Positions 1 through 64,000 of a stretch of 64,000 bases of DNA are shown in pieces. The notes below the pieces were generated by a model. That model did not search any database and was not told the origin of the DNA. It was given only the letters and a program-made list of their open reading frames with translations. The stretch lies in the NCBI GenBank assembly GCA_937625935.1, contig OW569380.1, forward strand, positions 1-64,000, written 5' to 3'. How positions within the stretch are numbered: position 1 is the first letter of the stretch; every line of letters starts with the position of its first letter. The position numbers and the translations under genes were made by a program. This stretch comes from Tetramitus jugosus (Eukaryota; Protista; Heterolobosea).

Positions 1-1142
1 CCCCAAAACCCAACCCAAAACCCAAACCCAACCCCCCACCCCCCCCCCCCCCCCCCCCCCCCCACACCCCACCCCCAACCCACACCCAACCCCACCCACC
101 CCAACCCAAACCCACCCCCCCCCAACCCAAACCAACCCAAACCCAAACCCAAACCCAACCCAAACCCAAACCCAAACCCAAACCCAAACCCCAAACCCAA
201 ACCCAAACCCAAACCCAAACCCAAACCCAAACCCAAACCCAAACCCAAACCCCAAACCCAAACCCAAACCCAAACCCCAAACCCAAACCCAACCCAAACC
301 CAAACCCAAACCCAAACCCCAAACCCAAACCCAAACCCAAACCCAAACCCAAACCCAAACCCAAACCCAAACCCAAACCCAAACCCAAACCCAAACCCAA
401 ACCCAAACCCAAACCCAAACCCAAACCCAAACCCAAACCCAAACCCAAACCCAAACCCAAACCCAAACCCAAACCCAAACCCAAACCCAAACCCAAACCC
501 AAACCCAAACCCAAACCCAAACCCAAACCCAAACCCAAACCCAAACCCAAACCCAAACCCAAACCCAAACCCAAACCCAAACCCAAACCCAAACCCAAAC
601 CCAAACCCAAACCCAAACCCAAACCCAAACCCAAACCCAAACCCAAACCCAAACCCAAACCCAAACCCAAACCCAAACCCAAACCCAAACCCAAACCCAA
701 ACCCAAACCCAAACCCAAACCCAAACCCAAACCCAAACCCAAACCCAAACCCAAACCCAAACCCAAACCCAAACCCAAACCCAAACCCAAACCCAAACCC
801 AAACCCAAACCCAAACCCAAACCCAAACCCAAACCCAAACCCAAACCCAAACCCAAACCCAAACCCAAACCCAAACCCAAACCCAAACCCAAACCCAAAC
901 CCAAACCCAAACCCAAACCCAAACCCAAACCCAAACCCAAACCCAAACCCAAACCCAAACCCAAACCCAAACCCAAACCCAAACCCAAACCCAAACCCAA
1001 ACCCAAACCCAAACCCAAACCCAAACCCAAACCCAAACCCAAACCCAAACCCAAACCCAAACCCAAACCCAAACCCAAACCCAAACCCAAACCCAAACCC
1101 AAACCCAAACCCAAACCCAAACCCAAACCCAAACCCAAACCC
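1..1142 (-). repeat. Telomere, (CCCAAA)n on + / (TTTGGG)n on - strand
   Basis: ~1.1 kb of near-perfect CCCAAA hexamers at the contig start, with the C-rich strand on + as expected for a left chromosome end; first ~160 nt degenerate. Confidence 0.97.
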
Positions 1143-1340
1143 TTGAACCTCAATATCTCCGATCTGATAATAGACTCCAAAATCCATGCAACTCTTGTCC
1201 TATATGTCTTCTTTTTACTCCCTCAACCTATAAGCCACAACTCAACCGAACTAAATTTTTTTTTTCCACTAAACTGTAAATTTCAACGCTCTGATACCAA
1301 ATACAGCTAAATTCTCGGGTTTTCCTTAACAACAAGACAG

Positions 1341-1364
1341 ACCCAAACCCAAACCCAACCCAAA
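1341..1364. repeat. Interstitial telomeric tract
   Basis: acccaaacccaaacccaacccaaa, same orientation as the terminal array. Confidence 0.8.
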
Positions 1365-1860
1365 ATCCATTTTCTCATCAAAATCACAAAATCATCTCAA
1401 AATCAATTTTTATTCAGGAATACAATGTCCACCATTGTAATCTTGTTCTCACTTCCTTGATACTTCTTCCTAACACGTGTTACAACTTCCTCTCACTCAA
1501 TCATTCGCTACATGCATCTCTGCACTAGATGTCAAAACTCTCATTGTAATCCTAACAACACTCCTTCATCCATGTTGAACCTTCAAAAAGGAGTTTAAGT
1601 TCCTTCATCATTCTTTGTTACAAAATATTTCCTGCCGTGTCCTAAGTCTTTTCCTTTCCCCACGTTTCGGTTCAACTGAACAATGTCATTACCAGTCGAG
1701 AATGCATTCATCAGGCTATTGTATTCACCGACTAAGCATTACAAACAATTTATCAAGGACTTCAATCTTGCAGTTCAACCGTCTCGGTCACAATGTCTCT
1801 TCCTTCAGATGTTCGAACCTTTCTGATCTCAGTTCCAAGTTCCTCTGTAGAAATCTTGTT

Positions 1861-2119
1861 ATGCGGAACTATCTGGTTCCTCTTAGACATGTGTGCATTT
1901 AGGCGGAACCAGCTGGTTCCTCTGAGAAGGTCGTCTTACAGGCGGAACCAGATAGTTCCTCTGTAAAGTCGAAAATTTAGGCGGAACCAGATAGTTCCTC
2001 TGAAAAAAAGCTCTTTTAGGCGGAACTAGCTGGTTCCGCTTGTGAGTCCAATTTTTAGGCGGAACCAGATAGTTCCTCTCTAAAAAAGCTTTTCTAGGCC
2101 GAAATGGCTGGTTCCGCCT
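1861..2119. repeat. Subtelomeric 39-bp tandem array (7 units): ~23-bp palindromic core plus ~16-bp variable spacer
   Basis: Units start at 1861, 1901, 1940, 1979, 2018, 2057, 2096; core AGGCGGAACCAG(C/A)T(G/A)GTTCC(T/G)CT; GGAACCAGCTGGTTCC is a perfect palindrome. Confidence 0.92.
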
Positions 2120-2338
2120 ATTTTTTCGAAACTCATCAGTCAATAGCTCATAGAGATTTGGGTTTTCTGAGTTCAAAACCCAACTCCATATCACAGTTTG
2201 GGGGATAGTTCAGAATCTATAATGAAGTTTTCCACACAAAGCTTAAGTTGAGTATTTCAGACCATAAAGAATACAAAAACAACCTTTACAACGTACAGTT
2301 GACTGCATTCAGCCAGTCTTGGCTAGCCGATATGTGAC

Positions 2339-2355
2339 AACCCAAACCCAAACCC
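2339..2355. repeat. Interstitial telomeric tract
   Basis: aacccaaacccaaaccc. Confidence 0.7.
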
Positions 2356-3278
2356 TACCTAACTTCCATGTGTAACCAGATCTAATGCGTACAGAGTTTG
2401 AGGGAGAATTGAAAAGAGAACTCTGCCTATTTATTGATTATGCTATCAACACTGGTAACTGGTTCTCTCATACAGATATCAATAGATTAAATGAGCTTGA
2501 TTTTTCGCTCATAGCATAAGAAACTAGTTCCAGATGGAATATCAGATAAGTTCTGCAAGAGTGTTAGCTCTAATGAGCTCACTTCGAGCCAAATTTATTC
2601 TCTCTCAAGTTTGATGCCCTATTTATGTACGGATTTGCCATGCTGGGATGAAATATGTGACAGTGTACATTACAAATCACTCGTCAAGCATTTGAAATAT
2701 CTGGAAGTAGCATTGTAATGGGCCGAAAATGATCTGGACAAGTTAGATTGCTGGATGAGCATGCAGCTCTATGGATTGAAGCTTATGTCCAAAATCATTC
2801 TATAGGTTCCACTTCACAGAGGCTATAAGATCATTTGGACCACAAGTGGGATTTATTGTATGAGGTATGAGGTAAAGCATCAAGAAATGAAACGCTTGGT
2901 GAAGAACAGCAACAACTATAATGATGCCAAGTGCATCCTGATCAAGGTATTGAAGCATCTGGCATCAGAAGATCATGAATCTGAAGTGAATGTGAAAGAT
3001 CCTACTACAATTCTACCAAGAACCATCCAATCATTATTCTCAGATTGTCAGAGATCATCTAACACCAAAGTAACAGTATTCAAAGCAGTTTCGTATCGAT
3101 CTATTGGTGATCTAGTTGCTACGGCAACTGGTTATGGTAGAGTTCATACCTCGAAAATTGTTTTCCCTTCCGACATGACCCTGCAAATTGGCATTTTGTA
3201 AATTACAGCTTCAATATGATGTAGATGACCCAGTCGTCAAAAAAGAAAGAGCATCCATCATTTATCAAATACATCTAC

Positions 3279-4990
3279 TCAAAGCTTGATCATGTAGTTT
3301 TCAATGCCTAGACCACCTACATCGGCCAGTTCAAAAGTTGAAACGCGTATAAGTTTGTAGCGAGTGTATTCAGCAGTATCAATGAACCGAGTAAATGTGT
3401 CCGCAATGTTGGACATGGTCTCATTGTACAGCGATTTTAGAGGTGCCTCGGCCTCGAAAGCAGACAAATGAGTATCCTTTTGCCGATCGAATCATTTTCT
3501 TTATTCTGTTTGGCACATTGCACTCGTAGGTAGAACCAGACTCAAGGAACTCTGAATAAATGTCATTCATCATCTCAACTCTCTGTTGAGTGAACATGAT
3601 CATAGTATTAGAACGAACACTCAATAACAGTTTCACAAGGGGATAGTGAAGAAGATGACTCACTGTGGATTATAGCCATTCTGAACTTTTGCAGGGCACT
3701 CATATTCTCCCTCCCTTTACCAATTACCATTCTCGATCCCGGGTCCACCATTGTACCCAAGGAACAGTTTTCTTGTACAATTCTGCTGTATTGAACATTA
3801 ACAGCACTTGTTCTTGATCGGGCTCAGAACAAATTCATGCTACCGCAGTGTCAGAAATGCAGTTCTTCTATCTGGACGACAAACAATTCTGGCTATTCTG
3901 TTACAAGATCTCATCCAATGTACATAGCAACCCTCAATAAGTTCATAGCAGTTGACTCTGCTTCTTCACCCAGAAGCTTAGTTACGCATTCAACAAAACC
4001 AGTTGCTTGAGCTGTGGAGAAATCTACAAGAACTCCTTTCAATTTGAGGTACACGTTCAAGTCAATTCCACAGTCTCTCTCCAGAGCAAGAAAGAAGTAC
4101 ATGAATGACATCTTGTACGACTGAGCGTTCATGCGATCGACACGAGTTCTGGATACCATCACTGATCTTTGAATGTTCTCATAGACTGCTATAATCATTG
4201 GCCCCATGCTTAACTCAACAACAATGTAGTCTGCATTATATGCCAATACTGATTGAAAGAAACTCTGAGAGTGTATGAGGATTCCTTCATCATCAATATG
4301 TAGTACGCGGAGGTACGGCATCAGCATCAAAACCACTTTAGTCCCATGTACCTCCTGATCTTGATAACTACCCTGAACTCTTTTCAACAAATTCAGTTCC
4401 ACCTTTGGCAATACAAAAGTGTCCAATTTACCTTCAAAATGTTGCTGCAATAGGCGAGAGTGAATGGCAATTCGACCGGTAATCTTTAACGTTGACAAGG
4501 ATATGGTACATAGGGGAGGAGACTGTAAATTTAAAGTTCCATGACAGGTAATTCTACGCTTGTCGCTGGGCTTAGTGACTTGACAACCAGGCTCAGAGCA
4601 TTCATGGCTTCCGTTACAAGTCGAGCTTCTCTTGGTCCATTTTTCATTCATGAATTGGAACTTTTTGTCCTCGCTGTACCTCTTGGTGCTATACTGGATT
4701 ATATCCCAAATATCTTTTTCTTCTCCCTCTTTGACATTAATCTGATAAAGTTTACCTGTAATTGGGTAATGTATTTCAGAGTTATCTTGAACAACATGGG
4801 GTTGTAGAAGGTGGAGTGCTTTACTGAGTTTAACATAGTTCCCTCTCTTCGATCGAGATGCTTTGGTTCTAGGTTGTTGATTTGTCGCTACAACTGAGGG
4901 ATGATTCAAGGAGAGAGATACTATTTCTGCTGGAGATATGTTTACGGTCCTATTGGTACCGTTGGGACTAGTTATGTTGACTTGATACAT
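3279..4990 (-). pseudogene. Degraded Mutator-like (MULE-type) DDE transposase
   Basis: VLVDFSTAQATGF motif; correcting a frameshift near 3930 restores LLRGCYVHWMRS (CxxH motif); downstream fragment VPWVQWW; several frameshifts and stops. Confidence 0.6.
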
Positions 4991-5321
4991 ACGTTGATGA
5001 GGAGTGAGTGTTTTGTTTTGTTTTGTTTTGTACCGGTTGAGTGAAAACTCTCTGTAACGGTTTTTACGTCGGAGCAAAATATTTACGACTCGTAAAAAGT
5101 CCGATTTTTATGTCGTCGTAAAAAATTTACATTTTTACATATGTGGTACCTCGGCCTCCTTGACGCTTTACTTTTCGTATTTTAAAGTGTCAAAATGACA
5201 TGTGACAGCATTCTTTGTTCAGAACAATCATGATCAATGGATGTGAATCGATTGAGAATTTATTACACACCCAGATTATATTTACAGTAATGGATCACCA
5301 AAAAATTAATATACAACAACC

Positions 5322-6836
5322 CTATTTCATCAAGCAAATATCACCGTTCTCTGCAACTTCACATGATGTACATCTCACTTGCTGTGCAATTCTGTTGCTG
5401 GTTGAGATTGGCTGATGGGAACGACAATCATTTCTGTACACTGTCACTCCCTTACAATTTGCCTTGTATGCCTCCACATAGGCATCGAAAACTTGTTGTA
5501 CAGTGACGTTATTGGACATGTTAATGGTCTTTGAAATGGCTTGCTCAATATTCTTTTGCCAAATTGATTGCATTCTGATATGATCAGAAATGGGAAGGGA
5601 GTTGGCTTGAGTAAACATTGGCTCGATAGCGTATCCTTCATTGCCTAGAACTGAAGTAATACCACCGGTCGGTTGCACACAAGTCAACGAAATGTTTCTA
5701 TAATCTTTTCTGTACATGCAAAATCCCTTCTCCTTGGCCAACTCTCTGCTCGCTTCTCTGGCTTTATCCGTAATAAAGAACGAAACCTTGCCGGCGAGTT
5801 GAAACGCTTCTTCAGAATTGTATGAAACGCTCATCTTTTTCAACAGATCAGCCCATCCACTGATACCTAATCCTATCCTTCTGCACTGTAATGACACCTC
5901 CTTCATCAACGGGTCAGGTATGTCCAAAAGATCGACGACATTGTCAAGAAATCTGACTCCATACTTAGCCACTTGTCCTAGTCTCTCCCAGTTCATTGAC
6001 ATAGTTTCGGTGTTATACAAGGAGGGAGCATTCAAGTTGATTACTCCCAAGTTGCACGTTTCATTGTCATGAAGAAATTGTTCCCCGCATGGAACAGATG
6101 CCTTTACAGTGCCCAAGCATCGTGTTGCTAGCTCAGATGAATTTTGAACTCTATCAATGAAGACTACACCAGGATCACCACACCTCCATGCCAGACTGGA
6201 AATATACATGAGCCAATCCTTGGCCGATTTCATAGTATTACCCCAGTAACATTCTGATGATGGCACCAGCACTTGCTTCATAAACTCGTCAGTGATGGCC
6301 ACAGAAATGTTAAAGTTATACAAAACGGTTGAGTTGAGCTCGGAGTTGTCGGCCTTATACGAAATGGTCTCCTGAAACTTTGGATGATCGAGCGAAATGA
6401 TTGCCATGTTTCCTCTCTTCGGTCTGTTCAGTAATACGATCGAATCATTCAATTGTGATAGCTGCTCGAGTGTTTGAACAGGATCAGTCGTATTCAAGCT
6501 AAAACCGATTCCAATGGCATTCTCCCATAATACAGTGGACCTTGACTTGACTTGTTCCAAGTTTTCGTCATTTACCTCTCCAATGACACTACAGTTCGGC
6601 TGAAGCTTTCTGTTCGGACCAGATCCTGCCAGTGTGTTACCAGAAGGTATAAATTCTTTCGATATCATCATCTGATAAAATTCTTGTTTCCATAGTGCCT
6701 GTAGAACTGTGTTGACTTCATTTTGTGATACACGATGACTCACTTTCTCACAAAGGTTCCTAAAATCATTGAATTGATACTTCAGCTGGTGATATTTTTG
6801 TTCTGCTGGACAGGTTGCTGCTTGCTGTGTTGACAT
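5322..6836 (-). CDS. nrdJ: Ribonucleotide reductase, class II (adenosylcobalamin-dependent, NrdJ-like), minimal form
   Basis: PNCSV, NFNISV, GDPGVVFIDR, PCGE, ETCNLG, RRIGLG, PTGG, AISKTIN, GVTVYR (no class I YY dyad), C-terminal CxxC; first ATG at 6836. Confidence 0.85.
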   Translation of the reverse strand: MSTQQAATCPAEQKYHQLKYQFNDFRNLCEKVSHRVSQNEVNTVLQALWKQEFYQMMISKEFIPSGNTLAGSGPNRKLQPNCSVIGEVNDENLEQVKSRSTVLWENAIGIGFSLNTTDPVQTLEQLSQLNDSIVLLNRPKRGNMAIISLDHPKFQETISYKADNSELNSTVLYNFNISVAITDEFMKQVLVPSSECYWGNTMKSAKDWLMYISSLAWRCGDPGVVFIDRVQNSSELATRCLGTVKASVPCGEQFLHDNETCNLGVINLNAPSLYNTETMSMNWERLGQVAKYGVRFLDNVVDLLDIPDPLMKEVSLQCRRIGLGISGWADLLKKMSVSYNSEEAFQLAGKVSFFITDKAREASRELAKEKGFCMYRKDYRNISLTCVQPTGGITSVLGNEGYAIEPMFTQANSLPISDHIRMQSIWQKNIEQAISKTINMSNNVTVQQVFDAYVEAYKANCKGVTVYRNDCRSHQPISTSNRIAQQVRCTSCEVAENGDICLMK

Positions 6837-8267
6837 CAAATTTATTAGTTGTTTTCAGGGTACCTCAGAGGTTGGTTGTTGCCTTGTTTTTTGTAGAAAA
6901 GTGTTGAAAATGTCAACACCAGGATAACATTCTTTTTGAAGGACCCTCCTTCCCCTTCAAAAAGAATACGATGACAAAAATAGAAACAATCGGACATAAA
7001 AAATTAGTGCGTATGTGACACAAACAAGCGAACAAAAAAATGGCCATCACTCCAACCTCATACACATCAATCATTGGATCCCTTCTCCGGAAAATTAATC
7101 CGATTGGTGAAGAAATTCATTGGGAACGAATATCTTGATAGATATCAGAAAGTTTTATCAACGATTTCGTCATAGTAAGAGTGAAGATTATTGTCTGTGT
7201 AGTTTTCCATTGAAGAGAGTTGAGAACGCCCCTACTAGAAAACACACCTTACACCTTGACCCAGTAATTGTAGGTTAATGAATAGATCATTGGCCAGAAC
7301 ATTCAATGTACCCAATGTAGTATTGCCAGTGTCATCCACTAGACTTTCATAGACATCGAATGAAATTGTTTTGTATGGATCCATCAGATTGATCAATGAA
7401 GGCAATTACTAATTCGTCCAAACAACGTGAGCCAGTGCATCGATCAACAAGTTGATCTATCCGTAAACTGTTAAGCCCTTATTGCATTTGCTATGGATCT
7501 ACCACTCAACACAAGAAGAAATACTGCAAGAGAGATAGCTGCTATTAGATTGACCGAGACTATTCCAGAGAGTTTATATCCAATAGGAATACAAGTAGAC
7601 CGTGAAGGCCTTTTGCTTTTGATGTTAGTAAATCAGCGTTGATGTACTTCAAAGTCTGTCTGAATTCAATAACGCCACGATTAACATGATATGTTGAGTT
7701 TGAATGACTTGTCTGCTTTTATTGTCGAAATCCAATCCACTCTAAGTTGTCCATTATAAACACAAGGGCAAAAATGATCGACTTTCGATCCACCATCAAT
7801 CGAAGTAAGTTCTTGTGAATCTGTACAATCTGGTATCAACTGGAGTCTTTACCTTAGGAATACCCAGAACCTGTCCATCAACGTATTGATGTGAACGGAT
7901 TTGGAGTTGTAGATGTCAGAGATCGTTTTCAAAAGATAAAGTTACAATGATCTGCTCCAGCACTTCCACAGAAACCAGTATCCAAATTCATTCGTTTGAT
8001 CATACTATGACGACCAATCCGTGGGATTGGTTTCGCAGTGTTCTGTACAACAATGTACTTCGAAACAAGACGTTTGTGCTTAAACTAAAGAACATAGAAG
8101 AGATTGGATCATATGAAAGACGACACTGACCTTTGTACTCTGAACAATCTACGGTACAACGTAAACTGAAGGAGGAGAGGGTTTCTGGACCCTTCTTAGT
8201 GATTCCTTTTGACTTCTGTGATGGCTTCTCCTGTTCCGGCTTCGACCAAACTAAATTGGAAACCCAG

Positions 8268-8794
8268 TCAAGATTCGGTTTTTGAAGACACGAGTCCAAT
8301 GGGCACTTGAAGGGTTTTCATCGCATGTCCTCCTTCTACATTTATTACAACAGTTACATCTCCAGTAGTCTTCTGCTGCAGTAAACAAACATAACCTGGT
8401 GGAAGAACACCTTCACCTCCAGCTGCATCAAAAGGTTTTCCCCACCCGAAATCCATATCTTCACCTTGTAAATCAAATCGACACCAATTGGTAAACGCCA
8501 AATCGGCGGTCCAAACAATGCGACCAGACCTGAGATCCATGTATCGGAACAACCTTCCAAAGCAGATGTTTCTGCTGCTGAGAAAACAAGTGAATTTTCA
8601 GCAACAGAAGCTGTTGGCACAGAACTTAGTACTGCATAGCCTTTTGGAGCTGGTGGTGGGAACACAGCTTGCGATGTTGAGTTGTTGTTCTCAGTGACAA
8701 ATCGCCCAGGAGTGAGACCAGTCCTGCGGAATCGTTTCATTATCAATCGTTTCACCACGGCTACCGTTCCGCAAGAGAACTGAGTCACTTTCAC
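8268..8794 (-). pseudogene. BAHD-type acyltransferase remnant
   Basis: DFGWGKP motif in one frame and VTQFSCG motif in another; HxxxD region missing. Confidence 0.7.
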
Positions 8795-9450
8795 TTCAAA
8801 TGCGCTGCATGGTGTGGGTAATTTGAAGGTGTCTCACCAAATAAATCTCAATCTTCACCCTTTCGTCCAAAGCTTGATATTGAAATTTCTCCGTGAAGTG
8901 AGGTAATCATCGTTGAATGATTTGGTTTTCACATTGTCCACACAAATGGTCCCACAACTGCCACTAGCAACAGACTTGGAACGATGAGAGTGAGTAGAAT
9001 ATACAAGTACTTCCACCTTAGATTTGTTACTTTGGTTCTCACTTCTTCCAGAAAGGATGACACCGTTGTTAGACAACCACTATATGTATACAACAGAATC
9101 GCAGCTTCAGCCTGACGAACAACATTTCAACAATCAGTTTTAGTCACTTAGAATTGTTGTCGAGAATGTTTTGCTCGATTAAGCAGTAGCTGGAGCCCTC
9201 ATAATCCAAAGTTATTGCTTCTTGTTGCTCATTCTTGTGGATAGTTGTGAATCATGATCTTGCCTGATTCGAGGACAGGAAAACAAGTGTGGTCAAATCT
9301 CTCTTTACCATTGCCTTCGAAAAAAAACGTGTATCGATGAATCGGCTTGTTGGCAATGTTCAGCCATCGAAGCAAAGGAAAACGTCATAGGAGTTGAAGA
9401 CGTGAATCTTTCTCTCGGGTCCAATGGTCTGATGGGTAATGGGTCAATGA

Positions 9451-9690
9451 ATGAAAGATCCCAATCATGTTGGCTATGTCCATTGCATGGCGGGTGTTTC
9501 GAGATCTGCCACAGTAGTGAGGCATGCTGCTGGAGGCATACACAACGGTCGAATCCAAACGATCCATTGTCCAACATTGGTTTTTGGAAACAACTCGTCT
9601 ATACTTCTCTGGAATTTATGCTTTGGAACCTTGTACCAATTCTTTGGAGAGTTTGGTCAGAAAAACAGGAAGAGAACAGTCACATCGTAA
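9451..9690 (+). pseudogene. Dual-specificity phosphatase remnant
   Basis: VHCMAGVSRSATVV active-site loop followed by frameshifted PN motif; no intact N-terminus. Confidence 0.75.
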
Positions 9691-10009
9691 CTGAAGTTGA
9701 TGTCTTCTTTGAGTCTGTCAGGAATGATTTCATCTGATCAGATTGAAGATCAAAAGGGTTCAAAGGGGTTCTTTTTTTTCCCGAACCATAGCTGATATCT
9801 AAAAAATGTTGTATCTCAAGATTTACCGTAAAAAGATGATTTTTGAAACGACCAATAAAGAGACGTGAATCGTCCCAGAAAATTTCGGACAATTCAACAG
9901 AAATGTGACAGTGGAAAGATTCTCATTGCCTATCAAAGGAAACAACCCAACAACAGAAAGTGAACTGTTGAAAAAAAGAAACAAACACTTTACCTAGCAG
10001 CAACAACAA

Positions 10010-10888
10010 ATGGTTTCCCGTTTCAAATTATTGATCATCTTTGTCGTTATCCTTCTGGTCAGCTACCATATCATCATCACAACAATGGTGATTCCCAACA
10101 GAGAGAAACATCCCGTTCGTGAAACAGTTCGTGAACCTGTTCGTGAACCGTTTTTATCGACGGAAGCCACAAAGCAGAGAGTGGTCACAGTTGATCGACA
10201 ACAAAAACAACCAGAAAAGTACATTTTTTATGGACAAGTCAAGGAAGATCAATTGATGCTAAAGTACTTTATGAAGGAGGATGGAACTCTATTGCATCAT
10301 GGCACATTTATTGAGATTGGAGCCTTAGATGGTGTCACATACTCCAACTCCAAATTCTATGAGGATTCATTGGGTTGGAACGGTTTGTTGATTGAACCAC
10401 AACCAGACACTTTTGCAAGGCTTCAACGCAATCGACCAAAGGCTGTTACCGCTCGAGGAGCAGTGTGTTTACAAGAGAGAACGATTGAGATGATTGGCCA
10501 TGGAGCGATGGCAGGCAGGAAGGATACATTGGACTCTCACCATCAGAAAGTTTGGAAAGAAGAAAAGACTTGGACACTTGAGTGCAGCCCCATTCGAAAG
10601 TATGTTGAAGCAGCCAACTTGAAGAGAGTGGACTTTTTCTCAGTCGATGTCGAGGGTGCAGAGTATGAAGTTTTGGCCACATATCCATATGACTCTGTTC
10701 CTGTCTATGCCATTTTGATTGAATTGAATGGAAGAGAAGGATCGAAAGAAAAGGATGAGCAATGTCGTCAATTGTTACGAGAGAAAGGCTTTATTTACTT
10801 GGAAAAGTTTGGTCATGGAGGTTTCAATGAAGTTTGGGTCAACCCGAACAATAAGAGACCTGAATTGCGAAGCATGACTGTGCGATAA
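10010..10888 (+). CDS. FkbM-family (Methyltransf_21) SAM methyltransferase with N-terminal signal anchor
   Basis: FIEIGALDG, SNS, GWNGLLIEP, VDFFSVDVEGAE; hydrophobic N-terminus. Confidence 0.9.
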   Translation: MVSRFKLLIIFVVILLVSYHIIITTMVIPNREKHPVRETVREPVREPFLSTEATKQRVVTVDRQQKQPEKYIFYGQVKEDQLMLKYFMKEDGTLLHHGTFIEIGALDGVTYSNSKFYEDSLGWNGLLIEPQPDTFARLQRNRPKAVTARGAVCLQERTIEMIGHGAMAGRKDTLDSHHQKVWKEEKTWTLECSPIRKYVEAANLKRVDFFSVDVEGAEYEVLATYPYDSVPVYAILIELNGREGSKEKDEQCRQLLREKGFIYLEKFGHGGFNEVWVNPNNKRPELRSMTVR

Positions 10889-10934
10889 ATACAGTCTTCT
10901 CATCACTGGACATAAGTTCTCTTGTGCTGACATA

Positions 10935-11340
10935 TCAATACAGTTCATGTGTCACAGTAATCGCATACCTACGATCATAACTTTGATAGCTATCAACTTG
11001 ATACGATTCATACAAGTTACGGTCGTTGGCATTTCGAAGCGATGCCATGACAGCAGACCAACAACCTCTTTTATTGCCACCTCTGTTTCCTCTTTGTTTG
11101 TTTCCACCTCTGGAACGACCTCTTGTAGATGTGCTAGCAGCAGAAGCAGGCAATTTATGCACTGTAATCTTGATATCCAATCCATGGAACACTTGAGTAA
11201 TAATGTTCTTGACTAGATCTCACTGTAATTGATCCAATCCACATCCGATCACAGGCATGCTCAATCGATGAACATCGCTAGCAATCATGTGATCCCTCAT
11301 CATTGTGAGACTTGACTCCAATGCTTGATACTGGTAGGCA
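10935..11340 (-). pseudogene. TARG1/OARD1-type macrodomain remnant
   Basis: Manual translation YQALESSLTMMRDHMIASDVHRLSMPVIGCGLDQLQ*DLVKNIITQVFHGLDIKITVHKL matches the OARD1 C-terminus; TGA at the conserved Trp (11220-11222); N-terminal half not found. Confidence 0.8.
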
Positions 11341-11923
11341 AATCTGTTGTTATCCTCATAATTTTACACCAGTTGATGACTCATGAGCTGGCCCAGAGTG
11401 GCATACGGGGTCAACAAGGAAATGACAGAGCGCATCTATCTCGCGATTAGAAACAAAACTACATCAAAAGTATCGATGATTCACTGAACTGTGTGCCTTC
11501 TGCGCACATATCAGTTAAAAATCTTCCGTCTCATCAGCTTCTGTAATTATAAGAAGCATTGCATTGTCCATCTGTAGTAGTAGTAGTTCTGTCATTGCAT
11601 CAGTCGGTGCTCCTTGGGTTACTACTTCTATAAGAAGTACTCTAACACTCGATATCAGATGGACAATGAAATGACTCAAAATGATGGAGATTTTTAACTT
11701 TAAAGACTACACGTATTAATAAAAACAATCCGATAGTTTGAACGTTAGCATAAATGCCTCGTCATTTAATTTGTGACGTGCATGAATGGGACAATCAAAT
11801 TCTTACTGTCCCTATTTACGGTCTAGCGAACCTACAGCCAAGGGAACGGGCTTGGGTTAGTCAGCGGGTTTGGCCAAAAAACCAAACCAACAATATCCAA
11901 TAACTGCCATAAACAATCCACCA

Positions 11924-12166
11924 ATGAGTATGAGCAAAGGAAACGCAAAGGCCTTAGCTGTCACTGCATATGACATCCAAATGATGCTCGCCTGTGAGGT
12001 CCACAAGGGTACCAAGAACTGCGAGAAGGCTATGGAAAAGTACGTCCACACCAGAAGAGTTTCTGATGTTCACTTGTTGAACTTGGGTAAGACTTGGGAA
12101 AAGTAGATGCTTGCTGCAAGAATCATCGTTACCATTGAAAACCCATCTGATATCTGTGCTATCTCT
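11924..12166 (+). pseudogene. RPSA: 40S ribosomal protein SA (uS2) truncated pseudogene
   Basis: DIQMMLACEVHKGTKN...[30 protein letters not shown]; in-frame TAG at 12104-12106; truncated after ~80 codons. Confidence 0.9.
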
Positions 12167-12785
12167 GAATGTGTTCCACCTCGTAATCGCAATACGTTTC
12201 CGTTGCCACGTAGGTTTCTGTTCGGGTGGTTGTTGTGGGCAGAGGACTGGTGTCAGTCAGGGATTGTCTTGGGCACCCATTGTGTTTCATACACTGGAAC
12301 AACACCTCGACGTTGCGACGTTCGGAATAGGTTTCCATGATGGGTTCCATACATTCTTTGCAATGCTTGGTGAGCTTGTAAGTCAGGCCACTGAACAAGA
12401 TTCACATCACGAGACGAGCAATCAAGTAAAGATTGAACAAGTTCTTGAGAGACTCACTGATTGTAATTCCCGCTTCATCTCCTTCTCATCGATTATTATC
12501 ACATTCTCAGCAAGTTTCATCAATTCACAATATCTGGCTGCTGTCTTTTCTTCCATGTGTTGATCTTTCATCCAGAGAGGGATTATTTTGCTTGTAGAAG
12601 AATGATTTACAGCAACTGTTGAATGGATGCCCAAAACGGGTATCAGTGGAGTTTAACCTCAAGAAATGACGGAATGTCGTGTCAGCAACGGAAGTAGCCG
12701 TTGAGTTCGGAAGATAATCCCCTGTTACAGTTTGTCAGGAACTCAATTCCTCACAAAAAAAACAAAACAACACAAGGACACGACA

Positions 12786-15500
12786 ATGGACTCAAAACGT
12801 GCTGCAGCTAATATTAAGAACGTGCAATCGCAGTTGAGCAAGTTGGAACAAAAAGCAACATCCAAAACCCTCATCAACAATTTGACAATGTATCAGAGAG
12901 ATCTGGCAACTGTCGACAAGAATTTGAATGAGTTGGTCAATGCCAAATTGGAAGGCAGTGAGTTTGAAAGCCAAATCCAAGAGTTAATCCAACACAAGCA
13001 CCGTATTGAACAAGCAGCCAAAGATACATTGATTGAAGCAGAAGTTGATCGTGTGAGAAGGACTTATGAGACAAAGATTAAGGGTGCCAAATTCTCTGAC
13101 AAGGAAGCTGCTGTATTAGAGGGAAGCTTTAATGACTTGAAGCAAAAGTATCCAGAGTCCAATGTAGTGGAACAATTCATTCAAGAAGCAAGAATAGCCA
13201 TTGCAGACAAGTTGGGTGTGTCTGCACCTCAGCCTTCAGCTTCAACTGTTTCAGCGGTTACAACTACTACCACATCTACTCCTCTTGTTGCTGCAAAGAA
13301 GGAGACACCAATTGCTACTGCAACCTCATCTCCTGCAGTGCAACCTGCACTTGGATCTGAGGCGTTTTTCAAGAATGCAGCAATTGCCAAAATAGAGTCT
13401 CAGCTGGATTCTGCCCAGAGCAGTGCATCTAAGCCAACATCGACTGCAGAGTCAGCTTTGGAGAGAGCAAAGGGCTACTTGAAAGATGCTCAAGCAAAAT
13501 TAAGCAGTGAAATCGAGCAGTTCAACTATTTGGATCATTTCAATCAGCGATACACAGCCATTCGCCAACAGATCGCAGTGACACATGCTGAGAAGGATCT
13601 GAGTGCTGTGGAGAAGAAACTTGTGCAAGCAGAGCAAAAGGTCTCAAAGGGTTTGGGTTCCGCTACCTTTGACAAGGTGATCAGGGATTATGATGTTCTC
13701 ATCTCTGAAGTTAAGGGCAAGAAGGATACATTCTCAGCAATCGAATCACAATGGCAACAGCTAGTTGAGAAGCACGAGCAACTTTCAGTACAGTTCCAGC
13801 AAAAAAACAAGGATGTGACAGCTGGTCAGCAACAAGAAGAACAATTGAAGTTTGCAAGGTCTGCAATTGCTCACTTGGAGAGCTCTCTCGAGACAGGCAA
13901 GAAAGAAACAGTTGATGGCTCATTCCCAGCCAGTATCCGTGTTGACTTCTTTAACTGGGCTCGTTATAATGTTTCAGACGCCATCGGATCAAGTGAAACA
14001 AAAGATTACAATGTCTTCACCAACATCATTCATAACTGTGAAGTTATTGAGAGAATGAACATTGAGGGAACTGCAAGTGAGTTGCAGGCTCTCAAAGATG
14101 AAGCTGCCAAGTGCCATGCCATGCACTGCACTCAAGTATGTCTAACAAATCAATCTGATGGATATCTCCAATATCTGGCAAGATTCCCAAAGACCAGAGC
14201 TTATGCCCTCAAGAGACTCAGAGAAGAAATCAGATATAAGCATTTTGCAAAAGCAATCCACATGCTTCAAACTGACAAGAAGTATAACTTCTCAGATCCA
14301 GTAAAGACTCAGCCAGCTTCACTTGTCGATGAGCCTGATAACATTGAAGAGTGGTTGAAGCCTGACTATAAGACAGTAACTCCAAACAGTGTTAATGGAC
14401 AGTGTGGCTACATGTCCTTTGCCAATGCTCTTATTCCAAAGAATAATTCTGCCCGTCAAGCAGAGCAAACATTTACTTTGGGCAAGGACACTCACATCTA
14501 TGCAAGATGTTTCTGGCCTCAGAAGATTAATGAGATTCCAATTGCTTACGGTCCTAACAATAACTTAATACAACCACCAGCTACCCTGTCTCCAGTATTC
14601 CTTCATATGGAGTTGTTACTATTCGTAACAGTTGATGGAAAGAGATTTGAAAGGCTAGATCTACCTAAGAAGGCCTTGGCATACATGGTTGAGGACAGTG
14701 ACAGAGAGAATTCTTTCTACAATGATGCCACCACTTGCCAATTTGGCTGCTTTGTCAGTGATCTAAAATTGAGCGGATTCATTGAAGATGAATGGGACTT
14801 GATTCCATATCGTTTGACAAAACTTTTCTCCATGCTTTCAGCTGGTAACCATAAGATTGAGTTTGATCTGTGTTACAGATTGGTCACACATAATTACAAG
14901 GTGTTCCCAGGCGTCGATACTGCATGCAGCGAGCCTATTGCAAAGGGAGGATTTAATCTCGTTATTCCAAATGCTAATGCTATCCAATTGGCTGATCCAA
15001 TTCCAACTACCACTAAAACTAGTTCCCAACTCGCATTTGAGGATGCTCAAGAAGCAGAGAAAGCCATTGTTGACTTTTTGAAACAATCTGCTGAGTGGGG
15101 AAGTCGTGCAGACAGAACTGAGACAATTGTATCTGTACAAGTCACAGGCACTTACACTCCAGTCTTTGAGAGAAGAATTGTGGGCGACAGGGTCGTTGAC
15201 GTGCTGGTTCAATACACATTGCCATTCACACTTGTCTCCTACAGATCACCAAAGAAGGGCTGGAACAGAGAGTCCGTTGCAGTGTTTGAACTTAACGCTC
15301 ATACTCCTCGCATTGACAATGTTGCACCAAAGATCCCACCTATTGTGCATGTGTCTGTATCTATTGGCGCCTCTATCGATTTTGATGGTGAAGGAGTGTT
15401 GACTGACAACATTTTGAACAAGTACAATCTGAGAGATGCTTCTTTGGATGAGAATGAGAGACGAGGATTCAATCCAGCTGATCTTCCAGCAAACTTTTAG
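12786..15500 (+). CDS. Hypothetical ~900-aa protein, helical/coiled-coil N-half and globular C-half
   Basis: Long intact ORF with ATG in A-rich context; no recognised motif. Confidence 0.85.
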   Translation: MDSKRAAANIKNVQSQLSKLEQKATSKTLINNLTMYQRDLATVDKNLNELVNAKLEGSEFESQIQELIQHKHRIEQAAKDTLIEAEVDRVRRTYETKIKGAKFSDKEAAVLEGSFNDLKQKYPESNVVEQFIQEARIAIADKLGVSAPQPSASTVSAVTTTTTSTPLVAAKKETPIATATSSPAVQPALGSEAFFKNAAIAKIESQLDSAQSSASKPTSTAESALERAKGYLKDAQAKLSSEIEQFNYLDHFNQRYTAIRQQIAVTHAEKDLSAVEKKLVQAEQKVSKGLGSATFDKVIRDYDVLISEVKGKKDTFSAIESQWQQLVEKHEQLSVQFQQKNKDVTAGQQQEEQLKFARSAIAHLESSLETGKKETVDGSFPASIRVDFFNWARYNVSDAIGSSETKDYNVFTNIIHNCEVIERMNIEGTASELQALKDEAAKCHAMHCTQVCLTNQSDGYLQYLARFPKTRAYALKRLREEIRYKHFAKAIHMLQTDKKYNFSDPVKTQPASLVDEPDNIEEWLKPDYKTVTPNSVNGQCGYMSFANALIPKNNSARQAEQTFTLGKDTHIYARCFWPQKINEIPIAYGPNNNLIQPPATLSPVFLHMELLLFVTVDGKRFERLDLPKKALAYMVEDSDRENSFYNDATTCQFGCFVSDLKLSGFIEDEWDLIPYRLTKLFSMLSAGNHKIEFDLCYRLVTHNYKVFPGVDTACSEPIAKGGFNLVIPNANAIQLADPIPTTTKTSSQLAFEDAQEAEKAIVDFLKQSAEWGSRADRTETIVSVQVTGTYTPVFERRIVGDRVVDVLVQYTLPFTLVSYRSPKKGWNRESVAVFELNAHTPRIDNVAPKIPPIVHVSVSIGASIDFDGEGVLTDNILNKYNLRDASLDENERRGFNPADLPANF

Positions 15501-15804
15501 ATAAAATGTGCTATTTCTTCTCGAGCAATTCTGCAATGCCCGAGTGAAATAATGGACCGATAATTTTTGTGCCATATCTTTGTTGTTTCGCTCCTTGAGG
15601 TCATACAAAAAGTGTTGCAACTTGTCTTCTGTTGCCAATTCGACAATGAGATTTTATGCATTGATACAACCGAAGTTGCACTCGCGAGATTAGCTCATCG
15701 AACCCGCAGAAAACTGCAGACACCTTTATATTTTTTCCATTCTGGGACCATCCCAAAAAAGAATAATTTAGCCACTCCTCAAACAAAATCTCACAGAAAG
15801 AAAC

Positions 15805-16605
15805 ATGCGCATATGGTCTTTACATCCTAAGTATCTAGACGCCAAAGGAATCGTGGCTCTCTGGAGAGAAACATTACTTGCTCAGAAGGTGCTCCTTGGC
15901 CAGACCAAGGGTTACACAAAGCATCCTCAACTCAATCGATTCCGTCAATCGTTCTCTCCTCTCCACGCAATCTCTTCATATCTCGACCATGTGTACAAGG
16001 AAGCAACAGATCGCGGTTACACGTTTGATCAATCAAAGATTCATTACCAGAAACAGAAGCAAACTGAGAAGAAACTCCTTGTAACCAGAGGTCAGATTCA
16101 ATATGAAATGAAACACTTGCTAAATAAGCTCAAAGTTCGATCTCCCGAGAGGTTTCGAACATTGATCTATGGTCCCAATACTGACGAAAGCGATGAGGAT
16201 GAGGAGAACGAAGATGAAAAGTCCAAAGCAGACCAAGAGAAGGAAACCAAAGCAATAGAACAATTCGTTCAAGGAAACATTGATCCCCACCCTCTGTTCG
16301 AAGTTGTAGAAGGGAATATTGAAACCTGGGAAGTTGTTGAAACATCACCCAAGAAGATAAGTCCCAAGAGTAAGAAAACCAAGACCAAGAAGCAGAAAGT
16401 AGAAGAAGAGAAGCATCAAACTCTAATCATCGAGCCATCCTACCCAGTTACTGAGGTTTCAGAGAACAGACGAGTAACAAGGCAACTTTCAAGAAAGATG
16501 GCAGCTGCAAACACAACGACACCCAATCATCCATCTCCATCAAAGAGAAAAGGAGATTATGATAGTGAATCTTCTCCTCTCAAGAAGTACAAGAGTAAAC
16601 AGTGA
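15805..16605 (+). CDS. Pyrimidine-dimer DNA glycosylase / T4 endonuclease V-like protein with basic C-terminal tail
   Basis: MRIWSLHPKYLDAKGIVALWRETLLAQKVL..GYTKHPQLNRF, VTRGQIQYE..HL..KL..R, HPLF..VEG.IE.WE. Confidence 0.88.
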   Translation: MRIWSLHPKYLDAKGIVALWRETLLAQKVLLGQTKGYTKHPQLNRFRQSFSPLHAISSYLDHVYKEATDRGYTFDQSKIHYQKQKQTEKKLLVTRGQIQYEMKHLLNKLKVRSPERFRTLIYGPNTDESDEDEENEDEKSKADQEKETKAIEQFVQGNIDPHPLFEVVEGNIETWEVVETSPKKISPKSKKTKTKKQKVEEEKHQTLIIEPSYPVTEVSENRRVTRQLSRKMAAANTTTPNHPSPSKRKGDYDSESSPLKKYKSKQ

Positions 16606-16760
16606 GAGAAACATTTATTCAAATTTCCTTGTATCAGAGACTTTGCAACCCTGCGGGAAAAACTAATGTTCCAGGAAAAACGAACTGGTTGTTCTTCCGG
16701 AGATACTCTTGGTTTTCCTGAGCACTGCATTTGTTCAGAAAATTCAACCAGACGCATCCA

Positions 16761-19700
16761 ATGAGAGTAGTGAAAAGTAGATGCGAAGTGAAATCGTTCA
16801 CGACAGCAAGGTACATGGCATCTCTGCCTAGTTCTCTATCTTCCATGCACAAAGATTCTTTGCCGCCCAACTCTACCAATTCTCATGTCAATGGAGACTC
16901 GATTGCAGAGAGATCATGTACTTTCGACAGAAGAGTAGAAATTGATGACGTTTCACAAATGAACAAGACCCATATTGATCGTTTGTTTCAAGTGAGAAAT
17001 TTGGATGATATTCGATTTGTAATTCGTGAGGCTATCAAGAATCAAAAACATGTTTCTGTGAGAGGGCAAGCACATACCATGGGTGGTCAAAGTATTACTC
17101 AGGGAGGATATGTGATTGATATGAAGTATATGAATCGCATGGAACTCTTAGCACCGCAAGAAGGCACTCATGCTCACAATACCAATAACAATGCGATGAG
17201 AATGGTACGTGTTGAGTGCGGTGCCACTTGGGGCGAACTATTGTACTATTTAAACCAATTTGGCTTAGCCCCAATGATCATGCAGTCTTACTGTTCATTC
17301 TCCATTGGAGGAACGATATCTGTCAATGCACATGGTGTCACATCAGACTTTGCTATGCATGAATCTATTGTGAGCATAGAACTAATCAATGATCGTGGTG
17401 AAATCGTAGTGTGCGACAACGTTGGCAAAAATCAACACTTGTTTCGCAATGTTGTTGGTGGTTTTGGACTCTTTGGAGTGTTACACTCTGTCACACTCAA
17501 AGTCGTGCCCAATAGCAAGATGTATTTGGAATCTGCACTGATCAAACAACCAGAGCATTTCAAGCACTACTATGAGCAATTATTGAACGACGACTCGGTA
17601 GAGGTAAAAATTGCTCGAATTAACATCACCAATATGAGAGACATTTATCTCACCGTCTTTAGAAAGATTGGAAACAGTAATACTGGTACGATATCAGACC
17701 TCGGAGATGAACCAAAACAGATGAGTCTGTTGTACAGATTGATTTACAAATGGTTTATTCCTCTTCATATTATGCAAAAAGTACGTTATGCCTTGGAAGG
17801 TTATCTTCATAGACCATTAGATTGGGATGGCCATGGGGATCGCAATGTATTAATGTATGAATCAGCCGATTCTCTGGCGAAACTGTGGCAACCGTTGATT
17901 CCCCTGGACCGTACCTTTATTCTTCAGGAGTACTTTGTGCCCCATGACAACTTTGTACCTTGGATGGAAGAACTTCACACTTTGTTCAGAAGTAACAAAC
18001 TAAAACTCAGCAAACTATTGAATATTACAATTAGGTACATTAGAAAGGACCAAACATCCAACCTACCATATGCCCCAAGTAACATGTTTTCTTTCGTGTT
18101 TTACTATCGTACTCGAAGAACTACAGACGCTGATGAGGAACTACGAACGATTCACATGAAGCTGAATGACATGGCACTCAAATATAGTGGAACATTTTAT
18201 TTACCTTATAGGCATCACTATTCCCTCGAACAATTATGTCAGGCTTACCCAAATATTTCAGAATTCTTTCAGAATAAGGCACTTTATGACAAATCTAACC
18301 TCTTTTCAAACACTTGGTATCAAGCCTGGGCACCACATTTCATTGAAAGGTTGCATAACGTAATCCACTCCCACAGTATTGAAAACCAGCATGAGACGAC
18401 ACCCTTGAAGATGAGCCATATCGAACCACATCGAGATCGCTCCTTGATTGAAGTAATTCGCTCTATTCCACTCAAAAAGAAGTTTGAAAAGTTTCTTTTT
18501 ACAGTGTTCAACATTGAAAATCCCAGAGCACTCCTTGCTCTTACGACGCGCATTGTTTGGAGCAAAGTCAACAAGACAGATTTAGATGTTTATCAAGAAC
18601 TTCAAGATACTCTGCGAAATCGATCACCAGCATTCTACTTTACTGCTAGAAATGCTTACATGACTGTCCGACAATTGGTTGACCAGAGAAAAGAGATTAG
18701 TGATGAAGTTGTATCAATTGTATCTCGTCTTGGTATGGCAGGTGCTATCCAAAGTTATGCTTCCTTTGGAGATGCAGGAAGATTAGTTCAATCACTAAAG
18801 AAAAAGTTGAAAATGAAAGGAAAAACCTATATTATCCATGACAAACAGAACATCATGGATGTTATTGAACGAGGAAGTATCAGATCTGTTGGTACGTTTA
18901 TTTCATTCGACTACAACAATGTCAATGATATTAATATAGAATCGAATAGTGTGGACCTTGTGACAATCAGCATGGGTCTACATCACTTCCGAGTTGAAAA
19001 ACTTGACACAGTTTTGCAACTGGTGTATCGCATTCTCAAACCTGGAGGTGTTTTCATTTTTAGAGAACATGACGCAAGACCAGAGATTATCCCTCTTCTT
19101 GATGCTGCTCATACAATCTTTAATGCTGTAACTGGTGTTCCTTTAGAAGAGGAAAGTTCCGAAATCCGTCTCTTCAGAAGTGTTAATGAATGGCGAAGTA
19201 TTGTAACTGCCTCTGGATTTCAAGATTCTTATCTCTATGAGTTGCAGCATGATGATCCCACTGAAGATTTCATGTTATGCTTTACGAAGCCTATCGCACC
19301 ATTGATGGAACAAACGTTAACGAGTCAACTTGACGATATCAGACACGATTTAACATCAAAGGGCATTCAATTGATTCAATCCAATTCTGCGTCGAGCTAT
19401 TTTAGATTGAATGAATGGATGATTGTCCGATTTGTTAAGGAGTACGCGGCATTCTTGAATCATACTCCATGGTACCAATTTCCCTACAATCGATACACCA
19501 AACTATTCTGGCAAAGTCTCATGAATAACACACTATCTGTTGCTAGAACCAGAGGCTGGCTTCAAGCCTTGACCGATCCAGGAATGGTCATGAATGGAGT
19601 AATGGCTACAGTTCTGACCCTGTTCTTCAGTCAACTGAGTCTGTTAGCTCTTCCAATCAAGTTGGCGCTCAGTAGTGGTCAGAAGAAGGTTGAAGTAGAA

Positions 19701-20234
19701 CAGCTGATTATCTCTTCCGGACATTTGATTGAATGGTCTCGCATCGACCAACGTATTACAGTCAAGAAGGTTCTCAAGTTGCCATCTGTTATTGGTAACG
19801 TAAATCATGATGAACTCGTGTCGGGACTCATTCAGGACCACGAGAAGGGATCATATGTGTTTCTGTTAGAAATTCCCAGGCATCAACCATTCACTGAAAT
19901 CTTAATGAATATGGTAAAAACAAACCGAGAACCTGTGGAACTATTGCAAATCTCAGGTCAGAGTGATGACCTTTTGGTTGAAATTTTGGTCTTAGAACAT
20001 CCGAACATGCAGAATTCGGGAGAGTATGTCAACTCGGTAATTACCGAACTGAAGCAAAAAGTGGGAGATCTGTCTTGTCTCGAAGTGTTATACCAATTCC
20101 AATACCCCAACCCAGAAATTGGCGGTGTCCATGTGGCCCTCAAGGTACAAATTCCAAAACTTCTTCAAGTGTTAGCAGCTTGCCATAACATGAACAATGT
20201 CATTCGAGTGATTCAAGCATATGACTTCATCTAA
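16761..20234 (+). CDS. FAD-linked oxidoreductase (FAD_binding_4) fused to class I SAM methyltransferase and unknown C-terminal domain
   Basis: VRGQAHTMGGQ, FSIGGTISVNAHG, GGFGLFGV, LQEYFVP, GTFYLPY; later VDLVTISMGLHH, RILKPGGVFIFREHD; start uncertain. Confidence 0.85.
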   Translation: MRVVKSRCEVKSFTTARYMASLPSSLSSMHKDSLPPNSTNSHVNGDSIAERSCTFDRRVEIDDVSQMNKTHIDRLFQVRNLDDIRFVIREAIKNQKHVSVRGQAHTMGGQSITQGGYVIDMKYMNRMELLAPQEGTHAHNTNNNAMRMVRVECGATWGELLYYLNQFGLAPMIMQSYCSFSIGGTISVNAHGVTSDFAMHESIVSIELINDRGEIVVCDNVGKNQHLFRNVVGGFGLFGVLHSVTLKVVPNSKMYLESALIKQPEHFKHYYEQLLNDDSVEVKIARINITNMRDIYLTVFRKIGNSNTGTISDLGDEPKQMSLLYRLIYKWFIPLHIMQKVRYALEGYLHRPLDWDGHGDRNVLMYESADSLAKLWQPLIPLDRTFILQEYFVPHDNFVPWMEELHTLFRSNKLKLSKLLNITIRYIRKDQTSNLPYAPSNMFSFVFYYRTRRTTDADEELRTIHMKLNDMALKYSGTFYLPYRHHYSLEQLCQAYPNISEFFQNKALYDKSNLFSNTWYQAWAPHFIERLHNVIHSHSIENQHETTPLKMSHIEPHRDRSLIEVIRSIPLKKKFEKFLFTVFNIENPRALLALTTRIVWSKVNKTDLDVYQELQDTLRNRSPAFYFTARNAYMTVRQLVDQRKEISDEVVSIVSRLGMAGAIQSYASFGDAGRLVQSLKKKLKMKGKTYIIHDKQNIMDVIERGSIRSVGTFISFDYNNVNDINIESNSVDLVTISMGLHHFRVEKLDTVLQLVYRILKPGGVFIFREHDARPEIIPLLDAAHTIFNAVTGVPLEEESSEIRLFRSVNEWRSIVTASGFQDSYLYELQHDDPTEDFMLCFTKPIAPLMEQTLTSQLDDIRHDLTSKGIQLIQSNSASSYFRLNEWMIVRFVKEYAAFLNHTPWYQFPYNRYTKLFWQSLMNNTLSVARTRGWLQALTDPGMVMNGVMATVLTLFFSQLSLLALPIKLALSSGQKKVEVEQLIISSGHLIEWSRIDQRITVKKVLKLPSVIGNVNHDELVSGLIQDHEKGSYVFLLEIPRHQPFTEILMNMVKTNREPVELLQISGQSDDLLVEILVLEHPNMQNSGEYVNSVITELKQKVGDLSCLEVLYQFQYPNPEIGGVHVALKVQIPKLLQVLAACHNMNNVIRVIQAYDFI

Positions 20235-20273
20235 AACGTGCCCTTTATTTATTCTCAAGTTTCAGCACTCTGA

Positions 20274-20942
20274 TCAAATAGAAATGAATAGAACAGACAG
20301 GATCAGAGCAATCATCGAAGACAGAATAAAGCTACTTCTGCTCCTACCACTAGAACTAAAGGCGATATAGGGCTTCACATTATTGTAGTTACCACCTGGC
20401 GCATAATTGCACACGACATTGTTCGTATATTTTACATTTTCGCACTTGGCACGCCCACATCCCAATCTGGTAGTATTGGCCCACACCAACTGCGTATAAT
20501 GCCCGCACACTGCACCAGATTTACACTTGTTTGTTGAGAGAGTATAGTCCTTCTTCTCTGCATCCCACGCATTGACAACAGAAGTCATGTTGGTCACTGA
20601 TCCAGTCGATGCATAAATGTTTTCACCAACATAGGTGGGATAGTTCATGGAACGGTTGACATTGTGCGCCACCAGTGTCTGGCCTGCATTGGCAACACAC
20701 TTGTTCACATAATTCTGAGAAATAGTGGCCCGATCATCATCCCAGACAAGAGTAGTCATGTACAGGGCTTTTGGCTGCACAATACTTCGAAAGTAGTTGT
20801 GCGCGTCGAGGATGGCTTGTTTTTCAGTGCTTGACAGAGGCAGAGATGTGCTCTGACTGTTGACAGACACACACGAGAACAATAAGAAGCAGCAGAGACA
20901 AAATGATAAGAGCACAGTCTGGGTGGCAGAGAACTGACGCAT
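20274..20942 (-). CDS. CAP/SCP/PR-1 domain secreted protein, possibly GPI- or TM-anchored
   Basis: HNYFRS, GENIY, CGHYTQLVWA, VCNYAPGGN; signal peptide and hydrophobic C-terminus. Confidence 0.95.
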   Translation of the reverse strand: MRQFSATQTVLLSFCLCCFLLFSCVSVNSQSTSLPLSSTEKQAILDAHNYFRSIVQPKALYMTTLVWDDDRATISQNYVNKCVANAGQTLVAHNVNRSMNYPTYVGENIYASTGSVTNMTSVVNAWDAEKKDYTLSTNKCKSGAVCGHYTQLVWANTTRLGCGRAKCENVKYTNNVVCNYAPGGNYNNVKPYIAFSSSGRSRSSFILSSMIALILSVLFISI

Positions 20943-21373
20943 TTTTCTGGGATGAGATGGTTTCTAAGTGTCGTGAATTTTGTGAATGACGGATGAAAAA
21001 TGAAATCTATTTGTCCGGAATCTGACCGACCGTTACGAACAACCTACACTTGCGGAATTTCCAACCAGTCCAGTTGCACATATGAACTTATCATGATCGC
21101 AAATGTTCATGTGGTGACTCTCTAGCTGTCTCAGATAACAATCACCCAACCATCATCAAAAGATTTGCCTCTCAGATTCGGGATTTTGACCCAACAAAAA
21201 AACTCGCATTCAATAGTTTCGTTGAACGCTCTTTTGTCCAAACGAACGCACACAGACCTGGTGAGGAAAACGCACACTCATTTTTCACAATCGCACCCCT
21301 TCTTCTTTGAAAAAAAAATCACCAATTCACAACAACAACAACCAAATCAACAACAATCAAATCAACAACAACA

Positions 21374-22477
21374 ATGGCACAAACCGTTCAAGACCAAATC
21401 ATTCGTCAAGTCGAATTCTACTTTAGTGACTCTAACCTACCAAAAGACAAGTTTTTGAGAAGCATTGTGGCCAATGACCCTGCTGGATTCGTCCCTATTG
21501 ACACCATTGCCAACTTTAAGCGCATGCAACAATTGACTACTGACTCTTCAGTCGTTGTCTCTGCCCTCAAAAATTCCACCATGCTCCAAGTCGATGAAAC
21601 TGAAAAATTGGTGAGACGTGTGACACCTCTGCCAATGGAAGACAAATCCGATGAGAGAAGTGTCTATGTCAAGGGATTGCCATCTGACTCTTCCATTGAT
21701 ACCATTACTCAATTCATGGAAAACAAGTTTGGAAAGGTTCTCTCTGTGAGAATGAGACGTTACAATGGAACAAAGGACTTTAAGGGATCTGCTTTTGTGG
21801 AGATGGAGAGTGAAGACAAGGCAAAGCAAGCTGCTGAATCAAAGGATGTCAAGTATGCCGAATCTGATGAGAAGCCACTCGAGTTGAAGATGAAGCAAGA
21901 ATGGGAAGAAGAAAAGAGAAAACAAAAGGAAGAGAGAAGGCAGAGCAAGGCATCTGCTGATTCCACCAAGGAAGACGCTGCCAACGCCATCAACATTGAA
22001 GAGCTAAAGAGCAACCTCAAGTTTACACCAAGTTGCCTCGTCAAGATTTCCAACATTGGTTCAGAAGAAGAAGTCACTTTTGACATGTTGAAGGAAGAGT
22101 TGAAGAAGCACGGTGAAGCAGCCTATGTTGATTATCCATTGGCTGATGACAAGACTGTTGCCATTATTCGATTCAATAACGCTGAAGACGCAAAGAAGAC
22201 TGTTGATACATTGAACGAACAAAAGCAAAAGTTTGGTGGTCAAGAGTGCAAATTTGAAGTCTTGAGTGCTGAAGACGAAGAAAAGTACTATTTGGATGCT
22301 GCTGTTTCCAGAGCTACCAGAAGAGCTGAACAAAGAGGAAAGAGAGGTGGTCGTGGTGGTGGCCGTGGCGGTAGAGGAGGCCGTGGTGGAAGAGGTGGCA
22401 GAGGTGGTGGCCGTGGAGGCAAGAGAAGGAGAGACGATGGTGACTCTAGAGACAACAAGAGGTCTCGTCAAGAGTAA
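21374..22477 (+). CDS. SSB: La protein (La motif, RRM1, RRM2, RGG tail)
   Basis: IIRQVEFYFSDSNLPKDKFL, RSVYVKG, FKGSAFVE, RGG repeats. Confidence 0.93.
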   Translation: MAQTVQDQIIRQVEFYFSDSNLPKDKFLRSIVANDPAGFVPIDTIANFKRMQQLTTDSSVVVSALKNSTMLQVDETEKLVRRVTPLPMEDKSDERSVYVKGLPSDSSIDTITQFMENKFGKVLSVRMRRYNGTKDFKGSAFVEMESEDKAKQAAESKDVKYAESDEKPLELKMKQEWEEEKRKQKEERRQSKASADSTKEDAANAINIEELKSNLKFTPSCLVKISNIGSEEEVTFDMLKEELKKHGEAAYVDYPLADDKTVAIIRFNNAEDAKKTVDTLNEQKQKFGGQECKFEVLSAEDEEKYYLDAAVSRATRRAEQRGKRGGRGGGRGGRGGRGGRGGRGGGRGGKRRRDDGDSRDNKRSRQE

Positions 22478-22557
22478 ACAATGACCTACTAGAATCAATT
22501 TTGCATCCATGATCAATCTTTACACGAAATATTTCTATTCTTTCTTTTCCTTGGTGG

Positions 22558-24012
22558 TCACACTGTCAAACTATTCCTTAACACCATCTTTTTCACTTGG
22601 GTGTATCGCACCGTAAATAATGCAGTGCTCGCGGTGGAGGAGAGATTGAAGCCGTCGATTGCGAGAGATAGCTGGAAGGTACCTGTGACCCACAAGTTGT
22701 CATTCTTCACGTAGAGGGAAGCACCACTGGCCACTCCTGTTCCATTGATGAGACCCGAGAAATTTCCATCATTGTCAAACTTGGCCACAAAGTATTGAGG
22801 GAAGCCATCATTGTTAGAGTAGGTGACTCCTTGAATTGTAATATTTCCATCATAGAATCCGGTGACGGAGCATGATCCAGTCGAATCACTACACGACAAA
22901 TCAGAGAAATAGTCAAACACATCTCCTCTTGTTGTTTCGAGCACTGCATTGTTTCCGTCTGGCCTATACTTTGCAAAGAAAGAGCCTGTCCCTGGAACTT
23001 CAATTACTTCATTGTTAGATCTCTGTAGGAAGTTCTGGAAGGGACCAGCAAAGGAGCAAGCTCTTCTGTCGTCAATTTGGACTCCAAAAGAAACTGAATC
23101 AATGGTGGTCATACTGTCGAACCATAGTTGAGTACCATCAGAGTTGAACTGCTGGAAGTACAGTGATACGGGAAGTGAAGTTAGGGTGACGTTACCTATG
23201 GTTGCTGTCTCGGAGGAACTGCCAATAATACAAGAGTACCCGTCTGCATTGGTAGCAATACCAAATACAAAAGTTGAGCCATTACCACCAAACATCTGAG
23301 CATCGAGGAAAGTTCGATTGAAGAACTTGGCATATAACGCACTGGAATCAGTGAAGGACTCCAATATTTCTGATCCCACTGTCATGTTTCCATTGAAATT
23401 ACCCACGAGATACAAGTTATCTTCACCATCAGAACTCAATGCAATAATCTCAGCAAAGTGATCCTCTGATCCCAGAACATTCAGGGAATAATCAAACACT
23501 GTTCCATCTGGATGATACTTGACAAAGAAACCTCTGGCAGTTTGGCCGCTAACATCCGAGATATCTTTCAATTCAGATGCAGGGAATTGAGCAGCAAAAT
23601 CACCAGTAAAGTTTCCAGAGAATGAACCTGAGAGGTAGAATCCATCAGACACTAGTGCAAGTCCATAACAGAACACATTTCCAGTTGCATTCAAGGATAT
23701 TACAAACTTTTCGGTCCCATCCGGGTACAAGACCAGAACAAACCCAGAGTGTGTATACAGATCAGTGTACACGGTAACATCACCAAATGAAATCTTCCCA
23801 CCACTCATGGAACCACAAACATATGAGGTATTGTCCTCAGCAACCACAATTTTGAAGCTGTCCACGATTATGTTTTCTTGGAGAGATGGTTGGTTTGTTG
23901 GGGCCTGAATGGCCCATATTGCTTTCCTTTCAATCGATGTATCAGTCCAGGCCTGAGAGCAAAGAAGAGCGAGGCAGACTGTCAGTAGCAACACTCCCAC
24001 CAATATGTTCAT
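22558..24012 (-). CDS. Secreted beta-propeller-like repeat protein, paralog 1 of 3
   Basis: Signal peptide; recurring DxxG / Y(L/V)xGxFxG / FxxK(Y/F) repeats; paralogous to the two neighbouring ORFs. Confidence 0.8.
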   Translation of the reverse strand: MNILVGVLLLTVCLALLCSQAWTDTSIERKAIWAIQAPTNQPSLQENIIVDSFKIVVAEDNTSYVCGSMSGGKISFGDVTVYTDLYTHSGFVLVLYPDGTEKFVISLNATGNVFCYGLALVSDGFYLSGSFSGNFTGDFAAQFPASELKDISDVSGQTARGFFVKYHPDGTVFDYSLNVLGSEDHFAEIIALSSDGEDNLYLVGNFNGNMTVGSEILESFTDSSALYAKFFNRTFLDAQMFGGNGSTFVFGIATNADGYSCIIGSSSETATIGNVTLTSLPVSLYFQQFNSDGTQLWFDSMTTIDSVSFGVQIDDRRACSFAGPFQNFLQRSNNEVIEVPGTGSFFAKYRPDGNNAVLETTRGDVFDYFSDLSCSDSTGSCSVTGFYDGNITIQGVTYSNNDGFPQYFVAKFDNDGNFSGLINGTGVASGASLYVKNDNLWVTGTFQLSLAIDGFNLSSTASTALFTVRYTQVKKMVLRNSLTV

Positions 24013-24355
24013 CCTAATGGTTCTTCTCAATATTCAAAGAGTATTGATGTTGTTTGGTTTCAGTGTATTACTCAGTGAACTGAGGGTAATATTTTTCAAG
24101 CCGAGAAAGGGTAACGATAAACAACCATTAGTTGTTTGGCTGAACTCGGTACCGATAGTTAGCGAATAGCTGAAAATAATCACCTCCTTGGCTTTAGCTC
24201 ACATAGTTACTCATCGCTTTCTCTCAAGCACTTCTTGCAGTAAGTGTTATGAATGCTGCTCATCCACTCTTTGAAGGAAAATTTACATGGATGAACACAA
24301 CAATTGCCAGATGAATATTTATTTACAAGAATTTTCTTTGCGGCACCTCAGTAAC

Positions 24356-25792
24356 TTAGGTGTACCTGACAGTGAACATTGTGATACCAGCGATGGAGAA
24401 GAGTTCAATATCGTCAAGGATTAGAGATTGCAGGAATATTCCAGTGACCCACAAGTTGTCATTCTTGAAGGCGAGTGAAATACCGATTGAGACTCCTGTT
24501 CCATTGATGAGACCCAAGAAATTTCCATCATTATCAAATTTTGCAACAAAGTATTGATCTGAGCCATCATTCGAATACGTCACTCCTTGGATTGTAAGAT
24601 TTCTTTGATAAAATCCGGATATGTAACATGATCCAGTGGAATCGCTGCATGACAAATCAGAGAAATAGTCAAACACATCACCTCTGGTTGTTTCAAACAC
24701 TACATTGTTGCCATCTGGTCTGTACTTTGTGAAGAAAGAACCCGCTCCAGCAACATCAACTCTTTCATTGTTGGATCTCTGCAAGAAACTCTGGAAGAAA
24801 CCGGAAAAGGAGCATGCTCTTCTCTCATCAATCTGTACTCCGAATGAAACTGAATCAATGGTGATCATGCTGTCGAACCAAATCTGTGTACCATCAGGGC
24901 TTAATTGTTGGAGATACACTGATCTAAAGGGTGCTGAATTTAAGGTTACATTTCCAATTGTTGTTGTATCAGAGGTGGTACCAATGATACAAGAGTATCC
25001 CTCTGAATTTGTCGCAACTCCATAAACAAAGGTCGATCCATTACCTCCAAACACCTGAGCATCGAGGAAAGTCCGATTGAAGAACTTGGCAAAGAAAGCA
25101 CTGGAATCTGTGGATGACTCTAATGTTTCTGATCCCACTGTCATGTTTCCATTGAAATTACCCACGAGATACAAGTTATCTTCACCATCAGAACTCAATG
25201 CGATAATCTCAGCAAAGTGATCCTCTGATCCCAGAACATTCAGGGAATAATCAAACACTGTGCCATCTGGATGATACTTGACAAAGAAACCTCTGGCAGT
25301 TTGGCCACTAACATCCGAGATATCTTTCAATTCAGATGCAGGGAATTGAGCAGCAAAATCACCAGTAAAGTTTCCAGAGAATGAACCTGAGAGGTAGAAT
25401 CCATCAGACACTAGTGCAAGTCCATAACAGAACACATTTCCAGTCGCATTGATAGTGGTGACAAACTTCTCAGTTCCATTTGGATACAATCCCAGAACAA
25501 ATCCAGAAAGTGTCGTGGGTTGTGTGTACACTGTGATATCCCCAAACGTAACTTTTCCACCACTCATAAAACCACAAACATACGAATTGTTTTCATCGTC
25601 CACTACTACTTTGAAGCTCTCTACGGACACGTTCTCGGTTCCGGATTCATTCCTGGGAGCTTGGAAGGCCCATAAAACCTTTCCTTCAATCACGGGGTCG
25701 GTCCAGGCATACGACCAAGGAATACAGAGACTAACTCCGAGAAATAGTAATGTCCCCAACAAGACCAAATGCTTAGTGTTCATCATTTTCAT
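24356..25792 (-). CDS. Secreted beta-propeller-like repeat protein, paralog 2 of 3
   Basis: Same repeats and signal peptide as paralog 1; 478 aa. Confidence 0.8.
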   Translation of the reverse strand: MKMMNTKHLVLLGTLLFLGVSLCIPWSYAWTDPVIEGKVLWAFQAPRNESGTENVSVESFKVVVDDENNSYVCGFMSGGKVTFGDITVYTQPTTLSGFVLGLYPNGTEKFVTTINATGNVFCYGLALVSDGFYLSGSFSGNFTGDFAAQFPASELKDISDVSGQTARGFFVKYHPDGTVFDYSLNVLGSEDHFAEIIALSSDGEDNLYLVGNFNGNMTVGSETLESSTDSSAFFAKFFNRTFLDAQVFGGNGSTFVYGVATNSEGYSCIIGTTSDTTTIGNVTLNSAPFRSVYLQQLSPDGTQIWFDSMITIDSVSFGVQIDERRACSFSGFFQSFLQRSNNERVDVAGAGSFFTKYRPDGNNVVFETTRGDVFDYFSDLSCSDSTGSCYISGFYQRNLTIQGVTYSNDGSDQYFVAKFDNDGNFLGLINGTGVSIGISLAFKNDNLWVTGIFLQSLILDDIELFSIAGITMFTVRYT

Positions 25793-26091
25793 TTGTGGTT
25801 GTTTTATTGATACTAGAACGTTGTTGAATTAGGGAAGTGAGACATATTCAATCCATTTTAATGTTGAAACAAAGCTCAAACAAGACCCTTAGAGACATCA
25901 GGGACAATAAACTGATCTCTTACAGCTTTTAGAAGTTTTTTTATGAAAGGGTGACATGGACAACTCCATCAGTCAACCTTCTTGACGTAAAGAAGATGTC
26001 CTTTTCAATGTTATGATATAAAATCTCATTTATTGTTCCCCAAGAAGATGGGACAAGTATTTACATGGATCTTCTTTTCTATGTTGATTTC

Positions 26092-27528
26092 TTAGGTGTA
26101 CCTGACAGTGAACATTGAAGATTCCGCAATGGAGGAGAGCTGGAAGTTATCAATTGTAAGTTGTTGCGAGAATAAACCTGTTACCCACAAGTTGTCATTC
26201 ATGGCGTAGAGTGACTCACCGACCGAGAGCCCGGTACCATTGATGAGACCCAAGAAATTTCCATCATTGTCAAACTTTGCCACAAAGTATTGAGCTAAAC
26301 CATCATTTGAATACGTCACTCCTTGGAATGTAATATTCCCGGTATAAAATCCGGTTACATAGCAAGATCCAGTGGTATTACTGCATGATTGATCAAAAAA
26401 AATGTCAAACACATCTCCTCTGGTTGTATCCAGTACTACATTGTTTCCATCTGGTCTATACTTCGCAAAGAATGATCCTGTTCCTGGCACTTCAATTCGT
26501 TCGTTGTTAGATTTCTCCAAGAAATGCTCGAATGGACCAGAAAAAGAGCATGCTCTCCTCTCGTCAATATCTACACCATACGGAACGGAGTCGTCTGTCA
26601 ACAATCTATCGAACCACACTTGTGTCCCATCGGAATTTAATTGTTGGAAGTACACTGACAAATATGAGGCAGAATCAATGGTAACATTACCAATTGTTGC
26701 CGTTTCAGTGGATGAGCCTACAATGCAGGAGTAGCCCTCTGAATTGGTTGAAATACCTATCGCAAGAGTTGATCCGTTACCACCAAAAGCTTGGGCATGA
26801 TGGAAATTTCCTTCTGAGTATTTCGCGTAGAATGCACTGAAACTTCCAGATGACTGCAACGTCTCAGGGCCCACACTAACATTCCCATTGAAATTACCCA
26901 CAAGATACACGCTATCTTCAGAGTCGGAACCTAATGAGGTAATCTCTGCAAAGTAGCCCACCGATCCTAATACATTTAGAGAATCACTAAACACAGTACC
27001 ATCTCTATGATACTTGACAAGGAAACCCCTTGTTGTTTGTCCACTATCGTCCGAGATATCTTTCAGTTCAGACTCTGGGAATTGAGAAGCAAAATCACCA
27101 GTAAAGTTGCCCACGAATGAACCAGAGAAGTAGAATCCATCAGATACGATTGTGAGTCCATAACAGAATACCTCTCCAGTTGCATTTACAGTTATCACAA
27201 ACTTTTCAGTTCCATTTGGATACAATGCAAGCACAAAACCAGAGAAAGTGAATGGTTCTGTGTAGACCGTGATATCACCGAACGAAATCTGTCCACCCTG
27301 CATATTACCACACACATAGGAAGTGTTGTCATCGTCCACAGTAATTTTGAAACTTTCTATGATAACTATTTCAATTCCAGATTCGTTCTTTGGGGATTGA
27401 GTGGCCCATAGTGCTCTTCCTTCAATCACTGGATCAGTCTGGGCATTTGACCAAGGGATACTGAGGCAAAGCCCCAGAACGAGTAAAGCTCCCAACCAGA
27501 GCAATTTGTTTCCATGTTTCATTGTCAT
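26092..27528 (-). CDS. Secreted beta-propeller-like repeat protein, paralog 3 of 3
   Basis: Same repeats and signal peptide as paralog 1; 478 aa. Confidence 0.8.
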   Translation of the reverse strand: MTMKHGNKLLWLGALLVLGLCLSIPWSNAQTDPVIEGRALWATQSPKNESGIEIVIIESFKITVDDDNTSYVCGNMQGGQISFGDITVYTEPFTFSGFVLALYPNGTEKFVITVNATGEVFCYGLTIVSDGFYFSGSFVGNFTGDFASQFPESELKDISDDSGQTTRGFLVKYHRDGTVFSDSLNVLGSVGYFAEITSLGSDSEDSVYLVGNFNGNVSVGPETLQSSGSFSAFYAKYSEGNFHHAQAFGGNGSTLAIGISTNSEGYSCIVGSSTETATIGNVTIDSASYLSVYFQQLNSDGTQVWFDRLLTDDSVPYGVDIDERRACSFSGPFEHFLEKSNNERIEVPGTGSFFAKYRPDGNNVVLDTTRGDVFDIFFDQSCSNTTGSCYVTGFYTGNITFQGVTYSNDGLAQYFVAKFDNDGNFLGLINGTGLSVGESLYAMNDNLWVTGLFSQQLTIDNFQLSSIAESSMFTVRYT

Positions 27529-27915
27529 CTCTCAATGGTTCGATTTTGTATTAGAGGGTATTGATATCTGATATTGTTTGTTGGTTCCTTGTAAGAAAAT
27601 TCTGGCTCAGATCCACAACTCGTAATATTACGAACATTTTCGAGAAACCTCAAAAAGAGATGAGGCCATGCAAACCATTTTAGTGTTTCAGGAACGGTAT
27701 AATTTTGCTCAAACCAATCCTTGACCTCATACATTTTGCTCATTGCACCCTCACATAAATAATCCCCGAACCATCACGTGATGAAAAAGTTTCCCGCCAG
27801 AAAAAGGACCGTTAACTTTTTAATTTCTTTTGTCACACTCGTTTTCACCTTTGCTGACGAATAAGAATCACCATCCGTCTCTGTACCAACCCATTTTTCA
27901 AAGCAGCATTATCTC

Positions 27916-28854
27916 ATGTCCTTCAATTCCAAACCAGATTCCTACGCCAACAACACCTGGGACAGCAAACTCTCCAAGTTTGACATTCTCGAAAAAGTTG
28001 GTGAAGGAACGTATGGTGTCGTGTACAAGGCTCAAGACCTCCAAACCGGACGTCTCGTTGCTCTCAAAAAAATTCGTTTGGCCAATGAGGATGAAGGCGT
28101 ACCATCCACATCTATCAGAGAAATCTCATTGCTCAAGCAATTGGACCATCCAAATATTGTTCGATTGTTTGAAGTGATTCACAGTGGCAATGACTTGTAC
28201 CTTGTGTTTGAATACTTGGACGATGACATGAAGAAATTCATGAGAAAGTTTAAACAGACGAGAATCGACCCAATGATTGTCAAGAGCTTTGTCTACCAAT
28301 TGATCAAGGGTATTCACTTGTGTCATGCTGTTGGCATTTTGCATCGCGATTTGAAGCCTCAAAACTTGTTGATTGAAGACAATAGAATTGTAAAGGTGGC
28401 AGATTTTGGTCTCGCAAGATCATTCACCACTCCTATTCCTGCTCTGACACATGAGGTTGTGACACTGTGGTACAGAGCACCAGAGATTTTGTTGGGAGCT
28501 CCTCAGTATGCTACTCCTGTCGACATTTGGTCCATTGGATGCATCTTTGTTGAATTGGCTACTCAGAGAGCCATGTTCCCTGCAGATTCAGAAATTGATC
28601 AGCTGTACAAGATTTTCCAGACATTTGGTACACCTGATGACACTGTTTGGCCAGGTGTTTCCTCTCTGCCTTACTACAAGAAGACCTTTCCAAAGTGGTC
28701 CGGAAATCACTTGTCTTACTTTGTGCCAGGTCTAGAGCCATCAGGTCTCGATCTTTTGACCAAGATGTTCATTTACAATCCAGCTGATAGAATATCAGCC
28801 AAAGCCGCCCTGAATCATCCTTATTTTGATGATCTTGACAAAACCAAGCTATAA
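27916..28854 (+). CDS. Cyclin-dependent kinase, CDK1/2-like (PSTSIRE)
   Basis: [50 protein letters not shown]. Confidence 0.97.
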
Positions 28855-29041
28855 CTGAATAGGATTCATGTATAGAAATGGTAATGAAATGGCCAAACAC
28901 ACTTTGTCTCGCTGAGCTTTTGCTTTCGTCATCATAAATTTCTCCTCCTTCCATCGCGATCAAAGAATATTTGAACAAAATCAACTCTCTGTTCGACACA
29001 ACAATAACAAAACAACAAGTACCGCCACAATCATCATCATC

Positions 29042-29655
29042 ATGATCCCAAACATTTTTTATGTCATTGGATGCAGCATCTTTGCCACTGCTCTCACTAC
29101 ACTCGCAGAATGGTATCTCATTTACCGTACTGAAGAGTACAAGGAACTGAAACAAGAATTGGACGATGAGGAGAAGCAACGTATGTTTTCATCTTTTTTT
29201 TTTGGAGTTCTTCTTCTTTGCAAAGCTAACAACACACAATAACAACTTTGATAGTGGAAAAGGAAAAGAAGAAGAAGACAAAGAAGAGTGGAGAAAAAGT
29301 GAAGCAACTTGAAAAGCAAATTCAAGATCACAAGACAAAAATTTCACTCATGTCATTCAAGAGCATGATTTTTGGTGGTGTTGTCATGTTTGCCATGTTC
29401 TCTTACCTTTCCCGCACTTTTGACGGAATTATTGTCGGAAAATTACCATTTGAGCCATTTAGTCTCTTGACGAGCTTTACTCATCGTGGATTGCCTGGAA
29501 CCAACTATACGGACTGTGCATTTTTGTTTGTGTACATTTTGAGCACAATGAGCATTCGAACCAATGTTCAAAAGTACTTTGGATGGCAACCAGCCAACTC
29601 TGCCAATCCATTTGCTATGCCTGAGATGCCAGCAGAAGAATCCTCTACCAATTAA
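29042..29655 (+). CDS. TMCO1: TMCO1 (EMC3/Oxa1 superfamily); exons 29042-29180 and 29255-29655
   Basis: WYLIYRTEEYK, FDGIIVGKLPFEP, HRGLPG..TDCAFLFVY; GT..AG intron 29181-29254 with GCTAAC branch site joins the two frames. Confidence 0.93.
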
Positions 29656-30550
29656 TAAGACAGACACTCATGTGAATCATACATTCGCTTTCTTTTCTTT
29701 GACATTTGTGAAAAATTCACACCAAAAATATTGATGTGTGATGACAAAGTGATGTGAAGGAAAATTTTCTCCGTCAACATTGTGACAACTTTATTGAAGA
29801 TTGTGGGAATGATCTCGCTCGATGGGAGCCTTCTCCATGCTTCTTCTAGGTTGATTTCTTCTTGAAAAGATATCTAGATATCAATGGACTTGTTTTTCAT
29901 CTTTTTCTTGAGCTCAAACACTGTTGTTAAAGAATCACACCACCACTACTGGTGAAAAAGGTGTCACCTCCTATTTTGGACTGTGGCAAATCACCCAAAC
30001 ACCAAGTAGTCACGACACACTCAAAGTCTTCTTAAACTTGAGAATTGAGTCATGAACACATGGTGTTTGGACAAGTTGCCACAGTCCAAGCAAATTCTTG
30101 TGACTTTCAAAAAAAGAAGAGAGTGTCTCGAAAAAAGAAGAGTGGTTGTGTTGTGGACGAATCAAAGGGTATTCTAGTTTCCTTACCTTTATGCGTAGCA
30201 CAGCGACAGAAAGAAGTAGATTTTGTTTTGTTTGTTTTTCCCAAATAGCTTTTTGATTCCCACGCAAAAGATGTCGGTATCGCGGAGAATCGTCCTGGTT
30301 GAGTAAAGGGCACTGGCTTTTGTGCGGTTGGCCTGGCCGTGCACGAGGCCGTTGAAGCGACAAAATACGTATCCCTCCAGTTGCAAGAGATTGTAAAGAG
30401 GCATTGTGCACCAAGGTCTTTAGATTGGATGAAAAAACGGGTTCGAAAGAAGAGGAGATCAATCCCTGAACAGTGAGGCAGGTCTTGATATCATAACAAC
30501 TCATGGTGTGGAGGTATGATCATACGTGTTTATTCGCGAGTAAATCTCAT

Positions 30551-32356
30551 TCATTTTTGACAGATTATACTGGCATCACAAAAGAAACCTTGCTTGCGCA
30601 TGTTCCATAACTTGCGCTGCGTGGACTTGCTTTCCACTGTAATGACCATAAAATTGTGATCCAAACTTGAGACAATGTCCAGACTGACAACTTTTGTCGA
30701 TGGAATCAACAATGGGTGTTGTTCCCTCACTTGACGTAAACTGGTGAGATAGTCGAGTTTTGATGGCTCGCGTACTGACTCAACATTGTGTCCCAGTCCC
30801 AATTGACCATTTCTGTTGTAGCCACAGGCCCATATTTCATTTTCGTCCGAGGCGAAGAAACTTCGATGGCCTGCACAGATAATCTTTGTAATCCGATTCG
30901 TATAAAACTGTGTGGACTCATTGTCTGGCACAATCTTGAACTGAAATATGGGTGAGGTGTCGACATGCACACCTGTTTGTCCAAATCCATTGGAACCACA
31001 TGCAAAAATCCTCTGATCTTTTGTCCTGATAATCATGTGTTGAAATCCACAGGCAACATCCCGTACGTTGCCTTCAAACTCTCTGATCAGTGTTGGTTGC
31101 ATAACCTTGTTAATATCAGATGAGAGTCCAATCTGTCCATCCACATTATCACCACACACCCAAATATTGCCCTTGTTTGACAATAGTACGTGAAAGCTCG
31201 CTCCGCACACGATTCGTTCAATTGTTTCTTTGGCTCGAATAATTTCATCCATCATAACAGGTACGAGCACATTGGAGAATTGATGATTGGGACCCAATCC
31301 CAATTGACCATACTCGTTGGATCCACAGGCAAATATTCTACCGTCCTGAGCTCTAAACATTGAAAAATATTCGCCACATGCAACATCTACAATTGCATTG
31401 TTCGAACCAACGACACGATTCTCACTCAGATCCAATTTTTCAATCGTGTCCAAGTTGTCAAATGTTCCTACGCCCAAATTTCCAGATTGGTTGTCTCCAA
31501 CGACATATACTTGATTGTCCAAGGTGAGTAGTACTACAAAGAATGATCCACAAGCAATTTTCTTTATACTATTGTTTAACAACACTTCACCATTCTTACC
31601 ATTACCACTACTGCTACTACTACCATTGCCATTACTACTACCGTTACTACTACTGCCATTACCATTACTACCCATACCATTACCATTATTATTACCACCG
31701 TTACTACTACTACCACTACAATAATGACTAAATAATTGACTCGTTTCTTGATCACCACAAAATTTCAAAGTTCCCAAATGAGTCTGAAAAAACGAACAAC
31801 TATCACCACAAAACACCTTACTAATCTGTTCATAATCATTGCCCAACAATTTTCTCATATTGTACACACTTGGCGTACAACAATAATCAATAATGGGTAT
31901 ACCATTGATCCTTTGATGAGGTTGTTGATTAGTATCAACACGACGATTACAAAAAACTTGATTGGGCAGCATAAATTTTCGAATACTCAATTGACCTAGT
32001 GAATCATCTCCGAATCCACATAACACGACTGTATAGTCACAATGATCTCTATCCCAACAATAATTCGTATTATCATTGTCATGAGGATGATGATCAAAAT
32101 AGTAGTAGGATTGTTGTTGATTAGTAGGTGATGATGTTGATGATGATGACTGAAGAGATGAGATTAATGATAGAGTAGTCGATTGATCGAGTCTGATTCT
32201 CTTTGACGCATGTTCAGCTGAACCATTGTCATTATTGTTATTGCCATTATTATTATTACCATTATTATTATTATTACTATTGTTATTGTTGTTGATTTCG
32301 ATAATCTCTTGCATGTTACTGCCGCTGCTGCTGCTGTTATTATATCGCCTCTTCAT
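30551..32356 (-). CDS. RCC1-repeat protein with low-complexity N/S/G tracts
   Basis: Repeated ACG..(F/H), GxNxxGQLGLG units; first ATG at 32356. Confidence 0.9.
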   Translation of the reverse strand: MKRRYNNSSSSGSNMQEIIEINNNNNSNNNNNGNNNNGNNNNDNGSAEHASKRIRLDQSTTLSLISSLQSSSSTSSPTNQQQSYYYFDHHPHDNDNTNYCWDRDHCDYTVVLCGFGDDSLGQLSIRKFMLPNQVFCNRRVDTNQQPHQRINGIPIIDYCCTPSVYNMRKLLGNDYEQISKVFCGDSCSFFQTHLGTLKFCGDQETSQLFSHYCSGSSSNGGNNNGNGMGSNGNGSSSNGSSNGNGSSSSSGNGKNGEVLLNNSIKKIACGSFFVVLLTLDNQVYVVGDNQSGNLGVGTFDNLDTIEKLDLSENRVVGSNNAIVDVACGEYFSMFRAQDGRIFACGSNEYGQLGLGPNHQFSNVLVPVMMDEIIRAKETIERIVCGASFHVLLSNKGNIWVCGDNVDGQIGLSSDINKVMQPTLIREFEGNVRDVACGFQHMIIRTKDQRIFACGSNGFGQTGVHVDTSPIFQFKIVPDNESTQFYTNRITKIICAGHRSFFASDENEIWACGYNRNGQLGLGHNVESVREPSKLDYLTSLRQVREQHPLLIPSTKVVSLDIVSSLDHNFMVITVESKSTQRKLWNMRKQGFFCDASIICQK

Positions 32357-32720
32357 GTTTTTTGCGCGTTTTTTTTCCGGATGTGGAGGTTTTGATGGAG
32401 TTCCGAACCAATATTTCAATATTGTGAATTGATGAGGTGTGATCAATGATCGTTTGTTTCTAGAGAGAGTGAGTTATTGAGAGAGGATAGAGTCTCTTTG
32501 GTGAGAGTTGATATTGGGTGAAGAGGGTTTTGTTATTGTTGGAGAGAGTGTGTTCTTGTTGTTGTCGCTCCAAGGCCTTGGAGTAAAAATCAACAGGAAG
32601 TTTGGGAATCCCAGAATTGGATTCCGCACGCAAATGGCAAAGATTTGAGATGGAAGATCAAATGCCAAATGAAATGAAAAGCCAGTTTGTTCTTTATTAC
32701 AATGATGAGAAGGCAGCAAC

Positions 32721-35712
32721 TTATAGGCGAGCTTCAGCAAACTTCTTTGCGGTTTCAACAGCAGCATCAAGCTGGCTCAAGTCAGATCCTTGACCGTTGG
32801 CAAAGTTTGGTCTTCCACCACCCTTACCGCCACAGATTTGTGACACTTCTTGAACCCATTGGGAAGCGTTCAACTTTGAGACAAGATCCTTTGGTGTGTT
32901 ACCCATGATGGCAGCCTTGCCAGACTCGATACCGATAAAGAGAGCAGGGACAGATGGACATTCAGCAGAAAAGACATCGTTGACCTTCATCAGGTACTTT
33001 CTGTCGGTGGTGCTTTCTGGAACAATCTCAACGACGTACTTTTCACCGCTTTCCTTGACTCTAGCAGCAATTTGCTTGGCAACTTCTGTGGCCTTGTTCA
33101 AAACAATCTTCTCCAATTCGGCAGTGATGGACTTGCTCTTTGAGTACAACTTCTTCAATTCTTCCTTGAATTCGTGTCTCTTGACAAGTGGCAGAGTGAT
33201 GGCATCAACTTCCAATGTCAAATCAGAAATAGCCTTGACAAATGTCAAATCAGCTGGCAAAGCATTTGCTTGGTCAATCTTGTTTTGGAATTCCTTTGCA
33301 GAATCCAAGACAGACTCAGCCTTGGCCTTGGTGTAGGCAACAATTCTACGAACACCTTGGGAGATGCTAGATTCACTGATTAGAACGAATTGTTGAGCTT
33401 CGCTGGTTCTGGACAAATGCGTTCCTCCGCAGAATTCGATACTGTATCCCTTCCAGTCTGGATTGTTGACATCCTTGACGACATCTTCGACAGCTTGACC
33501 AATACTGACCACTCTGACAAAGTCTGGATAATTTTCACCAAACATGGCTCTCAAACCAAAGATCTTCTCAGCAACTTCCTTTGATTCCAACTTGGTGAAC
33601 ACTTCGAGATCCTTTTCGATCAAATCATTGACAATTTGTTCAACCTTCTTCAATTGTTCCATGGTTGGTGCCTTATCGCTGGAGAAATCGAATCTGAGCT
33701 TATCTGGTTCGACAATGGAACCCTTTTGGTCGCACTTCTCTCCCAACACATCTCTCAAAGCAAAGTTGAGCATGTGAGTGGTGGTGTGGTTGGAAGCGAT
33801 TGGAGATCTTCTTGTGAAATCAACCTTCAATGCAACTTCGTCACCAACCTTGAATGAGGCATCCTTTCCAGTGAAGACACCAGTGTGCAACACATAACCA
33901 CCATAGCTCTTCACGCTTTGGACAATAAAGTTGTCATTGATGGTACCGATATCGAATACTTGACCACCACCTTCAGCATAATAGTTGGTTCTGTCCAAAA
34001 TGATACCAAAAGGCTTGTCCTCTGATCCATTAGCACCATCAACAAATCCGCTATCAGTATAGATGGCAACAACCTTTGCAGTTGATTCCTCCCACTTGTA
34101 CTTGTAGTCGTCTTGTGTGGCTTCAATGTTCATTTGTTCTCTCAATAGAGCAACTTGTTCACCACCGAGCTTCAAAGTGGCAATACCTTCCTTGGCAACA
34201 CCTTGGCTCAGAATGGCGTGATGAGCCAAATGTTCTTCGTATTGCTTCTTGTCAACAGTCAATCCCTTTTGTTCAGCCATCATCACAGTCAAATCAACTG
34301 GGAAACCATAAGTCTCGTACAGCTTGAATGCATCATAACCGCTAATGACCTTTGAGTTCTCTTGTTGTGCCTTGTCGACCAACTTTTCAAACAGCTTCTC
34401 TCCCTGCTTCAAAGTTCTCAAGAACTTCTTCTCTTCTTCGAGGATAATGTTCTTGACGTGCTCAGGGTCCTTCTTCAACTCTGGGAAATGATCACCCAAT
34501 TGTTGAACAACAATATCGACCAAGTTGCTAAAGAAACCAACCTTTTCGGTGATGCAACTGTTTGCGAAACGAACAGCACGTCTAATGATTCTTCTCAGAA
34601 CGTAGCCTCTGCCAGTGGATCCAGGGAAACCACCATCACTCAAAGCAATGACCAGAGTACGAATATGATCAGCAATCACTCTGTATGCAGTATCAACAGA
34701 GTCAGTGTCTTCCAAACCGAGCTTCTTAGTGTAACTGCGGCATCCAGACAATCTTTGAATCTCGTCAAAAATGGGTTGGAAAACATCAGTGTCATAATTC
34801 GATCTCACATTTTGCAAAATACTGGTCACTCTCTCGAATCCCATACCAGTATCAACGTGCTTTGCAGGCAATGGACGCAAAGATCCATCATCTTCTCTAT
34901 TGAATTGAATAAACACATTGTTCCAAATTTCAATCACATCTGGATCATCGGCATTGACCAGTGAAGCAGCATCACGACCACCGATACGATCATAGTGAAT
35001 CTCTGTACATGGACCACATGGACCAGTGTCACCCATCTCCCAGAAATTATCCTTCTTTCCAAAAGCCAAGATTCTATCATCAGGCAAATATTGCTTCCAA
35101 ATGTCTCTGGCTTCATCATCCGTTGGCACAGAGTCATCACCTGCGAAATAGGTGACATAGAGTCTGTTTGGATCTAGACCGTACACAACGGTCAACAATT
35201 CCCATGCCATACCAATGGCTTCCTTCTTAAAATAGTCACCAAAACTCCAGTTACCCAACATTTCAAAGAATGTGTGATGGTAGGTGTCTTTGCCCACATC
35301 GTCCAAATCATTGTGCTTACCACCAGCACGGATACACTTTTGTGAGTTGGCTGCTCTCTTGAGCTTTCCAAGAGCACTGTCTGGTGTTGCTTGACCAAGG
35401 AAAATGGGTTTGAATTGATTCATACTGTGTGTGTGTGTGTGTATTGTATTGAATGTGTGTATATTGTGTTGTTTGTTGTAGTAAATGTTGTGTGTAAGTC
35501 ACCATCATTTTTTTCAATCATAAATGATTGCACAACATGTTGAACAACAAGAGAATGGATTGAACATACCCAGCATTAGAGAAGAGGATGGTAGGATCAT
35601 CGTGAGGTACGACACTGGAACTTGGGACGTAGGTGTGATTGTGCTTGTTGATGAAAAAATCAATAAAAGCTTGTCTCACTTTATTACCGCTCCACTCATG
35701 AGTTGACGACAT
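32721..35712 (-). CDS. AARS: Alanyl-tRNA synthetase; exons 35712-35570 and 35424-32721 (possible longer isoform from TTG at 35901)
   Basis: [11 protein letters not shown]|[10 protein letters not shown] joined across a GT..AG intron 35569-35425; [23 protein letters not shown] editing domain, GKGGG C-Ala. Confidence 0.97.
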
Positions 35713-36247
35713 GTTATATGTATTTGCTAGTGTTGTTGTTGTTGTTTTTTTGTGGCTGTACCAAACGCGCTGTTGGAATTTTGTTTGTTGATGTTGGTGT
35801 TTGGCCAGAAGTGAAGATGCCAAGGGGCGACGCAGGAGTAGTTGTCGATGCACTTTCAAAAAAAATCTTGGGCGTTTGTTCAAGCAGTGGGTTGCATCCA
35901 ATTTTTTTTTGTTGTAAAGTTCAGCGCGAAAGGTCTCTTGAATTCCGCAATGTGAATGTTCATTTTCATGCGTTGATCAACATGATTCTGAACCGAATCT
36001 GCTTGTTTACGGTTCTGTCATGTACTTGCACGTATTGAAAGTGGTGATTAGGGAGATCTGGAATAATTCCTGTTCTATTCTCAAAGTTCGATAAGGAGGA
36101 ACAAGTGTCCGTAGATTGTATTCAGCTCGTCATCAATGACAAAACTCCGTCTCTTTTTCCTCTTCCAACCAATTTCTCTGATTCTTCCAACAACAACACA
36201 CGCAAAAAACCCCAACAGACAAAATCAGCACAAAACAACAAGTAATT

Positions 36248-37882
36248 ATGAGAAGACTAGCACCCACCAACATTCTCGGTATAACAACCAAGTCAACACA
36301 CGATGACTATGGTGGTAACAGTAACAACAACAATAACAATAGCGACATTGACAGTCCTTATCAAAGCTATCAATCACCTTCTACTTCCACAACAACAACA
36401 ACAACAACAGCTTCACAAATGTTCAATGCTTCTGATTATCAATCATCTACCAAATCATCAACATCAACCACATCATCATCCACTTCTCTCAAATCCTATC
36501 AACGTGATTATTCTTCCTCCTATGTCTCATCATCATCACCCAATGGAAGGAGTCACATTGGTTCCATCAAATCCAATTATTATCAAGTCGCACGCAGTCA
36601 ACAATCGTCATCCACAACTTCTCCATGGTTATTCGAAGTCATTCAAGACATGCTCAAATACATTTATACATCAATTGTTCAAACAACGAATCAAACCATG
36701 TCATTCAGTAGTAGAAACAATAGTAGTAATGGTGGTGGTGGTGGTGGTGGTCGACAACAAGAATTTCCTCAAGCTCAAATCACATTGGACAAAACAACGA
36801 GAAAACATTTTGATCAATTCAAACAGTTTATCAGTGTAAAATATGACATGAAAAATGAAGAACATGAAAAAATGTTGATGGCGCTGTGGGACCTCTGCAT
36901 GAACCACCATCATGTTTTTCCCGCGAAAAAATCAAAGAAAAATTCTACGGCACAACAACAACCGACCAAAGTGGAACTGGAATCGAGGATATCACACCAA
37001 TGGAAACACCTTGGTTTCCAGGGAACGAACCCTGCCACTGATTTTAGAGGCAGTGGAATTCTTGGATTGGAAAATTTGATTTATTTCGGTACAAAATATC
37101 CATCCTTGTTCTATTCATTGTACAGTCGAACGAGAACCAATAGTGAAACATCGTATCCGTTTGTGATTGCAGGTCTCAATGTCACCATGATGCTTCACGA
37201 TATTTTGGGTATTGGTATGAATGCTCGCAAGTGCAATAATCTCATTGCCAGGAAAAAATTGATTGAATTGATTAGTGATTGTGCGAGAGTAGAGCAGGAG
37301 GAACAAGAAGGAAACAATAGTAGTCAAGGCAAGAAGCAAAAAAAGAAGAATCGATCGAGTAAGAAACGTTCGGATAGCTCCGAGGAGGACGATGGCAGCA
37401 ATGATAAAAACAAGAATGATTGGGGTTGGGATTCTGATGACGATTTTTCATCCAAGCGGAAAAAGAAGAGTGGTAAGACACGAGAGGCCAACTTGTTGGA
37501 TTTTGGTGAAGAGTCATACAATGCGTCCACAGCAACAACAACTACTTATTCTCTCGGTGTAGATGATGATGAAGATGACAACAATGATGAAAGAAGCAAG
37601 AATAGTGAAAAAAAGAAGCAAAAGAAGAAGCAAGCAACACCTTCAAACAAACAAGAGAATAAGCTAGAGTCGAGTGATGCAACACGAAAAGATCGATTCC
37701 AAGTGTTCCATGAGCTCTACGTCACTGCATTCATCATGCTAGACAAACAATGGCACCGCACAAACTCAAACAACTACTTCTGTTTCCCTGAAGTGTTGGA
37801 CAGCACCAGACAACAAATGGAAGATTTAATTGAGCTCAAGTTTGACTCATTGGAAGACATTATGCAGTACAATCAAAAGTAA
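36248..37882 (+). CDS. ELMO/CED-12 domain protein (ELMOD-like)
   Basis: WKHLGFQGTNPATDFRGSGILGLENLIYF, YPFVIAGLNVT, FHELY. Confidence 0.92.
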   Translation: MRRLAPTNILGITTKSTHDDYGGNSNNNNNNSDIDSPYQSYQSPSTSTTTTTTTASQMFNASDYQSSTKSSTSTTSSSTSLKSYQRDYSSSYVSSSSPNGRSHIGSIKSNYYQVARSQQSSSTTSPWLFEVIQDMLKYIYTSIVQTTNQTMSFSSRNNSSNGGGGGGGRQQEFPQAQITLDKTTRKHFDQFKQFISVKYDMKNEEHEKMLMALWDLCMNHHHVFPAKKSKKNSTAQQQPTKVELESRISHQWKHLGFQGTNPATDFRGSGILGLENLIYFGTKYPSLFYSLYSRTRTNSETSYPFVIAGLNVTMMLHDILGIGMNARKCNNLIARKKLIELISDCARVEQEEQEGNNSSQGKKQKKKNRSSKKRSDSSEEDDGSNDKNKNDWGWDSDDDFSSKRKKKSGKTREANLLDFGEESYNASTATTTTYSLGVDDDEDDNNDERSKNSEKKKQKKKQATPSNKQENKLESSDATRKDRFQVFHELYVTAFIMLDKQWHRTNSNNYFCFPEVLDSTRQQMEDLIELKFDSLEDIMQYNQK

Positions 37883-38078
37883 TAAAACGATCCATATGAT
37901 CTGTTTCCTGTAGAACAAACGACCTGAGCCCGTTCAGTTCTATTTATGTTGTGCGTTCGAATTCGATTCACAAAAAGAAACCTCCAGCCGAAAAACACAC
38001 GTGTGCTTCGTCTCTCATCGCTGCAAGAAAAAACCAACAAGAACAGACAAACAGAACAACTAGACAATAATATTAACA

Positions 38079-38345
38079 ATGATACCAGGTGGATTAACCA
38101 AAGTAGACACTAACGACAGTGAAGTTCAAGAAGCTGCTGCCTTCACACTATCTCAGATCAGAAGAGAGACCAATAAGGACTTGGAGCTCATTAGAGTTGT
38201 TCGTGCCTGGGTTCAAGTCGTCGCAGGTCTCAAGTACGTTCTCGAATTGAAGATGAGCAATGGTATGATTAAGGCTGAAGTGTTCAGGCCATTGAGTGCT
38301 GCAAATGGAAAGTATGAGTTGATGACATGGCATCCACTCAAGTAA
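38079..38345 (+). CDS. Cystatin-type cysteine protease inhibitor
   Basis: N-terminal PGG, QVVAGLKY motif. Confidence 0.92.
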   Translation: MIPGGLTKVDTNDSEVQEAAAFTLSQIRRETNKDLELIRVVRAWVQVVAGLKYVLELKMSNGMIKAEVFRPLSAANGKYELMTWHPLK

Positions 38346-38611
38346 ATCAATTTGTACCATAAAAAAATAAGCATAATAGATCTGTTATGTCCTACACCAC
38401 ACAAAACATTCACTTTTTTACATTCTCACACCATGGACAGACAACATGACATCACTGAGAGACTGATGTTGTGTGAACCAAACCATTCACAACACAACCA
38501 CTGTTTGCTCAGCCGACGTGTGAATCCAATCTAATATTCTCCGCTCAATCACAAAAATAACCCAAAAACAAACAAGATCGCCCTATTCTTTTCAACAACA
38601 ACAACAATAAA

Positions 38612-39334
38612 ATGGCATCCACAAAGAGAAAACTTTTGCTCATCTCCAACTCTACTCAACATGGTGGAACATACCTCTCTCACTGTGCCAACCATGTTAA
38701 GCAATTTTTCACCGGTTGTCAAAACATTCTTTTTGTTCCATATGCACTTCACGATTGGGACACATATGCCCGCACGGCTCAAACAGCGTTCGAGTCATTT
38801 GGTCTCTCCATCTCGTCCATCCATACCCAATCGGACAAAAAGGAGGCGGTGAGAAAAGCCGACGGTATTTTTATCTCTGGCGGAAATACTTTCCGACTGT
38901 TGAAAACACTTTACGATGAGCAATTGGTGGAGCTCATTCGTGAGAGAGTGTTGCAAGATGGTTTGCCATACATGGGAACAAGCGCAGGATCCAATGTTGC
39001 GTGCCTAACGATCAAAACAACCAATGATATGCCAATTGTGTTTCCTCGTTCGTTTGATGCACTTCAGTTGGTTCCTTTCCAGATCAATGCTCACTTTATT
39101 GATTCTGAGAAGCATTTGAGTGGTCACATGGGTGAGACCAGAGAGACCAGATTGAGAGAGTTCCATGAGGAGAATGATACGACTGTGATTGGATTGAGAG
39201 AAGGCGCCATGTTGTCCGTCAATGGAAATGAAATGAAACTGTTGGGAATCAATGGTGGAAAATTGTTTGTCAAGAATCAAGCACCTGTTGATATTGCTGT
39301 TGATGAAGATTTGTCATCGCAGCTCGTTCAGTAA
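38612..39334 (+). CDS. pepE: Dipeptidase E (peptidase S51)
   Basis: GGNTFRLL, GTSAG, KTTNDMPIV, PFQINAHF, HMGETRETR. Confidence 0.95.
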   Translation: MASTKRKLLLISNSTQHGGTYLSHCANHVKQFFTGCQNILFVPYALHDWDTYARTAQTAFESFGLSISSIHTQSDKKEAVRKADGIFISGGNTFRLLKTLYDEQLVELIRERVLQDGLPYMGTSAGSNVACLTIKTTNDMPIVFPRSFDALQLVPFQINAHFIDSEKHLSGHMGETRETRLREFHEENDTTVIGLREGAMLSVNGNEMKLLGINGGKLFVKNQAPVDIAVDEDLSSQLVQ

Positions 39335-39915
39335 AAATTCATTCTGGACTAGAGTATAACAAAGTGACAATCCATCTTTGCACCGATTTAAATAAATCGA
39401 ATCTTCTCCAAATTACTCCAATATTCTTCTGCCCTCTCCTTCAACTTTGCTGTTTTTCAGAATAGTGATATCGTTGATAGTCAAGGGATTCAGGACCAGA
39501 GTATTCAGCTCTTCTAAAAATGCAGAGCAACTACTTGAGGACGAGGAACTTTTAGAGAGCAAATTGCTCTTCAGAAGAAACAAATGATGGAGAGAGGGTT
39601 GAAGCCCAAGAGAAAGCGCAGATTCAATCCACCTCCACCAATAGGAAAGCAGAAGACCTATCTCATGACGAAAGATAGTTCCATCACAGACTTCTTGTGA
39701 CCAAGATCTCAGTAAAGAAAATGGATAGAGTTCATGGTGACAGTCTGAAAGATGGATCCAGGCATGATTCACATTGCCACATTATATCATCGATCGTTGG
39801 TTTGCTGGATAATGAAGGCCTCCTTTTATAATGAAATATCAGTTAGTCAGAATAATGGACAGGTCTATTACCTCTTGTATGAGGAGATTCGAGCTCAAAG
39901 AGGAAGTAAAAAGCC

Positions 39916-40340
39916 TTAATCACAAGCCTCATCGGTACCTCTATTGTAGAACACCTGGCGAGAAATATTTGAGGGATCAGTGATTGACAATGGCGTTTCC
40001 TCATTCTCAACAATTTCTTCGAAAAATCTCTGAATTATTCCCTTGACACCAATGGCATACGTCTCAATTGTGAGCAATCCCTGTTGAAGTTCGGAGAGCG
40101 TTTTAGTAGTGAAAAGGTGAGTTTCATCCACAGCTCGATTCAAATTTCCTCTTCCTAATTCTTGAAGGGCTCTTCGAGCTGTTTGTTTCCTTCTTGCAAG
40201 CGATCTCTTGACTTGATGTAGTAATTTTTTCCATTCCCTTTTGAAAAACCGTCGAATACATTATCCAAATCAAGATCCTCATTAGCTTCAAAATCAATGA
40301 TCATCATCGTGCCAGAAACAAATCCAAAATTTGTTACATT
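39916..40340 (-). pseudogene. Degraded copy of repeated small helical protein family 'B'
   Basis: RSLARRKQTARRALQELGRGNLNRAVDE shared with the copies at 43294, 44649 and 52333; internal deletion. Confidence 0.75.
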
Positions 40341-40361
40341 AATAAATTCTCACCGAAGTTT

Positions 40362-42408
40362 TGTAGCACACACAAAAAAAAACAATGTAACCAACAGCTG
40401 AACTGCAACACGACCAAAAAATCTTCCAGAGGAGGAAAGGCTGGTAGATGGTGTGTCCGTGCTCCCAGCGATACTATGGTAGAAAACTACAAGAATGTAG
40501 TTTCAAGTAACGGAAGACTAACACTGCGTCAACAAGAAAATTTCAGGATTGTTGACAACGATGTGCAGTTTCGAGTGATCAAGAAAGATTTGTCATTCAT
40601 ATTACGCCAGGACTCTAGAAGAAAAGGAAAAGGCAAAGCAGGCTAATGGAAAGGAATTCGAAAAGTACTGTGAAGTACAACACTCTTCAACTCCATTGTG
40701 ATTTACTATTCCACATACATCAGAAAGGAACAGGATACTGTGTGAAATTCACACTGAGAATCATCTTGGTGATAATTCAATGCGACATGAATTCCACAAA
40801 CAAAGAGTAACTTGGTTCAAGCTACAAGATCCTATTGCGAAATACTGTAACTCATGTACCATCTGCCAAATGAAAAATGGGACAAAAAGGCCAATTGTTC
40901 CATTTCGAATTGTGGTTGCAGAAAGGACACTCCAACATCTATATATCGACCTTTCATTCATGATGGTCGACAGCAGCCAAATTGGGATGGTCAATCTCAT
41001 TGATCATTTTACAAAGAGATTGTGGTCAAAGGCCATCCCTAGCAAGAGTGCGACAGTGGTTGCTGCATTCCTGGAGGAAGTTTCTGCGACATGGGATTGG
41101 TTGAAGAGAACGTTGAGCGTGACTCTGATGACGTCCAATTCACCACATACCTTAGAAGTGACAACGGTGGTGAGTTCATTGCAAAAGAGATTTCCACTCT
41201 CTGTTCCAGGTATGGAATCCAGAAGAAAGAGGGTGCTCCTTATGCGCCATGGATTCAAGGTGTTGTTGAAGCTGTGAACAAGACCATAAAGAACATGTTA
41301 AAGGCTCGAATGTTGTCCAACAACAGCACTGGTTGGTCACAAATGTTGCATTCAACATGTGTTCAGTATAACAATAAGTACCATTCTGTGATCAAGATGT
41401 CTCCAAACGAAGCCTGGGGTAGATGTTTTAGACCGAAGACCGAATCCACAAGCCATGACTGATCAAGAAACTGCAGATAGGCTATTCTGGCTACAAACAA
41501 TAAGAAATCGTACCATCGACAGATACAAAACACAGAGACAAAATTGGCTCAAAAGTGGAAAGGTGAACGTTTATTGTGTTGGCGATGTTGTGTTGGTGAG
41601 AGTACCTGAAAGGTATAGGTCAAAGCTGGAGTATCTCTGGGGTCGAAAAGGTGTTGTTGTGGATGCTCCGGTGGACGAGAGTGGCTTCTCGCTACTCAAG
41701 TATCGGTTGAGGTGGCTTGAAACAGGTGGCTTTAGGAAGTGTGAGGGCGTCGGTTCAGAAACGACCTATTTTGTTCACACTCGAGACCTCAAGCCGTTCG
41801 TATTGGGTCAAGATCTGTTGTTAGAGCCAGCAGATCATGAATCTTTGGACCACAGTGCGCCAGAATATCACGAGAATGACTATGAAGATGGCGTACTCTC
41901 CCCTCATACATGCCATCTGTTGGTCATGTTGGAGAGGAAAGAAATGTTGCAGTTGGTGCTGGTGATAGTGTTGCCAGAAAGCGAGACAGAGCATCTTTAG
42001 CACTGTTGGAATGTGTCGGCGAATCACCGAAATTTCCAGTAAAAAGTCGAAAAAATAGGAAGAGGAGAAAACGGGAAAATTGCAACCCACCACCATCATT
42101 TCCGCTACAGTGAGAGGCGTATGCAGGAACAAATATTCAAGAAACCATTGTGAGGGACGGGGGTGGCGTGGGTTTTCAGGCGAATGTCTCCTTGGACCAC
42201 GCTTACTAGGGCACGTCGCAACTCACAGTGTCCTGAATAAATTGTTCTTGCAAAGACGACCTACAGCATGCAAGGAAAATTGAGCAATTGTAATAAATTT
42301 TTTATTGTTTAATAAAATTATGGGTCTGTAGTAGCTTCCAGTCGTCTACAAAATTTTGTAGATGAAAAAAAAATTGAGCATCTACACATGTAGATACCAC
42401 AGACTACA
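40362..42408 (+). mobile_element. Decayed rve-integrase DNA transposon (Ginger/TDD-like), frameshifted
   Basis: HHCC (IHTENH...CNSCTIC), YIDL, IDHFTK, RSDNGGEF, PWIQGVVEAVNKTIK, YNNKYHS..KMSP across frameshifts near 41090 and 41455; no reverse transcriptase; TGTAG at 40362 and CTACA at 42408 (ends tentative). Confidence 0.75.
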
Positions 42409-42455
42409 GTTGTCTTCAGAATCAATGAGTTTATCAATTTATACCAAGCGAGATG

Positions 42456-42824
42456 CTATTTCTTGATTCTCAGACCAATTTGACCCAATTGTGCACCATT
42501 TACCTTATCTTTCAATAGAATAACAGAGCCTGGGAATTGTTGAGAGAAGAATTCAATCGTCCTGTTCTTGAGAAGTAACTTGGGTGCTTCATCTAGAGTG
42601 TTGACACGATCCATAAGGGATTGTGTGAGAAAAGTGTATTTTTCAGAAGGTAGCAATTTTCTTAACTTTGTCCTAATGTATGCCTTTAGTCCGTAGATGT
42701 TGTCCTCCTTTCTCATGGCTTCCAAAGTCATCAAAAGTTCCTCTTTGCTTTGTTTTCCATCTTCAACATCATTGGCATATTGTTGGATAACATTCAAGAT
42801 CTCACTTAGCTCTTTCCTTTCCAT
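42456..42824 (-). CDS. Hypothetical protein family 'A', copy 1
   Basis: 122-aa ORF with ATG; paralog at 45166 conserved at protein level. Confidence 0.65.
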   Translation of the reverse strand: MERKELSEILNVIQQYANDVEDGKQSKEELLMTLEAMRKEDNIYGLKAYIRTKLRKLLPSEKYTFLTQSLMDRVNTLDEAPKLLLKNRTIEFFSQQFPGSVILLKDKVNGAQLGQIGLRIKK

Positions 42825-43293
42825 GATTTATGTTGGCGAGTCGATGATTTTTTGTAGATATGACCGTTAAAGAATTTGTTAAAAATAGTCTTCGCTTGGT
42901 TATTGGTGGAAATTATTGTATTGCGAACATTCTTCACATGTATCCTGCCATTTCACTATTGGTCGCCAGAGAGTATCCGGCAGGAAAATCAATCTCTGCA
43001 CTCGAATATTAACAAGATGTGGAATCCGATGTTTATTGATAAAAAATGACTCAAAATATGACGGTTAGACCAAGGTTTTCCAGGATGCAGTGTCGATCTC
43101 GTTGTATTTAACATGGTTCCCTTCGCCTCGAAGCACCTTGTGGATATAGAGAGTGGATTCAAGTAGCCTGTACATGTTCAAAGTTGAGTCCTGTGAACTA
43201 GTTCCTTGTAAAGTACACCTTATTCTAAATCGTTTGACAAGGTTGTTCCTTTGATATCAGATGTTATATTTCAAGCTTTTTTTTATCAATCAT

Positions 43294-43679
43294 CTATTCA
43301 GTTTCTTCCCTTTCTAGCTCCTGTTCGAATCTCTGAACGGTTTCCTTGACACCCTCAACAAACTGCTCAAGATAGAACAGTTCTTCTTCTTCCAGAAAAA
43401 TAGAAAGAGTTTTAGTAGTGAAAAGGTGAGCTTCATCCACAGCTCGATTCAAATTTCCTCTTCCTAATTCTTGAAGAGCTCTTCGAGCTGTTTGTTTTCT
43501 TCTTGCGAGAGACCTTGTAAAAAACAAGTACTTGATTATTGGATCTTTTGACAAGATGTAGTAATTTCGTCCTTTTCCTTCTAAGAAACCACGGAATGCA
43601 CAGGTATGGGTGCTGATCCAGCGAGAAAGTCAATGATAACGGTCTTAAAAGAAACAAATCCAAAATTTGACCTATTCAT
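43294..43679 (-). pseudogene. Family 'B' small helical protein, frameshifted near 43600
   Basis: MNRSNFGFVS..IIDF N-terminus is out of frame with AFRGFLEGKGRNYYILSKDPII... Confidence 0.6.
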
Positions 43680-43810
43680 CACCACATCTGTCAAGCCACA
43701 AAACCTCGAAATTAAATCCAATTGAGAGAATTCCACCATGATATCCTCTGCACTTGGACTACGGTTGTCTTCAGAATCAATGAGTTTATCAATTTATACC
43801 AAGCGAGATG

Positions 43811-44179
43811 CTATTTCTTGATTCTCAGACCAATTTGACCCAATTGTGCACCATTTACCTTATCTTTCAATAGAATAACAGAGCCTGGGAATTGTTGAGA
43901 GAAGAATTCAATCGTCCTGTTCTTGAGAAGTAACTTGGGTGCTTCATCTAGAGTGTTGACACGATCCATAAGGGATTGTGTGAGAAAAGTGTATTTTTCA
44001 GAAGGTAGCAATTTTCTTAACTTTGTCCTAATGTATGCCTTTAGTCCGTAGATGTTGTCCTCCTTTCTCATGGCTTCCAAAGTCATCAAAAGTTCCTCTT
44101 TGCTTTGTTTTCCATCTTCAACATCATTGGCATATTGTTGGATAACATTCAAGATCTCACTTAGCTCTTTCCTTTCCAT
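43811..44179 (-). CDS. Hypothetical protein family 'A', copy 2
   Basis: Identical to copy 1. Confidence 0.65.
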   Translation of the reverse strand: MERKELSEILNVIQQYANDVEDGKQSKEELLMTLEAMRKEDNIYGLKAYIRTKLRKLLPSEKYTFLTQSLMDRVNTLDEAPKLLLKNRTIEFFSQQFPGSVILLKDKVNGAQLGQIGLRIKK

Positions 44180-44648
44180 GATTTATGTTGGCGAGTCGAT
44201 GATTTTTTGTAGATATGACCGTTAAAGAATTTGTTAAAAATAGTCTTCGCTTGGTTATTGGTGGAAATTATTGTATTGCGAACATTCTTCACATGTATCC
44301 TGCCATTTCACTATTGGTCGCCAGAGAGTATCCGGCAGGAAAATCAATCTCTGCACTCGAATATTAACAAGATGTGGAATCCGATGTTTATTGATAAAAA
44401 ATGACTCAAAATATGACGGTTAGACCAAGGTTTTCCAGGATGCAGTGTCGATCTCGTTGTATTTAACATGGTTCCCTTCGCCTCGAAGCACCTTGTGGAT
44501 ATAGAGAGTGGATTCAAGTAGCCTGTACATGTTCAAAGTTGAGTCCTGTGAACTAGTTCCTTGTAAAGTACACCTTATTCTAAATCGTTTGACAAGGTTG
44601 TTCCTTTGATATCAGATGTTATATTTCAAGCTTTTTTTTATCAATCAT

Positions 44649-45034
44649 CTATTCAGTTTCTTCCCTTTCTAGCTCCTGTTCGAATCTCTGAACGGTTTCC
44701 TTGACACCCTCAACAAACTGCTCAAGATAGAACAGTTCTTCTTCTTCCAGAAAAATAGAAAGAGTTTTAGTAGTGAAAAGGTGAGCTTCATCCACAGCTC
44801 GATTCAAATTTCCTCTTCCTAATTCTTGAAGAGCTCTTCGAGCTGTTTGTTTTCTTCTTGCGAGAGACCTTGTAAAAAACAAGTACTTGATTATTGGATC
44901 TTTTGACAAGATGTAGTAATTTCGTCCTTTTCCTTCTAAGAAACCACGGAATGCACAGGTATGGGTGCTGATCCAGCGAGAAAGTCAATGATAACGGTCT
45001 TAAAAGAAACAAATCCAAAATTTGACCTATTCAT
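44649..45034 (-). pseudogene. Family 'B' small helical protein, frameshifted duplicate
   Basis: Identical to the 43294 copy. Confidence 0.6.
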
Positions 45035-45165
45035 CACCACATCTGTCAAGCCACAAAACCTCGAAATTAAATCCAATTGAGAGAATTCCACCATGATATC
45101 CTCTGCACTTGGACTACGGTTGTCTTCAGAATCAATGAGTTTATCAATTTATACCAAGCGAGATG

Positions 45166-45537
45166 CTATTTCTTGATTCTCAGACCAATTTGACCCAATT
45201 GTGCACCATTTACCTTATCTTTCAATAGAATAACAGAGCCTGGGAATTGTTGAGAGAAGAATTCAATCGTCCTGTTCTTGAGAAGCAACTTGGGAGCTTC
45301 GTATAGATCGTCATAACGATCAAAAATAGAGTCCACAAAGATACGTCGTTTCTCTGGGGGCAGGAACTCTTTGTACTTTACCCCAAAGCTAATCATCAAC
45401 GACCTAAGTCTGTGGATGCTGGTGTTCTTTCTCAATGCTTCCAAAGTAATTAAAAACTCTTCTCTATGATCTTCGTCAATCTCCTCTGCATTTTTTTTGA
45501 AGATATCCAATGTGTCTCTTAACAATTTCCAATCCAT
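45166..45537 (-). CDS. Hypothetical protein family 'A', divergent copy
   Basis: Last ~43 aa identical to copies 1/2; N-terminal part diverged but alignable. Confidence 0.7.
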   Translation of the reverse strand: MDWKLLRDTLDIFKKNAEEIDEDHREEFLITLEALRKNTSIHRLRSLMISFGVKYKEFLPPEKRRIFVDSIFDRYDDLYEAPKLLLKNRTIEFFSQQFPGSVILLKDKVNGAQLGQIGLRIKK

Positions 45538-45759
45538 GATTCGTTGTTTTGATAAAAGTTTTCAGTACATGAGAAGATGGCGCCAAAAAACCGGTGATGA
45601 TAAGTCCGCCTGAAGATGAAAAATCGAACTCAACCAAAGCATCCAACGAGTTATCATTTATGTGAAGACAACAGCAACAACCATCTTGCTCTCATCACGT
45701 TCTCAGACACAAGGTTGATTACAAGTTTAATAAGAAGGAGGAACTTTTTGCTGTTGTAT

Positions 45760-46623
45760 CTATATGTCCAAGTCATCGACTAAACTTTGACTCCCGAAAT
45801 GAGAAAGCAGTGCCTTTGTTCTCATCTTTTTTGACAAGATTGTTTTTATCCGTTCCATGTCCTTGCGTTGGTCCAGTACTTGTTGAATCACGTGATCGAA
45901 CGCTCTATTGACATTTTGACCTGTTCTAGCACAACAGTACGTATAGATATCATTGAGATCATACTGATTCTCATCCCACAGTATCAAATTAGTTTTCTTC
46001 AAATAGGACTGAAACAGCGACACATGTTCTCTTCTCAAGAGTTGACCTGAAGCAGAAGAATAATTGGATTGTTCACCATACTTGTTTGCAATGATCACAT
46101 GAGGAATAGCATTCGTCGCATATCGAGACACGTCGTTACTTGCTTGCATGGACTTTACACTCTGAATTTTCTTGATCCAATTAATGTAACGTTCGCCCCA
46201 GATATTTGCAGGTGTGTAGAAATCATGAACAAACACGATTGCATCACTGCACTCTATCCATTGATCCACAATGACTGGGTCCTTTGTCTCTCCAGTGTCA
46301 ATCAATTGAATGTGAAGAGGTTTCTTTGGTGCATTCTTACTGTAAAAGGAGGAAGATGGACTTGTTGCGTTTACAGTAGAGCTCTTCTGTTCACTACTGG
46401 ATGGAGTCGTCTGATGAGGTAGGTAATTGAACATGTCAATGATGCGACTCGTTACCGGTCTATTCTCATGAGTTTCTGGTTCGAATATGCCTTGAGAAAA
46501 TCTTTGAATGAGAGCGCTTTTGCCAGCGAGTTGGGGACCCACCACGCAAATGGTGATTGTATCGCTATCTTGACAAGGTGATAGGGATGGCTGTTGGTCA
46601 AAGCTTGGGTCGTTCATTGTCAT
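45760..46623 (-). CDS. Divergent Ras-superfamily small GTPase
   Basis: ICVVGPQLAGKSALI (G1), LIDTGE (G3), ANKYG (G4), CARTGQNV (G5). Confidence 0.85.
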   Translation of the reverse strand: MTMNDPSFDQQPSLSPCQDSDTITICVVGPQLAGKSALIQRFSQGIFEPETHENRPVTSRIIDMFNYLPHQTTPSSSEQKSSTVNATSPSSSFYSKNAPKKPLHIQLIDTGETKDPVIVDQWIECSDAIVFVHDFYTPANIWGERYINWIKKIQSVKSMQASNDVSRYATNAIPHVIIANKYGEQSNYSSASGQLLRREHVSLFQSYLKKTNLILWDENQYDLNDIYTYCCARTGQNVNRAFDHVIQQVLDQRKDMERIKTILSKKMRTKALLSHFGSQSLVDDLDI

Positions 46624-47165
46624 CCTTCTGTCTGTGAGCTAGCTATCGTTTGTTTTTGTCAGTGTGGTTTTGTGTCTGCGATGATGGTTGTGTGATGGTT
46701 TAAGTGCTGAGAGCGAAACTGAATGATAACGACAGGAAGAACACAACGTTCGAATCCCTCCAGATATGAAAGGAGATGACAAAATTATGGCCCGTCATGC
46801 CGAAGAGTCATTATGTTCAAATAGGAACAACAACCCAACTAATGGAGAGACCAATTTTTGAGGATTTTGGGAACAAAAACTTGTTGTTTGGCAATTTATC
46901 CAGAAATGAAACAAATTGCGGTCAACAATTGCATTGGAAGAGTCTAAACCCTACATAAGACACTGGTGGTGAAGTCGCGAATATGGTTTATTGAAGCAGT
47001 CGGACAACTACAGCAGCTTTGAGAGAGCAATTGTTCTGGTTCAACATGATGATGACATGGTGTGTCAAAAATCTGGAGATCAACAACCATAAAAGACGGA
47101 GTTATTCGCCTCCATTACTCTTTTGAGCATCATCCACGAGAAAAAAAAACGAATCAGAAGCTGAA

Positions 47166-48698
47166 ATGTCGCACTGCAAGACTGTCCTAATTGCCACAGT
47201 TGTGCTTTTGCTCGTGTTGACCACCTTGCTTTCACTGCCTAGTCTTTCTGAAGCTAAAAAACCAAGATCCAAGTCACAATCTCACCAGCATGCTCATTCC
47301 CACCAAGATCACAAGTCCAAGAGAAGCTCGTCCTCCAATTCAGATAGCCCATGTTCTTCTTCATTGGACATTGAGGATGATCCAGAGCTCGATGCTGCCG
47401 TTGAACGCGCAAGACAAAGATTCTTAGCAACGAGACCACATCCGTTTGATCGATTGACATCGACTCTGTTGGTGCCAAAATCGTCTTCGTCATTGTCTTC
47501 GACATCGTGGTCCAGAGGATCGTTTGATCAGAATCGTTTGGCTTATCCTGCTAGTTGTGTCAAGATGACGTACATGGTGAGTGCAGTGCAGTGGTGCCTC
47601 TCTCAAAAGCTCAAATTCAACTGTTTGGATCATCATGTGAGACCAATGATCATGGTGAGCTCTAATTTGGAGACTGGTGTCGTGGTGGACTTTGTGACTG
47701 GTGCTCCCAATTTGCCTCACTTGGACACTGCCAATGCCACTTTTTATCAATGGCTTGCAAAGCGTAACTATACTCAGGAATGGATGACCAAGAGACAATT
47801 GTTGGAGAGTCAAGTTGTTTTGCACAAGACTTATCCTACGAACAGTGGTGTTTTGTTGGGCGCTGAAGGATTAGCTAGAAACATGTTTGGCGGCAATTTG
47901 ATGAACACAAAGTGTACTGCTTCCTTGTTGGCCGAGATTGTGTCTGGAAAGCTGTTCCCAGAGGCACGTGAATACTTTATGGAACTCTTGTACCATCCAT
48001 TGGACTCCTATACTTGCTATGGACGTGGATTACCACCTGGTTCAATCATTTATACCAAGACTGGTAATGCGTATGATACGGTTGAAGAGATTGCCTATGT
48101 TTTGCTACCAAACGGCAAGCAATTCATTCTATCAACATTTACCAATGGTTATGAACCATCTGAGCCAAAGTTTGATACTCTCTCTTACTATATTCAATTG
48201 ATTATCGAAGAAGCAAAGTTAGACGAGGGATTGCCACCAATGCTCGAGTTTGATGTATCTTCCAGCAACTTCTTCTCCAGTGGTGATTGGTTGAATGGAC
48301 AAGCCAAGGACATGTACGGCTCCTCGTACAAGTACAATGTGCAAAGTGGACAACAACAGGCTGGTTGGAAGTTCCAAGTTCCAGAAGAAGGTCTCTATGA
48401 GATCTCCATCTGGAATCCAGAGTCATCTACTGCATCCACCAGTGTTCCTTTCACCATTGAGCATGCATCTGGTACTGATACATACAATATGAATCAGAGA
48501 GTGAACGGAGGCAGATGGTCCAAGTTGGACGATCTCTACTTCTTTGCTGGACAGACTTACTCTGTGACATTGGATCGACGCAACTCCCTTGCCAGTAACG
48601 ATGTGCCTTCTGTTTCTGTCAATGCGCTCAAGGTTGCCAAATGGCCAAACTGTGGTGCCATTCCAGGATCTCCATGCCTCTCCAGAGCTCGATTTTAA
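47166..48698 (+). CDS. Secreted serine beta-lactamase/PBP-fold hydrolase with C-terminal carbohydrate-binding-like (golvesin/CBM-type) domain
   Basis: Signal peptide; YPASCVK (SxxK), SSN, KTG; C-terminal AGWKFQVPEEGLYEI..W, NQRVNGGRW. Confidence 0.8.
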   Translation: MSHCKTVLIATVVLLLVLTTLLSLPSLSEAKKPRSKSQSHQHAHSHQDHKSKRSSSSNSDSPCSSSLDIEDDPELDAAVERARQRFLATRPHPFDRLTSTLLVPKSSSSLSSTSWSRGSFDQNRLAYPASCVKMTYMVSAVQWCLSQKLKFNCLDHHVRPMIMVSSNLETGVVVDFVTGAPNLPHLDTANATFYQWLAKRNYTQEWMTKRQLLESQVVLHKTYPTNSGVLLGAEGLARNMFGGNLMNTKCTASLLAEIVSGKLFPEAREYFMELLYHPLDSYTCYGRGLPPGSIIYTKTGNAYDTVEEIAYVLLPNGKQFILSTFTNGYEPSEPKFDTLSYYIQLIIEEAKLDEGLPPMLEFDVSSSNFFSSGDWLNGQAKDMYGSSYKYNVQSGQQQAGWKFQVPEEGLYEISIWNPESSTASTSVPFTIEHASGTDTYNMNQRVNGGRWSKLDDLYFFAGQTYSVTLDRRNSLASNDVPSVSVNALKVAKWPNCGAIPGSPCLSRARF

Positions 48699-48967
48699 GT
48701 GTATTACCTATATTATTACAAATTGCACATTCAAACAAACAAACACATGATGATACTCAGATACATGTCCTTTTAGATATGGTGGTGTCGCTCGAACGTT
48801 CAGTTGGACGCAAGATATCCCGCACTTTCGGGAAGGAAATCCCATTTCTCTCTTCTTATTTTATCAACAACACGACAAAACTCCCTCAGCCGTGTTGTCC
48901 AACAACAACAAACACACATATATCAAAACACAACAACAATAACAACAAAACACACCTATTATTCTAT

Positions 48968-50794
48968 ATGGTCAATAAATCAGGATTGAAACAATTTTCT
49001 CCTCTCATTGTCCTCTCAATCATTGAACTATTGTTTCTCATTGTTCTTCCCATTGTTTTCATTGTGACGACTTCTATTGGAAGCACACGGGACAAGACAA
49101 GTAACAATAGTGATATTCTAGTGTCAAGGACCAATCCATTCAGTGCCATATGGTGGAGCATTGTTACTCTCTGTTCTGCATGCATTCACTTGTTTGATGT
49201 GTGGTATGATGTTCCGTTGAGGAAATTGTTGGCCAAGGGTGATTCGAAATATGCCAGAAAATACTCTGTTTGGTGGTTGGTTGTGCGTGTCATGATCTCA
49301 TTGTTGGTTGGTTTTGTAATTGCACTTCCGACGTTGATTAGCTACTGTTTTGGAAGAGGAGTGAGAGAGTGGGTCGCTGGTGTTTGGGCCGGTGGATTAC
49401 TTGGCTTGTCGTTTTTGGTGATTGTTGGCTCCATTTTCAAGTTTCGAATTTTGAGACGATCGGGTCACATGGAAGACGTGTCCTATTTGGTCGATTTGGA
49501 TGATTTGAGTGATGAGGATGCCGATGAAGATTTGCTTGCGAGTAATAGTTATTATGATGAATTGGGTGGTTGGTATGAGAATAGAGGATCATCTCAAATG
49601 GGATTGACTGCACGTGTTCACAAGAGATCCATGATACCAAAGGTGACAACGTTTAGGGTGTGCAACTGTGTGATTCAATCAATCATGTTGCTGTTGGTCT
49701 TGTTGTTGTGCATTGGTACCATGTTGGCTACAGTTCAAGCCATTTGGATGTTTATTGAGGGTCAATCTGTGCACATGCCCGGTACGATTTATCGCATTCA
49801 CAATGGCAAACAGAGAATGCACATGTTGTGCAAGGGAGCGCCCAATGCTAAAAATGGAACGAATCCGTTGCCTACGGTGATTATTGAGAGTGGATTGGGA
49901 GTGGAGAGCCCTACAGTGTATTGGAACGACATTCAAAATCAATTAGCACTTTTGTTGATACGAGTTTGTGTCTATGATAGAGCTGGAGTTGGTTGGAGTG
50001 ATGCTGGTGCTTATCCAAGAGATTCGAACAGTATTGTGAACGATTTGAAGCAATTGTTGGACAAGGCAGGAGAAAAGGGACCATTTGTCTTGGTAGGTCA
50101 TAGCTTTGGAGGATATAACGTGCGAGTGTTCACTTCCCAGTATCCTGATCAAGTTTCTGGTTTGATGCTCGTTGATTCATCGCATGAAAATCAACAAGCA
50201 ATGATGTGGAAGGCGCAAAACATATCAGAGTCTGCTGGAAAGAAGGAGCAAGCAATGCAAGACATGGGAATCAATTTCATGAGAGTTTTTGCTCCGTTTG
50301 GATTCTATCGGTATGCAATACTCTCCATGAATCGTTTCATGCTCAATCCTTACAATCAAACGTTGTCAACAACTCAACGCAAAATCAAAGAATTCTCCAT
50401 GTTTGAGAACAAGTTTGTTTCCACTCTGTGGTCAGAAGCATCCAACTTCCCTACGAAGAGTGCATCTGAAGTAAGGCAATCAAGAGCATCAGGCTATGGT
50501 GATTTGCCGCTCGTTGTTCTCACGGCTGGTTATACGATGAACGGCACTTGTGCTGATAATCATATGCCACCAAAGTCTTCCATGTGCACAAATTTTGAAA
50601 AGTTCAAAACGGAGAATGCACAAATCACAATGGAGATGCAAGCAGATATGGCTTCCCTCAGTACGAACTCTGTTTGGGATATCATTTGGAATAGCTCTCA
50701 CAATATTGCCATTGATCAACCAGGCATTCTCGTGCAGCATATTGTCAATCTTGTACAAAAGGCTGCTAACTATCGGAGTTTGGCACAAAGGTAA
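48968..50794 (+). CDS. Membrane-anchored alpha/beta hydrolase
   Basis: Several N-terminal TM helices; VCVYDRAGVGWSD, LVGHSFGG, SSHNI; ATG at 48968 taken as likely start. Confidence 0.9.
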   Translation: MVNKSGLKQFSPLIVLSIIELLFLIVLPIVFIVTTSIGSTRDKTSNNSDILVSRTNPFSAIWWSIVTLCSACIHLFDVWYDVPLRKLLAKGDSKYARKYSVWWLVVRVMISLLVGFVIALPTLISYCFGRGVREWVAGVWAGGLLGLSFLVIVGSIFKFRILRRSGHMEDVSYLVDLDDLSDEDADEDLLASNSYYDELGGWYENRGSSQMGLTARVHKRSMIPKVTTFRVCNCVIQSIMLLLVLLLCIGTMLATVQAIWMFIEGQSVHMPGTIYRIHNGKQRMHMLCKGAPNAKNGTNPLPTVIIESGLGVESPTVYWNDIQNQLALLLIRVCVYDRAGVGWSDAGAYPRDSNSIVNDLKQLLDKAGEKGPFVLVGHSFGGYNVRVFTSQYPDQVSGLMLVDSSHENQQAMMWKAQNISESAGKKEQAMQDMGINFMRVFAPFGFYRYAILSMNRFMLNPYNQTLSTTQRKIKEFSMFENKFVSTLWSEASNFPTKSASEVRQSRASGYGDLPLVVLTAGYTMNGTCADNHMPPKSSMCTNFEKFKTENAQITMEMQADMASLSTNSVWDIIWNSSHNIAIDQPGILVQHIVNLVQKAANYRSLAQR

Positions 50795-50823
50795 ACATGT
50801 ATGCGATCATAGTTGGTTGAGCT

Positions 50824-52158
50824 TTATGATGATACCGAAAGATGAGAGCGATTTTTTGAACTGGCATTCAGCGATTGTTCTGGTGCCCGACTCTGCTTCT
50901 GCAATGAAGTCTTTGCTCCTGTTGATTTTGCTGTGACTCGTTTCATTTTGTAAATTTTTCCATATTCCTCATATATCACCTGCAAGATTCCCCATATTAC
51001 CTCCTCGTCTCCTGCCAAGATCTCCTTCACACTCCACAGATAAGTTGGGTCAATATTTTTCCTCTCTCGAAGTATGGATAGCACCCGATTCACATTATTG
51101 TAGGCACCGGCCGTTCTCGCTGGTTTTCGATCAATTCCCGGTATCGTTCTTCCTTCTAACTTTTCTATAATCTCTGCAAGTTTTGTTCCATTCTTTAGAG
51201 CTTCGATACATTCTTTGGCGATGGAGTTCGTGTCATTCGATGTCAAGTTCGATGTCTCGTACAGAGTAATGCCCAAAGATTCTATCCATTTGATAACTTT
51301 CTCATGTGTTGTGATTCTTTGAAGGAAGGTCATACTACGCAAATCATTAGGTTCCACTATGTGAACTCTTCTTAATTGAGGGGAAGTTTGTGGCGGTGCT
51401 TGTGACACTATGATCTTTGCTTCTGATTTTGGTTGTTTGAGAATACTCACATTTTCTGGTTTTAGTGATATATTGTGCACACTGAAGTTGATTGTGGTTG
51501 GTGTTTTTGGCACTTGCGTACTCATGTTAGTGGATGAGTTATGACGCGTGAGAGATTGCTCGTTGTTGTTAAACCTCCCTGTCCCGACTGTTTTGTTGTT
51601 GAACAAAAGTTGCCGAGTCATCGATGTTACTACACACTCTGGTTTGATTGTATTATCGTGTTTCAAATTCACATATTGCAATGGAGGGGAGTAGGTTGGT
51701 TGTCTTTTGAACAACACTTTCATATTTGACACATGATTGGTCACTGATGAAGTCAGTGAGGCAGCAGAATTGTGCAAGGAATTGTTCAAATGCTGGTAGG
51801 ACATGAATGAAGCACCATGAGTGGAGCTATTATTCAACTCCATTTTCTTTTGTGTCGTTTTCAAATCACTCTCATTCACCAAAGTAGACGAGTAGGGATC
51901 GGATGAAATGGGATTGGGTCTGTGATCATTCGGTCGAAGACAAAATCGAAGTAGGGGAGTATGTAAAGGATGCCTCACATTCGCTGCCTCGTGTAGTTGT
52001 GATTGGTACGAGAAAAGTTCAGAATCTCGTTGTTGTTTCAGTCTACTGGCAATCAAATGAGATATGTCAGTCTTGTGAACTACCTGAGAGGTAGAAGCGA
52101 ATGAGACGACATCAGGAGTTCTGGATTGCATGGTATGCGTTGAGTTAAAATGATACAT
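50824..52158 (-). CDS. Calponin-homology (CH) domain protein
   Basis: WIESLG...LKNGTKLAEIIEKLEG...NNVNRVLSIL...EILAGDEEVIWGIL. Confidence 0.75.
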   Translation of the reverse strand: MYHFNSTHTMQSRTPDVVSFASTSQVVHKTDISHLIASRLKQQRDSELFSYQSQLHEAANVRHPLHTPLLRFCLRPNDHRPNPISSDPYSSTLVNESDLKTTQKKMELNNSSTHGASFMSYQHLNNSLHNSAASLTSSVTNHVSNMKVLFKRQPTYSPPLQYVNLKHDNTIKPECVVTSMTRQLLFNNKTVGTGRFNNNEQSLTRHNSSTNMSTQVPKTPTTINFSVHNISLKPENVSILKQPKSEAKIIVSQAPPQTSPQLRRVHIVEPNDLRSMTFLQRITTHEKVIKWIESLGITLYETSNLTSNDTNSIAKECIEALKNGTKLAEIIEKLEGRTIPGIDRKPARTAGAYNNVNRVLSILRERKNIDPTYLWSVKEILAGDEEVIWGILQVIYEEYGKIYKMKRVTAKSTGAKTSLQKQSRAPEQSLNASSKNRSHLSVSS

Positions 52159-52332
52159 GTATTCAATGAATGATGTCTTCAAAGCAGCAATGCGGGTTTT
52201 GATAATTGTAGTGGAAAACGGACGGCGTAAGAATAGCGTACTCCGACAAACCAAGGGACAATGCCTGATTCCAGAATGAGATTCACGTTAAGGTTCATAG
52301 TAAAACTCATTGATGAACATTAGTCATCTAAT

Positions 52333-52719
52333 TTATTCAGCTTCCACCAGCTCCAATTCCGTGAAAAATCTCTGTATGGTTTTCTTGACACCATCGACAT
52401 ATTCGTCGAAACTTTCAAGGTTTTCTTTAAGTTCAGAGAGGAGATTAACTGAAACAAGACGAGCTTCATCTACGGCTCTCTCCAAATTTTCTTTACCTAA
52501 TTGTTGCAGAGCTCTGCGAGCAGTTTGTTTCCTTTTTGCTAGCGATCTTGCACAAAATGCATAGCGAATTATTGGGTCGCTAGATGCACCGTAGCTGTTT
52601 CTACCATTTCCTTTCAAGAATGATTTGAATACTCGCTCTGGAGTCGGTTCCTCTCCAGTTGTCCCGAACCGGCAGAGCAGAAATGGAGGTAACTCGATAT
52701 GGAATTTGCAATCGGGCAT
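52333..52719 (-). CDS. Family 'B' small helical protein, intact copy
   Basis: 128-aa ORF with DPIIRY..RSLAKRKQTARRALQQLG..NLERAVDEA, homologous to three degraded copies upstream. Confidence 0.75.
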   Translation of the reverse strand: MPDCKFHIELPPFLLCRFGTTGEEPTPERVFKSFLKGNGRNSYGASSDPIIRYAFCARSLAKRKQTARRALQQLGKENLERAVDEARLVSVNLLSELKENLESFDEYVDGVKKTIQRFFTELELVEAE

Positions 52720-52811
52720 CGAGCAACCCGATCGTAAAATGTGATTCGAGCAGATTGGAGGTCTACGACCCTATCGGTCCTCACGAACCGTTCGTGACAT
52801 AGCGTTAACAC

Positions 52812-53258
52812 TTATAATTTTCTCATGTTCTTGTTGATGTATTCTTCGATACGAGCGTTACCATCCTTACTCATCTTTCTATCGAAGTGTATTCCTGGTC
52901 CTAACTTTTCTGTAATTAACTTCATAAACATCTTATTATCGAATTCAAGTAAGGTATAATGTCTAATCTTAAGTAAAGCATGAACATGAAGACATTTCGT
53001 CTTAGGGCCTATCTCTAAAGCTGCTACAATATCACCAGTCTTGACATCAGGAGTATCAAAAACGTGGCCTTTTTCTCGTTCACTACTTTTAACAAGTACA
53101 TATTTTTCGATCATTTCGGGACTTAACATCTCCTTGATTGTATTCCAAAATAACTCCTTGTATTCTTGATAAGATTCTTCATACCCCGAAAATCTTTTGT
53201 TAGAATTGATTGTAAGGAAGAAGTTGCTTGGTCTTATCTGTCGTTTTTTATCATTCAT
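52812..53258 (-). CDS. Stand-alone HUH endonuclease (rolling-circle Rep nuclease domain)
   Basis: Motif I FFLTIN, motif II EIGPKTKCLHVHALL, motif III EEYINK; 148 aa from ATG 53258. Confidence 0.75.
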   Translation of the reverse strand: MNDKKRQIRPSNFFLTINSNKRFSGYEESYQEYKELFWNTIKEMLSPEMIEKYVLVKSSEREKGHVFDTPDVKTGDIVAALEIGPKTKCLHVHALLKIRHYTLLEFDNKMFMKLITEKLGPGIHFDRKMSKDGNARIEEYINKNMRKL

Positions 53259-53277
53259 TTTTATCACTGTAAGAAAA

Positions 53278-53655
53278 ATGCCAATCGAATATACCATGGA
53301 ATTCAACGATAACACTAACACAGAGAAAGCTGTAGATGAACAACCGAAAGTTGAAGAAATACCAGCTAAGGTTGAAGAAATACAACCGAAAACTGTAGAA
53401 ATACAACCGAAATTTGAAGAAATACAACCAGAGATTACTGAAGAAGCTGTTAAATTAGACTTTAATGCTATTGTCAAGGAGATAGAAGCTAAGAAAGAAC
53501 CAAAGAAAGAAGAGAAACCACCAGCACCTAAGTTTGTTGGTGGAATTTTAATCAGACCTCCTAAAGATACAGATGAACAACCAAAGATGAAAACATCTGA
53601 AATGATTGGTTATGGAGTTATAGCCACTTCGTTGTTCTCCTTGCTATTTCTGTAA
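53278..53655 (+). CDS. Small acidic protein with 7-aa (V/F)EEI(Q/P)xK repeats and C-terminal TM
   Basis: 21-bp repeats at ~53350-53430; hydrophobic C-terminus. Confidence 0.75.
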   Translation: MPIEYTMEFNDNTNTEKAVDEQPKVEEIPAKVEEIQPKTVEIQPKFEEIQPEITEEAVKLDFNAIVKEIEAKKEPKKEEKPPAPKFVGGILIRPPKDTDEQPKMKTSEMIGYGVIATSLFSLLFL

Positions 53656-53679
53656 AGTATTATTCATCTGACTATTAAA

Positions 53680-54783
53680 ATGTCAGATGAATACGACGCC
53701 ATGTTATCCTTCTTAAAGTTAGGAAAGATACCAGACGACTTCAGTAAAAATCAATTGTCTCGTTTTAGGAAGAAGTTAGCCAATGTTCAAGTAGACTCAT
53801 CTGATCGTTTGGTAAGGGATGAAAAGGTTATTGTTCAACCAACAGATAAGAATAAGATTCTTCATGATCTTTATCATAATACTTCAACTGGATACTGTGG
53901 TATTCAAAAGTTATACACAAGAACGAAGGAAAATTACGATGGAATAACAAGAGAAGATGTAGCAAACTATCTCAAGAGTGATTCGATCAATCAAAGAATG
54001 ACTAAACCTCCTAAGCATAGAGTTGTTAGACCGATTATTTCAAGTAAGAAGTTAGAACGAGTTCAAATTGATTTAGTTGATATGTCTACTCTTAGTTGGC
54101 ATAACAATAGACATAATTGGATTTTAACTGCAATTGATCATTTCAGTAAGTATGCTTGGGCTTTTCCAATCAAGAAGAAAAGTAAGGAAGGAGTTAGAGC
54201 TGCATTGGATCAACTTCCTATTGGTATTTCAGTTCTTCAATCAGACAATGGATCTGAATTCAATAATAACTTGGTTAAGGAATATTGTTCAAAGCGAAAC
54301 ATTAAGCATGTCATGAGTACACCTTATACTCCTCAAACCAATGGAGCAGTTGAAAAATTCAATGGAACTCTTAAGTCTATGTTGTTCAAGTATTTGGCTG
54401 ATAAAGGAGTCAAGAGATGGATCGATCAGTTACCTAATTTGATTGAGAATTACAACACAAGTTATCATCATACGATTAGAATGAGTCCAAAGAATGCTTA
54501 CGATAATAATGTCAATGTTAAACCTTTGATTGAAAAACAAGCTAAGAAGATGGTTCAACCTGATGCTTCTAGATTGAAACGAGGTGATTTAGTTCGTATT
54601 GTTCTGATCAAGGATCGTTACGAGAAGAAATATACAGCCAATTATTCTCAGGATATTTTCAAGATTAGTTCAGTGAGTAGAAATGCAAATGCTCAATATC
54701 GATTAGACGATCTTGAAGGAAAGCCTTGGGGTAGAGTTTACTATCGAAACGAGTTATTGCATGTAACGAAAACAGATTTGTAA
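53680..54783 (+). CDS. Retroviral-type (rve) integrase, Polinton/Maverick-like
   Basis: RVQIDLVDM, ILTAIDHFSKYAW, LQSDNGSEF, PQTNGAVEKFNGTLK (intact DDE), YNTSYHHTIRMSP, GDLVRI. Confidence 0.95.
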   Translation: MSDEYDAMLSFLKLGKIPDDFSKNQLSRFRKKLANVQVDSSDRLVRDEKVIVQPTDKNKILHDLYHNTSTGYCGIQKLYTRTKENYDGITREDVANYLKSDSINQRMTKPPKHRVVRPIISSKKLERVQIDLVDMSTLSWHNNRHNWILTAIDHFSKYAWAFPIKKKSKEGVRAALDQLPIGISVLQSDNGSEFNNNLVKEYCSKRNIKHVMSTPYTPQTNGAVEKFNGTLKSMLFKYLADKGVKRWIDQLPNLIENYNTSYHHTIRMSPKNAYDNNVNVKPLIEKQAKKMVQPDASRLKRGDLVRIVLIKDRYEKKYTANYSQDIFKISSVSRNANAQYRLDDLEGKPWGRVYYRNELLHVTKTDL

Positions 54784-54805
54784 TTATTTTTCTATAGTAA
54801 AACAA

Positions 54806-56047
54806 ATGTCAATCATAGGAAACAACGAAATCTTTTACTCACCTGAATTACAGGCCGCAGAGTATTATGACTCAAGATTAGAACGAATTGTCGGTGAGAA
54901 ACTTAGAATGATTCTGATTGCAGATCAGGCTCCGACTCCAAGTTTGAATGCTCAACAGATTTTCAGAATCAATAACAATCAAGGTAATAAGATGATTACT
55001 AAGCCAATTCTAACTAATTATGTTAGTCAAGTTACCGCAACTGGTACACCAACTACATTAGCTCTGGTTGATTACTTCGGAGTCTTTATTTACGATCGTA
55101 TTGAATTGTGGCAATCTGGTGTTCAAATCTCTCAAGTTACTGGACAACAAATGTACAATAACCTTGTTCAACATAATGATAGTGATGAACTTACAATCTT
55201 GAATGATCAAGTTGGTGGAGGTTTGACTGATGCTGAAAGAACAACCTTGGCTTTGACTGAACAGACTTTCTATCTTGATTTGTCTCAACATTTCTCTATC
55301 TTCTCTATTCCTATGGAATTGTTTTTACTTGATGGTCCTTTGGAAGTTAGAATTTACTATGCTCAAGGTCCAGCTACCAAGTATATCAGAAATGTTGCAG
55401 GTACCAATCCAACGTTCTCCTTCACTAAATCATCTGAGTTAATTGTGACTTACAATAATGTTGGTCTACCTTTGTATGAATCAACTGTTCAAAGAGCAAA
55501 GGAAGGAAAGGTTGTTAAGTTTGTTCACGATTATATCAATGTTCCATTGAGTATCACAAGTTCTGCTGTGAATCAAAACTTCAATATCTCTCAATTGGCT
55601 GATAATGATGTGATCCTAATTAATATCACTCAAAGATTGATGTCAGATTTGAACTCTGCTTCATCTCCGACTTATACAAACTTCCAGAAAATTCCTAAGT
55701 ATACCTTGAAGTCTCAAGGTAGATTCATTGCTGGTGCTGAGTTTGATTACTTGGATAGATACATTAGAAAGGTGTATATCAATAATCTTGGGTTCTTGGG
55801 TAGTGAAACATTAAGAAACTTGAATGTTTATCCAATCTGTTACGCTAATGATTTGGCTGAAACATTTGGTAATGATACTAACGATTACACTGGATCTAAG
55901 AATTTCAATGGAGTTACTGATGCTCAATTGATGTTGACATACGATACTGCACCTGCTGCATCCGAGATTCTTTGTAATATCGTTGTTGCAAAGAGATACG
56001 CTATCATTGATGGTAAGATCCGTCAGATTGTCAACACCGTTGTATAA
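54806..56047 (+). CDS. Putative double-jelly-roll major capsid protein
   Basis: 413 aa, beta-rich; YDRIELWQSGVQISQ, FYLDL..F..IPM..L..LEVRIY and C-terminal YPICYA...YTGSKNFNGVTDAQL mirror the conserved NCLDV/PLV MCP patterns (iel.iggq.id; lyiPl; Y.ysFal..psGs.Nfs.i). Confidence 0.78.
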   Translation: MSIIGNNEIFYSPELQAAEYYDSRLERIVGEKLRMILIADQAPTPSLNAQQIFRINNNQGNKMITKPILTNYVSQVTATGTPTTLALVDYFGVFIYDRIELWQSGVQISQVTGQQMYNNLVQHNDSDELTILNDQVGGGLTDAERTTLALTEQTFYLDLSQHFSIFSIPMELFLLDGPLEVRIYYAQGPATKYIRNVAGTNPTFSFTKSSELIVTYNNVGLPLYESTVQRAKEGKVVKFVHDYINVPLSITSSAVNQNFNISQLADNDVILINITQRLMSDLNSASSPTYTNFQKIPKYTLKSQGRFIAGAEFDYLDRYIRKVYINNLGFLGSETLRNLNVYPICYANDLAETFGNDTNDYTGSKNFNGVTDAQLMLTYDTAPAASEILCNIVVAKRYAIIDGKIRQIVNTVV

Positions 56048-56058
56048 ACACTTTTCAT

Positions 56059-56088
56059 AATTCATATCTCATCGATGAGATATGAATT
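56059..56088. terminator. Perfect 30-bp palindrome 3' of MCP
   Basis: AATTCATATCTCATCGATGAGATATGAATT. Confidence 0.7.
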
Positions 56089-56118
56089 CAAGTTAGATTT
56101 ATTCATTATACTAATAAA

Positions 56119-56487
56119 ATGTCTGGATATAATCTTCAAGTAATTAAACCGTACGACGCGCTGATTAAAGGTATTAGTCCTTCTTTGGCTAGGCCGTATG
56201 AAGATGCTATTAAAAATATACCTCAGAAAAAGTTTGGTCAAAGATTGATTGACTTTGTTAAAGGAATCCCTGAGAGATTGAATTTTGGAATCGATTATAG
56301 TATCGTTCAAACTGATAAACTCAGTAAGAGTGTTGGTTCGAATATTAGAAACATTCTAGGTGGTCAAGGTCTTGCTGGTGCTCTTAATGATGGAGCCAAG
56401 GGTATTGCAATTACAGGTGGACTTCTTACTGCCCCTATTGCCTTAGCTGCTGCTGCAATTGCCGCTGTTATCTTAATTAAACTATAA
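56119..56487 (+). CDS. Small Gly/Ala-rich protein with C-terminal TM (candidate virion membrane protein)
   Basis: 122 aa; GGLLTAPIALAAAAIAAVILIKL. Confidence 0.75.
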   Translation: MSGYNLQVIKPYDALIKGISPSLARPYEDAIKNIPQKKFGQRLIDFVKGIPERLNFGIDYSIVQTDKLSKSVGSNIRNILGGQGLAGALNDGAKGIAITGGLLTAPIALAAAAIAAVILIKL

Positions 56488-56498
56488 GTTATGTAGTA

Positions 56499-56521
56499 TA
56501 TCAGATGGAATCCATCTGATA
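56499..56521. terminator. Palindrome between convergent genes
   Basis: TATCAGATGGA-A-TCCATCTGATA. Confidence 0.7.
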
Positions 56522-56526
56522 CACAT

Positions 56527-57456
56527 TTATTCTTCTTCGTCAACGACTGTTTCTTCTTCGTCAATGATCGTTTCTTCGTCGCTGTCATAGTTTGGAATCC
56601 CCCAAGAAAACTCATCTTCATCTTCAACTTCAACATGTTGAGTTATTTCAGGTTGTTTCCTAGATAAAATATCATCATTGAAAGCGTCATGTAACATATC
56701 TTCAGTTAGAGGCTTCAATAGATTTTGTTTAAAATATTCAACGATATCAGTTATATATATATGTCTATCTAGGTACATATTATACCCTCTACTTGATATA
56801 TATTTTCTACCTAAATTATTCATCAATCTATCATATACAGTGGTTGGATTAATAATGAATTTTTGTGAGTTGTAAGTTGTTGTGTACATTCCATTTTTCA
56901 ATGTAAAAAGAAGAGATAATTTTGGTTTCTTCTTATATAAACCAATCATTACAAACTCTCGAGGATTCTTGAAGAATGGGTAAGCTGTTTCCATAGGGGA
57001 ATCTTCTATTTTATCCATAGGGCGCGATAGATGAGAAATATCCCTCTCATCAAAGTTAACATGTCTAGGATATTGTTTGATATACTTATGAAGATCAAGG
57101 AAAATATGAACGTATGTTCTATTTAATGTATCGTTGAGTATATCGTTGGCATCTAGATTTTCATCGAAAAATCCACTTGTATAGTTCCATTTACTGAGTT
57201 TTCTCTTAAGGAAATAATAAACTATTTCCATTGGGATATAGTATGTTAGATCTTTTGAATGTTCGTGTTCATATCTCAGATCTTTTAGCTCAAACAGTAA
57301 TTTTGATCCATCTAATATTCCTATTACTTCTAAATATAAACTTCTATACGTAAGTCCATCGAAACGTATTGTTTGTAGACATTGATGATCTGTTCCTACT
57401 AATATTTCAGGGAATGACCAAGTTCTGTCTTCGATATATAATCTTTCGTACTTCAT
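56527..57456 (-). CDS. Hypothetical protein with acidic tail
   Basis: 309-aa ORF, TAATAAATG start context. Confidence 0.8.
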   Translation of the reverse strand: MKYERLYIEDRTWSFPEILVGTDHQCLQTIRFDGLTYRSLYLEVIGILDGSKLLFELKDLRYEHEHSKDLTYYIPMEIVYYFLKRKLSKWNYTSGFFDENLDANDILNDTLNRTYVHIFLDLHKYIKQYPRHVNFDERDISHLSRPMDKIEDSPMETAYPFFKNPREFVMIGLYKKKPKLSLLFTLKNGMYTTTYNSQKFIINPTTVYDRLMNNLGRKYISSRGYNMYLDRHIYITDIVEYFKQNLLKPLTEDMLHDAFNDDILSRKQPEITQHVEVEDEDEFSWGIPNYDSDEETIIDEEETVVDEEE

Positions 57457-57463
57457 TTATTAC

Positions 57464-57487
57464 TTTACAGATAATTTTATCTGTAAA
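57464..57487. terminator. Palindrome 3' of the 57499-57735 ORF
   Basis: TTTACAGATAA-TT-TTATCTGTAAA. Confidence 0.65.
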
Positions 57488-57498
57488 ATGTATCTATT

Positions 57499-57735
57499 TT
57501 ATCCAATTAAGTTGTTCAACAAAATACCTATACATGCAGACATGAATCCAACATATAAAGTTTCTTTCATTTTAGGTGATATCATAATTGGTTTTTGTTC
57601 AACATTTTGAACTTCAGTGATATATTCATTCGTTGTTTTAATTACAACCGTATACGGTTCTTCGTCTGTAAAGTGAGCTTTAGTATTTTCAATTATTTCG
57701 TTTATTCTTGATGCTTCTGGTGTTGATTCTGTCAT
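57499..57735 (-). CDS. Small protein with C-terminal TM
   Basis: 78 aa; LYVGFMSACIGILLNNLIG. Confidence 0.7.
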   Translation of the reverse strand: MTESTPEASRINEIIENTKAHFTDEEPYTVVIKTTNEYITEVQNVEQKPIMISPKMKETLYVGFMSACIGILLNNLIG

Positions 57736-57781
57736 ATTTTATAATCTTTTCATATTTTTATTCGTCTTTGTATCGATTCAA

Positions 57782-57942
57782 ATGAAATAACTAAAAGGTG
57801 AGAAGGGTGTGAGGAACGTTTTTAAAAGTTTTCTATATTCATTTCTTTCAACTCAAAATACTTTATATCTCCACTTCTCACCCTTCTCACCTTTTTAGTT
57901 ATTTTAATATATTATATAGATAGACTAAAGGATAAATAGAGA
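57782..57942 (+). repeat. Origin-like inverted repeat, copy L (internally palindromic, GGTGAGAAG iterons)
   Basis: Reverse complement of 63538-63699 apart from a ~20-nt diverged centre. Confidence 0.9.
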
Positions 57943-57989
57943 TTGAAAAAAATAATCAAACGATATTAATGATAACTAGATGTTTTTGG

Positions 57990-58014
57990 ATCAATCTCAT
58001 TTAATGAGATTGAT
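57990..58014. terminator. Palindrome 3' of the helicase gene
   Basis: ATCAATCTCATT-T-AATGAGATTGAT. Confidence 0.7.
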
Positions 58015-58022
58015 TCTATCGA

Positions 58023-60080
58023 TTAATCAGATGGATCATGTTCAGATGATACAACCCATGAAACTTCTTTAGTATAAGTAGATCGATTGGCAGCATACAC
58101 AAAATCTCTTGATTCCATACTTGATTTAAATTGTTGTGAGTTAATTTTATAACCGCTAATATCATTTAAAGTTTTATATTCTTTAAAACCTGCAAATTTG
58201 AGAACCAATTTATATTTCACGTTATTACCTATGTTATTTCTATTAAAGGTTGAAAATTGAAGTTGACTAATGGATTCTGCAATCCAAACATCAATAGGAT
58301 CAGCTGACTTACCCTTCATCAACTCAAGAAGTTTTGTTTTAGGATAATCTTGAATAACGAAGGAACTGATATCACGTTTCATGAAAAATGTAAACAACGA
58401 ATTCATTACATTATCATCCTCAAGCATAGCAAGAATTTTCGTAGAATGATCGTAATCCTCCTTGTATTTAGGAACACATTTAAAACAAGCGAATCTTCTA
58501 TCGTTGTCATCTATTTTGAAGTATTCCCATTTATTAGTGAAGAATATAGCAAATAAAAAATTATCAACAGTTGCGTATTCTTCGTATAACCTACGTATCT
58601 CAATCTTATCTTCACTGATAATGTTCTTTAATTTTTCTGCATTTTCTCCAAAACCTTGAACTTCGTCTCCAATTATGCCAAGTATGTTTTGTAATGATCC
58701 ATTCTTTTCACCCGTGATCTGATTTATATGATTTATCATTCTAATAACAAATTCACCAAATAATTTAGATATAATTTTTGCCAAAATTCCTTTACCAGTA
58801 CCAGTTGTAGATGATAAAAGCATCGCAACGTCAGTTTTGAGATGAGGATATTGAACCTTCTTGGCAATAAAATTAAGGAACCATTCAAGATAATTATCAT
58901 TACATTCAACTAACATATGGAAATGATCCATGAACAAACCAATCGTAGGGTCACATGAATATCTTGAAGTTTGTTTTTCAGCGTTACCTTTTTCTGTAAC
59001 AATACATTCATAATTTGGTAAGACTTTATATGGGAATCCGTAGAATGTATTAATTCTTCTAGTGTCCAACCAACTCAATGGATAAGGAATAAATACTTCT
59101 TCGAGGTAAACATGTGTCTTTAGCAACAAGTCATGTATCTCTTTTTCAGTATAAGTGATATATCTTGGTACAGTTTCACCTGCAATCAATCTGTTCTTGA
59201 GACTAGATGTAGTTTCCCATTTTCTCTGTTCAGCTGCATACTCGTTATCATTTAATTTTCTAGAAAATCCAGACGATCTATGGTATCCATTACTTGCTAA
59301 TTTTTCAACAACATAACGAGCGATTTTACCTTCAACCTTCGTATGTTTGACATAAAACCAATGGTTATTACCAATACTACGTATACCAGCAGTTGCCTCA
59401 AGGGCACACATCATTGATTCGAAATCATCATAATCTCCCTTGGCATCATGATAGGTGAAAGTATCCTTAGGATTCAAGAATCTTAATCTTGCAGTATGTC
59501 TAGGATCATCAAATTCTTCATCATCTTGAATCTCTTCAAGAGTACCTACTGAATCTTCAATGTTAGGAGGTTGAATAATAGTATCGACAAAATCAGGGGC
59601 AGCATTATCGATATTCGGAATTTGACCAACTGAAGCTTCCCATTCACAATCAATGTATGCAACTCTTTCACCAGTTATGTATGATCCACAACCAGGTAAA
59701 AGAAATTCTTCACCTTTACCTTCAATATTAATAGTGACTGTTTGATAGTCAAGAGGATTAACAATACTTTGAAATACTGCAGTATTGTCCATACCAATAC
59801 CATATTTCTTTCTAAACTGTTCTTCGGTCATCTCGAATACAGAGACAAACTTATCAATATCACTGTCTTCCAATGTCATGGTGTGATCACACCATGAAGG
59901 TGACGCATCTAAAGGACATGAAACGATTAAAAATTTATCGTCACAAGAGAAATAATCTCCATTAACATTCAAACCAAGTTTCTTAAAATATTCACCAACT
60001 GCTTTTACTTCATTCTGAGTTGGAACATCAAACGGATCAGTCATTACCTTCTGTAATCTTTTTGTACTTACTCTACTCAT
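58023..60080 (-). CDS. D5-like / SF3-type helicase (DUF5906 / NrS-1-like C-terminal ATPase)
   Basis: Walker A TTGTGKG, Walker B IIGDE, motif C IFFTN, arginine finger DRRF. Confidence 0.9.
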   Translation of the reverse strand: MSRVSTKRLQKVMTDPFDVPTQNEVKAVGEYFKKLGLNVNGDYFSCDDKFLIVSCPLDASPSWCDHTMTLEDSDIDKFVSVFEMTEEQFRKKYGIGMDNTAVFQSIVNPLDYQTVTINIEGKGEEFLLPGCGSYITGERVAYIDCEWEASVGQIPNIDNAAPDFVDTIIQPPNIEDSVGTLEEIQDDEEFDDPRHTARLRFLNPKDTFTYHDAKGDYDDFESMMCALEATAGIRSIGNNHWFYVKHTKVEGKIARYVVEKLASNGYHRSSGFSRKLNDNEYAAEQRKWETTSSLKNRLIAGETVPRYITYTEKEIHDLLLKTHVYLEEVFIPYPLSWLDTRRINTFYGFPYKVLPNYECIVTEKGNAEKQTSRYSCDPTIGLFMDHFHMLVECNDNYLEWFLNFIAKKVQYPHLKTDVAMLLSSTTGTGKGILAKIISKLFGEFVIRMINHINQITGEKNGSLQNILGIIGDEVQGFGENAEKLKNIISEDKIEIRRLYEEYATVDNFLFAIFFTNKWEYFKIDDNDRRFACFKCVPKYKEDYDHSTKILAMLEDDNVMNSLFTFFMKRDISSFVIQDYPKTKLLELMKGKSADPIDVWIAESISQLQFSTFNRNNIGNNVKYKLVLKFAGFKEYKTLNDISGYKINSQQFKSSMESRDFVYAANRSTYTKEVSWVVSSEHDPSD

Positions 60081-60229
60081 CTTTCTTTCTTTCTTTTTAA
60101 TTCTAGAGATATTTTTTATTTCTAGAATTTTTTAAAAAACTTTCAATTCGTTTTAAAAATCATATTTTTAAAAATAAATAAAAAAATTCAATAAAAATAT
60201 ATTTACTATAAAAAATTCATTAATCTTTT

Positions 60230-60260
60230 TCATATCACTTCCATTGTATAAGTGATATGA
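60230..60260. terminator. Hairpin 3' of the 60271-60648 ORF
   Basis: TCATATCACTT-(9 nt)-AAGTGATATGA. Confidence 0.65.
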
Positions 60261-60270
60261 TACTGTATAT

Positions 60271-60648
60271 TCATAAGGTGAATGTAACATTATTTGCATT
60301 GAAGTATTCCATGATACGTTGTCCTGGTTTTCTGTTTGTGAAATATTTTACATGTTCTTTAACCCATTCAATTTCTACAGGCTTAGCTGTTCCATTCATA
60401 ATCTTTGTACATTGATAGTTAAATTTACCGTATAACGACCTCATATCAGTTACCTTAGCCATTGTCTTTTCGTGTTCTAACTTTCGTTGTTTTTCTTCCT
60501 CATGTTTTCTCTTCAATTCTTCATGGAAGAGTCTATTCTTTTCATGGAAATTCTTATTCAGTTGAACTTTACGATCAGCTATTTCTTGTTTAATTGAAGT
60601 AAACAACTCAGATAATTCTTCGATACTCATTTCTTTGATATTTATCAT
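60271..60648 (-). CDS. Hypothetical coiled-coil protein
   Basis: 125-aa ORF. Confidence 0.75.
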   Translation of the reverse strand: MINIKEMSIEELSELFTSIKQEIADRKVQLNKNFHEKNRLFHEELKRKHEEEKQRKLEHEKTMAKVTDMRSLYGKFNYQCTKIMNGTAKPVEIEWVKEHVKYFTNRKPGQRIMEYFNANNVTFTL

Positions 60649-60677
60649 TTTTTAAATGATAAATATATATTTATTTT

Positions 60678-62036
60678 TTATTTTTTTATTAATAATCGTT
60701 CATCTAAAATTGGTAGTATGAATTTTGTACTTGTACATATACATAATTTTTGATAATCCATTATCTGTTGCATACGTGGTTCTTTTTTTACTTCCCATCT
60801 TTTAGCTGAAACTTCAACTGAAGCTAAAGTACCTAGATCTAGAGAACCTAACATAAAAGACTGTCCGTGATTTCTGAAACAACGTAAATGAACGTTTTTC
60901 TTATCACCTGAAATGGTTAAATAAGCATTTTCATTATCATGTGTTCTATTACAAACTAAACAATAACATGATTTTTTACGTTTCAACTTGATAGTTGTAC
61001 CTAAAGATTCTTCAACATTAAATGAATCTTCATGATATGGAGCGATTCTATGAAACATGTTAATTGCTCCTTCAATTTCACTCTCTGATACTTCTCCTCC
61101 AATAAATTTAGTCTTTTTCATTTTATCGATAGTTATAGGACATACTAACAGTTTAGATGTATTTAAAATCAATCCAACTAAAGAGTATCTAAATCTATTT
61201 AGATGGCTCAACTTTATATTATTGATATCTTCACTATCATTATACACGATTTTTTTACCATTGTATGTCCAATACTTATCGAACTTCATTCTATTTGTAC
61301 CAGCTTTTCTATTATACGGGAGTCTAAATTGTTGTAATGAACTATACACACTAGGATCTACAAACTTTTTCACATTATCAGGAAGATGACTAACCACATG
61401 ATCATAAAAAACTTTTGCTTCCTCATGATCTGGATGATAAACTCCATCAACGATGATATGAACACTATATTTCTTTCCTTTCTCTATCATACCAGTTGAT
61501 TCATAAACGATGATGTTCTTTACAGGGTCTATTTCAACTCCCCAAAGTTTACAACATTCGATAATTAAGCTACACATGTAATCTATAAAATAGTCAAACC
61601 ATTCATCTGTTACCCATGAATCCTCAGTTTCAATATCAAATCTAGGTTTCTGTGGTCCTTCTGTAATAACTTCAAAGAAGTTTAAATGTTCTAATGAAGC
61701 TCTACCGCCAGTATGATTGAGCTTTAAAAACGAATACTTATATTCAGTTGGAGGAATATTAGTTGTTCTAAACTCGAATTTTTTTACATCTTCATCTTTG
61801 ATTTCAGTGATTGTATTATAACCCCCAGCTTGGTGAATCATTTTTTCGAGATCATTGATATTCATCATTGAATATAATCTTCGATTGTTTTCGTCACAGT
61901 GACATATGATAATATCCCCATGAGCCTTCACATTATTCGATAATAATGTTGGAGTTCCATTTTTTATCGAATCTTGACTATCTTTGAGATAATAGTATGC
62001 TTCATGTACAACTGTATCCTTGTAAGTAAACTTCAT
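60678..62036 (-). CDS. Archaeo-eukaryotic primase (PrimPol / NCLDV-herpes clade) with C-terminal Zn finger
   Basis: FFEVI..QKPRFDIE (motif I), KYSVHII (II), VDPSVYSSLQQFRL..NRK (III), CLVCNRTHDNEN...CFR. Confidence 0.9.
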   Translation of the reverse strand: MKFTYKDTVVHEAYYYLKDSQDSIKNGTPTLLSNNVKAHGDIIICHCDENNRRLYSMMNINDLEKMIHQAGGYNTITEIKDEDVKKFEFRTTNIPPTEYKYSFLKLNHTGGRASLEHLNFFEVITEGPQKPRFDIETEDSWVTDEWFDYFIDYMCSLIIECCKLWGVEIDPVKNIIVYESTGMIEKGKKYSVHIIVDGVYHPDHEEAKVFYDHVVSHLPDNVKKFVDPSVYSSLQQFRLPYNRKAGTNRMKFDKYWTYNGKKIVYNDSEDINNIKLSHLNRFRYSLVGLILNTSKLLVCPITIDKMKKTKFIGGEVSESEIEGAINMFHRIAPYHEDSFNVEESLGTTIKLKRKKSCYCLVCNRTHDNENAYLTISGDKKNVHLRCFRNHGQSFMLGSLDLGTLASVEVSAKRWEVKKEPRMQQIMDYQKLCICTSTKFILPILDERLLIKK

Positions 62037-62097
62037 TTTTATTATTTGTTAGATTTTTTTAAATTTAGTTTTTTAAAAATTCTTCATTTATTTTTAA

Positions 62098-62127
62098 AAT
62101 CATACAATTTATTTCAATTGTATGATT
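62098..62127. terminator. Hairpin 3' of the 62159-62734 ORF
   Basis: AATCATACAATT-(6 nt)-AATTGTATGATT. Confidence 0.65.
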
Positions 62128-62158
62128 CATTGTTACATTGTTCATTCATAGTGTGAAG

Positions 62159-62734
62159 TTAAAATTCATCAGTAATTGTTGCAATGGTTAAGTATAAAAG
62201 ATCATGAAAGAATCTAAATCGAGTACCTTCAATTTCAATTGTACTATCATCCATATGCATACATGTTACATTGATTAATTCCTTACAAAAGATTCTAAAA
62301 GTCATTGGAATATCCTTCGTATAAACTGTTGTTTCAATTGAACCTATCCTCAAGAATTCTTTCATAATTATTAGAACAACATCATCGTATAGATTTCCAT
62401 CGTATGTAGGCATAATTTCAACTGTTACGAAACGAATCAATGATGTTACAAATAAGATGTCATCCCATTCAAGTTTAGTACCAAACACCATTGATAATTG
62501 ATTGAAAACTCCTTGAAGATCTTTGAAAAACATTTTAGTCAATTCAATGTTTTCATCTGAATAAATCATTTCAAAAGGGTCTGGATCTTTACCTAAGAAT
62601 CTTAAAGTACATAGACGTACATGTAATTCAAATATCTTTAAATCTTTCTTGATATCATCAGATGGATCTAATGCAAGTTTATAAGTTTCATAGATGATAT
62701 CAAGCTCTCTGTTGTAGCGTTCTAAGTCGTTCAT
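62159..62734 (-). CDS. Hypothetical helical protein (paralog of 62967-63512)
   Basis: 191-aa ORF; ELDIIYETYKLAL, SLIRFVTVEIMPTY. Confidence 0.8.
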   Translation of the reverse strand: MNDLERYNRELDIIYETYKLALDPSDDIKKDLKIFELHVRLCTLRFLGKDPDPFEMIYSDENIELTKMFFKDLQGVFNQLSMVFGTKLEWDDILFVTSLIRFVTVEIMPTYDGNLYDDVVLIIMKEFLRIGSIETTVYTKDIPMTFRIFCKELINVTCMHMDDSTIEIEGTRFRFFHDLLYLTIATITDEF

Positions 62735-62749
62735 TTATTACTATGCGTA

Positions 62750-62776
62750 TAATATGTATCCATTGGATACATATTA
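62750..62776. terminator. Palindrome 3' of the 62780-62980 ORF
   Basis: TAATATGTATCCA-T-TGGATACATATTA. Confidence 0.7.
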
Positions 62777-62779
62777 GTT

Positions 62780-62980
62780 TTAACAATCAATTACTCCATC
62801 CAGGAAATCGATAAGTCCTTCAAGGTTCTTACGTTCATCTTCTAACTCTTTAAGTTTCTCTTGAACATCATTGATTAATGCTTTTGTAACTTTCATTTCA
62901 TCTTCTTTACATTGAAGTTCTAATTGAAGTTCAATTATAAAGAATTGAAGGTCTTTAATCTCTGAATCAATGTCTATCAT
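62780..62980 (-). CDS. Small coiled-coil protein
   Basis: 66 aa with heptad pattern; overlaps the stop of the upstream ORF. Confidence 0.65.
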   Translation of the reverse strand: MIDIDSEIKDLQFFIIELQLELQCKEDEMKVTKALINDVQEKLKELEDERKNLEGLIDFLDGVIDC

Positions 62981-63512
62981 TGCGTATTGCTTTTAATAGT
63001 ACAAACAATAACTTATGTTGTTCAGGATTTATATCAATCGGTCTTCCATCACGATATTGATCAGATAATTCAATTAATGTTTTAACTAAAACTTTTTCAA
63101 CTACTCTTGTTTCAGTCGATACACTTTTCAATGTATTGATTACAACACGTTCAAACTCTTCATTGTTATAGACGTAGCTGAATGTTGGTAAAACTTCTCG
63201 AGTTAAATAGTTGATTAAACTTCGTCCAATCTTTATATCTTTCCATGTTCCGTAGTCATCGTCTAACCAATCAATGTTGTCTTCTCTTAATGCTTCTCTG
63301 AAGATGTCTCTATATACATCTGAATGAAAACTATAAGATTTCAATGAATGTTCGAACATTGAATAAGCGCTTTCTGATCCTGTTGCTTGAAGTAGATCGT
63401 ATCTAAAGAATACTTTGTCTTCAATGTTTGGTTCAATTAGTATCGCCTTATAGATTCCATGGATAACATCTAGTCCAGCTTCATATTTCAAGATATCCTT
63501 GTATTCGTCCAT
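62967..63512 (-). CDS. Hypothetical helical protein (paralog of 62159-62734)
   Basis: 181-aa ORF; GLDVIHGIYKAIL, SLINYLTREVLPTF. Confidence 0.8.
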   Translation of the reverse strand: MDEYKDILKYEAGLDVIHGIYKAILIEPNIEDKVFFRYDLLQATGSESAYSMFEHSLKSYSFHSDVYRDIFREALREDNIDWLDDDYGTWKDIKIGRSLINYLTREVLPTFSYVYNNEEFERVVINTLKSVSTETRVVEKVLVKTLIELSDQYRDGRPIDINPEQHKLLFVLLKAIRNDRH

Positions 63513-63537
63513 TTATTCATTCAGTCGATTATTTCAT

Positions 63538-63699
63538 TCTCTATTTATCCTTTAGTCTATCTATATAATATATTAAAATAACTAAAAAGGTGAGAAGGGT
63601 GAGAAGTGGAGATATAAAAGTATTATGAAATTTAAAAATGAATATAGAAAACTTTTAAAAACGTTCCTCACACCCTTCTCACCTTTTTAGATGTTTCAT
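63538..63699 (-). repeat. Origin-like inverted repeat, copy R
   Basis: Reverse complement of 57782-57942. Confidence 0.9.
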
Positions 63700-64000
63700 A
63701 TATATTGAGGATAATACGAATGAATAGAACGAAACTAAAAATAATACAAAACGATACCAAAGGATACAAGCAACTCTAATAATGAGTATAAAACTCGATA
63801 TAGTAAAGCTGAGCATAGTCCCTATATAGGGACTGGTATATTAATGCTTAACTCGAAATAGTAATCGATATCAAGTTTATTGAAGCATAGCTTCAATAAA
63901 TATAGAAATAATAATAAGTATGAGAAATGGATATACTTTATAGCACAGCGTTACTATCAATCCCAGTCGTAGTTTATTATACTGGATCATTAATGATCCA

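Follow-up and report, generated by a model that had tools for sequence, protein, structure and literature searches.

Hairpins past the stop codons of a small integrated virus in Tetramitus jugosus suggest dependence on a giant-virus helper

An integrated virus close to a chromosome end

The window, by which we mean the whole 64,000-nucleotide stretch of Tetramitus jugosus DNA that was analysed, holds a small virus integrated close to a chromosome end of this protist host, whose DNA looks heterolobosean. The insertion has a sharp end at 52660, where it starts with TG, and it runs beyond position 64000, with 11.3 kb visible. Its border and repeats are as follows.

52660..52799, forward strand: left terminal repeat, 140 bp, 51% GC, TG at its start and CA at its end, with contig loose ends
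52781..52797, no strand: palindrome of 8 bp, inside the terminal repeat at its inner end, GC-richer (inverted repeat check)
57782..57951, forward strand: internal inverted repeat, copy 1, about 170 bp, 93% identity to copy 2
63529..63699, reverse strand: internal inverted repeat, copy 2, partner of 57782..57951

The first and last 10 nt of the terminal repeat are inverted copies at 9 of 10 positions, and contigs of runs X1 and X2 have loose ends at 52659/52660 and at 52799. Alternative flanks in the X1 and X2 contigs point to more than one insertion; contig depth in these runs was 98 for the element against ∼52–92 for the host flank, although depth here does not equal copy number. Both copies of the internal repeat are themselves imperfect long palindromes. 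The palindrome at 52781-52797 had been listed in an earlier note on this DNA as a gene-end signal after the HUH gene, but it lies within the terminal repeat, has 8 bp and is GC-richer; it is likely a terminal or integrase motif, and may double as the 3′ signal of that gene.

Gene content

The ORFs of the element are free of interruptions, and those outside the hairpin list below are the following.

52812..53297, reverse strand: HUH (rolling-circle Rep-type) endonuclease; matches to PF23343 REP_ORF2-G2P clusters, HVH and YxxK motifs
53278..53655, forward strand: acidic protein of 125 aa with a hydrophobic C-terminus, from the ORF list; no function assigned
53680..54783, forward strand: rve integrase, uninterrupted ORF (Pfam rve, E=7e-12)
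54806..56047, forward strand: major capsid protein (MCP), double jelly-roll, Nucleocytoviricota-like, by profile, Pfam and structure comparison
56119..56487, forward strand: 122-aa protein with a hydrophobic C-terminus, from the ORF list and Pfam; no function assigned
56527..57456, reverse strand: 309-aa protein, ORF without a usable match
58023..60080, reverse strand: SF3/D5-like helicase (Pfam DUF5906, E=7e-15; VapE-like, E=2e-9; PHROG primase-helicase, E=9e-20)
60678..62036, reverse strand: likely AEP primase with a UL52-like zinc finger (Pfam Herpes_UL52, E=0.005, under the cut-off)

The HUH endonuclease was recognised from an atlas feature score of 0.95 against PF23343 REP_ORF2-G2P clusters, the family being present on 41% and 11% of their members, while a Pfam search gave no notable match and a word search no homolog; its true start may be the second ATG, at codon 14. 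In the likely AEP primase we found what we take to be the catalytic motifs, and a PDB search returned no match. For the 309-aa protein, searches of Pfam, PHROG and the atlas gave nothing usable. Candidates for the Mriya48 envelope protein are the two small ORFs whose products have a hydrophobic C-terminus. In none of the 13 visible ORFs, six of which have no assigned function, did we recognise an RNA polymerase, a poly(A) polymerase or an RNase III, or a cysteine protease, penton or packaging ATPase; an Rfam search gave no match.

The capsid protein is nearest to giant-virus capsids of the Nucleocytoviricota type and not to those of virophages. Profile matches include the MCPs of EhV, PBCV-1 and faustovirus together with poxvirus D13, Pfam gave Capsid_N in 18 of 66 and Capsid_NCLDV in 4 of 66, and the first virophage appeared at rank 41, with Sputnik at rank 50. 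Folding from an alignment gave a pLDDT of 94.7 (30 for the single-sequence fold). The protein belongs to its own family of ∼400-aa proteins, is 9–17% identical to the viral capsid matches, and had no homolog found in phages. A relative with an MCP 58% identical lies on a metagenome contig of 1,157 bp, where a different 5-bp stem reaches to the contig's last base, 20 nt past the stop; this is weak, and 1.4% of positions would give it by chance. No relative with flanking DNA was found among IMG/VR viral contigs and genome contigs.

Hairpins follow most genes of the element

Perfect stems were found at the following positions, given with the gene whose 3′ end they follow.

53661..53693, forward strand: 12 bp, loop 9, after ORF 53278-53655; includes the rve start codon
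56059..56088, forward strand: 15 bp, loop 0, after the MCP gene
56499..56521, no strand: 11 bp, loop 1, common to a convergent gene pair
57464..57487, reverse strand: 11 bp, loop 2, after the 78-aa ORF 57499-57735
57990..58014, reverse strand: 12 bp, loop 1, after the helicase gene
60230..60260, reverse strand: 11 bp, loop 9, after ORF 60271-60648
60638..60666, reverse strand: 13 bp, loop 3, after the AEP gene; includes the start codon of the next gene
62098..62127, reverse strand: 12 bp, loop 6, after ORF 62159-62734
62750..62776, reverse strand: 13 bp, loop 1, after the overlapping ORFs 62967-63512 and 62780-62980
63876..63900, no strand: 11 bp, within the window, no ORF of at least 60 aa nearby and no upstream gene identified

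All nine palindromes that had been reported at gene ends are inverted repeats, and seven of them prove to be genuine gene-end hairpins, their stems being perfect and 11–15 bp long. Two need correction: the one inside the terminal repeat, and 60659-60674, given as the AEP hairpin, which is an 8-bp run of A/T only that overlaps the real 13-bp hairpin at 60638-60666. The gene-end hairpin at 53661-53693 was absent from that list, as was 63876-63900. One 11-bp palindrome lies within coding sequence, at 59876-59897.

We scored a gene end by a stem of at least 11 bp, with a loop of up to 10, no more than 70 nt past the stop. Such a stem follows 10 of 13 element genes and 0 of 24 host ORFs (Fisher p=8e-7), and none of the 24 has one even within 200 nt of its stop; the host ORFs were chosen by hand from mechanical ORF lists in one window. 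ORF 52333-52719 was dropped from this comparison because it straddles the insertion point, but it was counted as host when the MFE z-scores of 3′ regions were compared, where 13 element and 25 host ORFs differ (Mann-Whitney p=4e-5). In 70-nt windows shuffled 400 times each, 11 bp was reached in at most 0.5%. Across 52770-64000 the element has 11 stems of at least 11 bp against a mean of 0.13 (maximum 1) in 60 local shuffles that kept the 50-nt composition, whereas host DNA, in one window and at the DNA level, has no stem of at least 10 bp in 51,100 bases. Thus chance in A/T-rich DNA is ruled out by shuffles and host comparison alike, and the expectation that palindromes follow most element genes and not host genes held under the composition-matched check that had been proposed for it. 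Bacterial-type terminators were also rejected, as the hairpin sequences contain no GC-rich stem with a U tract.

Of the 11 gene-hairpin pairs, 10 have a stem that begins 3–14 nt past the stop; in the remaining pair this distance is 31 nt. Regions that are 5′ to genes only have best stems of 4–5 bp in three of four cases, the fourth, upstream of the helicase, having 10 bp of almost pure A/T. Structure rather than sequence is kept, as the earlier note had it: the longest word common to any two hairpins is 7 nt. The nine stems are mismatch-free Watson-Crick helices in the capsid and replication modules alike, with loops of 0–2 nt in 5/9. ATC or GAT occurs in 9/10 arms (P=4e-4 against shuffles), a weak bias noted post hoc. 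Stems can be extended by G-U pairs in three sense and two antisense cases, one pair of which is the same shared hairpin; there is no clear sense-strand bias, and therefore no support for selection at the RNA level. In 2009 Byrne is said to have set the threshold for Mimivirus hairpins at 13 perfect pairs, which 3 of the nine stems here reach, and this counts against a giant-virus helper.

Upstream of the genes, the known helper promoters AAAATTGA and AAATATTT each occurred at 0/13 within 150 nt, TATATA at 2/13, and a TCTA-type motif at 2/13, which is not significant. Starts of the form T-A(2-5)-ATG were found in 7/13 element genes against 1/18 host genes (p=0.004) and 19/478 other ATGs; this motif was picked after looking, eight upstream motifs having been tried before, and the host set omits six ORFs with doubtful or duplicate starts. 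AATAAA lies within 100 nt of the stop in 5/13 element and 8/18 host genes, which likewise counts against a helper.

Relationship to known systems

In mimiviruses it is the structure of the hairpin and not its sequence that is conserved (PMC4402537). The same signal is on 16 of 21 Sputnik genes and absent from amoeba transcripts (PMC6723459), transpovirons carry it too (PMC7031253), and in both it has been interpreted as helper dependence (PMC6723459, PMC7031253). Hairpin 3′ signals have also been described in Marseilleviridae (PMC5413956), klosneuvirus BsV (PMC5871332) and pithovirus (PMC11814242). Medusavirus begins to replicate in the nucleus and is missing most transcription genes, and its own genes carry no 3′ hairpins of this kind (PMC8557863). 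The element is alike in having A/T-rich palindromes just past stops, with no conserved sequence and absent from host genes, and at a similar range of frequencies (10/13 genes, against 16/21 in Sputnik and 78% in moumouvirus). It differs in being a provirus in a protist chromosome, known from DNA alone, with perfect stems of 11–15 bp and no AAAATTGA promoter.

In gene content the element resembles mriyavirus-related ‘Zoravirus’/VC218 Polinton-like viruses, with rve, HUH, SF3 helicase and likely AEP. ‘Zoravirus’ (VC102), VC218 and VC134 are described as having an NCLDV-like MCP, RVE integrase, HUH, terminal repeats and a variable helicase/primase module, and some Polinton-like viruses depend on giant viruses; the main text of that report does not mention hairpins, palindromes, heteroloboseans or Naegleria (bioRxiv 10.64898/2026.06.19.733378). 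The nearest named class, Mriyaviricetes (Yaraviridae, ‘Gamadviridae’), shares an NCLDV-related capsid, HUH, AEP and SF3 helicase, and no DNA or RNA polymerase is seen; its proposed reproduction is nuclear (PMC11253617), whereas the element has 3′ hairpins of giant-virus type. Mriyaviricetes have no integration genes (bioRxiv 10.64898/2026.06.19.733378), whereas the element has rve. Further marks of the class are VLTF2, VLTF3 and a genome of 35–45 kb, to be set against the 11.3 kb visible here. Our search of the literature, which covered few subscription journals, found no report of 3′ hairpins in Polinton-like viruses, yaravirus or mriyaviruses.

Endogenous mavirus and provirophages are like the element in rve-mediated integration in a protist and in having signals that match a giant virus, which imply helper-triggered expression (PMC6723459). 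The signal shared in mavirus is the CroV late promoter on all genes, whereas that of the element is at 3′ ends. Moreover, the visible part has no pPolB or protease. A virophage assignment is ruled out by the MCP, and the earlier label ‘provirophage-like’ is taxonomically wrong because the capsid is of the Nucleocytoviricota type.

What the hairpins may do

We consider it rather probable that the hairpins are mRNA cleavage and polyadenylation signals of the integrated virus and that a co-infecting giant virus would supply the RNase III and the poly(A) polymerase that read them, so that the element would be helper-dependent. This is the best reading because of the position past stops, the structure without shared sequence, the absence from host genes, and the lack of recognised transcription and processing enzymes in the visible part. 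The element would be excised or copied; the helper RNA polymerase would then transcribe it, initiating at short A/T-rich starts that directly adjoin the ATG. Each transcript would be nicked within its hairpin by helper RNase III and tailed by helper poly(A) polymerase, both as shown for Mimivirus. Genes without their own hairpin, namely ORF 62967-63512 and rve (the MCP start is 22 nt from it), would use that of the next gene. For rve and ORF 60271-60648, whose start codons lie within the hairpin of the preceding gene, the transcript would begin inside that hairpin. Replication would proceed with the element's own HUH, helicase and primase and a borrowed DNA polymerase, followed by packaging in its own capsid and reintegration via rve. 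Against a helper, the single giant virus of heteroloboseans that our search returned left the two tested non-Naegleria genera unlysed (PMC11043551).

An autonomous nuclear element, whose hairpins would be 3′-end signals cut by a host RNase III-type or element-encoded nuclease and whose likeness to giant viruses would be shared ancestry, appears unlikely but deserves weight. Its signal may be inherited given the capsid type, mriyaviruses have been proposed to be nuclear (PMC11253617), integration by rve calls for a stage in the nucleus, none of the 13 genes has a known helper promoter upstream, and the element extends past the window, where its right part could encode a processing enzyme of its own. 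Yet none was recognised in the visible ORFs, the usual host mRNA pathway seems not to use hairpins given their absence from 24 host ORFs, and the nucleus-dependent medusavirus does without them (PMC8557863).

It is improbable that the palindromes act on DNA, as cruciforms or single-strand hairpins for the HUH nuclease or for gene-border recombination that shuffles gene modules. For other endogenous elements, it has been suggested that terminal palindromes serve as primers at the DNA level (bioRxiv 10.64898/2026.07.28.741278). Pure Watson-Crick stems with very short loops, G-U pairs without strand bias, the post hoc ATC/GAT excess and the encoded HUH protein all fit such a role, but a rolling-circle replicon requires one origin and not one per gene, and the hairpins track stops while being absent from three of four 5′-only regions. 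Moreover, HUH nicking sites are sequence-specific, and no sequence longer than 7 nt is in common. That the hairpins are a non-functional leftover of giant-virus genes, in a copy dead or using host AATAAA-type signals, is very improbable: such hexamers do lie 3′ of 5–8 of 13 genes, but all nine stems are without mismatch in both modules, the ORFs are intact, the MCP stands in a family of its own far from the viral matches, and the alternative flanks suggest repeated insertion.

Implications

Integrated capsid genes have seldom been found in heteroloboseans, with none in Naegleria assemblies and one in Willaertia (PMC11702301). Solely by analogy with mavirus, the element might be an inducible host defence against giant viruses. 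More broadly, and tentatively, a lineage of small integrating viruses with giant-virus-type capsids, so far classed with the nearest small relatives of giant viruses, could be factory parasites, endogenous satellites outside the virophages that would obey the hairpin rule of their helper and wake in heteroloboseans on giant-virus infection, with a replication module that would be a swappable cassette between the 170-bp inverted repeats. Discussion of mriyaviruses and Zora-like groups has cast both as living kin of giant-virus ancestors, and mriyaviruses as replicating in the nucleus; the finding matters because nuclear replication has been proposed for these small relatives, and our searches turned up no hairpin rule described for them. 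The replication strategy of most Polinton-like viruses is a gap that a hairpin marker could address, since a per-gene hairpin would be a sign of helper dependence readable from sequence and screenable across thousands of such genomes. With a copy in a protist chromosome, the prediction is open to 3′-end sequencing, and the element hints at an undiscovered giant virus that follows the hairpin rule and infects this amoeba lineage.

Gene-end hairpins in the element

The element, the integrated small virus in the right part of the window, has 11 perfect stems of at least 11 bp, compared with 0.13 on average over 60 local composition shuffles; the 51,100 host bases of the window contain none. Such a stem lies within 70 nt past the stop codon in 10 of 13 element genes and in none of 24 host ORFs (p=8e-7), for which a wider search of up to 200 nt past the stop was allowed. 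The earlier note had listed nine palindromes behind element stop codons, had seen none comparable behind host genes and had named an equal density in shuffled DNA as a refutation; all nine are present in the sequence, the host ORFs agree with its claim, and shuffling leaves chance palindromes rare. Its list nevertheless changes in detail, because the hairpin of the AEP gene (likely primase) is really at 60638-60666, the palindrome at 52781-52797 is different in kind, and the gene-end hairpin 53661-53693 was absent. The features of the window that are used here are as follows.

1-1142, CCCAAA array of ~180 copies, the chromosome end
1839-2117, subtelomeric 39-bp repeat with internal palindromes
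5322-6836, short ribonucleotide reductase, without introns and close to the telomere
15805-16605, pyrimidine-dimer DNA glycosylase
40011-40206 and 52354-52548, the repeat entered by the virus, related to the 1,355-bp tandem units
40780-42000, second, unrelated integrase gene, broken over three ORFs (Integrase_H2C2, rve), with host-like GC and no gene-end hairpin
42402-45307, tandem 1,355-bp units, 99.7% identical, each with an ORF (122 aa) that belongs to no known family
52660-52799, 140-bp terminal repeat of the element
57782-57951 and 63529-63699, 170-bp inverted repeat, copies 93% identical
59876-59897, perfect 11-bp palindrome, GC-balanced, within the helicase coding sequence
63700-64000, three palindromes in 300 bp (63817-63834, 63876-63900, 63983-64000), no ORF of at least 60 aa

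There are nine distinct gene-end hairpins, one of them common to a convergent gene pair, and the stem starts 3–14 nt past the stop in 10 of 11 gene–hairpin pairs, the palindrome of HUH (Rep-type endonuclease) included. Two genes have no hairpin of their own, but one lies 22 nt before, and the other overlaps, a same-strand gene that has one; thus every apparent transcription unit except HUH ends in a hairpin of 11–15 bp. The Mimivirus stem threshold of Byrne et al. (2009) is reportedly 13 perfect pairs. Among regions that are only 5′ to genes, the best stems of three are 4–5 bp, and the fourth, in front of the helicase, reaches 10 bp with almost pure A/T.

Chromosomal setting and identity of the element

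Behind the telomere, the host part (~51 kb) carries long uninterrupted eukaryotic ORFs at ~41% GC, and from ~52.8 kb onward GC drops to 27–36% in the element, whose 13 tightly packed ORFs (87.5% coding) run off the end of the window. Among named sequences, the host's alanyl-tRNA synthetase is closest to those of Willaertia magna and Naegleria fowleri, each at 55% identity, which makes the host likely a heterolobosean from a different genus. Contigs of two sequencing runs, which belong to one study that may be the window's own source and hence are not independent samples, switch to different flanking sequences before 52659/52660 and behind 52799. One contig runs on behind 52659 without the element, and this continuation resembles the sequence at 40287, which follows a paralogue of the flank; together these observations indicate a 140-bp terminal repeat inserted in a host repeat. 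The terminal repeat starts with TG, ends with CA and has 10-bp inverted ends, in the manner of an LTR, and the 8-bp palindrome at 52781 belongs to it, echoing its first ten bases. In one alternative inner flank, the first bases are a short inverted piece of the repeat's end.

A replication module of six genes, 5.9 kb long and of lower GC, lies exactly between the 170-bp inverted repeats. Both repeat copies are themselves long, imperfect palindromes that contain a TATAAAAG-like word, and one contig of 5,655 bp spans the inside. Possible readings of the module are a cassette that inverts or is swapped and a nested transpoviron-sized element; alternatively, the repeats may be paired origins or promoters. 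The long upstream regions of the helicase (60081-60230) and AEP (62037-62099) are nearly pure A/T and mutually similar; each carries a TCTA word as well as an A/T stem of 10 bp, and the two possibly represent a shared early promoter.

The capsid (MCP) ORF at 54806 encodes 413 aa and has 75 relatives at E<=0.001, ~400 aa when complete; those looked up (18 plus 10 proteins) are all unnamed or hypothetical and metagenomic. A profile of 66 relatives matches capsid proteins of EhV-201 (E=5e-18), PBCV-1 and faustovirus as well as poxvirus D13, and Pfam Capsid_N is matched by 18 of the 66. Moreover, the best matches of the MCP model (pLDDT 94.7) are giant-virus capsids (TM ~0.7), and virophage capsids come only at ranks 41–50. 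This capsid type does not suit a virophage, nor does the integrase suit a mriyavirus proper. Adjoining genes encode the integrase (rve), HUH Rep (atlas score 0.95), an SF3 helicase and the likely AEP, assigned from a weak Pfam match and from its recognisable catalytic motifs. The gene set fits the 'Zoravirus'/VC218 groups as described in parts of a preprint (NCLDV-like capsid, RVE in 57–62%, HUH in 28% to about half; bioRxiv 10.64898/2026.06.19.733378).

Proposed transcription by a helper giant virus

The pattern T-A(2-5)-ATG, chosen post hoc, precedes 7 of 13 element genes and 1 of 18 host genes, and may resemble the poxvirus late TAAATG. Two hairpins cover the ATG of the next gene, so for these genes the transcription start would need to lie almost at the ATG, which a pattern of this kind would permit.

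According to passages of the respective papers, mimiviruses nick a 3′ hairpin of unconserved sequence with a viral RNase III, and the tail is added by a poly(A) polymerase that is also viral (PMC4402537), and the same signal in Sputnik and transpovirons was read as use of the helper's machinery (PMC6723459, PMC7031253). It is likewise described in Marseilleviridae (PMC5413956), BsV (PMC5871332) and pithovirus (PMC11814242) and reported in moumouvirus, but no such signal was found in medusavirus, where most transcription genes are missing (PMC8557863).

The hairpin arms have a small sequence bias (ATC or GAT in 9 of 10), for which a role at the DNA level could also account, and G-U extensions of the stems show no strand bias. 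Known helper promoters were not found upstream of element genes, and the proposal that mriyaviruses are nuclear (part of PMC11253617) counts against a helper. The right part of the element, beyond 64000, could encode a processing enzyme of its own; no transcription enzyme was recognised in the part within the window. Naegleriavirus, the one giant virus of heteroloboseans in the search results, did not lyse Vahlkampfia or Tetramitus (PMC11043551) and so offers no named helper.

This hairpin rule (a stem without conserved sequence after the stop codon) and this class of element are each already described. The literature searched, largely open-access papers and the main text of preprints, shows no case of the two together in a provirus whose host is heterolobosean-like. 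In related reports, Naegleria assemblies yielded no integrated capsid gene and Willaertia a single one (PMC11702301), and palindromes are described in Halocafeteria at element termini only (bioRxiv 10.64898/2026.07.28.741278). The contig of a relative breaks off 20 nt past the stop codon of its MCP, in a different stem of 5 bp (chance expectation 1.4%), which hints weakly at a shared habit. The earlier note's label 'provirophage-like' fails on capsid type, but the reliance on giant-virus transcription that it suggested agrees with hairpins like those of giant viruses and with host genes that have none. Because the signal occurs in giant viruses and their satellites, the element shows no transcription enzyme of its own and host genes are hairpin-less, the simplest account of the sequence is that a helper giant virus would transcribe the element.

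Follow-up and report, generated by a model that had tools for sequence, protein, structure and literature searches.

The window analysed here comprises 64,000 nucleotides of Tetramitus jugosus (positions 1 to 64,000 of contig OW569380.1, assembly GCA_937625935.1). A telomeric CCCAAA array occupies 1-1150 and, about 52 kb from the chromosome end, an element inserted in a host gene starts at 52660 and continues past the window end at 64000, with 11.3 kb of its length inside the window (Table 1). The host part has 41% GC and long ORFs; from 52800 onward GC is 29-33% and the genes, 13 in all, are tightly packed. The interrupted host gene belongs to a multi-copy family of short genes (40000-45540 and 52333-52659) that includes an exact 1355-bp tandem duplication (42402/43757). 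Another host gene (47166-48698) encodes a beta-lactamase-like domain, below Pfam full length, together with a Golvesin C-terminal domain and a signal-like N-terminus.

Table 1. Features of the element and of its insertion site, in window coordinates
Positions	Strand	Feature	Details
52333..52659	-	Host multi-copy gene interrupted by the insertion
52660..52799	+	140-bp terminal unit, TGT...ACA, left end of the element	51% GC; imperfect 12-bp inverted ends
52781..52797	.	Perfect hairpin forming the inner end of the terminal unit, 15 nt past the HUH stop
52812..53258	-	Predicted stand-alone HUH endonuclease, 148 aa, mriyavirus type	E82, H91, H93, Y140, K143
53278..53655	+	Acidic repeat protein, 125 aa, hydrophobic C-terminus	19 bp from HUH, head-to-head
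53680..54783	+	rve (retroviral-type) integrase, 367 aa	Pfam rve E 6.9e-12; D131/D189/E225 present
54806..56047	+	Likely NCLDV-like double-jelly-roll major capsid protein, 413 aa	Atlas, phmmer
56119..56487	+	122-aa protein, hydrophobic C-terminus	No family match
56527..57735	-	Two ORFs, 309 aa and 78 aa	No family match
57793..57951	+	Left internal inverted repeat	Long hairpin (about 57785-57904) and inner segment of ~50 bp
58023..60080	-	SF3 helicase, D5/P4-primase type, 685 aa	DUF5906 E 6.9e-15, VapE E 2e-9
60271-60648	-	125-aa ORF	No family match above cut-off
60678..62036	-	Likely AEP primase-polymerase (PrimPol), 452 aa, encoded apart from the helicase	DxE, SxH, D motifs; C-terminal zinc finger
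62159..63512	-	Three ORFs, 191, 66 and 181 aa	No family match above cut-off
63529..63687	-	Right internal inverted repeat	Equals the left except for a 17-bp loop patch and one base
63817..64000	.	Short perfect palindromes (three); an ORF opens at 63928	Element leaves the window

Several products could be assigned with differing confidence. The 413-aa protein is likely an NCLDV-like capsid: Atlas placed it at 0.98 to Capsid_N clusters, with low recognition (1779), and its best phmmer match among 1774 ORFs is a Pfam-positive Capsid_N/Capsid_NCLDV protein, the match being weak (E 0.069; hhalign 1.4%); it has one homolog, at 57%. The helicase also matches P4-type phage primases, with no family assignment for its N-terminal half and no match to a Rep-helicase family, and the PrimPol matches Herpes_UL52 below the cut-off (E 0.005). 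Among the 13 proteins encoded in the 11.3 kb we found no A32 packaging ATPase, VLTF2/VLTF3, Mriya48 or other core gene and no reverse transcriptase; the part of the element within the window likewise holds no DNA polymerase B and no tyrosine recombinase. Searches of IMG/VR returned no relatives of the capsid-like protein, the integrase, the helicase or the terminal hairpin, and Rfam gave no match in 52000-64000. We read the element, lodged in a protist gene, as likely being a small DNA virus that forms capsids.

The HUH gene and its family

The predicted HUH gene forms the 3′ part of a 221-aa frame that opens with TTG (52812-53477), and the 73 extra codons of this frame overlap, in antisense, the + strand gene that begins at 53278, in agreement with the sequence-only reading that a 148-aa protein is hidden in a longer, mis-started ORF. 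The ATG at 53258 has the A-rich context seen at other genes of the element (GTGATAAAAATG), which an in-frame ATG at 53297 lacks. Translation of 52812-53258(-) yields FLTIN at residues 14-18, E82-I-G...L-H91-V-H93-ALL and Y140-I-N-K143; this, together with the alignment described below, bears out the three rolling-circle motifs proposed from that ATG. Since homologs are longer at the N-terminus, with a median of 33 residues before T16 in the homolog alignment compared with 15 here, translation may instead start at 53297 and give 161 aa. The frame ends 8 codons past Y140 with no fused helicase, and 4.8 kb separate it from the SF3 helicase ORF (58023-60080), much as had been noted earlier (~5 kb). 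The gene has its own 3′ hairpin as well as its own start context.

We found 246 homologs of the HUH protein at E<=1e-3 in a representative protein library. In an alignment of 149 rows, chosen by similarity to the query and comprising the query and 148 of the 150 homologs listed (the fragments P0113 and P0116 were left out), H91, H93 and Y140 are present in 149/149 sequences, K143 in 148/149 and E82 in 147/149, so that the H-x-H pair and the tyrosine, whose conservation had been singled out as decisive, are invariant. The 150 homologs listed range from 72 to 324 aa (median 168), with 136 at or below 220 aa. Judged from these lengths, the family is stand-alone throughout. No longer, fused relative was found among 7990 scored, a search that is weak because it also missed HUH proteins of 1584-1905 aa. 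Searches with the single HUH sequence returned nothing from a word-index search, IMG/VR, PDB sequences or Pfam, nor from PHROGs with an assigned function.

A search with a 20-sequence HUH alignment identified 54 loci (8 from IMG/VR and 46 from metagenomes), of which 15 encode a 1584-1905-aa protein with a C-terminal HUH domain; in those of the 15 that were inspected, it adjoins the short HUH gene. Gamadviruses carry such a gene pair, an HUH gene beside one for a long HUH protein, for which rolling-circle initiation was proposed (PMC11253617). We infer that the loci with this pair are gamadvirus-like, the loci themselves carrying no taxonomy. The query HUH shares 22-27% identity with the HUH proteins of loci that have the gamadvirus gene pair, and the family profile matches the HUH of one of them (L001) with an hhalign probability of 98.7%, which shows its homology with the mriyavirus-type HUH. 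A quick tree of 113 rows places the query outside the gamadvirus-like group (SH-aLRT 94), among metagenomic relatives; its row for locus L009 is a degenerate paralog and not the HUH. The 12 other proteins of the element have no significant match in the 54 loci, and against the 15 shared gene clusters of the gamadvirus-like loci no element protein scored better than E 0.003. The 125-aa and 122-aa proteins resemble HUH neighbours in L011 and L013 by eye, a likeness that is not significant.

These loci hold further HUH-related genes. The degenerate L009 paralog (244-732) lacks the HxH and lies directly upstream of the intact HUH (profile E 7.5e-7). A 127-aa gene family, cluster 7 of the gamadvirus-like loci (L001, 16 loci; e.g. 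L029 16259-16642), matches the HUH weakly (E 0.003) and is possibly a third, decayed HUH copy. Two small virus-like contigs, L013 (823-8822) and L040 (3317-7807), carry the same HUH family near capsid-like genes, the order in L040 being A32 ATPase, HUH and a Capsid_N/NCLDV capsid gene; both fall beyond the gamadvirus-like group or at its margin.

Structure prediction, which had been proposed as a check, returned an HUH fold. The model built from the family alignment has a pLDDT of 91.5; that from the single sequence has 46, and the fold search with it was uninformative. Among 48,161 solved chains, the top match of the family-based model is the SIRV1 Rep ORF119 (2x3g; Z 7.8, rmsd 2.9, 99 aligned residues, 17% identity), and the best 50 matches include Vientovirus Rep (6.6, 6.3), Helitron (6.3), MVM NS1 (6.0), AAV5 Rep (5.9) and bocavirus NS1 (5.6). 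Taken alone, this Z is middling because HUH entries are mixed with unrelated ferredoxin-like folds in the best 50, and 7.8 falls in the range in which the structural search allows for a mere common arrangement. Foldseek on the PDB ranked ribosomal proteins first and 2x3g 32nd. In BFVD, the best match is an unnamed 793-aa entry (E 2.8e-8, TM 0.75), followed by CRESS Reps, of which there are many among the matches. The HUH profile aligns its E, HxH and YxxK with those of the Rep 9pqf (E 0.007), 11/149 family members match REP_ORF2-G2P, below the cut-off, and Atlas assigns the HUH protein at 0.95 to REP_ORF2-G2P. Because the fold matches, the 9pqf profile alignment, the REP_ORF2-G2P matches and Atlas agree, we regard the assignment as settled: the protein predicted from 52812-53258(-) belongs to the HUH superfamily, with an RRM-like HUH fold. 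H91, H93 and E82 would bind the metal and Y140 would form a 5′-phosphotyrosine.

Gene-end hairpins, the terminal unit and the internal repeats

Perfect hairpins lie 4-32 nt past the stop codon in 12/13 genes of the element, against a background of 0.106. These 12 genes use 11 distinct hairpins, one being common to a convergent pair, and the exception is the integrase gene. The binomial P of 2e-11 is optimistic because the thresholds were set after a first scan. Non-coding stems of at least 9 bp number 11, compared with a mean of 0.23 and a maximum of 2 in 100 shuffles of the non-coding bases. Elsewhere, such hairpins follow 0/8 host genes and 3/130 genes in seven GC-rich gamadvirus-like loci; the counts are 2/9 genes in L013 and 0/16 in L040, two loci with capsid-like genes, and in L009 a 14-bp stem directly follows the HUH stop. 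The Mimivirus early-promoter motif occurs once in the element, inside a gene. Mimiviridae polyadenylate at palindromes of this kind (PMC4402537), and the terminator hairpins of virophages and transpovirons are read as use of the giant-virus transcription machinery (PMC7031253). The element is thus likely helper-dependent, as 12 of its 13 genes follow this giant-virus "hairpin rule".

The same pattern bears on the hairpins that the sequence-only reading had put forward as substrates of the HUH protein. Because hairpins end 12 of the 13 genes, the short ones among those put forward are more likely mRNA-end signals than nick sites. The hairpin at 52781 is likely the 3′-end signal of the HUH mRNA and possibly a nick site. 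Of the three palindromes at 63817-64000, two belong to this class of short, perfect hairpins, which leaves the long hairpin at 57785-57904 as the only proposed substrate of another kind.

To characterize the left end, we used contigs from three runs of one study that contain the element, compared over 51000-60140. In one contig the host gene runs up to 52659 and is followed by sequence resembling the gene's paralogs in the window; this is the empty allele, and the insertion is recent. Among the letter differences listed, one variable site falls within the HUH gene span. Copies of the element differ, since the contig of one run misses 21 bases at 53325-53436, where the 125-aa gene contains a 21-bp tandem repeat, and has other changes. 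Contig breaks at 52660 and 52799 delimit the 140-bp unit as a repeated sequence, at whose ends 10/12 bases match in inverted orientation. Run X1 has three sequences before the unit and two after it, run X2 two before and two after. ATTTG ends one sequence before the unit (X1 only) and begins one sequence after it (X1 and X2), on separate contigs; the chance of such a pair is about 0.002, or up to 0.009 if 4 bp are allowed. This pair, from junctions other than the one at 52660, suggests a 5-bp target duplication around a directly oriented unit, and we consider it probable that the 140-bp unit is directly repeated, LTR-like, at a right end beyond the window. The junctions listed over 51000-60140 include no right junction of this insertion, and the pair could also stem from a lone unit elsewhere. 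Such units may exist in this genome, since the 140-bp unit seems to be present in more copies than the interior, at ~2.4-3.2x interior depth by rough arithmetic on contig depths, which are not copy numbers. In addition, the flank behind the unit matches the unit's end over 7 nt (chance about 4e-4), and the ATTTG junction may therefore be more complex. Two junction-flank motifs found no convincing match in the window, and the unit itself folds no better than shuffles (z 0.3 and -0.6).

We also considered a host LTR retrotransposon as the source of the unit. In these elements, the primer-binding site behind the LTR starts with TGG. Neither sequence behind the unit starts in this way and a primer-binding site is absent; moreover, only two sequences follow the unit (X1, X2), and its hairpin fits the 3′-hairpin pattern of the element. 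We rejected this source.

Each internal inverted repeat spans 159 bp, with hairpins of z -6.3 (left) and -7.0 (right), values reached in 0/200 shuffles. The combination of a long hairpin and an inner segment is similar in layout to a parvovirus ITR. The repeats bracket the helicase and primase genes as a 5.9-kb module (57793-63687), with the HUH gene outside, and the depth of the module equals that of the rest of the element (85.9 vs 98.4 and 49.3 vs 53.5, contigs over 51000-60140). Repeat-flanked, swappable helicase modules occur in PLVs and at poxvirus ends (PMC11296320). The module here could invert, be swapped or replicate as a passenger.

Possible roles of the HUH protein

Based on these observations, we consider that the HUH protein probably nicks the virus origin and so starts rolling-circle replication, for which the element would supply the helicase and primase and a giant virus would likely act as helper, a reading to which we give a probability of about 0.6. 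In this scheme, the separately encoded SF3 helicase would unwind the DNA and the PrimPol would prime the second strand. The element's genes would be transcribed by the giant-virus machinery, as nearly all of them end in a hairpin, and replication would take place upon infection by the helper. A rolling-circle or rolling-hairpin role, as first suggested from the sequence, is plausible. A fixed partnership between the HUH protein and the SF3 helicase lacks support, because the HUH gene lies outside the helicase/primase module and the 12 other proteins are unmatched in the 54 HUH loci.

The ends of the element may offer a route out of the chromosome. If they are direct, exit would obey the logic of "replicational release" known from geminiviruses. 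Were the 140-bp end directly repeated, with an origin inside it, replication that begins with a nick in one copy and ends in the other would yield a circle copied from the chromosome, and no excision would be needed. A unit-plus-one-end piece, cut at TG...CA, would be taken from the rolling-circle product and inserted anew by the rve integrase. We put this forward tentatively, at somewhat less than an even chance. The sequence-only reading had the enzyme peel off or excise the integrated copy; a role in exit agrees with the junctions, which suggest a directly repeated end, but the route would be copying out, not excision. Less probable still is the fuller picture of a giant-virus-dependent mriyavirus relative with LTR-like TG...CA ends, a 5-bp duplication and an rve integrase, which has no RNA stage, copies itself out through its HUH protein and regenerates the two-ended integrase substrate from concatemers. 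If this is true, rolling-circle concatemers would do for the integrase what reverse transcription does for retroviruses.

Alternatively, the HUH protein might act on the long hairpins of the internal repeats, resolving or copying ends as SIRV1 ORF119 or a parvovirus Rep does, the 5.9-kb module being a hairpin-ended passenger or a swappable cassette that it rescues. The two repeats do combine long hairpins with 50-bp inner segments, near-identical over 159 bp, in the ITR-like layout noted above, and swappable modules of this kind have precedents in PLVs and poxvirus ends (PMC11296320); the best structural match of the HUH protein comes moreover from a virus with closed linear ends, whose Rep is stand-alone (PMC4187194). 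However, both repeats lie inside the element and do not enclose the HUH gene, the depth of the module matches that of the remaining sequence, and the contigs listed at the left repeat showed no hairpin-turn joint, which makes such a role unlikely.

We find it more doubtful that the HUH protein resolves concatemers into unit genomes, or closes them, for packaging, replication being started by the PrimPol and the SF3 helicase alone. The HUH gene does lie near structural genes: in the element it is beside the capsid-like gene, in L040 it stands between those for the A32 ATPase and the capsid, and in L013 a capsid-like gene is close by. Gene order in such small genomes says little, however. HUH enzymes that have been characterised carry out both initiation and termination within one cycle, and for this reason the initiation and packaging roles are not exclusive. 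The primase motifs, lost in most mriyaviruses (PMC11253617), look intact in the element, and no more than about half of the Zora genomes, and 28% of those of VC218, have an HUH gene (10.64898/2026.06.19.733378). In the literature examined, however, we found no precedent for a packaging role.

No support was found for the proposal that a Rep of CRESS or parvovirus type was broken up, leaving the HUH nuclease and the helicase as products of separate genes. CRESS Reps are among the structural matches and both halves lie within the element, yet the helicase matches DUF5906/VapE and P4-type primases and no Rep helicase, and the HUH family is short and stand-alone, its known fusions being to an unrelated long protein; we regard a split Rep as highly improbable. 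A shadow frame or inactive relic, as might be suspected of a single protein that matches nothing in Pfam, PHROGs with a function or PDB sequences and whose start codon is a prediction, is hardly credible given 246 homologs, invariant catalytic residues, a confident model, the gene's own start context and 3′ hairpin, and a single variable site in its span among the letter differences listed.

Relation to known viruses

The closest published counterparts of the enzyme are in mriyaviruses, all of which have a stand-alone HUH with SIRV1 ORF119 as its best match (Z 7.7), a separate helicase and a proposed rolling-circle initiation, a role itself inferred from conservation (PMC11253617). The element resembles them in its stand-alone HUH with motifs I-III, in the ORF119 match (7.8 here), in its separate helicase and in having no polymerase B in the part within the window. 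It differs in its rve integrase with an intact DDE, an integration gene being "notably absent" in mriyaviruses as described (10.64898/2026.06.19.733378), in its AT-rich DNA, the hairpins after its genes, a primase separate from the helicase and an HUH outside the gamadvirus-like clade. Mriyavirus genomes measure 35-45 kb; the part of the element within the window, 11.3 kb.

Zoravirus (VC102) and VC218 PLVs have an HUH gene in about half and 28% of genomes, and RVE in 57% and 62%, respectively (10.64898/2026.06.19.733378). The element shares with them an NCLDV-like capsid (likely here), HUH, RVE and variable replication modules, whereas the text examined in that report mentions no hairpins, integration site or LTR-like end. 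The arrangement of a stand-alone HUH with a separate helicase was thus already known from published work (PMC11253617; 10.64898/2026.06.19.733378). SIRV1 ORF119 (2x3g) is likewise a stand-alone, single-tyrosine HUH of similar size, but it belongs to an archaeal virus with closed linear ends and a dimeric flip-flop mechanism (PMC4187194). In CRESS and parvovirus Reps, by contrast, the HUH is fused to SF3; here the helicase is separate and of D5/P4 type.

Virophages and transpovirons of Mimiviridae also have hairpins after their genes (PMC7031253), and mavirus-type virophages integrate with rve (PMC11296320); the capsid look-alikes of the element are NCLDV-like, however, and the passages on virophages and transpovirons mention no HUH. 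The PLVs of Tyrannomonas regina resemble the element in being endogenous in a protist, with direct ends, a primase-helicase and an atypical rve (PMC12747079). Direct ends are rare in PLVs and occur in T. regina only with tyrosine recombinases, typically with no target duplication, and the term HUH does not occur in the paper describing them (PMC12747079). The element, unlike these, has a TG...CA unit with what is likely a 5-bp duplication, and its part within the window encodes no tyrosine recombinase. Endogenous regions related to Mriyaviricetes exist in algal assemblies (10.1101/2025.04.19.649669).

The enzyme is thus not new but a further member of a known family, and the element is likely a mriyavirus-related integrating virus. 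New here are the giant-virus-type hairpins after 12/13 genes, the 140-bp TG...CA end and the ITR-like inverted repeats around the replication module; a literature search that covered few subscription journals found no paper on an HUH and capsid element with LTR-like direct ends, nor on the hairpin rule in a mriyavirus-like virus. The locus ties a virus with a mriyavirus-type HUH to a protist chromosome and suggests for it a virophage-like life, whereas mriyaviruses are inferred to replicate autonomously in the nucleus. The insertion is recent, with a mapped left end and an empty allele, DNA runs of the organism are public, the 148-aa enzyme is easy to express and there are three candidate substrates. 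The locus thus makes testable how rve-integrated polinton-like viruses and virophages exit from the chromosome and also whether mriyaviruses replicate by the rolling-circle mode that was proposed from conservation alone.

Follow-up and report, generated by a model that had tools for sequence, protein, structure and literature searches.

Inverted palindromic repeats around the replication genes of a small DNA virus integrated in Tetramitus jugosus: candidate replication origins

The NCLDV-like Polinton-like viruses (PLVs) of Zoravirus (VC102) and VC218 have genomes of 20-30 kb with terminal repeats, according to the available part of their description (10.64898/2026.06.19.733378), and replicase modules bracketed by repeats have already been reported in such viruses, as excerpted in 10.64898/2026.10.13.758929. 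Inverted repeats have been proposed as origins, without a test, in the accessible text of PMC11296320, and no experimentally mapped origin for a PLV was found in the literature searched. The stretch of DNA analysed here (64,000 nucleotides of Tetramitus jugosus contig OW569380.1; the window) carries an integrated small DNA virus which, to judge by its genes, resembles VC102 and VC218. As far as the excerpted description goes, it has in common with both an NCLDV-like capsid, an rve integrase, an HUH endonuclease (likely here), terminal repeats (here the left one) and a variable replication module. It differs in having twin palindromes inside the genome, which do not appear in that part of the description (10.64898/2026.06.19.733378). 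Of the marker set reported there (A32 packaging ATPase, minor capsid protein and Mriya48), none was recognised in the 11.3 kb visible here, the right arm lying beyond the window. The palindromic repeats are internal to the virus and are not its ends (Table 1).

Table 1. Features of the visible part of the element, with positions in the window.
Feature	Position	Strand	Basis or remark
Left terminal repeat of the whole element, 140 bp, starts TGT, small hairpins	52660..52799	+	Loose ends, depth
Likely HUH (rolling-circle Rep-type) endonuclease, 148 aa from ATG at 53258	52812..53258	-	Motifs, Atlas
rve (retroviral-type) integrase, open frame of 367 aa	53680..54783	+	Pfam rve E 7e-12
Double jelly-roll major capsid protein (MCP), NCLDV-like, 413 aa	54806..56047	+	Homologues, profiles, model
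Two ORFs, 309 aa and 78 aa, outside left repeat	56527..57735	-	Module's strand and low GC
Left internal inverted repeat	57782..57951	+	Candidate origin; sequence comparison, fold, stability scan
Left copy, box	57793-57809
Left copy, AT-rich centre	57815-57871		79% AT
Left copy, opposed box	57879-57895
Left copy, AT tract	to ~57925
SF3 helicase, 685 aa	58023..60080	-	Pfam DUF5906 E 7e-15; PDB 6k9e E 3e-7
ORF, 125 aa	60271..60648	-	No family match above cut-off
Stand-alone AEP-type primase, 452 aa	60678..62036	-	Weak Herpes_UL52 match E 0.005, and motifs
ORF, 191 aa	62159..62734	-	No family match
ORF, 66 aa	62780..62980	-	No family match
ORF, 181 aa, module's first gene	62967..63512	-	No family match
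Right internal inverted repeat	63529..63699	-	Boxes 63585-63601 and 63671-63687

The left end of the element was placed at 52660 from public contigs, and the element extends beyond both the right repeat and the end of the window. Its terminal repeat is marked by contig loose ends at 52659, 52660 and 52799 and by an approximate doubling of depth; it is single copy within the window, and we infer the second copy from the loose ends. Neither this repeat nor the HUH-like gene figured in the preliminary description of the locus. The HUH-like ORF carries the motifs FFLTIN, LHVHALL and EEYINK in that order, its top Atlas match (0.96) is to a cluster in which 41% of the members carry REP_ORF2-G2P, and against the rudivirus Rep profile it was the best of the 13 ORFs of the element (E 0.0095; 5 of 1000 shuffles scored as high). 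The hhalign probability was only 1.3%, Pfam and PDB sequence searches gave no match, and BLAST against phages and SIRV1 Rep returned nothing significant; we regard the ORF as likely to encode an HUH endonuclease. The MCP has 93 homologues, a profile match to the EhV-201 MCP (E 1.4e-18) and a structure model with pLDDT 95 and a Foldseek TM of 0.73, the single-sequence model reaching a pLDDT of only 30. No polymerase was recognised in the visible 11.3 kb.

The internal repeats had been described as a near-identical inverted pair, and this is borne out over a slightly greater length than first given, with 93% identity over 172 nt (E 7e-68), 12 differences in 173 alignment columns and, by sequence search, no third copy of the ~170-bp repeat in the window. 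From outside to inside, the copies run through 51 identical bp, a 20-bp divergent patch and 81 identical bp, and the patch accounts for 7/7 of the core differences (P about 1e-5, its boundaries having been set post hoc). As proposed, each copy is an imperfect palindrome when folded as single-stranded DNA (z -3.8 and -4.0; none of 200 shuffles was equally stable). In each, two identical 17-bp boxes face one another with an AT-rich centre between them and an easily melted AT tract adjoining, and the box, AAAAGGTGAGAAGGGTG, has four exact sites in 64 kb, every one inside the repeats, with no further site in the window at up to three mismatches. The claim that GGTGAGAAG is iterated in both arms held for the inner arm, which has two exact units, but not for the outer arm, in which one unit is exact and the second degenerate. 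The adjacent AT-rich tract was recovered, those at 57893 and 63558 ranking second and third when the 30-mers across the element's 11.3 kb are ordered from the least stable upward; in AT content the centre (79%) is surpassed by four of the element's other spacers (80-97%). Also as stated before, there is no target-site duplication (TSD), since no direct repeat of 5-10 bp is present at the outer edges of the pair; these edges are ragged, and similarity of the flanks past the repeats is at chance level (p 0.35). The left repeat begins 46 bp before the ATG of the 78-aa ORF and ends 71 bp beyond the stop of the SF3 helicase, a hairpin at 57988-58016 lying between its identical inner end and the helicase 3' end, whilst the right copy lies 3.4 kb upstream of the helicase, its inner end 16 bp upstream of the ATG of the first module gene. 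An Rfam search returned microRNA hairpin models only, all far under their thresholds.

The six same-strand genes said to be enclosed, including the AEP and SF3 helicase, were likewise found, all on the minus strand; family searches recognised no capsid gene, integrase, recombinase or polymerase among them, and 0/6 match pPolB or DDE transposase families. The helicase has a Walker A motif, GTGKG, at residue 427, and its residues 575-685 gave Atlas leads to DUF3874/Pox_D5 clusters (scores 0.92-0.94, on fewer than 170 shared features); this C-terminal region is possibly a winged helix. The primase carries FDIE, SVHI, DPSVY and a C-terminal CLVC..H..C zinc-binding region, and its motifs recur in P0004. 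Nine relatives of the primase were found in viral contigs at 25-31% identity, five of them named GVMAG and one with a weak AEP_C962R match, and at all nine loci, in giant-virus-type contigs, the other genes of this element are absent nearby. Codon usage is too noisy to be counted as support: it scores the HUH ORF and the two ORFs outside the left repeat as module-like and the helicase as capsid-side-like.

The public contigs derive from three runs (X1, X2 and X3) on two samples of one study, X1 and X2 being one sample, and they are not independent of the window because they may be its own source. They were placed along 46001-60100; of the right repeat and the sequence flanking it they give an indirect view, through a module contig's far end and one loose end. 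Module orientation is unreadable in them, the 31-base word being shorter than either identical block. One path is followed, from capsid side through repeat, module and repeat to right flank, with no additional repeat flank listed; a 5655-bp module contig has the repeat at each end, and both variants of the repeat centre are present. Two copies per element would predict a repeat depth of 138-158, and 141.7 was observed; a single loose end falls at the repeat among those listed (15/83). In X1 and X2 the module reaches 0.87 and 0.92 of the capsid-side depth and is not in excess, whereas in the noisy X3 the contigs listed stand at 4158-4790 for the module and 2213-3963 for the capsid side, which is not in line with X1 and X2. 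Searches of viral contigs with the helicase or capsid found no relative with the replication module, a gapped-palindrome search of the same kind of contigs gave 0 matches, and one metagenome scan yielded a single 4.8-kb contig with capsid-side genes only. A 20-base box pattern matching 12 stretches was rejected as chance, the 10 contexts listed being collagen-like coding repeats; 0/11 of its loci encode a relative of an element protein.

The reading that best fits this anatomy, to which we would give an even chance, is that each repeat is a replication origin bound and opened by the virus's own SF3 helicase. Rings of the helicase would load on the facing boxes via a putative C-terminal winged helix and then melt the AT DNA, the AEP would prime, and a host or helper-virus polymerase would carry out extension, since none is encoded in the visible part. 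For the HUH protein we envisage another site of action, plausibly the small hairpins in the terminal repeat next to its gene. The layout is in keeping with this, facing boxes and an AT-rich centre lying directly downstream of the SF3 helicase gene, as in the SaPI origin. Identity reaches past the boxes into the AT stretches, so recent duplication or conversion is needed and binding alone would not suffice. As a by-product, the 5.6-kb module could be flipped by ordinary recombination between the repeats, given their inverted orientation and their identical blocks of 81 and 51 bp. A further reading, speculative and decidedly improbable, has two systems at work, with HUH nicking at the terminal-repeat hairpins serving the whole genome whilst SF3 and AEP fire from the twin origins, flip the 5.6-kb module into isomers like those of herpesviruses and can copy it out as a free 5.9-kb replicon; if true, it would directly explain how small eukaryotic DNA viruses come to exchange replication modules so often.

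It is unlikely, in our estimation, that the repeats are instead the ends of a replication module which was captured by a capsid-integrase element, or which is still mobile or copied out. The bracket does hold helicase and primase without a recognised capsid gene, repeats around replicases that are distinct from TIRs have been read as mobility in Polisuviricotina (10.64898/2026.10.13.758929, in the text available), relatives of the AEP sit apart from this element's other genes at 9/9 giant-virus-type loci, and X3 gave somewhat more depth for module contigs than for those of the capsid side. Lying outside the bracket, the HUH gene might also represent a second initiation system; however, HUH and SF3 form a normal working pair in the excerpted account of PMC11253617, so the two need not be redundant. 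Set against capture are the enclosed genes, among which no integrase, recombinase or polymerase was recognised, the lack of a TSD of at least 5 bp, the ragged outer edge with its chance-level flanks, the one loose end listed at the repeat and the X1 and X2 depths. GC is 0.300 left of the bracket, 0.302 within and 0.292 to the right, and the best split falls near 56650, ~1.1 kb left of the left repeat (log-likelihood gain 18.4 vs 10.2 at the repeat). With the element's terminal repeat at 52660-52799 as well, the earlier suggestion of captured transpoviron-like termini fared poorly.

A role in transcription control, as promoter or enhancer of two minus-strand gene runs with no part in replication, seems distinctly unlikely, although each of the eight minus-strand genes between 56527 and 63512 has a repeat upstream of it, and the right copy is so close to a start codon that a promoter role fits there too, which counts against the origin reading. 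The left copy, too, starts near the ATG of the 78-aa ORF, but opposite repeat ends face the two genes, and in the left copy the identical inner end has nothing before it but the hairpin and the helicase 3' end. TATATA is found within both AT tracts but is not special to them, occurring 12 times in the element, and the box, being confined to the repeats, is no general promoter of the element's 13 ORFs. Core recombination sites have a short identical spacer. Here the arms are ~60 bp apart with centres unlike each other, and no tyrosine or serine recombinase was found among the 14 ORFs scanned from 52333 onward; site-specific inversion of the module by a dedicated recombinase, as a switch or amplification device, was among the earlier options and now looks very improbable. 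The inverted orientation would suit it, and long identical blocks flanking the divergent patch could be produced by conversion or crossing-over, but one replacement event after a recent duplication also explains the patch, and little would be switched, since a flip leaves the identical 81 bp upstream of the first gene. Each copy is short, non-coding and palindromic, as a dispersed host MITE inserted twice would be, yet this, or an assembly artefact, is scarcely credible: the 64 kb hold no other copy, depth fits two per element, both centre variants are present in public contigs, the 5655-bp contig ends in the repeat on both sides and a TSD is absent. A dispersed MITE, named beforehand as what would overturn the preliminary description, was rejected on these grounds.

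On the origin reading, the repeats around replicase modules in these viruses may represent duplicated origins instead of transposon-like ends, which has a bearing on how such modules are swapped. The pair would be a concrete candidate origin for this virus group, and the origin question is testable, since the element offers a short site together with a candidate initiator and integrated copies that are nearly identical.

The repeats of HSV are kilobases long, and one of them is terminal. The HSV-1 oriS is alike in that two palindromic origins lie in inverted repeats around US, a segment which flips by recombination, as excerpted in PMC8539067; flipping is demonstrated there, whereas here it would be a by-product, and the HSV-1 initiator is the SF2 helicase UL9 (PMC12543377, in part). 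Transpovirons are of similar make, at ~6-7 kb with a handful of genes including a helicase (SF3 here) and inverted repeats at the edges, but the available text has them as free linear episomes travelling with giant viruses (PMC11788076), whilst here the contigs, which do not reveal free ends, give no sign of a free form, and the module lies within a larger TIR-bounded virus; the transpoviron in the wider sense of a 2026 preprint carries, in the part available, pPolB and a DDE transposase inside its repeats, and neither is matched by the six ORFs here. Mriyaviricetes have an HUH endonuclease with a helicase and an NCLDV-like capsid, as here, where no polymerase is seen in the visible part; VLTF2 and VLTF3 are further marks of that class. 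In the accessible account (PMC11253617), they are 35-45 kb, lack an integrase and have the AEP fused to the helicase and mostly inactive, unlike the rve integrase with an open frame and the stand-alone AEP with its motifs present in this element.

The SaPI origin is alike in that its opposed repeats and AT-rich centre follow immediately on an SF3 helicase gene, upstream of which lies the primase gene. A helicase with a C-terminal winged helix that binds and melts the site also belongs to the SaPI type, and for the helicase here that region gave the Atlas leads described above. SaPI is a bacterial satellite with one origin of 6-12 short iterons (at least two per side), to which binding is demonstrated (PMC9371898, as excerpted), whereas there are here two repeat copies with one exact 17-bp box per side, read from the DNA sequence. 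The replicase modules of Polisuviricotina are alike in that non-TIR repeats surround the replication genes and leave the capsid genes outside; the cases there are genomes with two replicase classes and were read as mobility, in the portion available (10.64898/2026.10.13.758929). In contrast to those cases, the bracket described here has no GC step or TSD, its AEP and helicase are separate genes, and the anatomy of its repeats is origin-like.

The pair of inverted repeats which brackets the SF3 helicase and primase genes (the module) is a real feature, and much of what the preliminary description said of it was borne out. The copies are near-identical and each is a palindrome, folding in either case into a hairpin more stable than any of 200 shuffles; they enclose six minus-strand ORFs, the same-strand genes described, and no direct repeat of 5–10 bp flanks the pair, in agreement with the absence of a target-site duplication. 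Identical blocks of 51 and 81 bp lie either side of a 20-bp patch, which holds all seven core differences. A 17-bp box occurs once per arm, facing inward, and four times in the 64 kb, with no other site at up to three mismatches. The centre of the repeat is 57 bp of 79% AT, and the tracts adjoining the inner arms are, in the two copies, the second and third least stable of the element's 30-mers.

Features in and around the integrated virus
Feature	Position	Remarks
Unit of ~1.75 kb	22596–27151	Three diverged tandem copies
Repeated gene family at the apparent insertion site	52333–52659; 39916–40333; 43294–43669; 44649–45024	
Second rve integrase gene	40780–42000	Frameshifted; GC host-like
Tandem duplication	42402–45307	1355 bp; follows the frameshifted integrase gene
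510-aa ORF	47166–48698	Eukaryotic; hydrophobic N-terminus, Beta-lactamase2-like domain (E 1.8e-7) joined to a Golvesin C-terminal domain (E 3e-26)
Terminal repeat (TIR), as read	52660–52799	Starts TGTCCCGAAC; near-complement of TGTCCCGAAC at its end
Small hairpin in TIR	52781–52797	Adjoins the stop of the likely HUH gene
Inverted repeat pair	57782–57951 (+); 63529–63699 (-)	93% identity over 172 nt (alignment)
Right of the right repeat	63700–64000	No ORF of at least 60 aa starts within 300 bp; hairpin at 63876–63900; element's low GC kept

The window starts with a telomere-like (CCCAAA)n array and has a GC content of ~41% up to ~52.7 kb, then 29–35%. The host is probably a single-celled eukaryote. 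Public contigs from three runs (two samples of one study, possibly the window's own source) were compared over 46001–60100 and place the left end of the integrated virus, the element, at 52660; the internal repeats therefore sit 5 kb inside it. Among the 15 of 83 loose ends listed, at least two other flanks join before 52660, and one end runs on there into host sequence, which looks like an empty site because it agrees, as read by eye, with two paralogous host frames at that position. The virus appears to have entered a gene that belongs to a repeated family. Another of these 15 ends departs at 52799 and depth approximately doubles across 52660–52799, a stretch interpreted as a terminal inverted repeat with TGT at its start, whose hairpin and end sequences are a candidate nicking or resolution site. 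To the right of the right repeat GC is still 0.29, so the element likely extends past the window end.

The 413-aa ORF (93 homologues) is, by profile and predicted structure, an NCLDV-like double jelly-roll capsid protein: a 75-sequence profile matches the capsid proteins of EhV-201 and PBCV-1, to both of which the model (pLDDT 95) has a TM of ~0.7. An rve integrase gene adjoins it. The 148-aa ORF beside the TIR carries three HUH motifs in order and its first Atlas match is a Rep cluster (0.96), but as profile support is weak it is likely, not certain, to be an HUH endonuclease. Of the ORFs between the repeats, that of 685 aa encodes an SF3 helicase, its C-terminus similar to DUF3874/Pox_D5 clusters (a lead), and that of 452 aa encodes, judged from motifs and weak matches, a stand-alone AEP-type primase; its nine relatives found are all in viral contigs, with no other element gene nearby. 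The gene set fits the Zora/VC218 groups, as portrayed in the accessible part of a preprint (10.64898/2026.06.19.733378). It does not fit Mriyaviricetes, which the available text of that preprint and of PMC11253617 describes as without integrases.

A 4.8-kb metagenome contig holds, within 1176–4448, a capsid relative (28% identical), an upstream 227-aa gene which, by eye, may encode a minor capsid protein, and downstream small genes with hydrophobic C-termini, as also occur around the element's capsid gene. The element (52660–64000) has 11 short hairpins (stem of at least 11 bp) versus four in 50 kb of host DNA, nine of the 11 centred between genes, even though the spacers make up just 13.5% of the element. 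These resemble the hairpin polyadenylation signal common to Sputnik and mimiviruses (PMC11172284, available portion) and may hint at giant-virus-type transcription.

In run X1 depth is 98.4 for the capsid-side contig, 85.9 for the 5655-bp module contig and 50–60 for six host contigs; the values in X2, from the same sample, are 53.5, 49.3 and 23–32. Contig depth is not copy number, and roughly three near-identical element copies per diploid set is an estimate. The collapsed repeat has a depth of 141.7, inside the 138–158 expected for two copies per element, and the right flank is its only loose end among the 15 of 83 listed. On these grounds a dispersed host MITE, raised earlier, was rejected, the window itself holding no third copy, and contig depth and loose ends in X1 and X2 did not point to a module that is free or inserted elsewhere by itself. 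The third run, X3, is noisy, its module contigs listed as somewhat deeper than the capsid-side ones.

Chances are about even that each repeat is an origin at which the SF3 helicase and AEP would act, any flipping of the module then being a by-product. SaPI origins, in the portion of PMC9371898 available, lie just past the 3' end of the helicase gene and carry iterons that face each other across an AT-rich centre, and the left repeat is similarly placed, 71 bp past the helicase stop; likewise, the accessible text of PMC8539067 gives HSV-1 two palindromic origins within inverted repeats, the enclosed segment flipping by recombination. Counted against an origin are the single long box per side, in contrast to the SaPI iterons; the helicase's C-terminal winged helix, the part that binds the SaPI origin (PMC9371898), which is only putative here; and the promoter-like position of the right repeat. 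The last would suit a transcription element, which otherwise fits less well and is distinctly unlikely, whilst a recombinase switch also fits less well and is very improbable.

That the repeats are the ends of a captured or mobile module, as in the transpoviron-like replicon proposed earlier, is rather unlikely. A precedent exists, as repeats separate from the TIRs bracket replicases in several Polisuviricotina, a layout already described (10.64898/2026.10.13.758929, accessible part); however, the element's GC changes near 56650, two genes of low GC on the same strand stand outside the left repeat, and no recognised mobility gene is among the ORFs inside. Transpovirons, moreover, are free episomes in the available text of PMC11788076, a state not indicated for this module. 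No relative with a replication module was found in viral contigs (by helicase, capsid or gapped palindrome), one metagenome scan or a box-pattern search.

The literature searched yielded no integrated virus with HUH and integrase genes that carries twin origin-like palindromes. The inverted repeats of PLVs have been proposed, in the part of PMC11296320 available, as origin and integration substrate at once, whereas in this element the origin-like repeats appear distinct from the integration ends.
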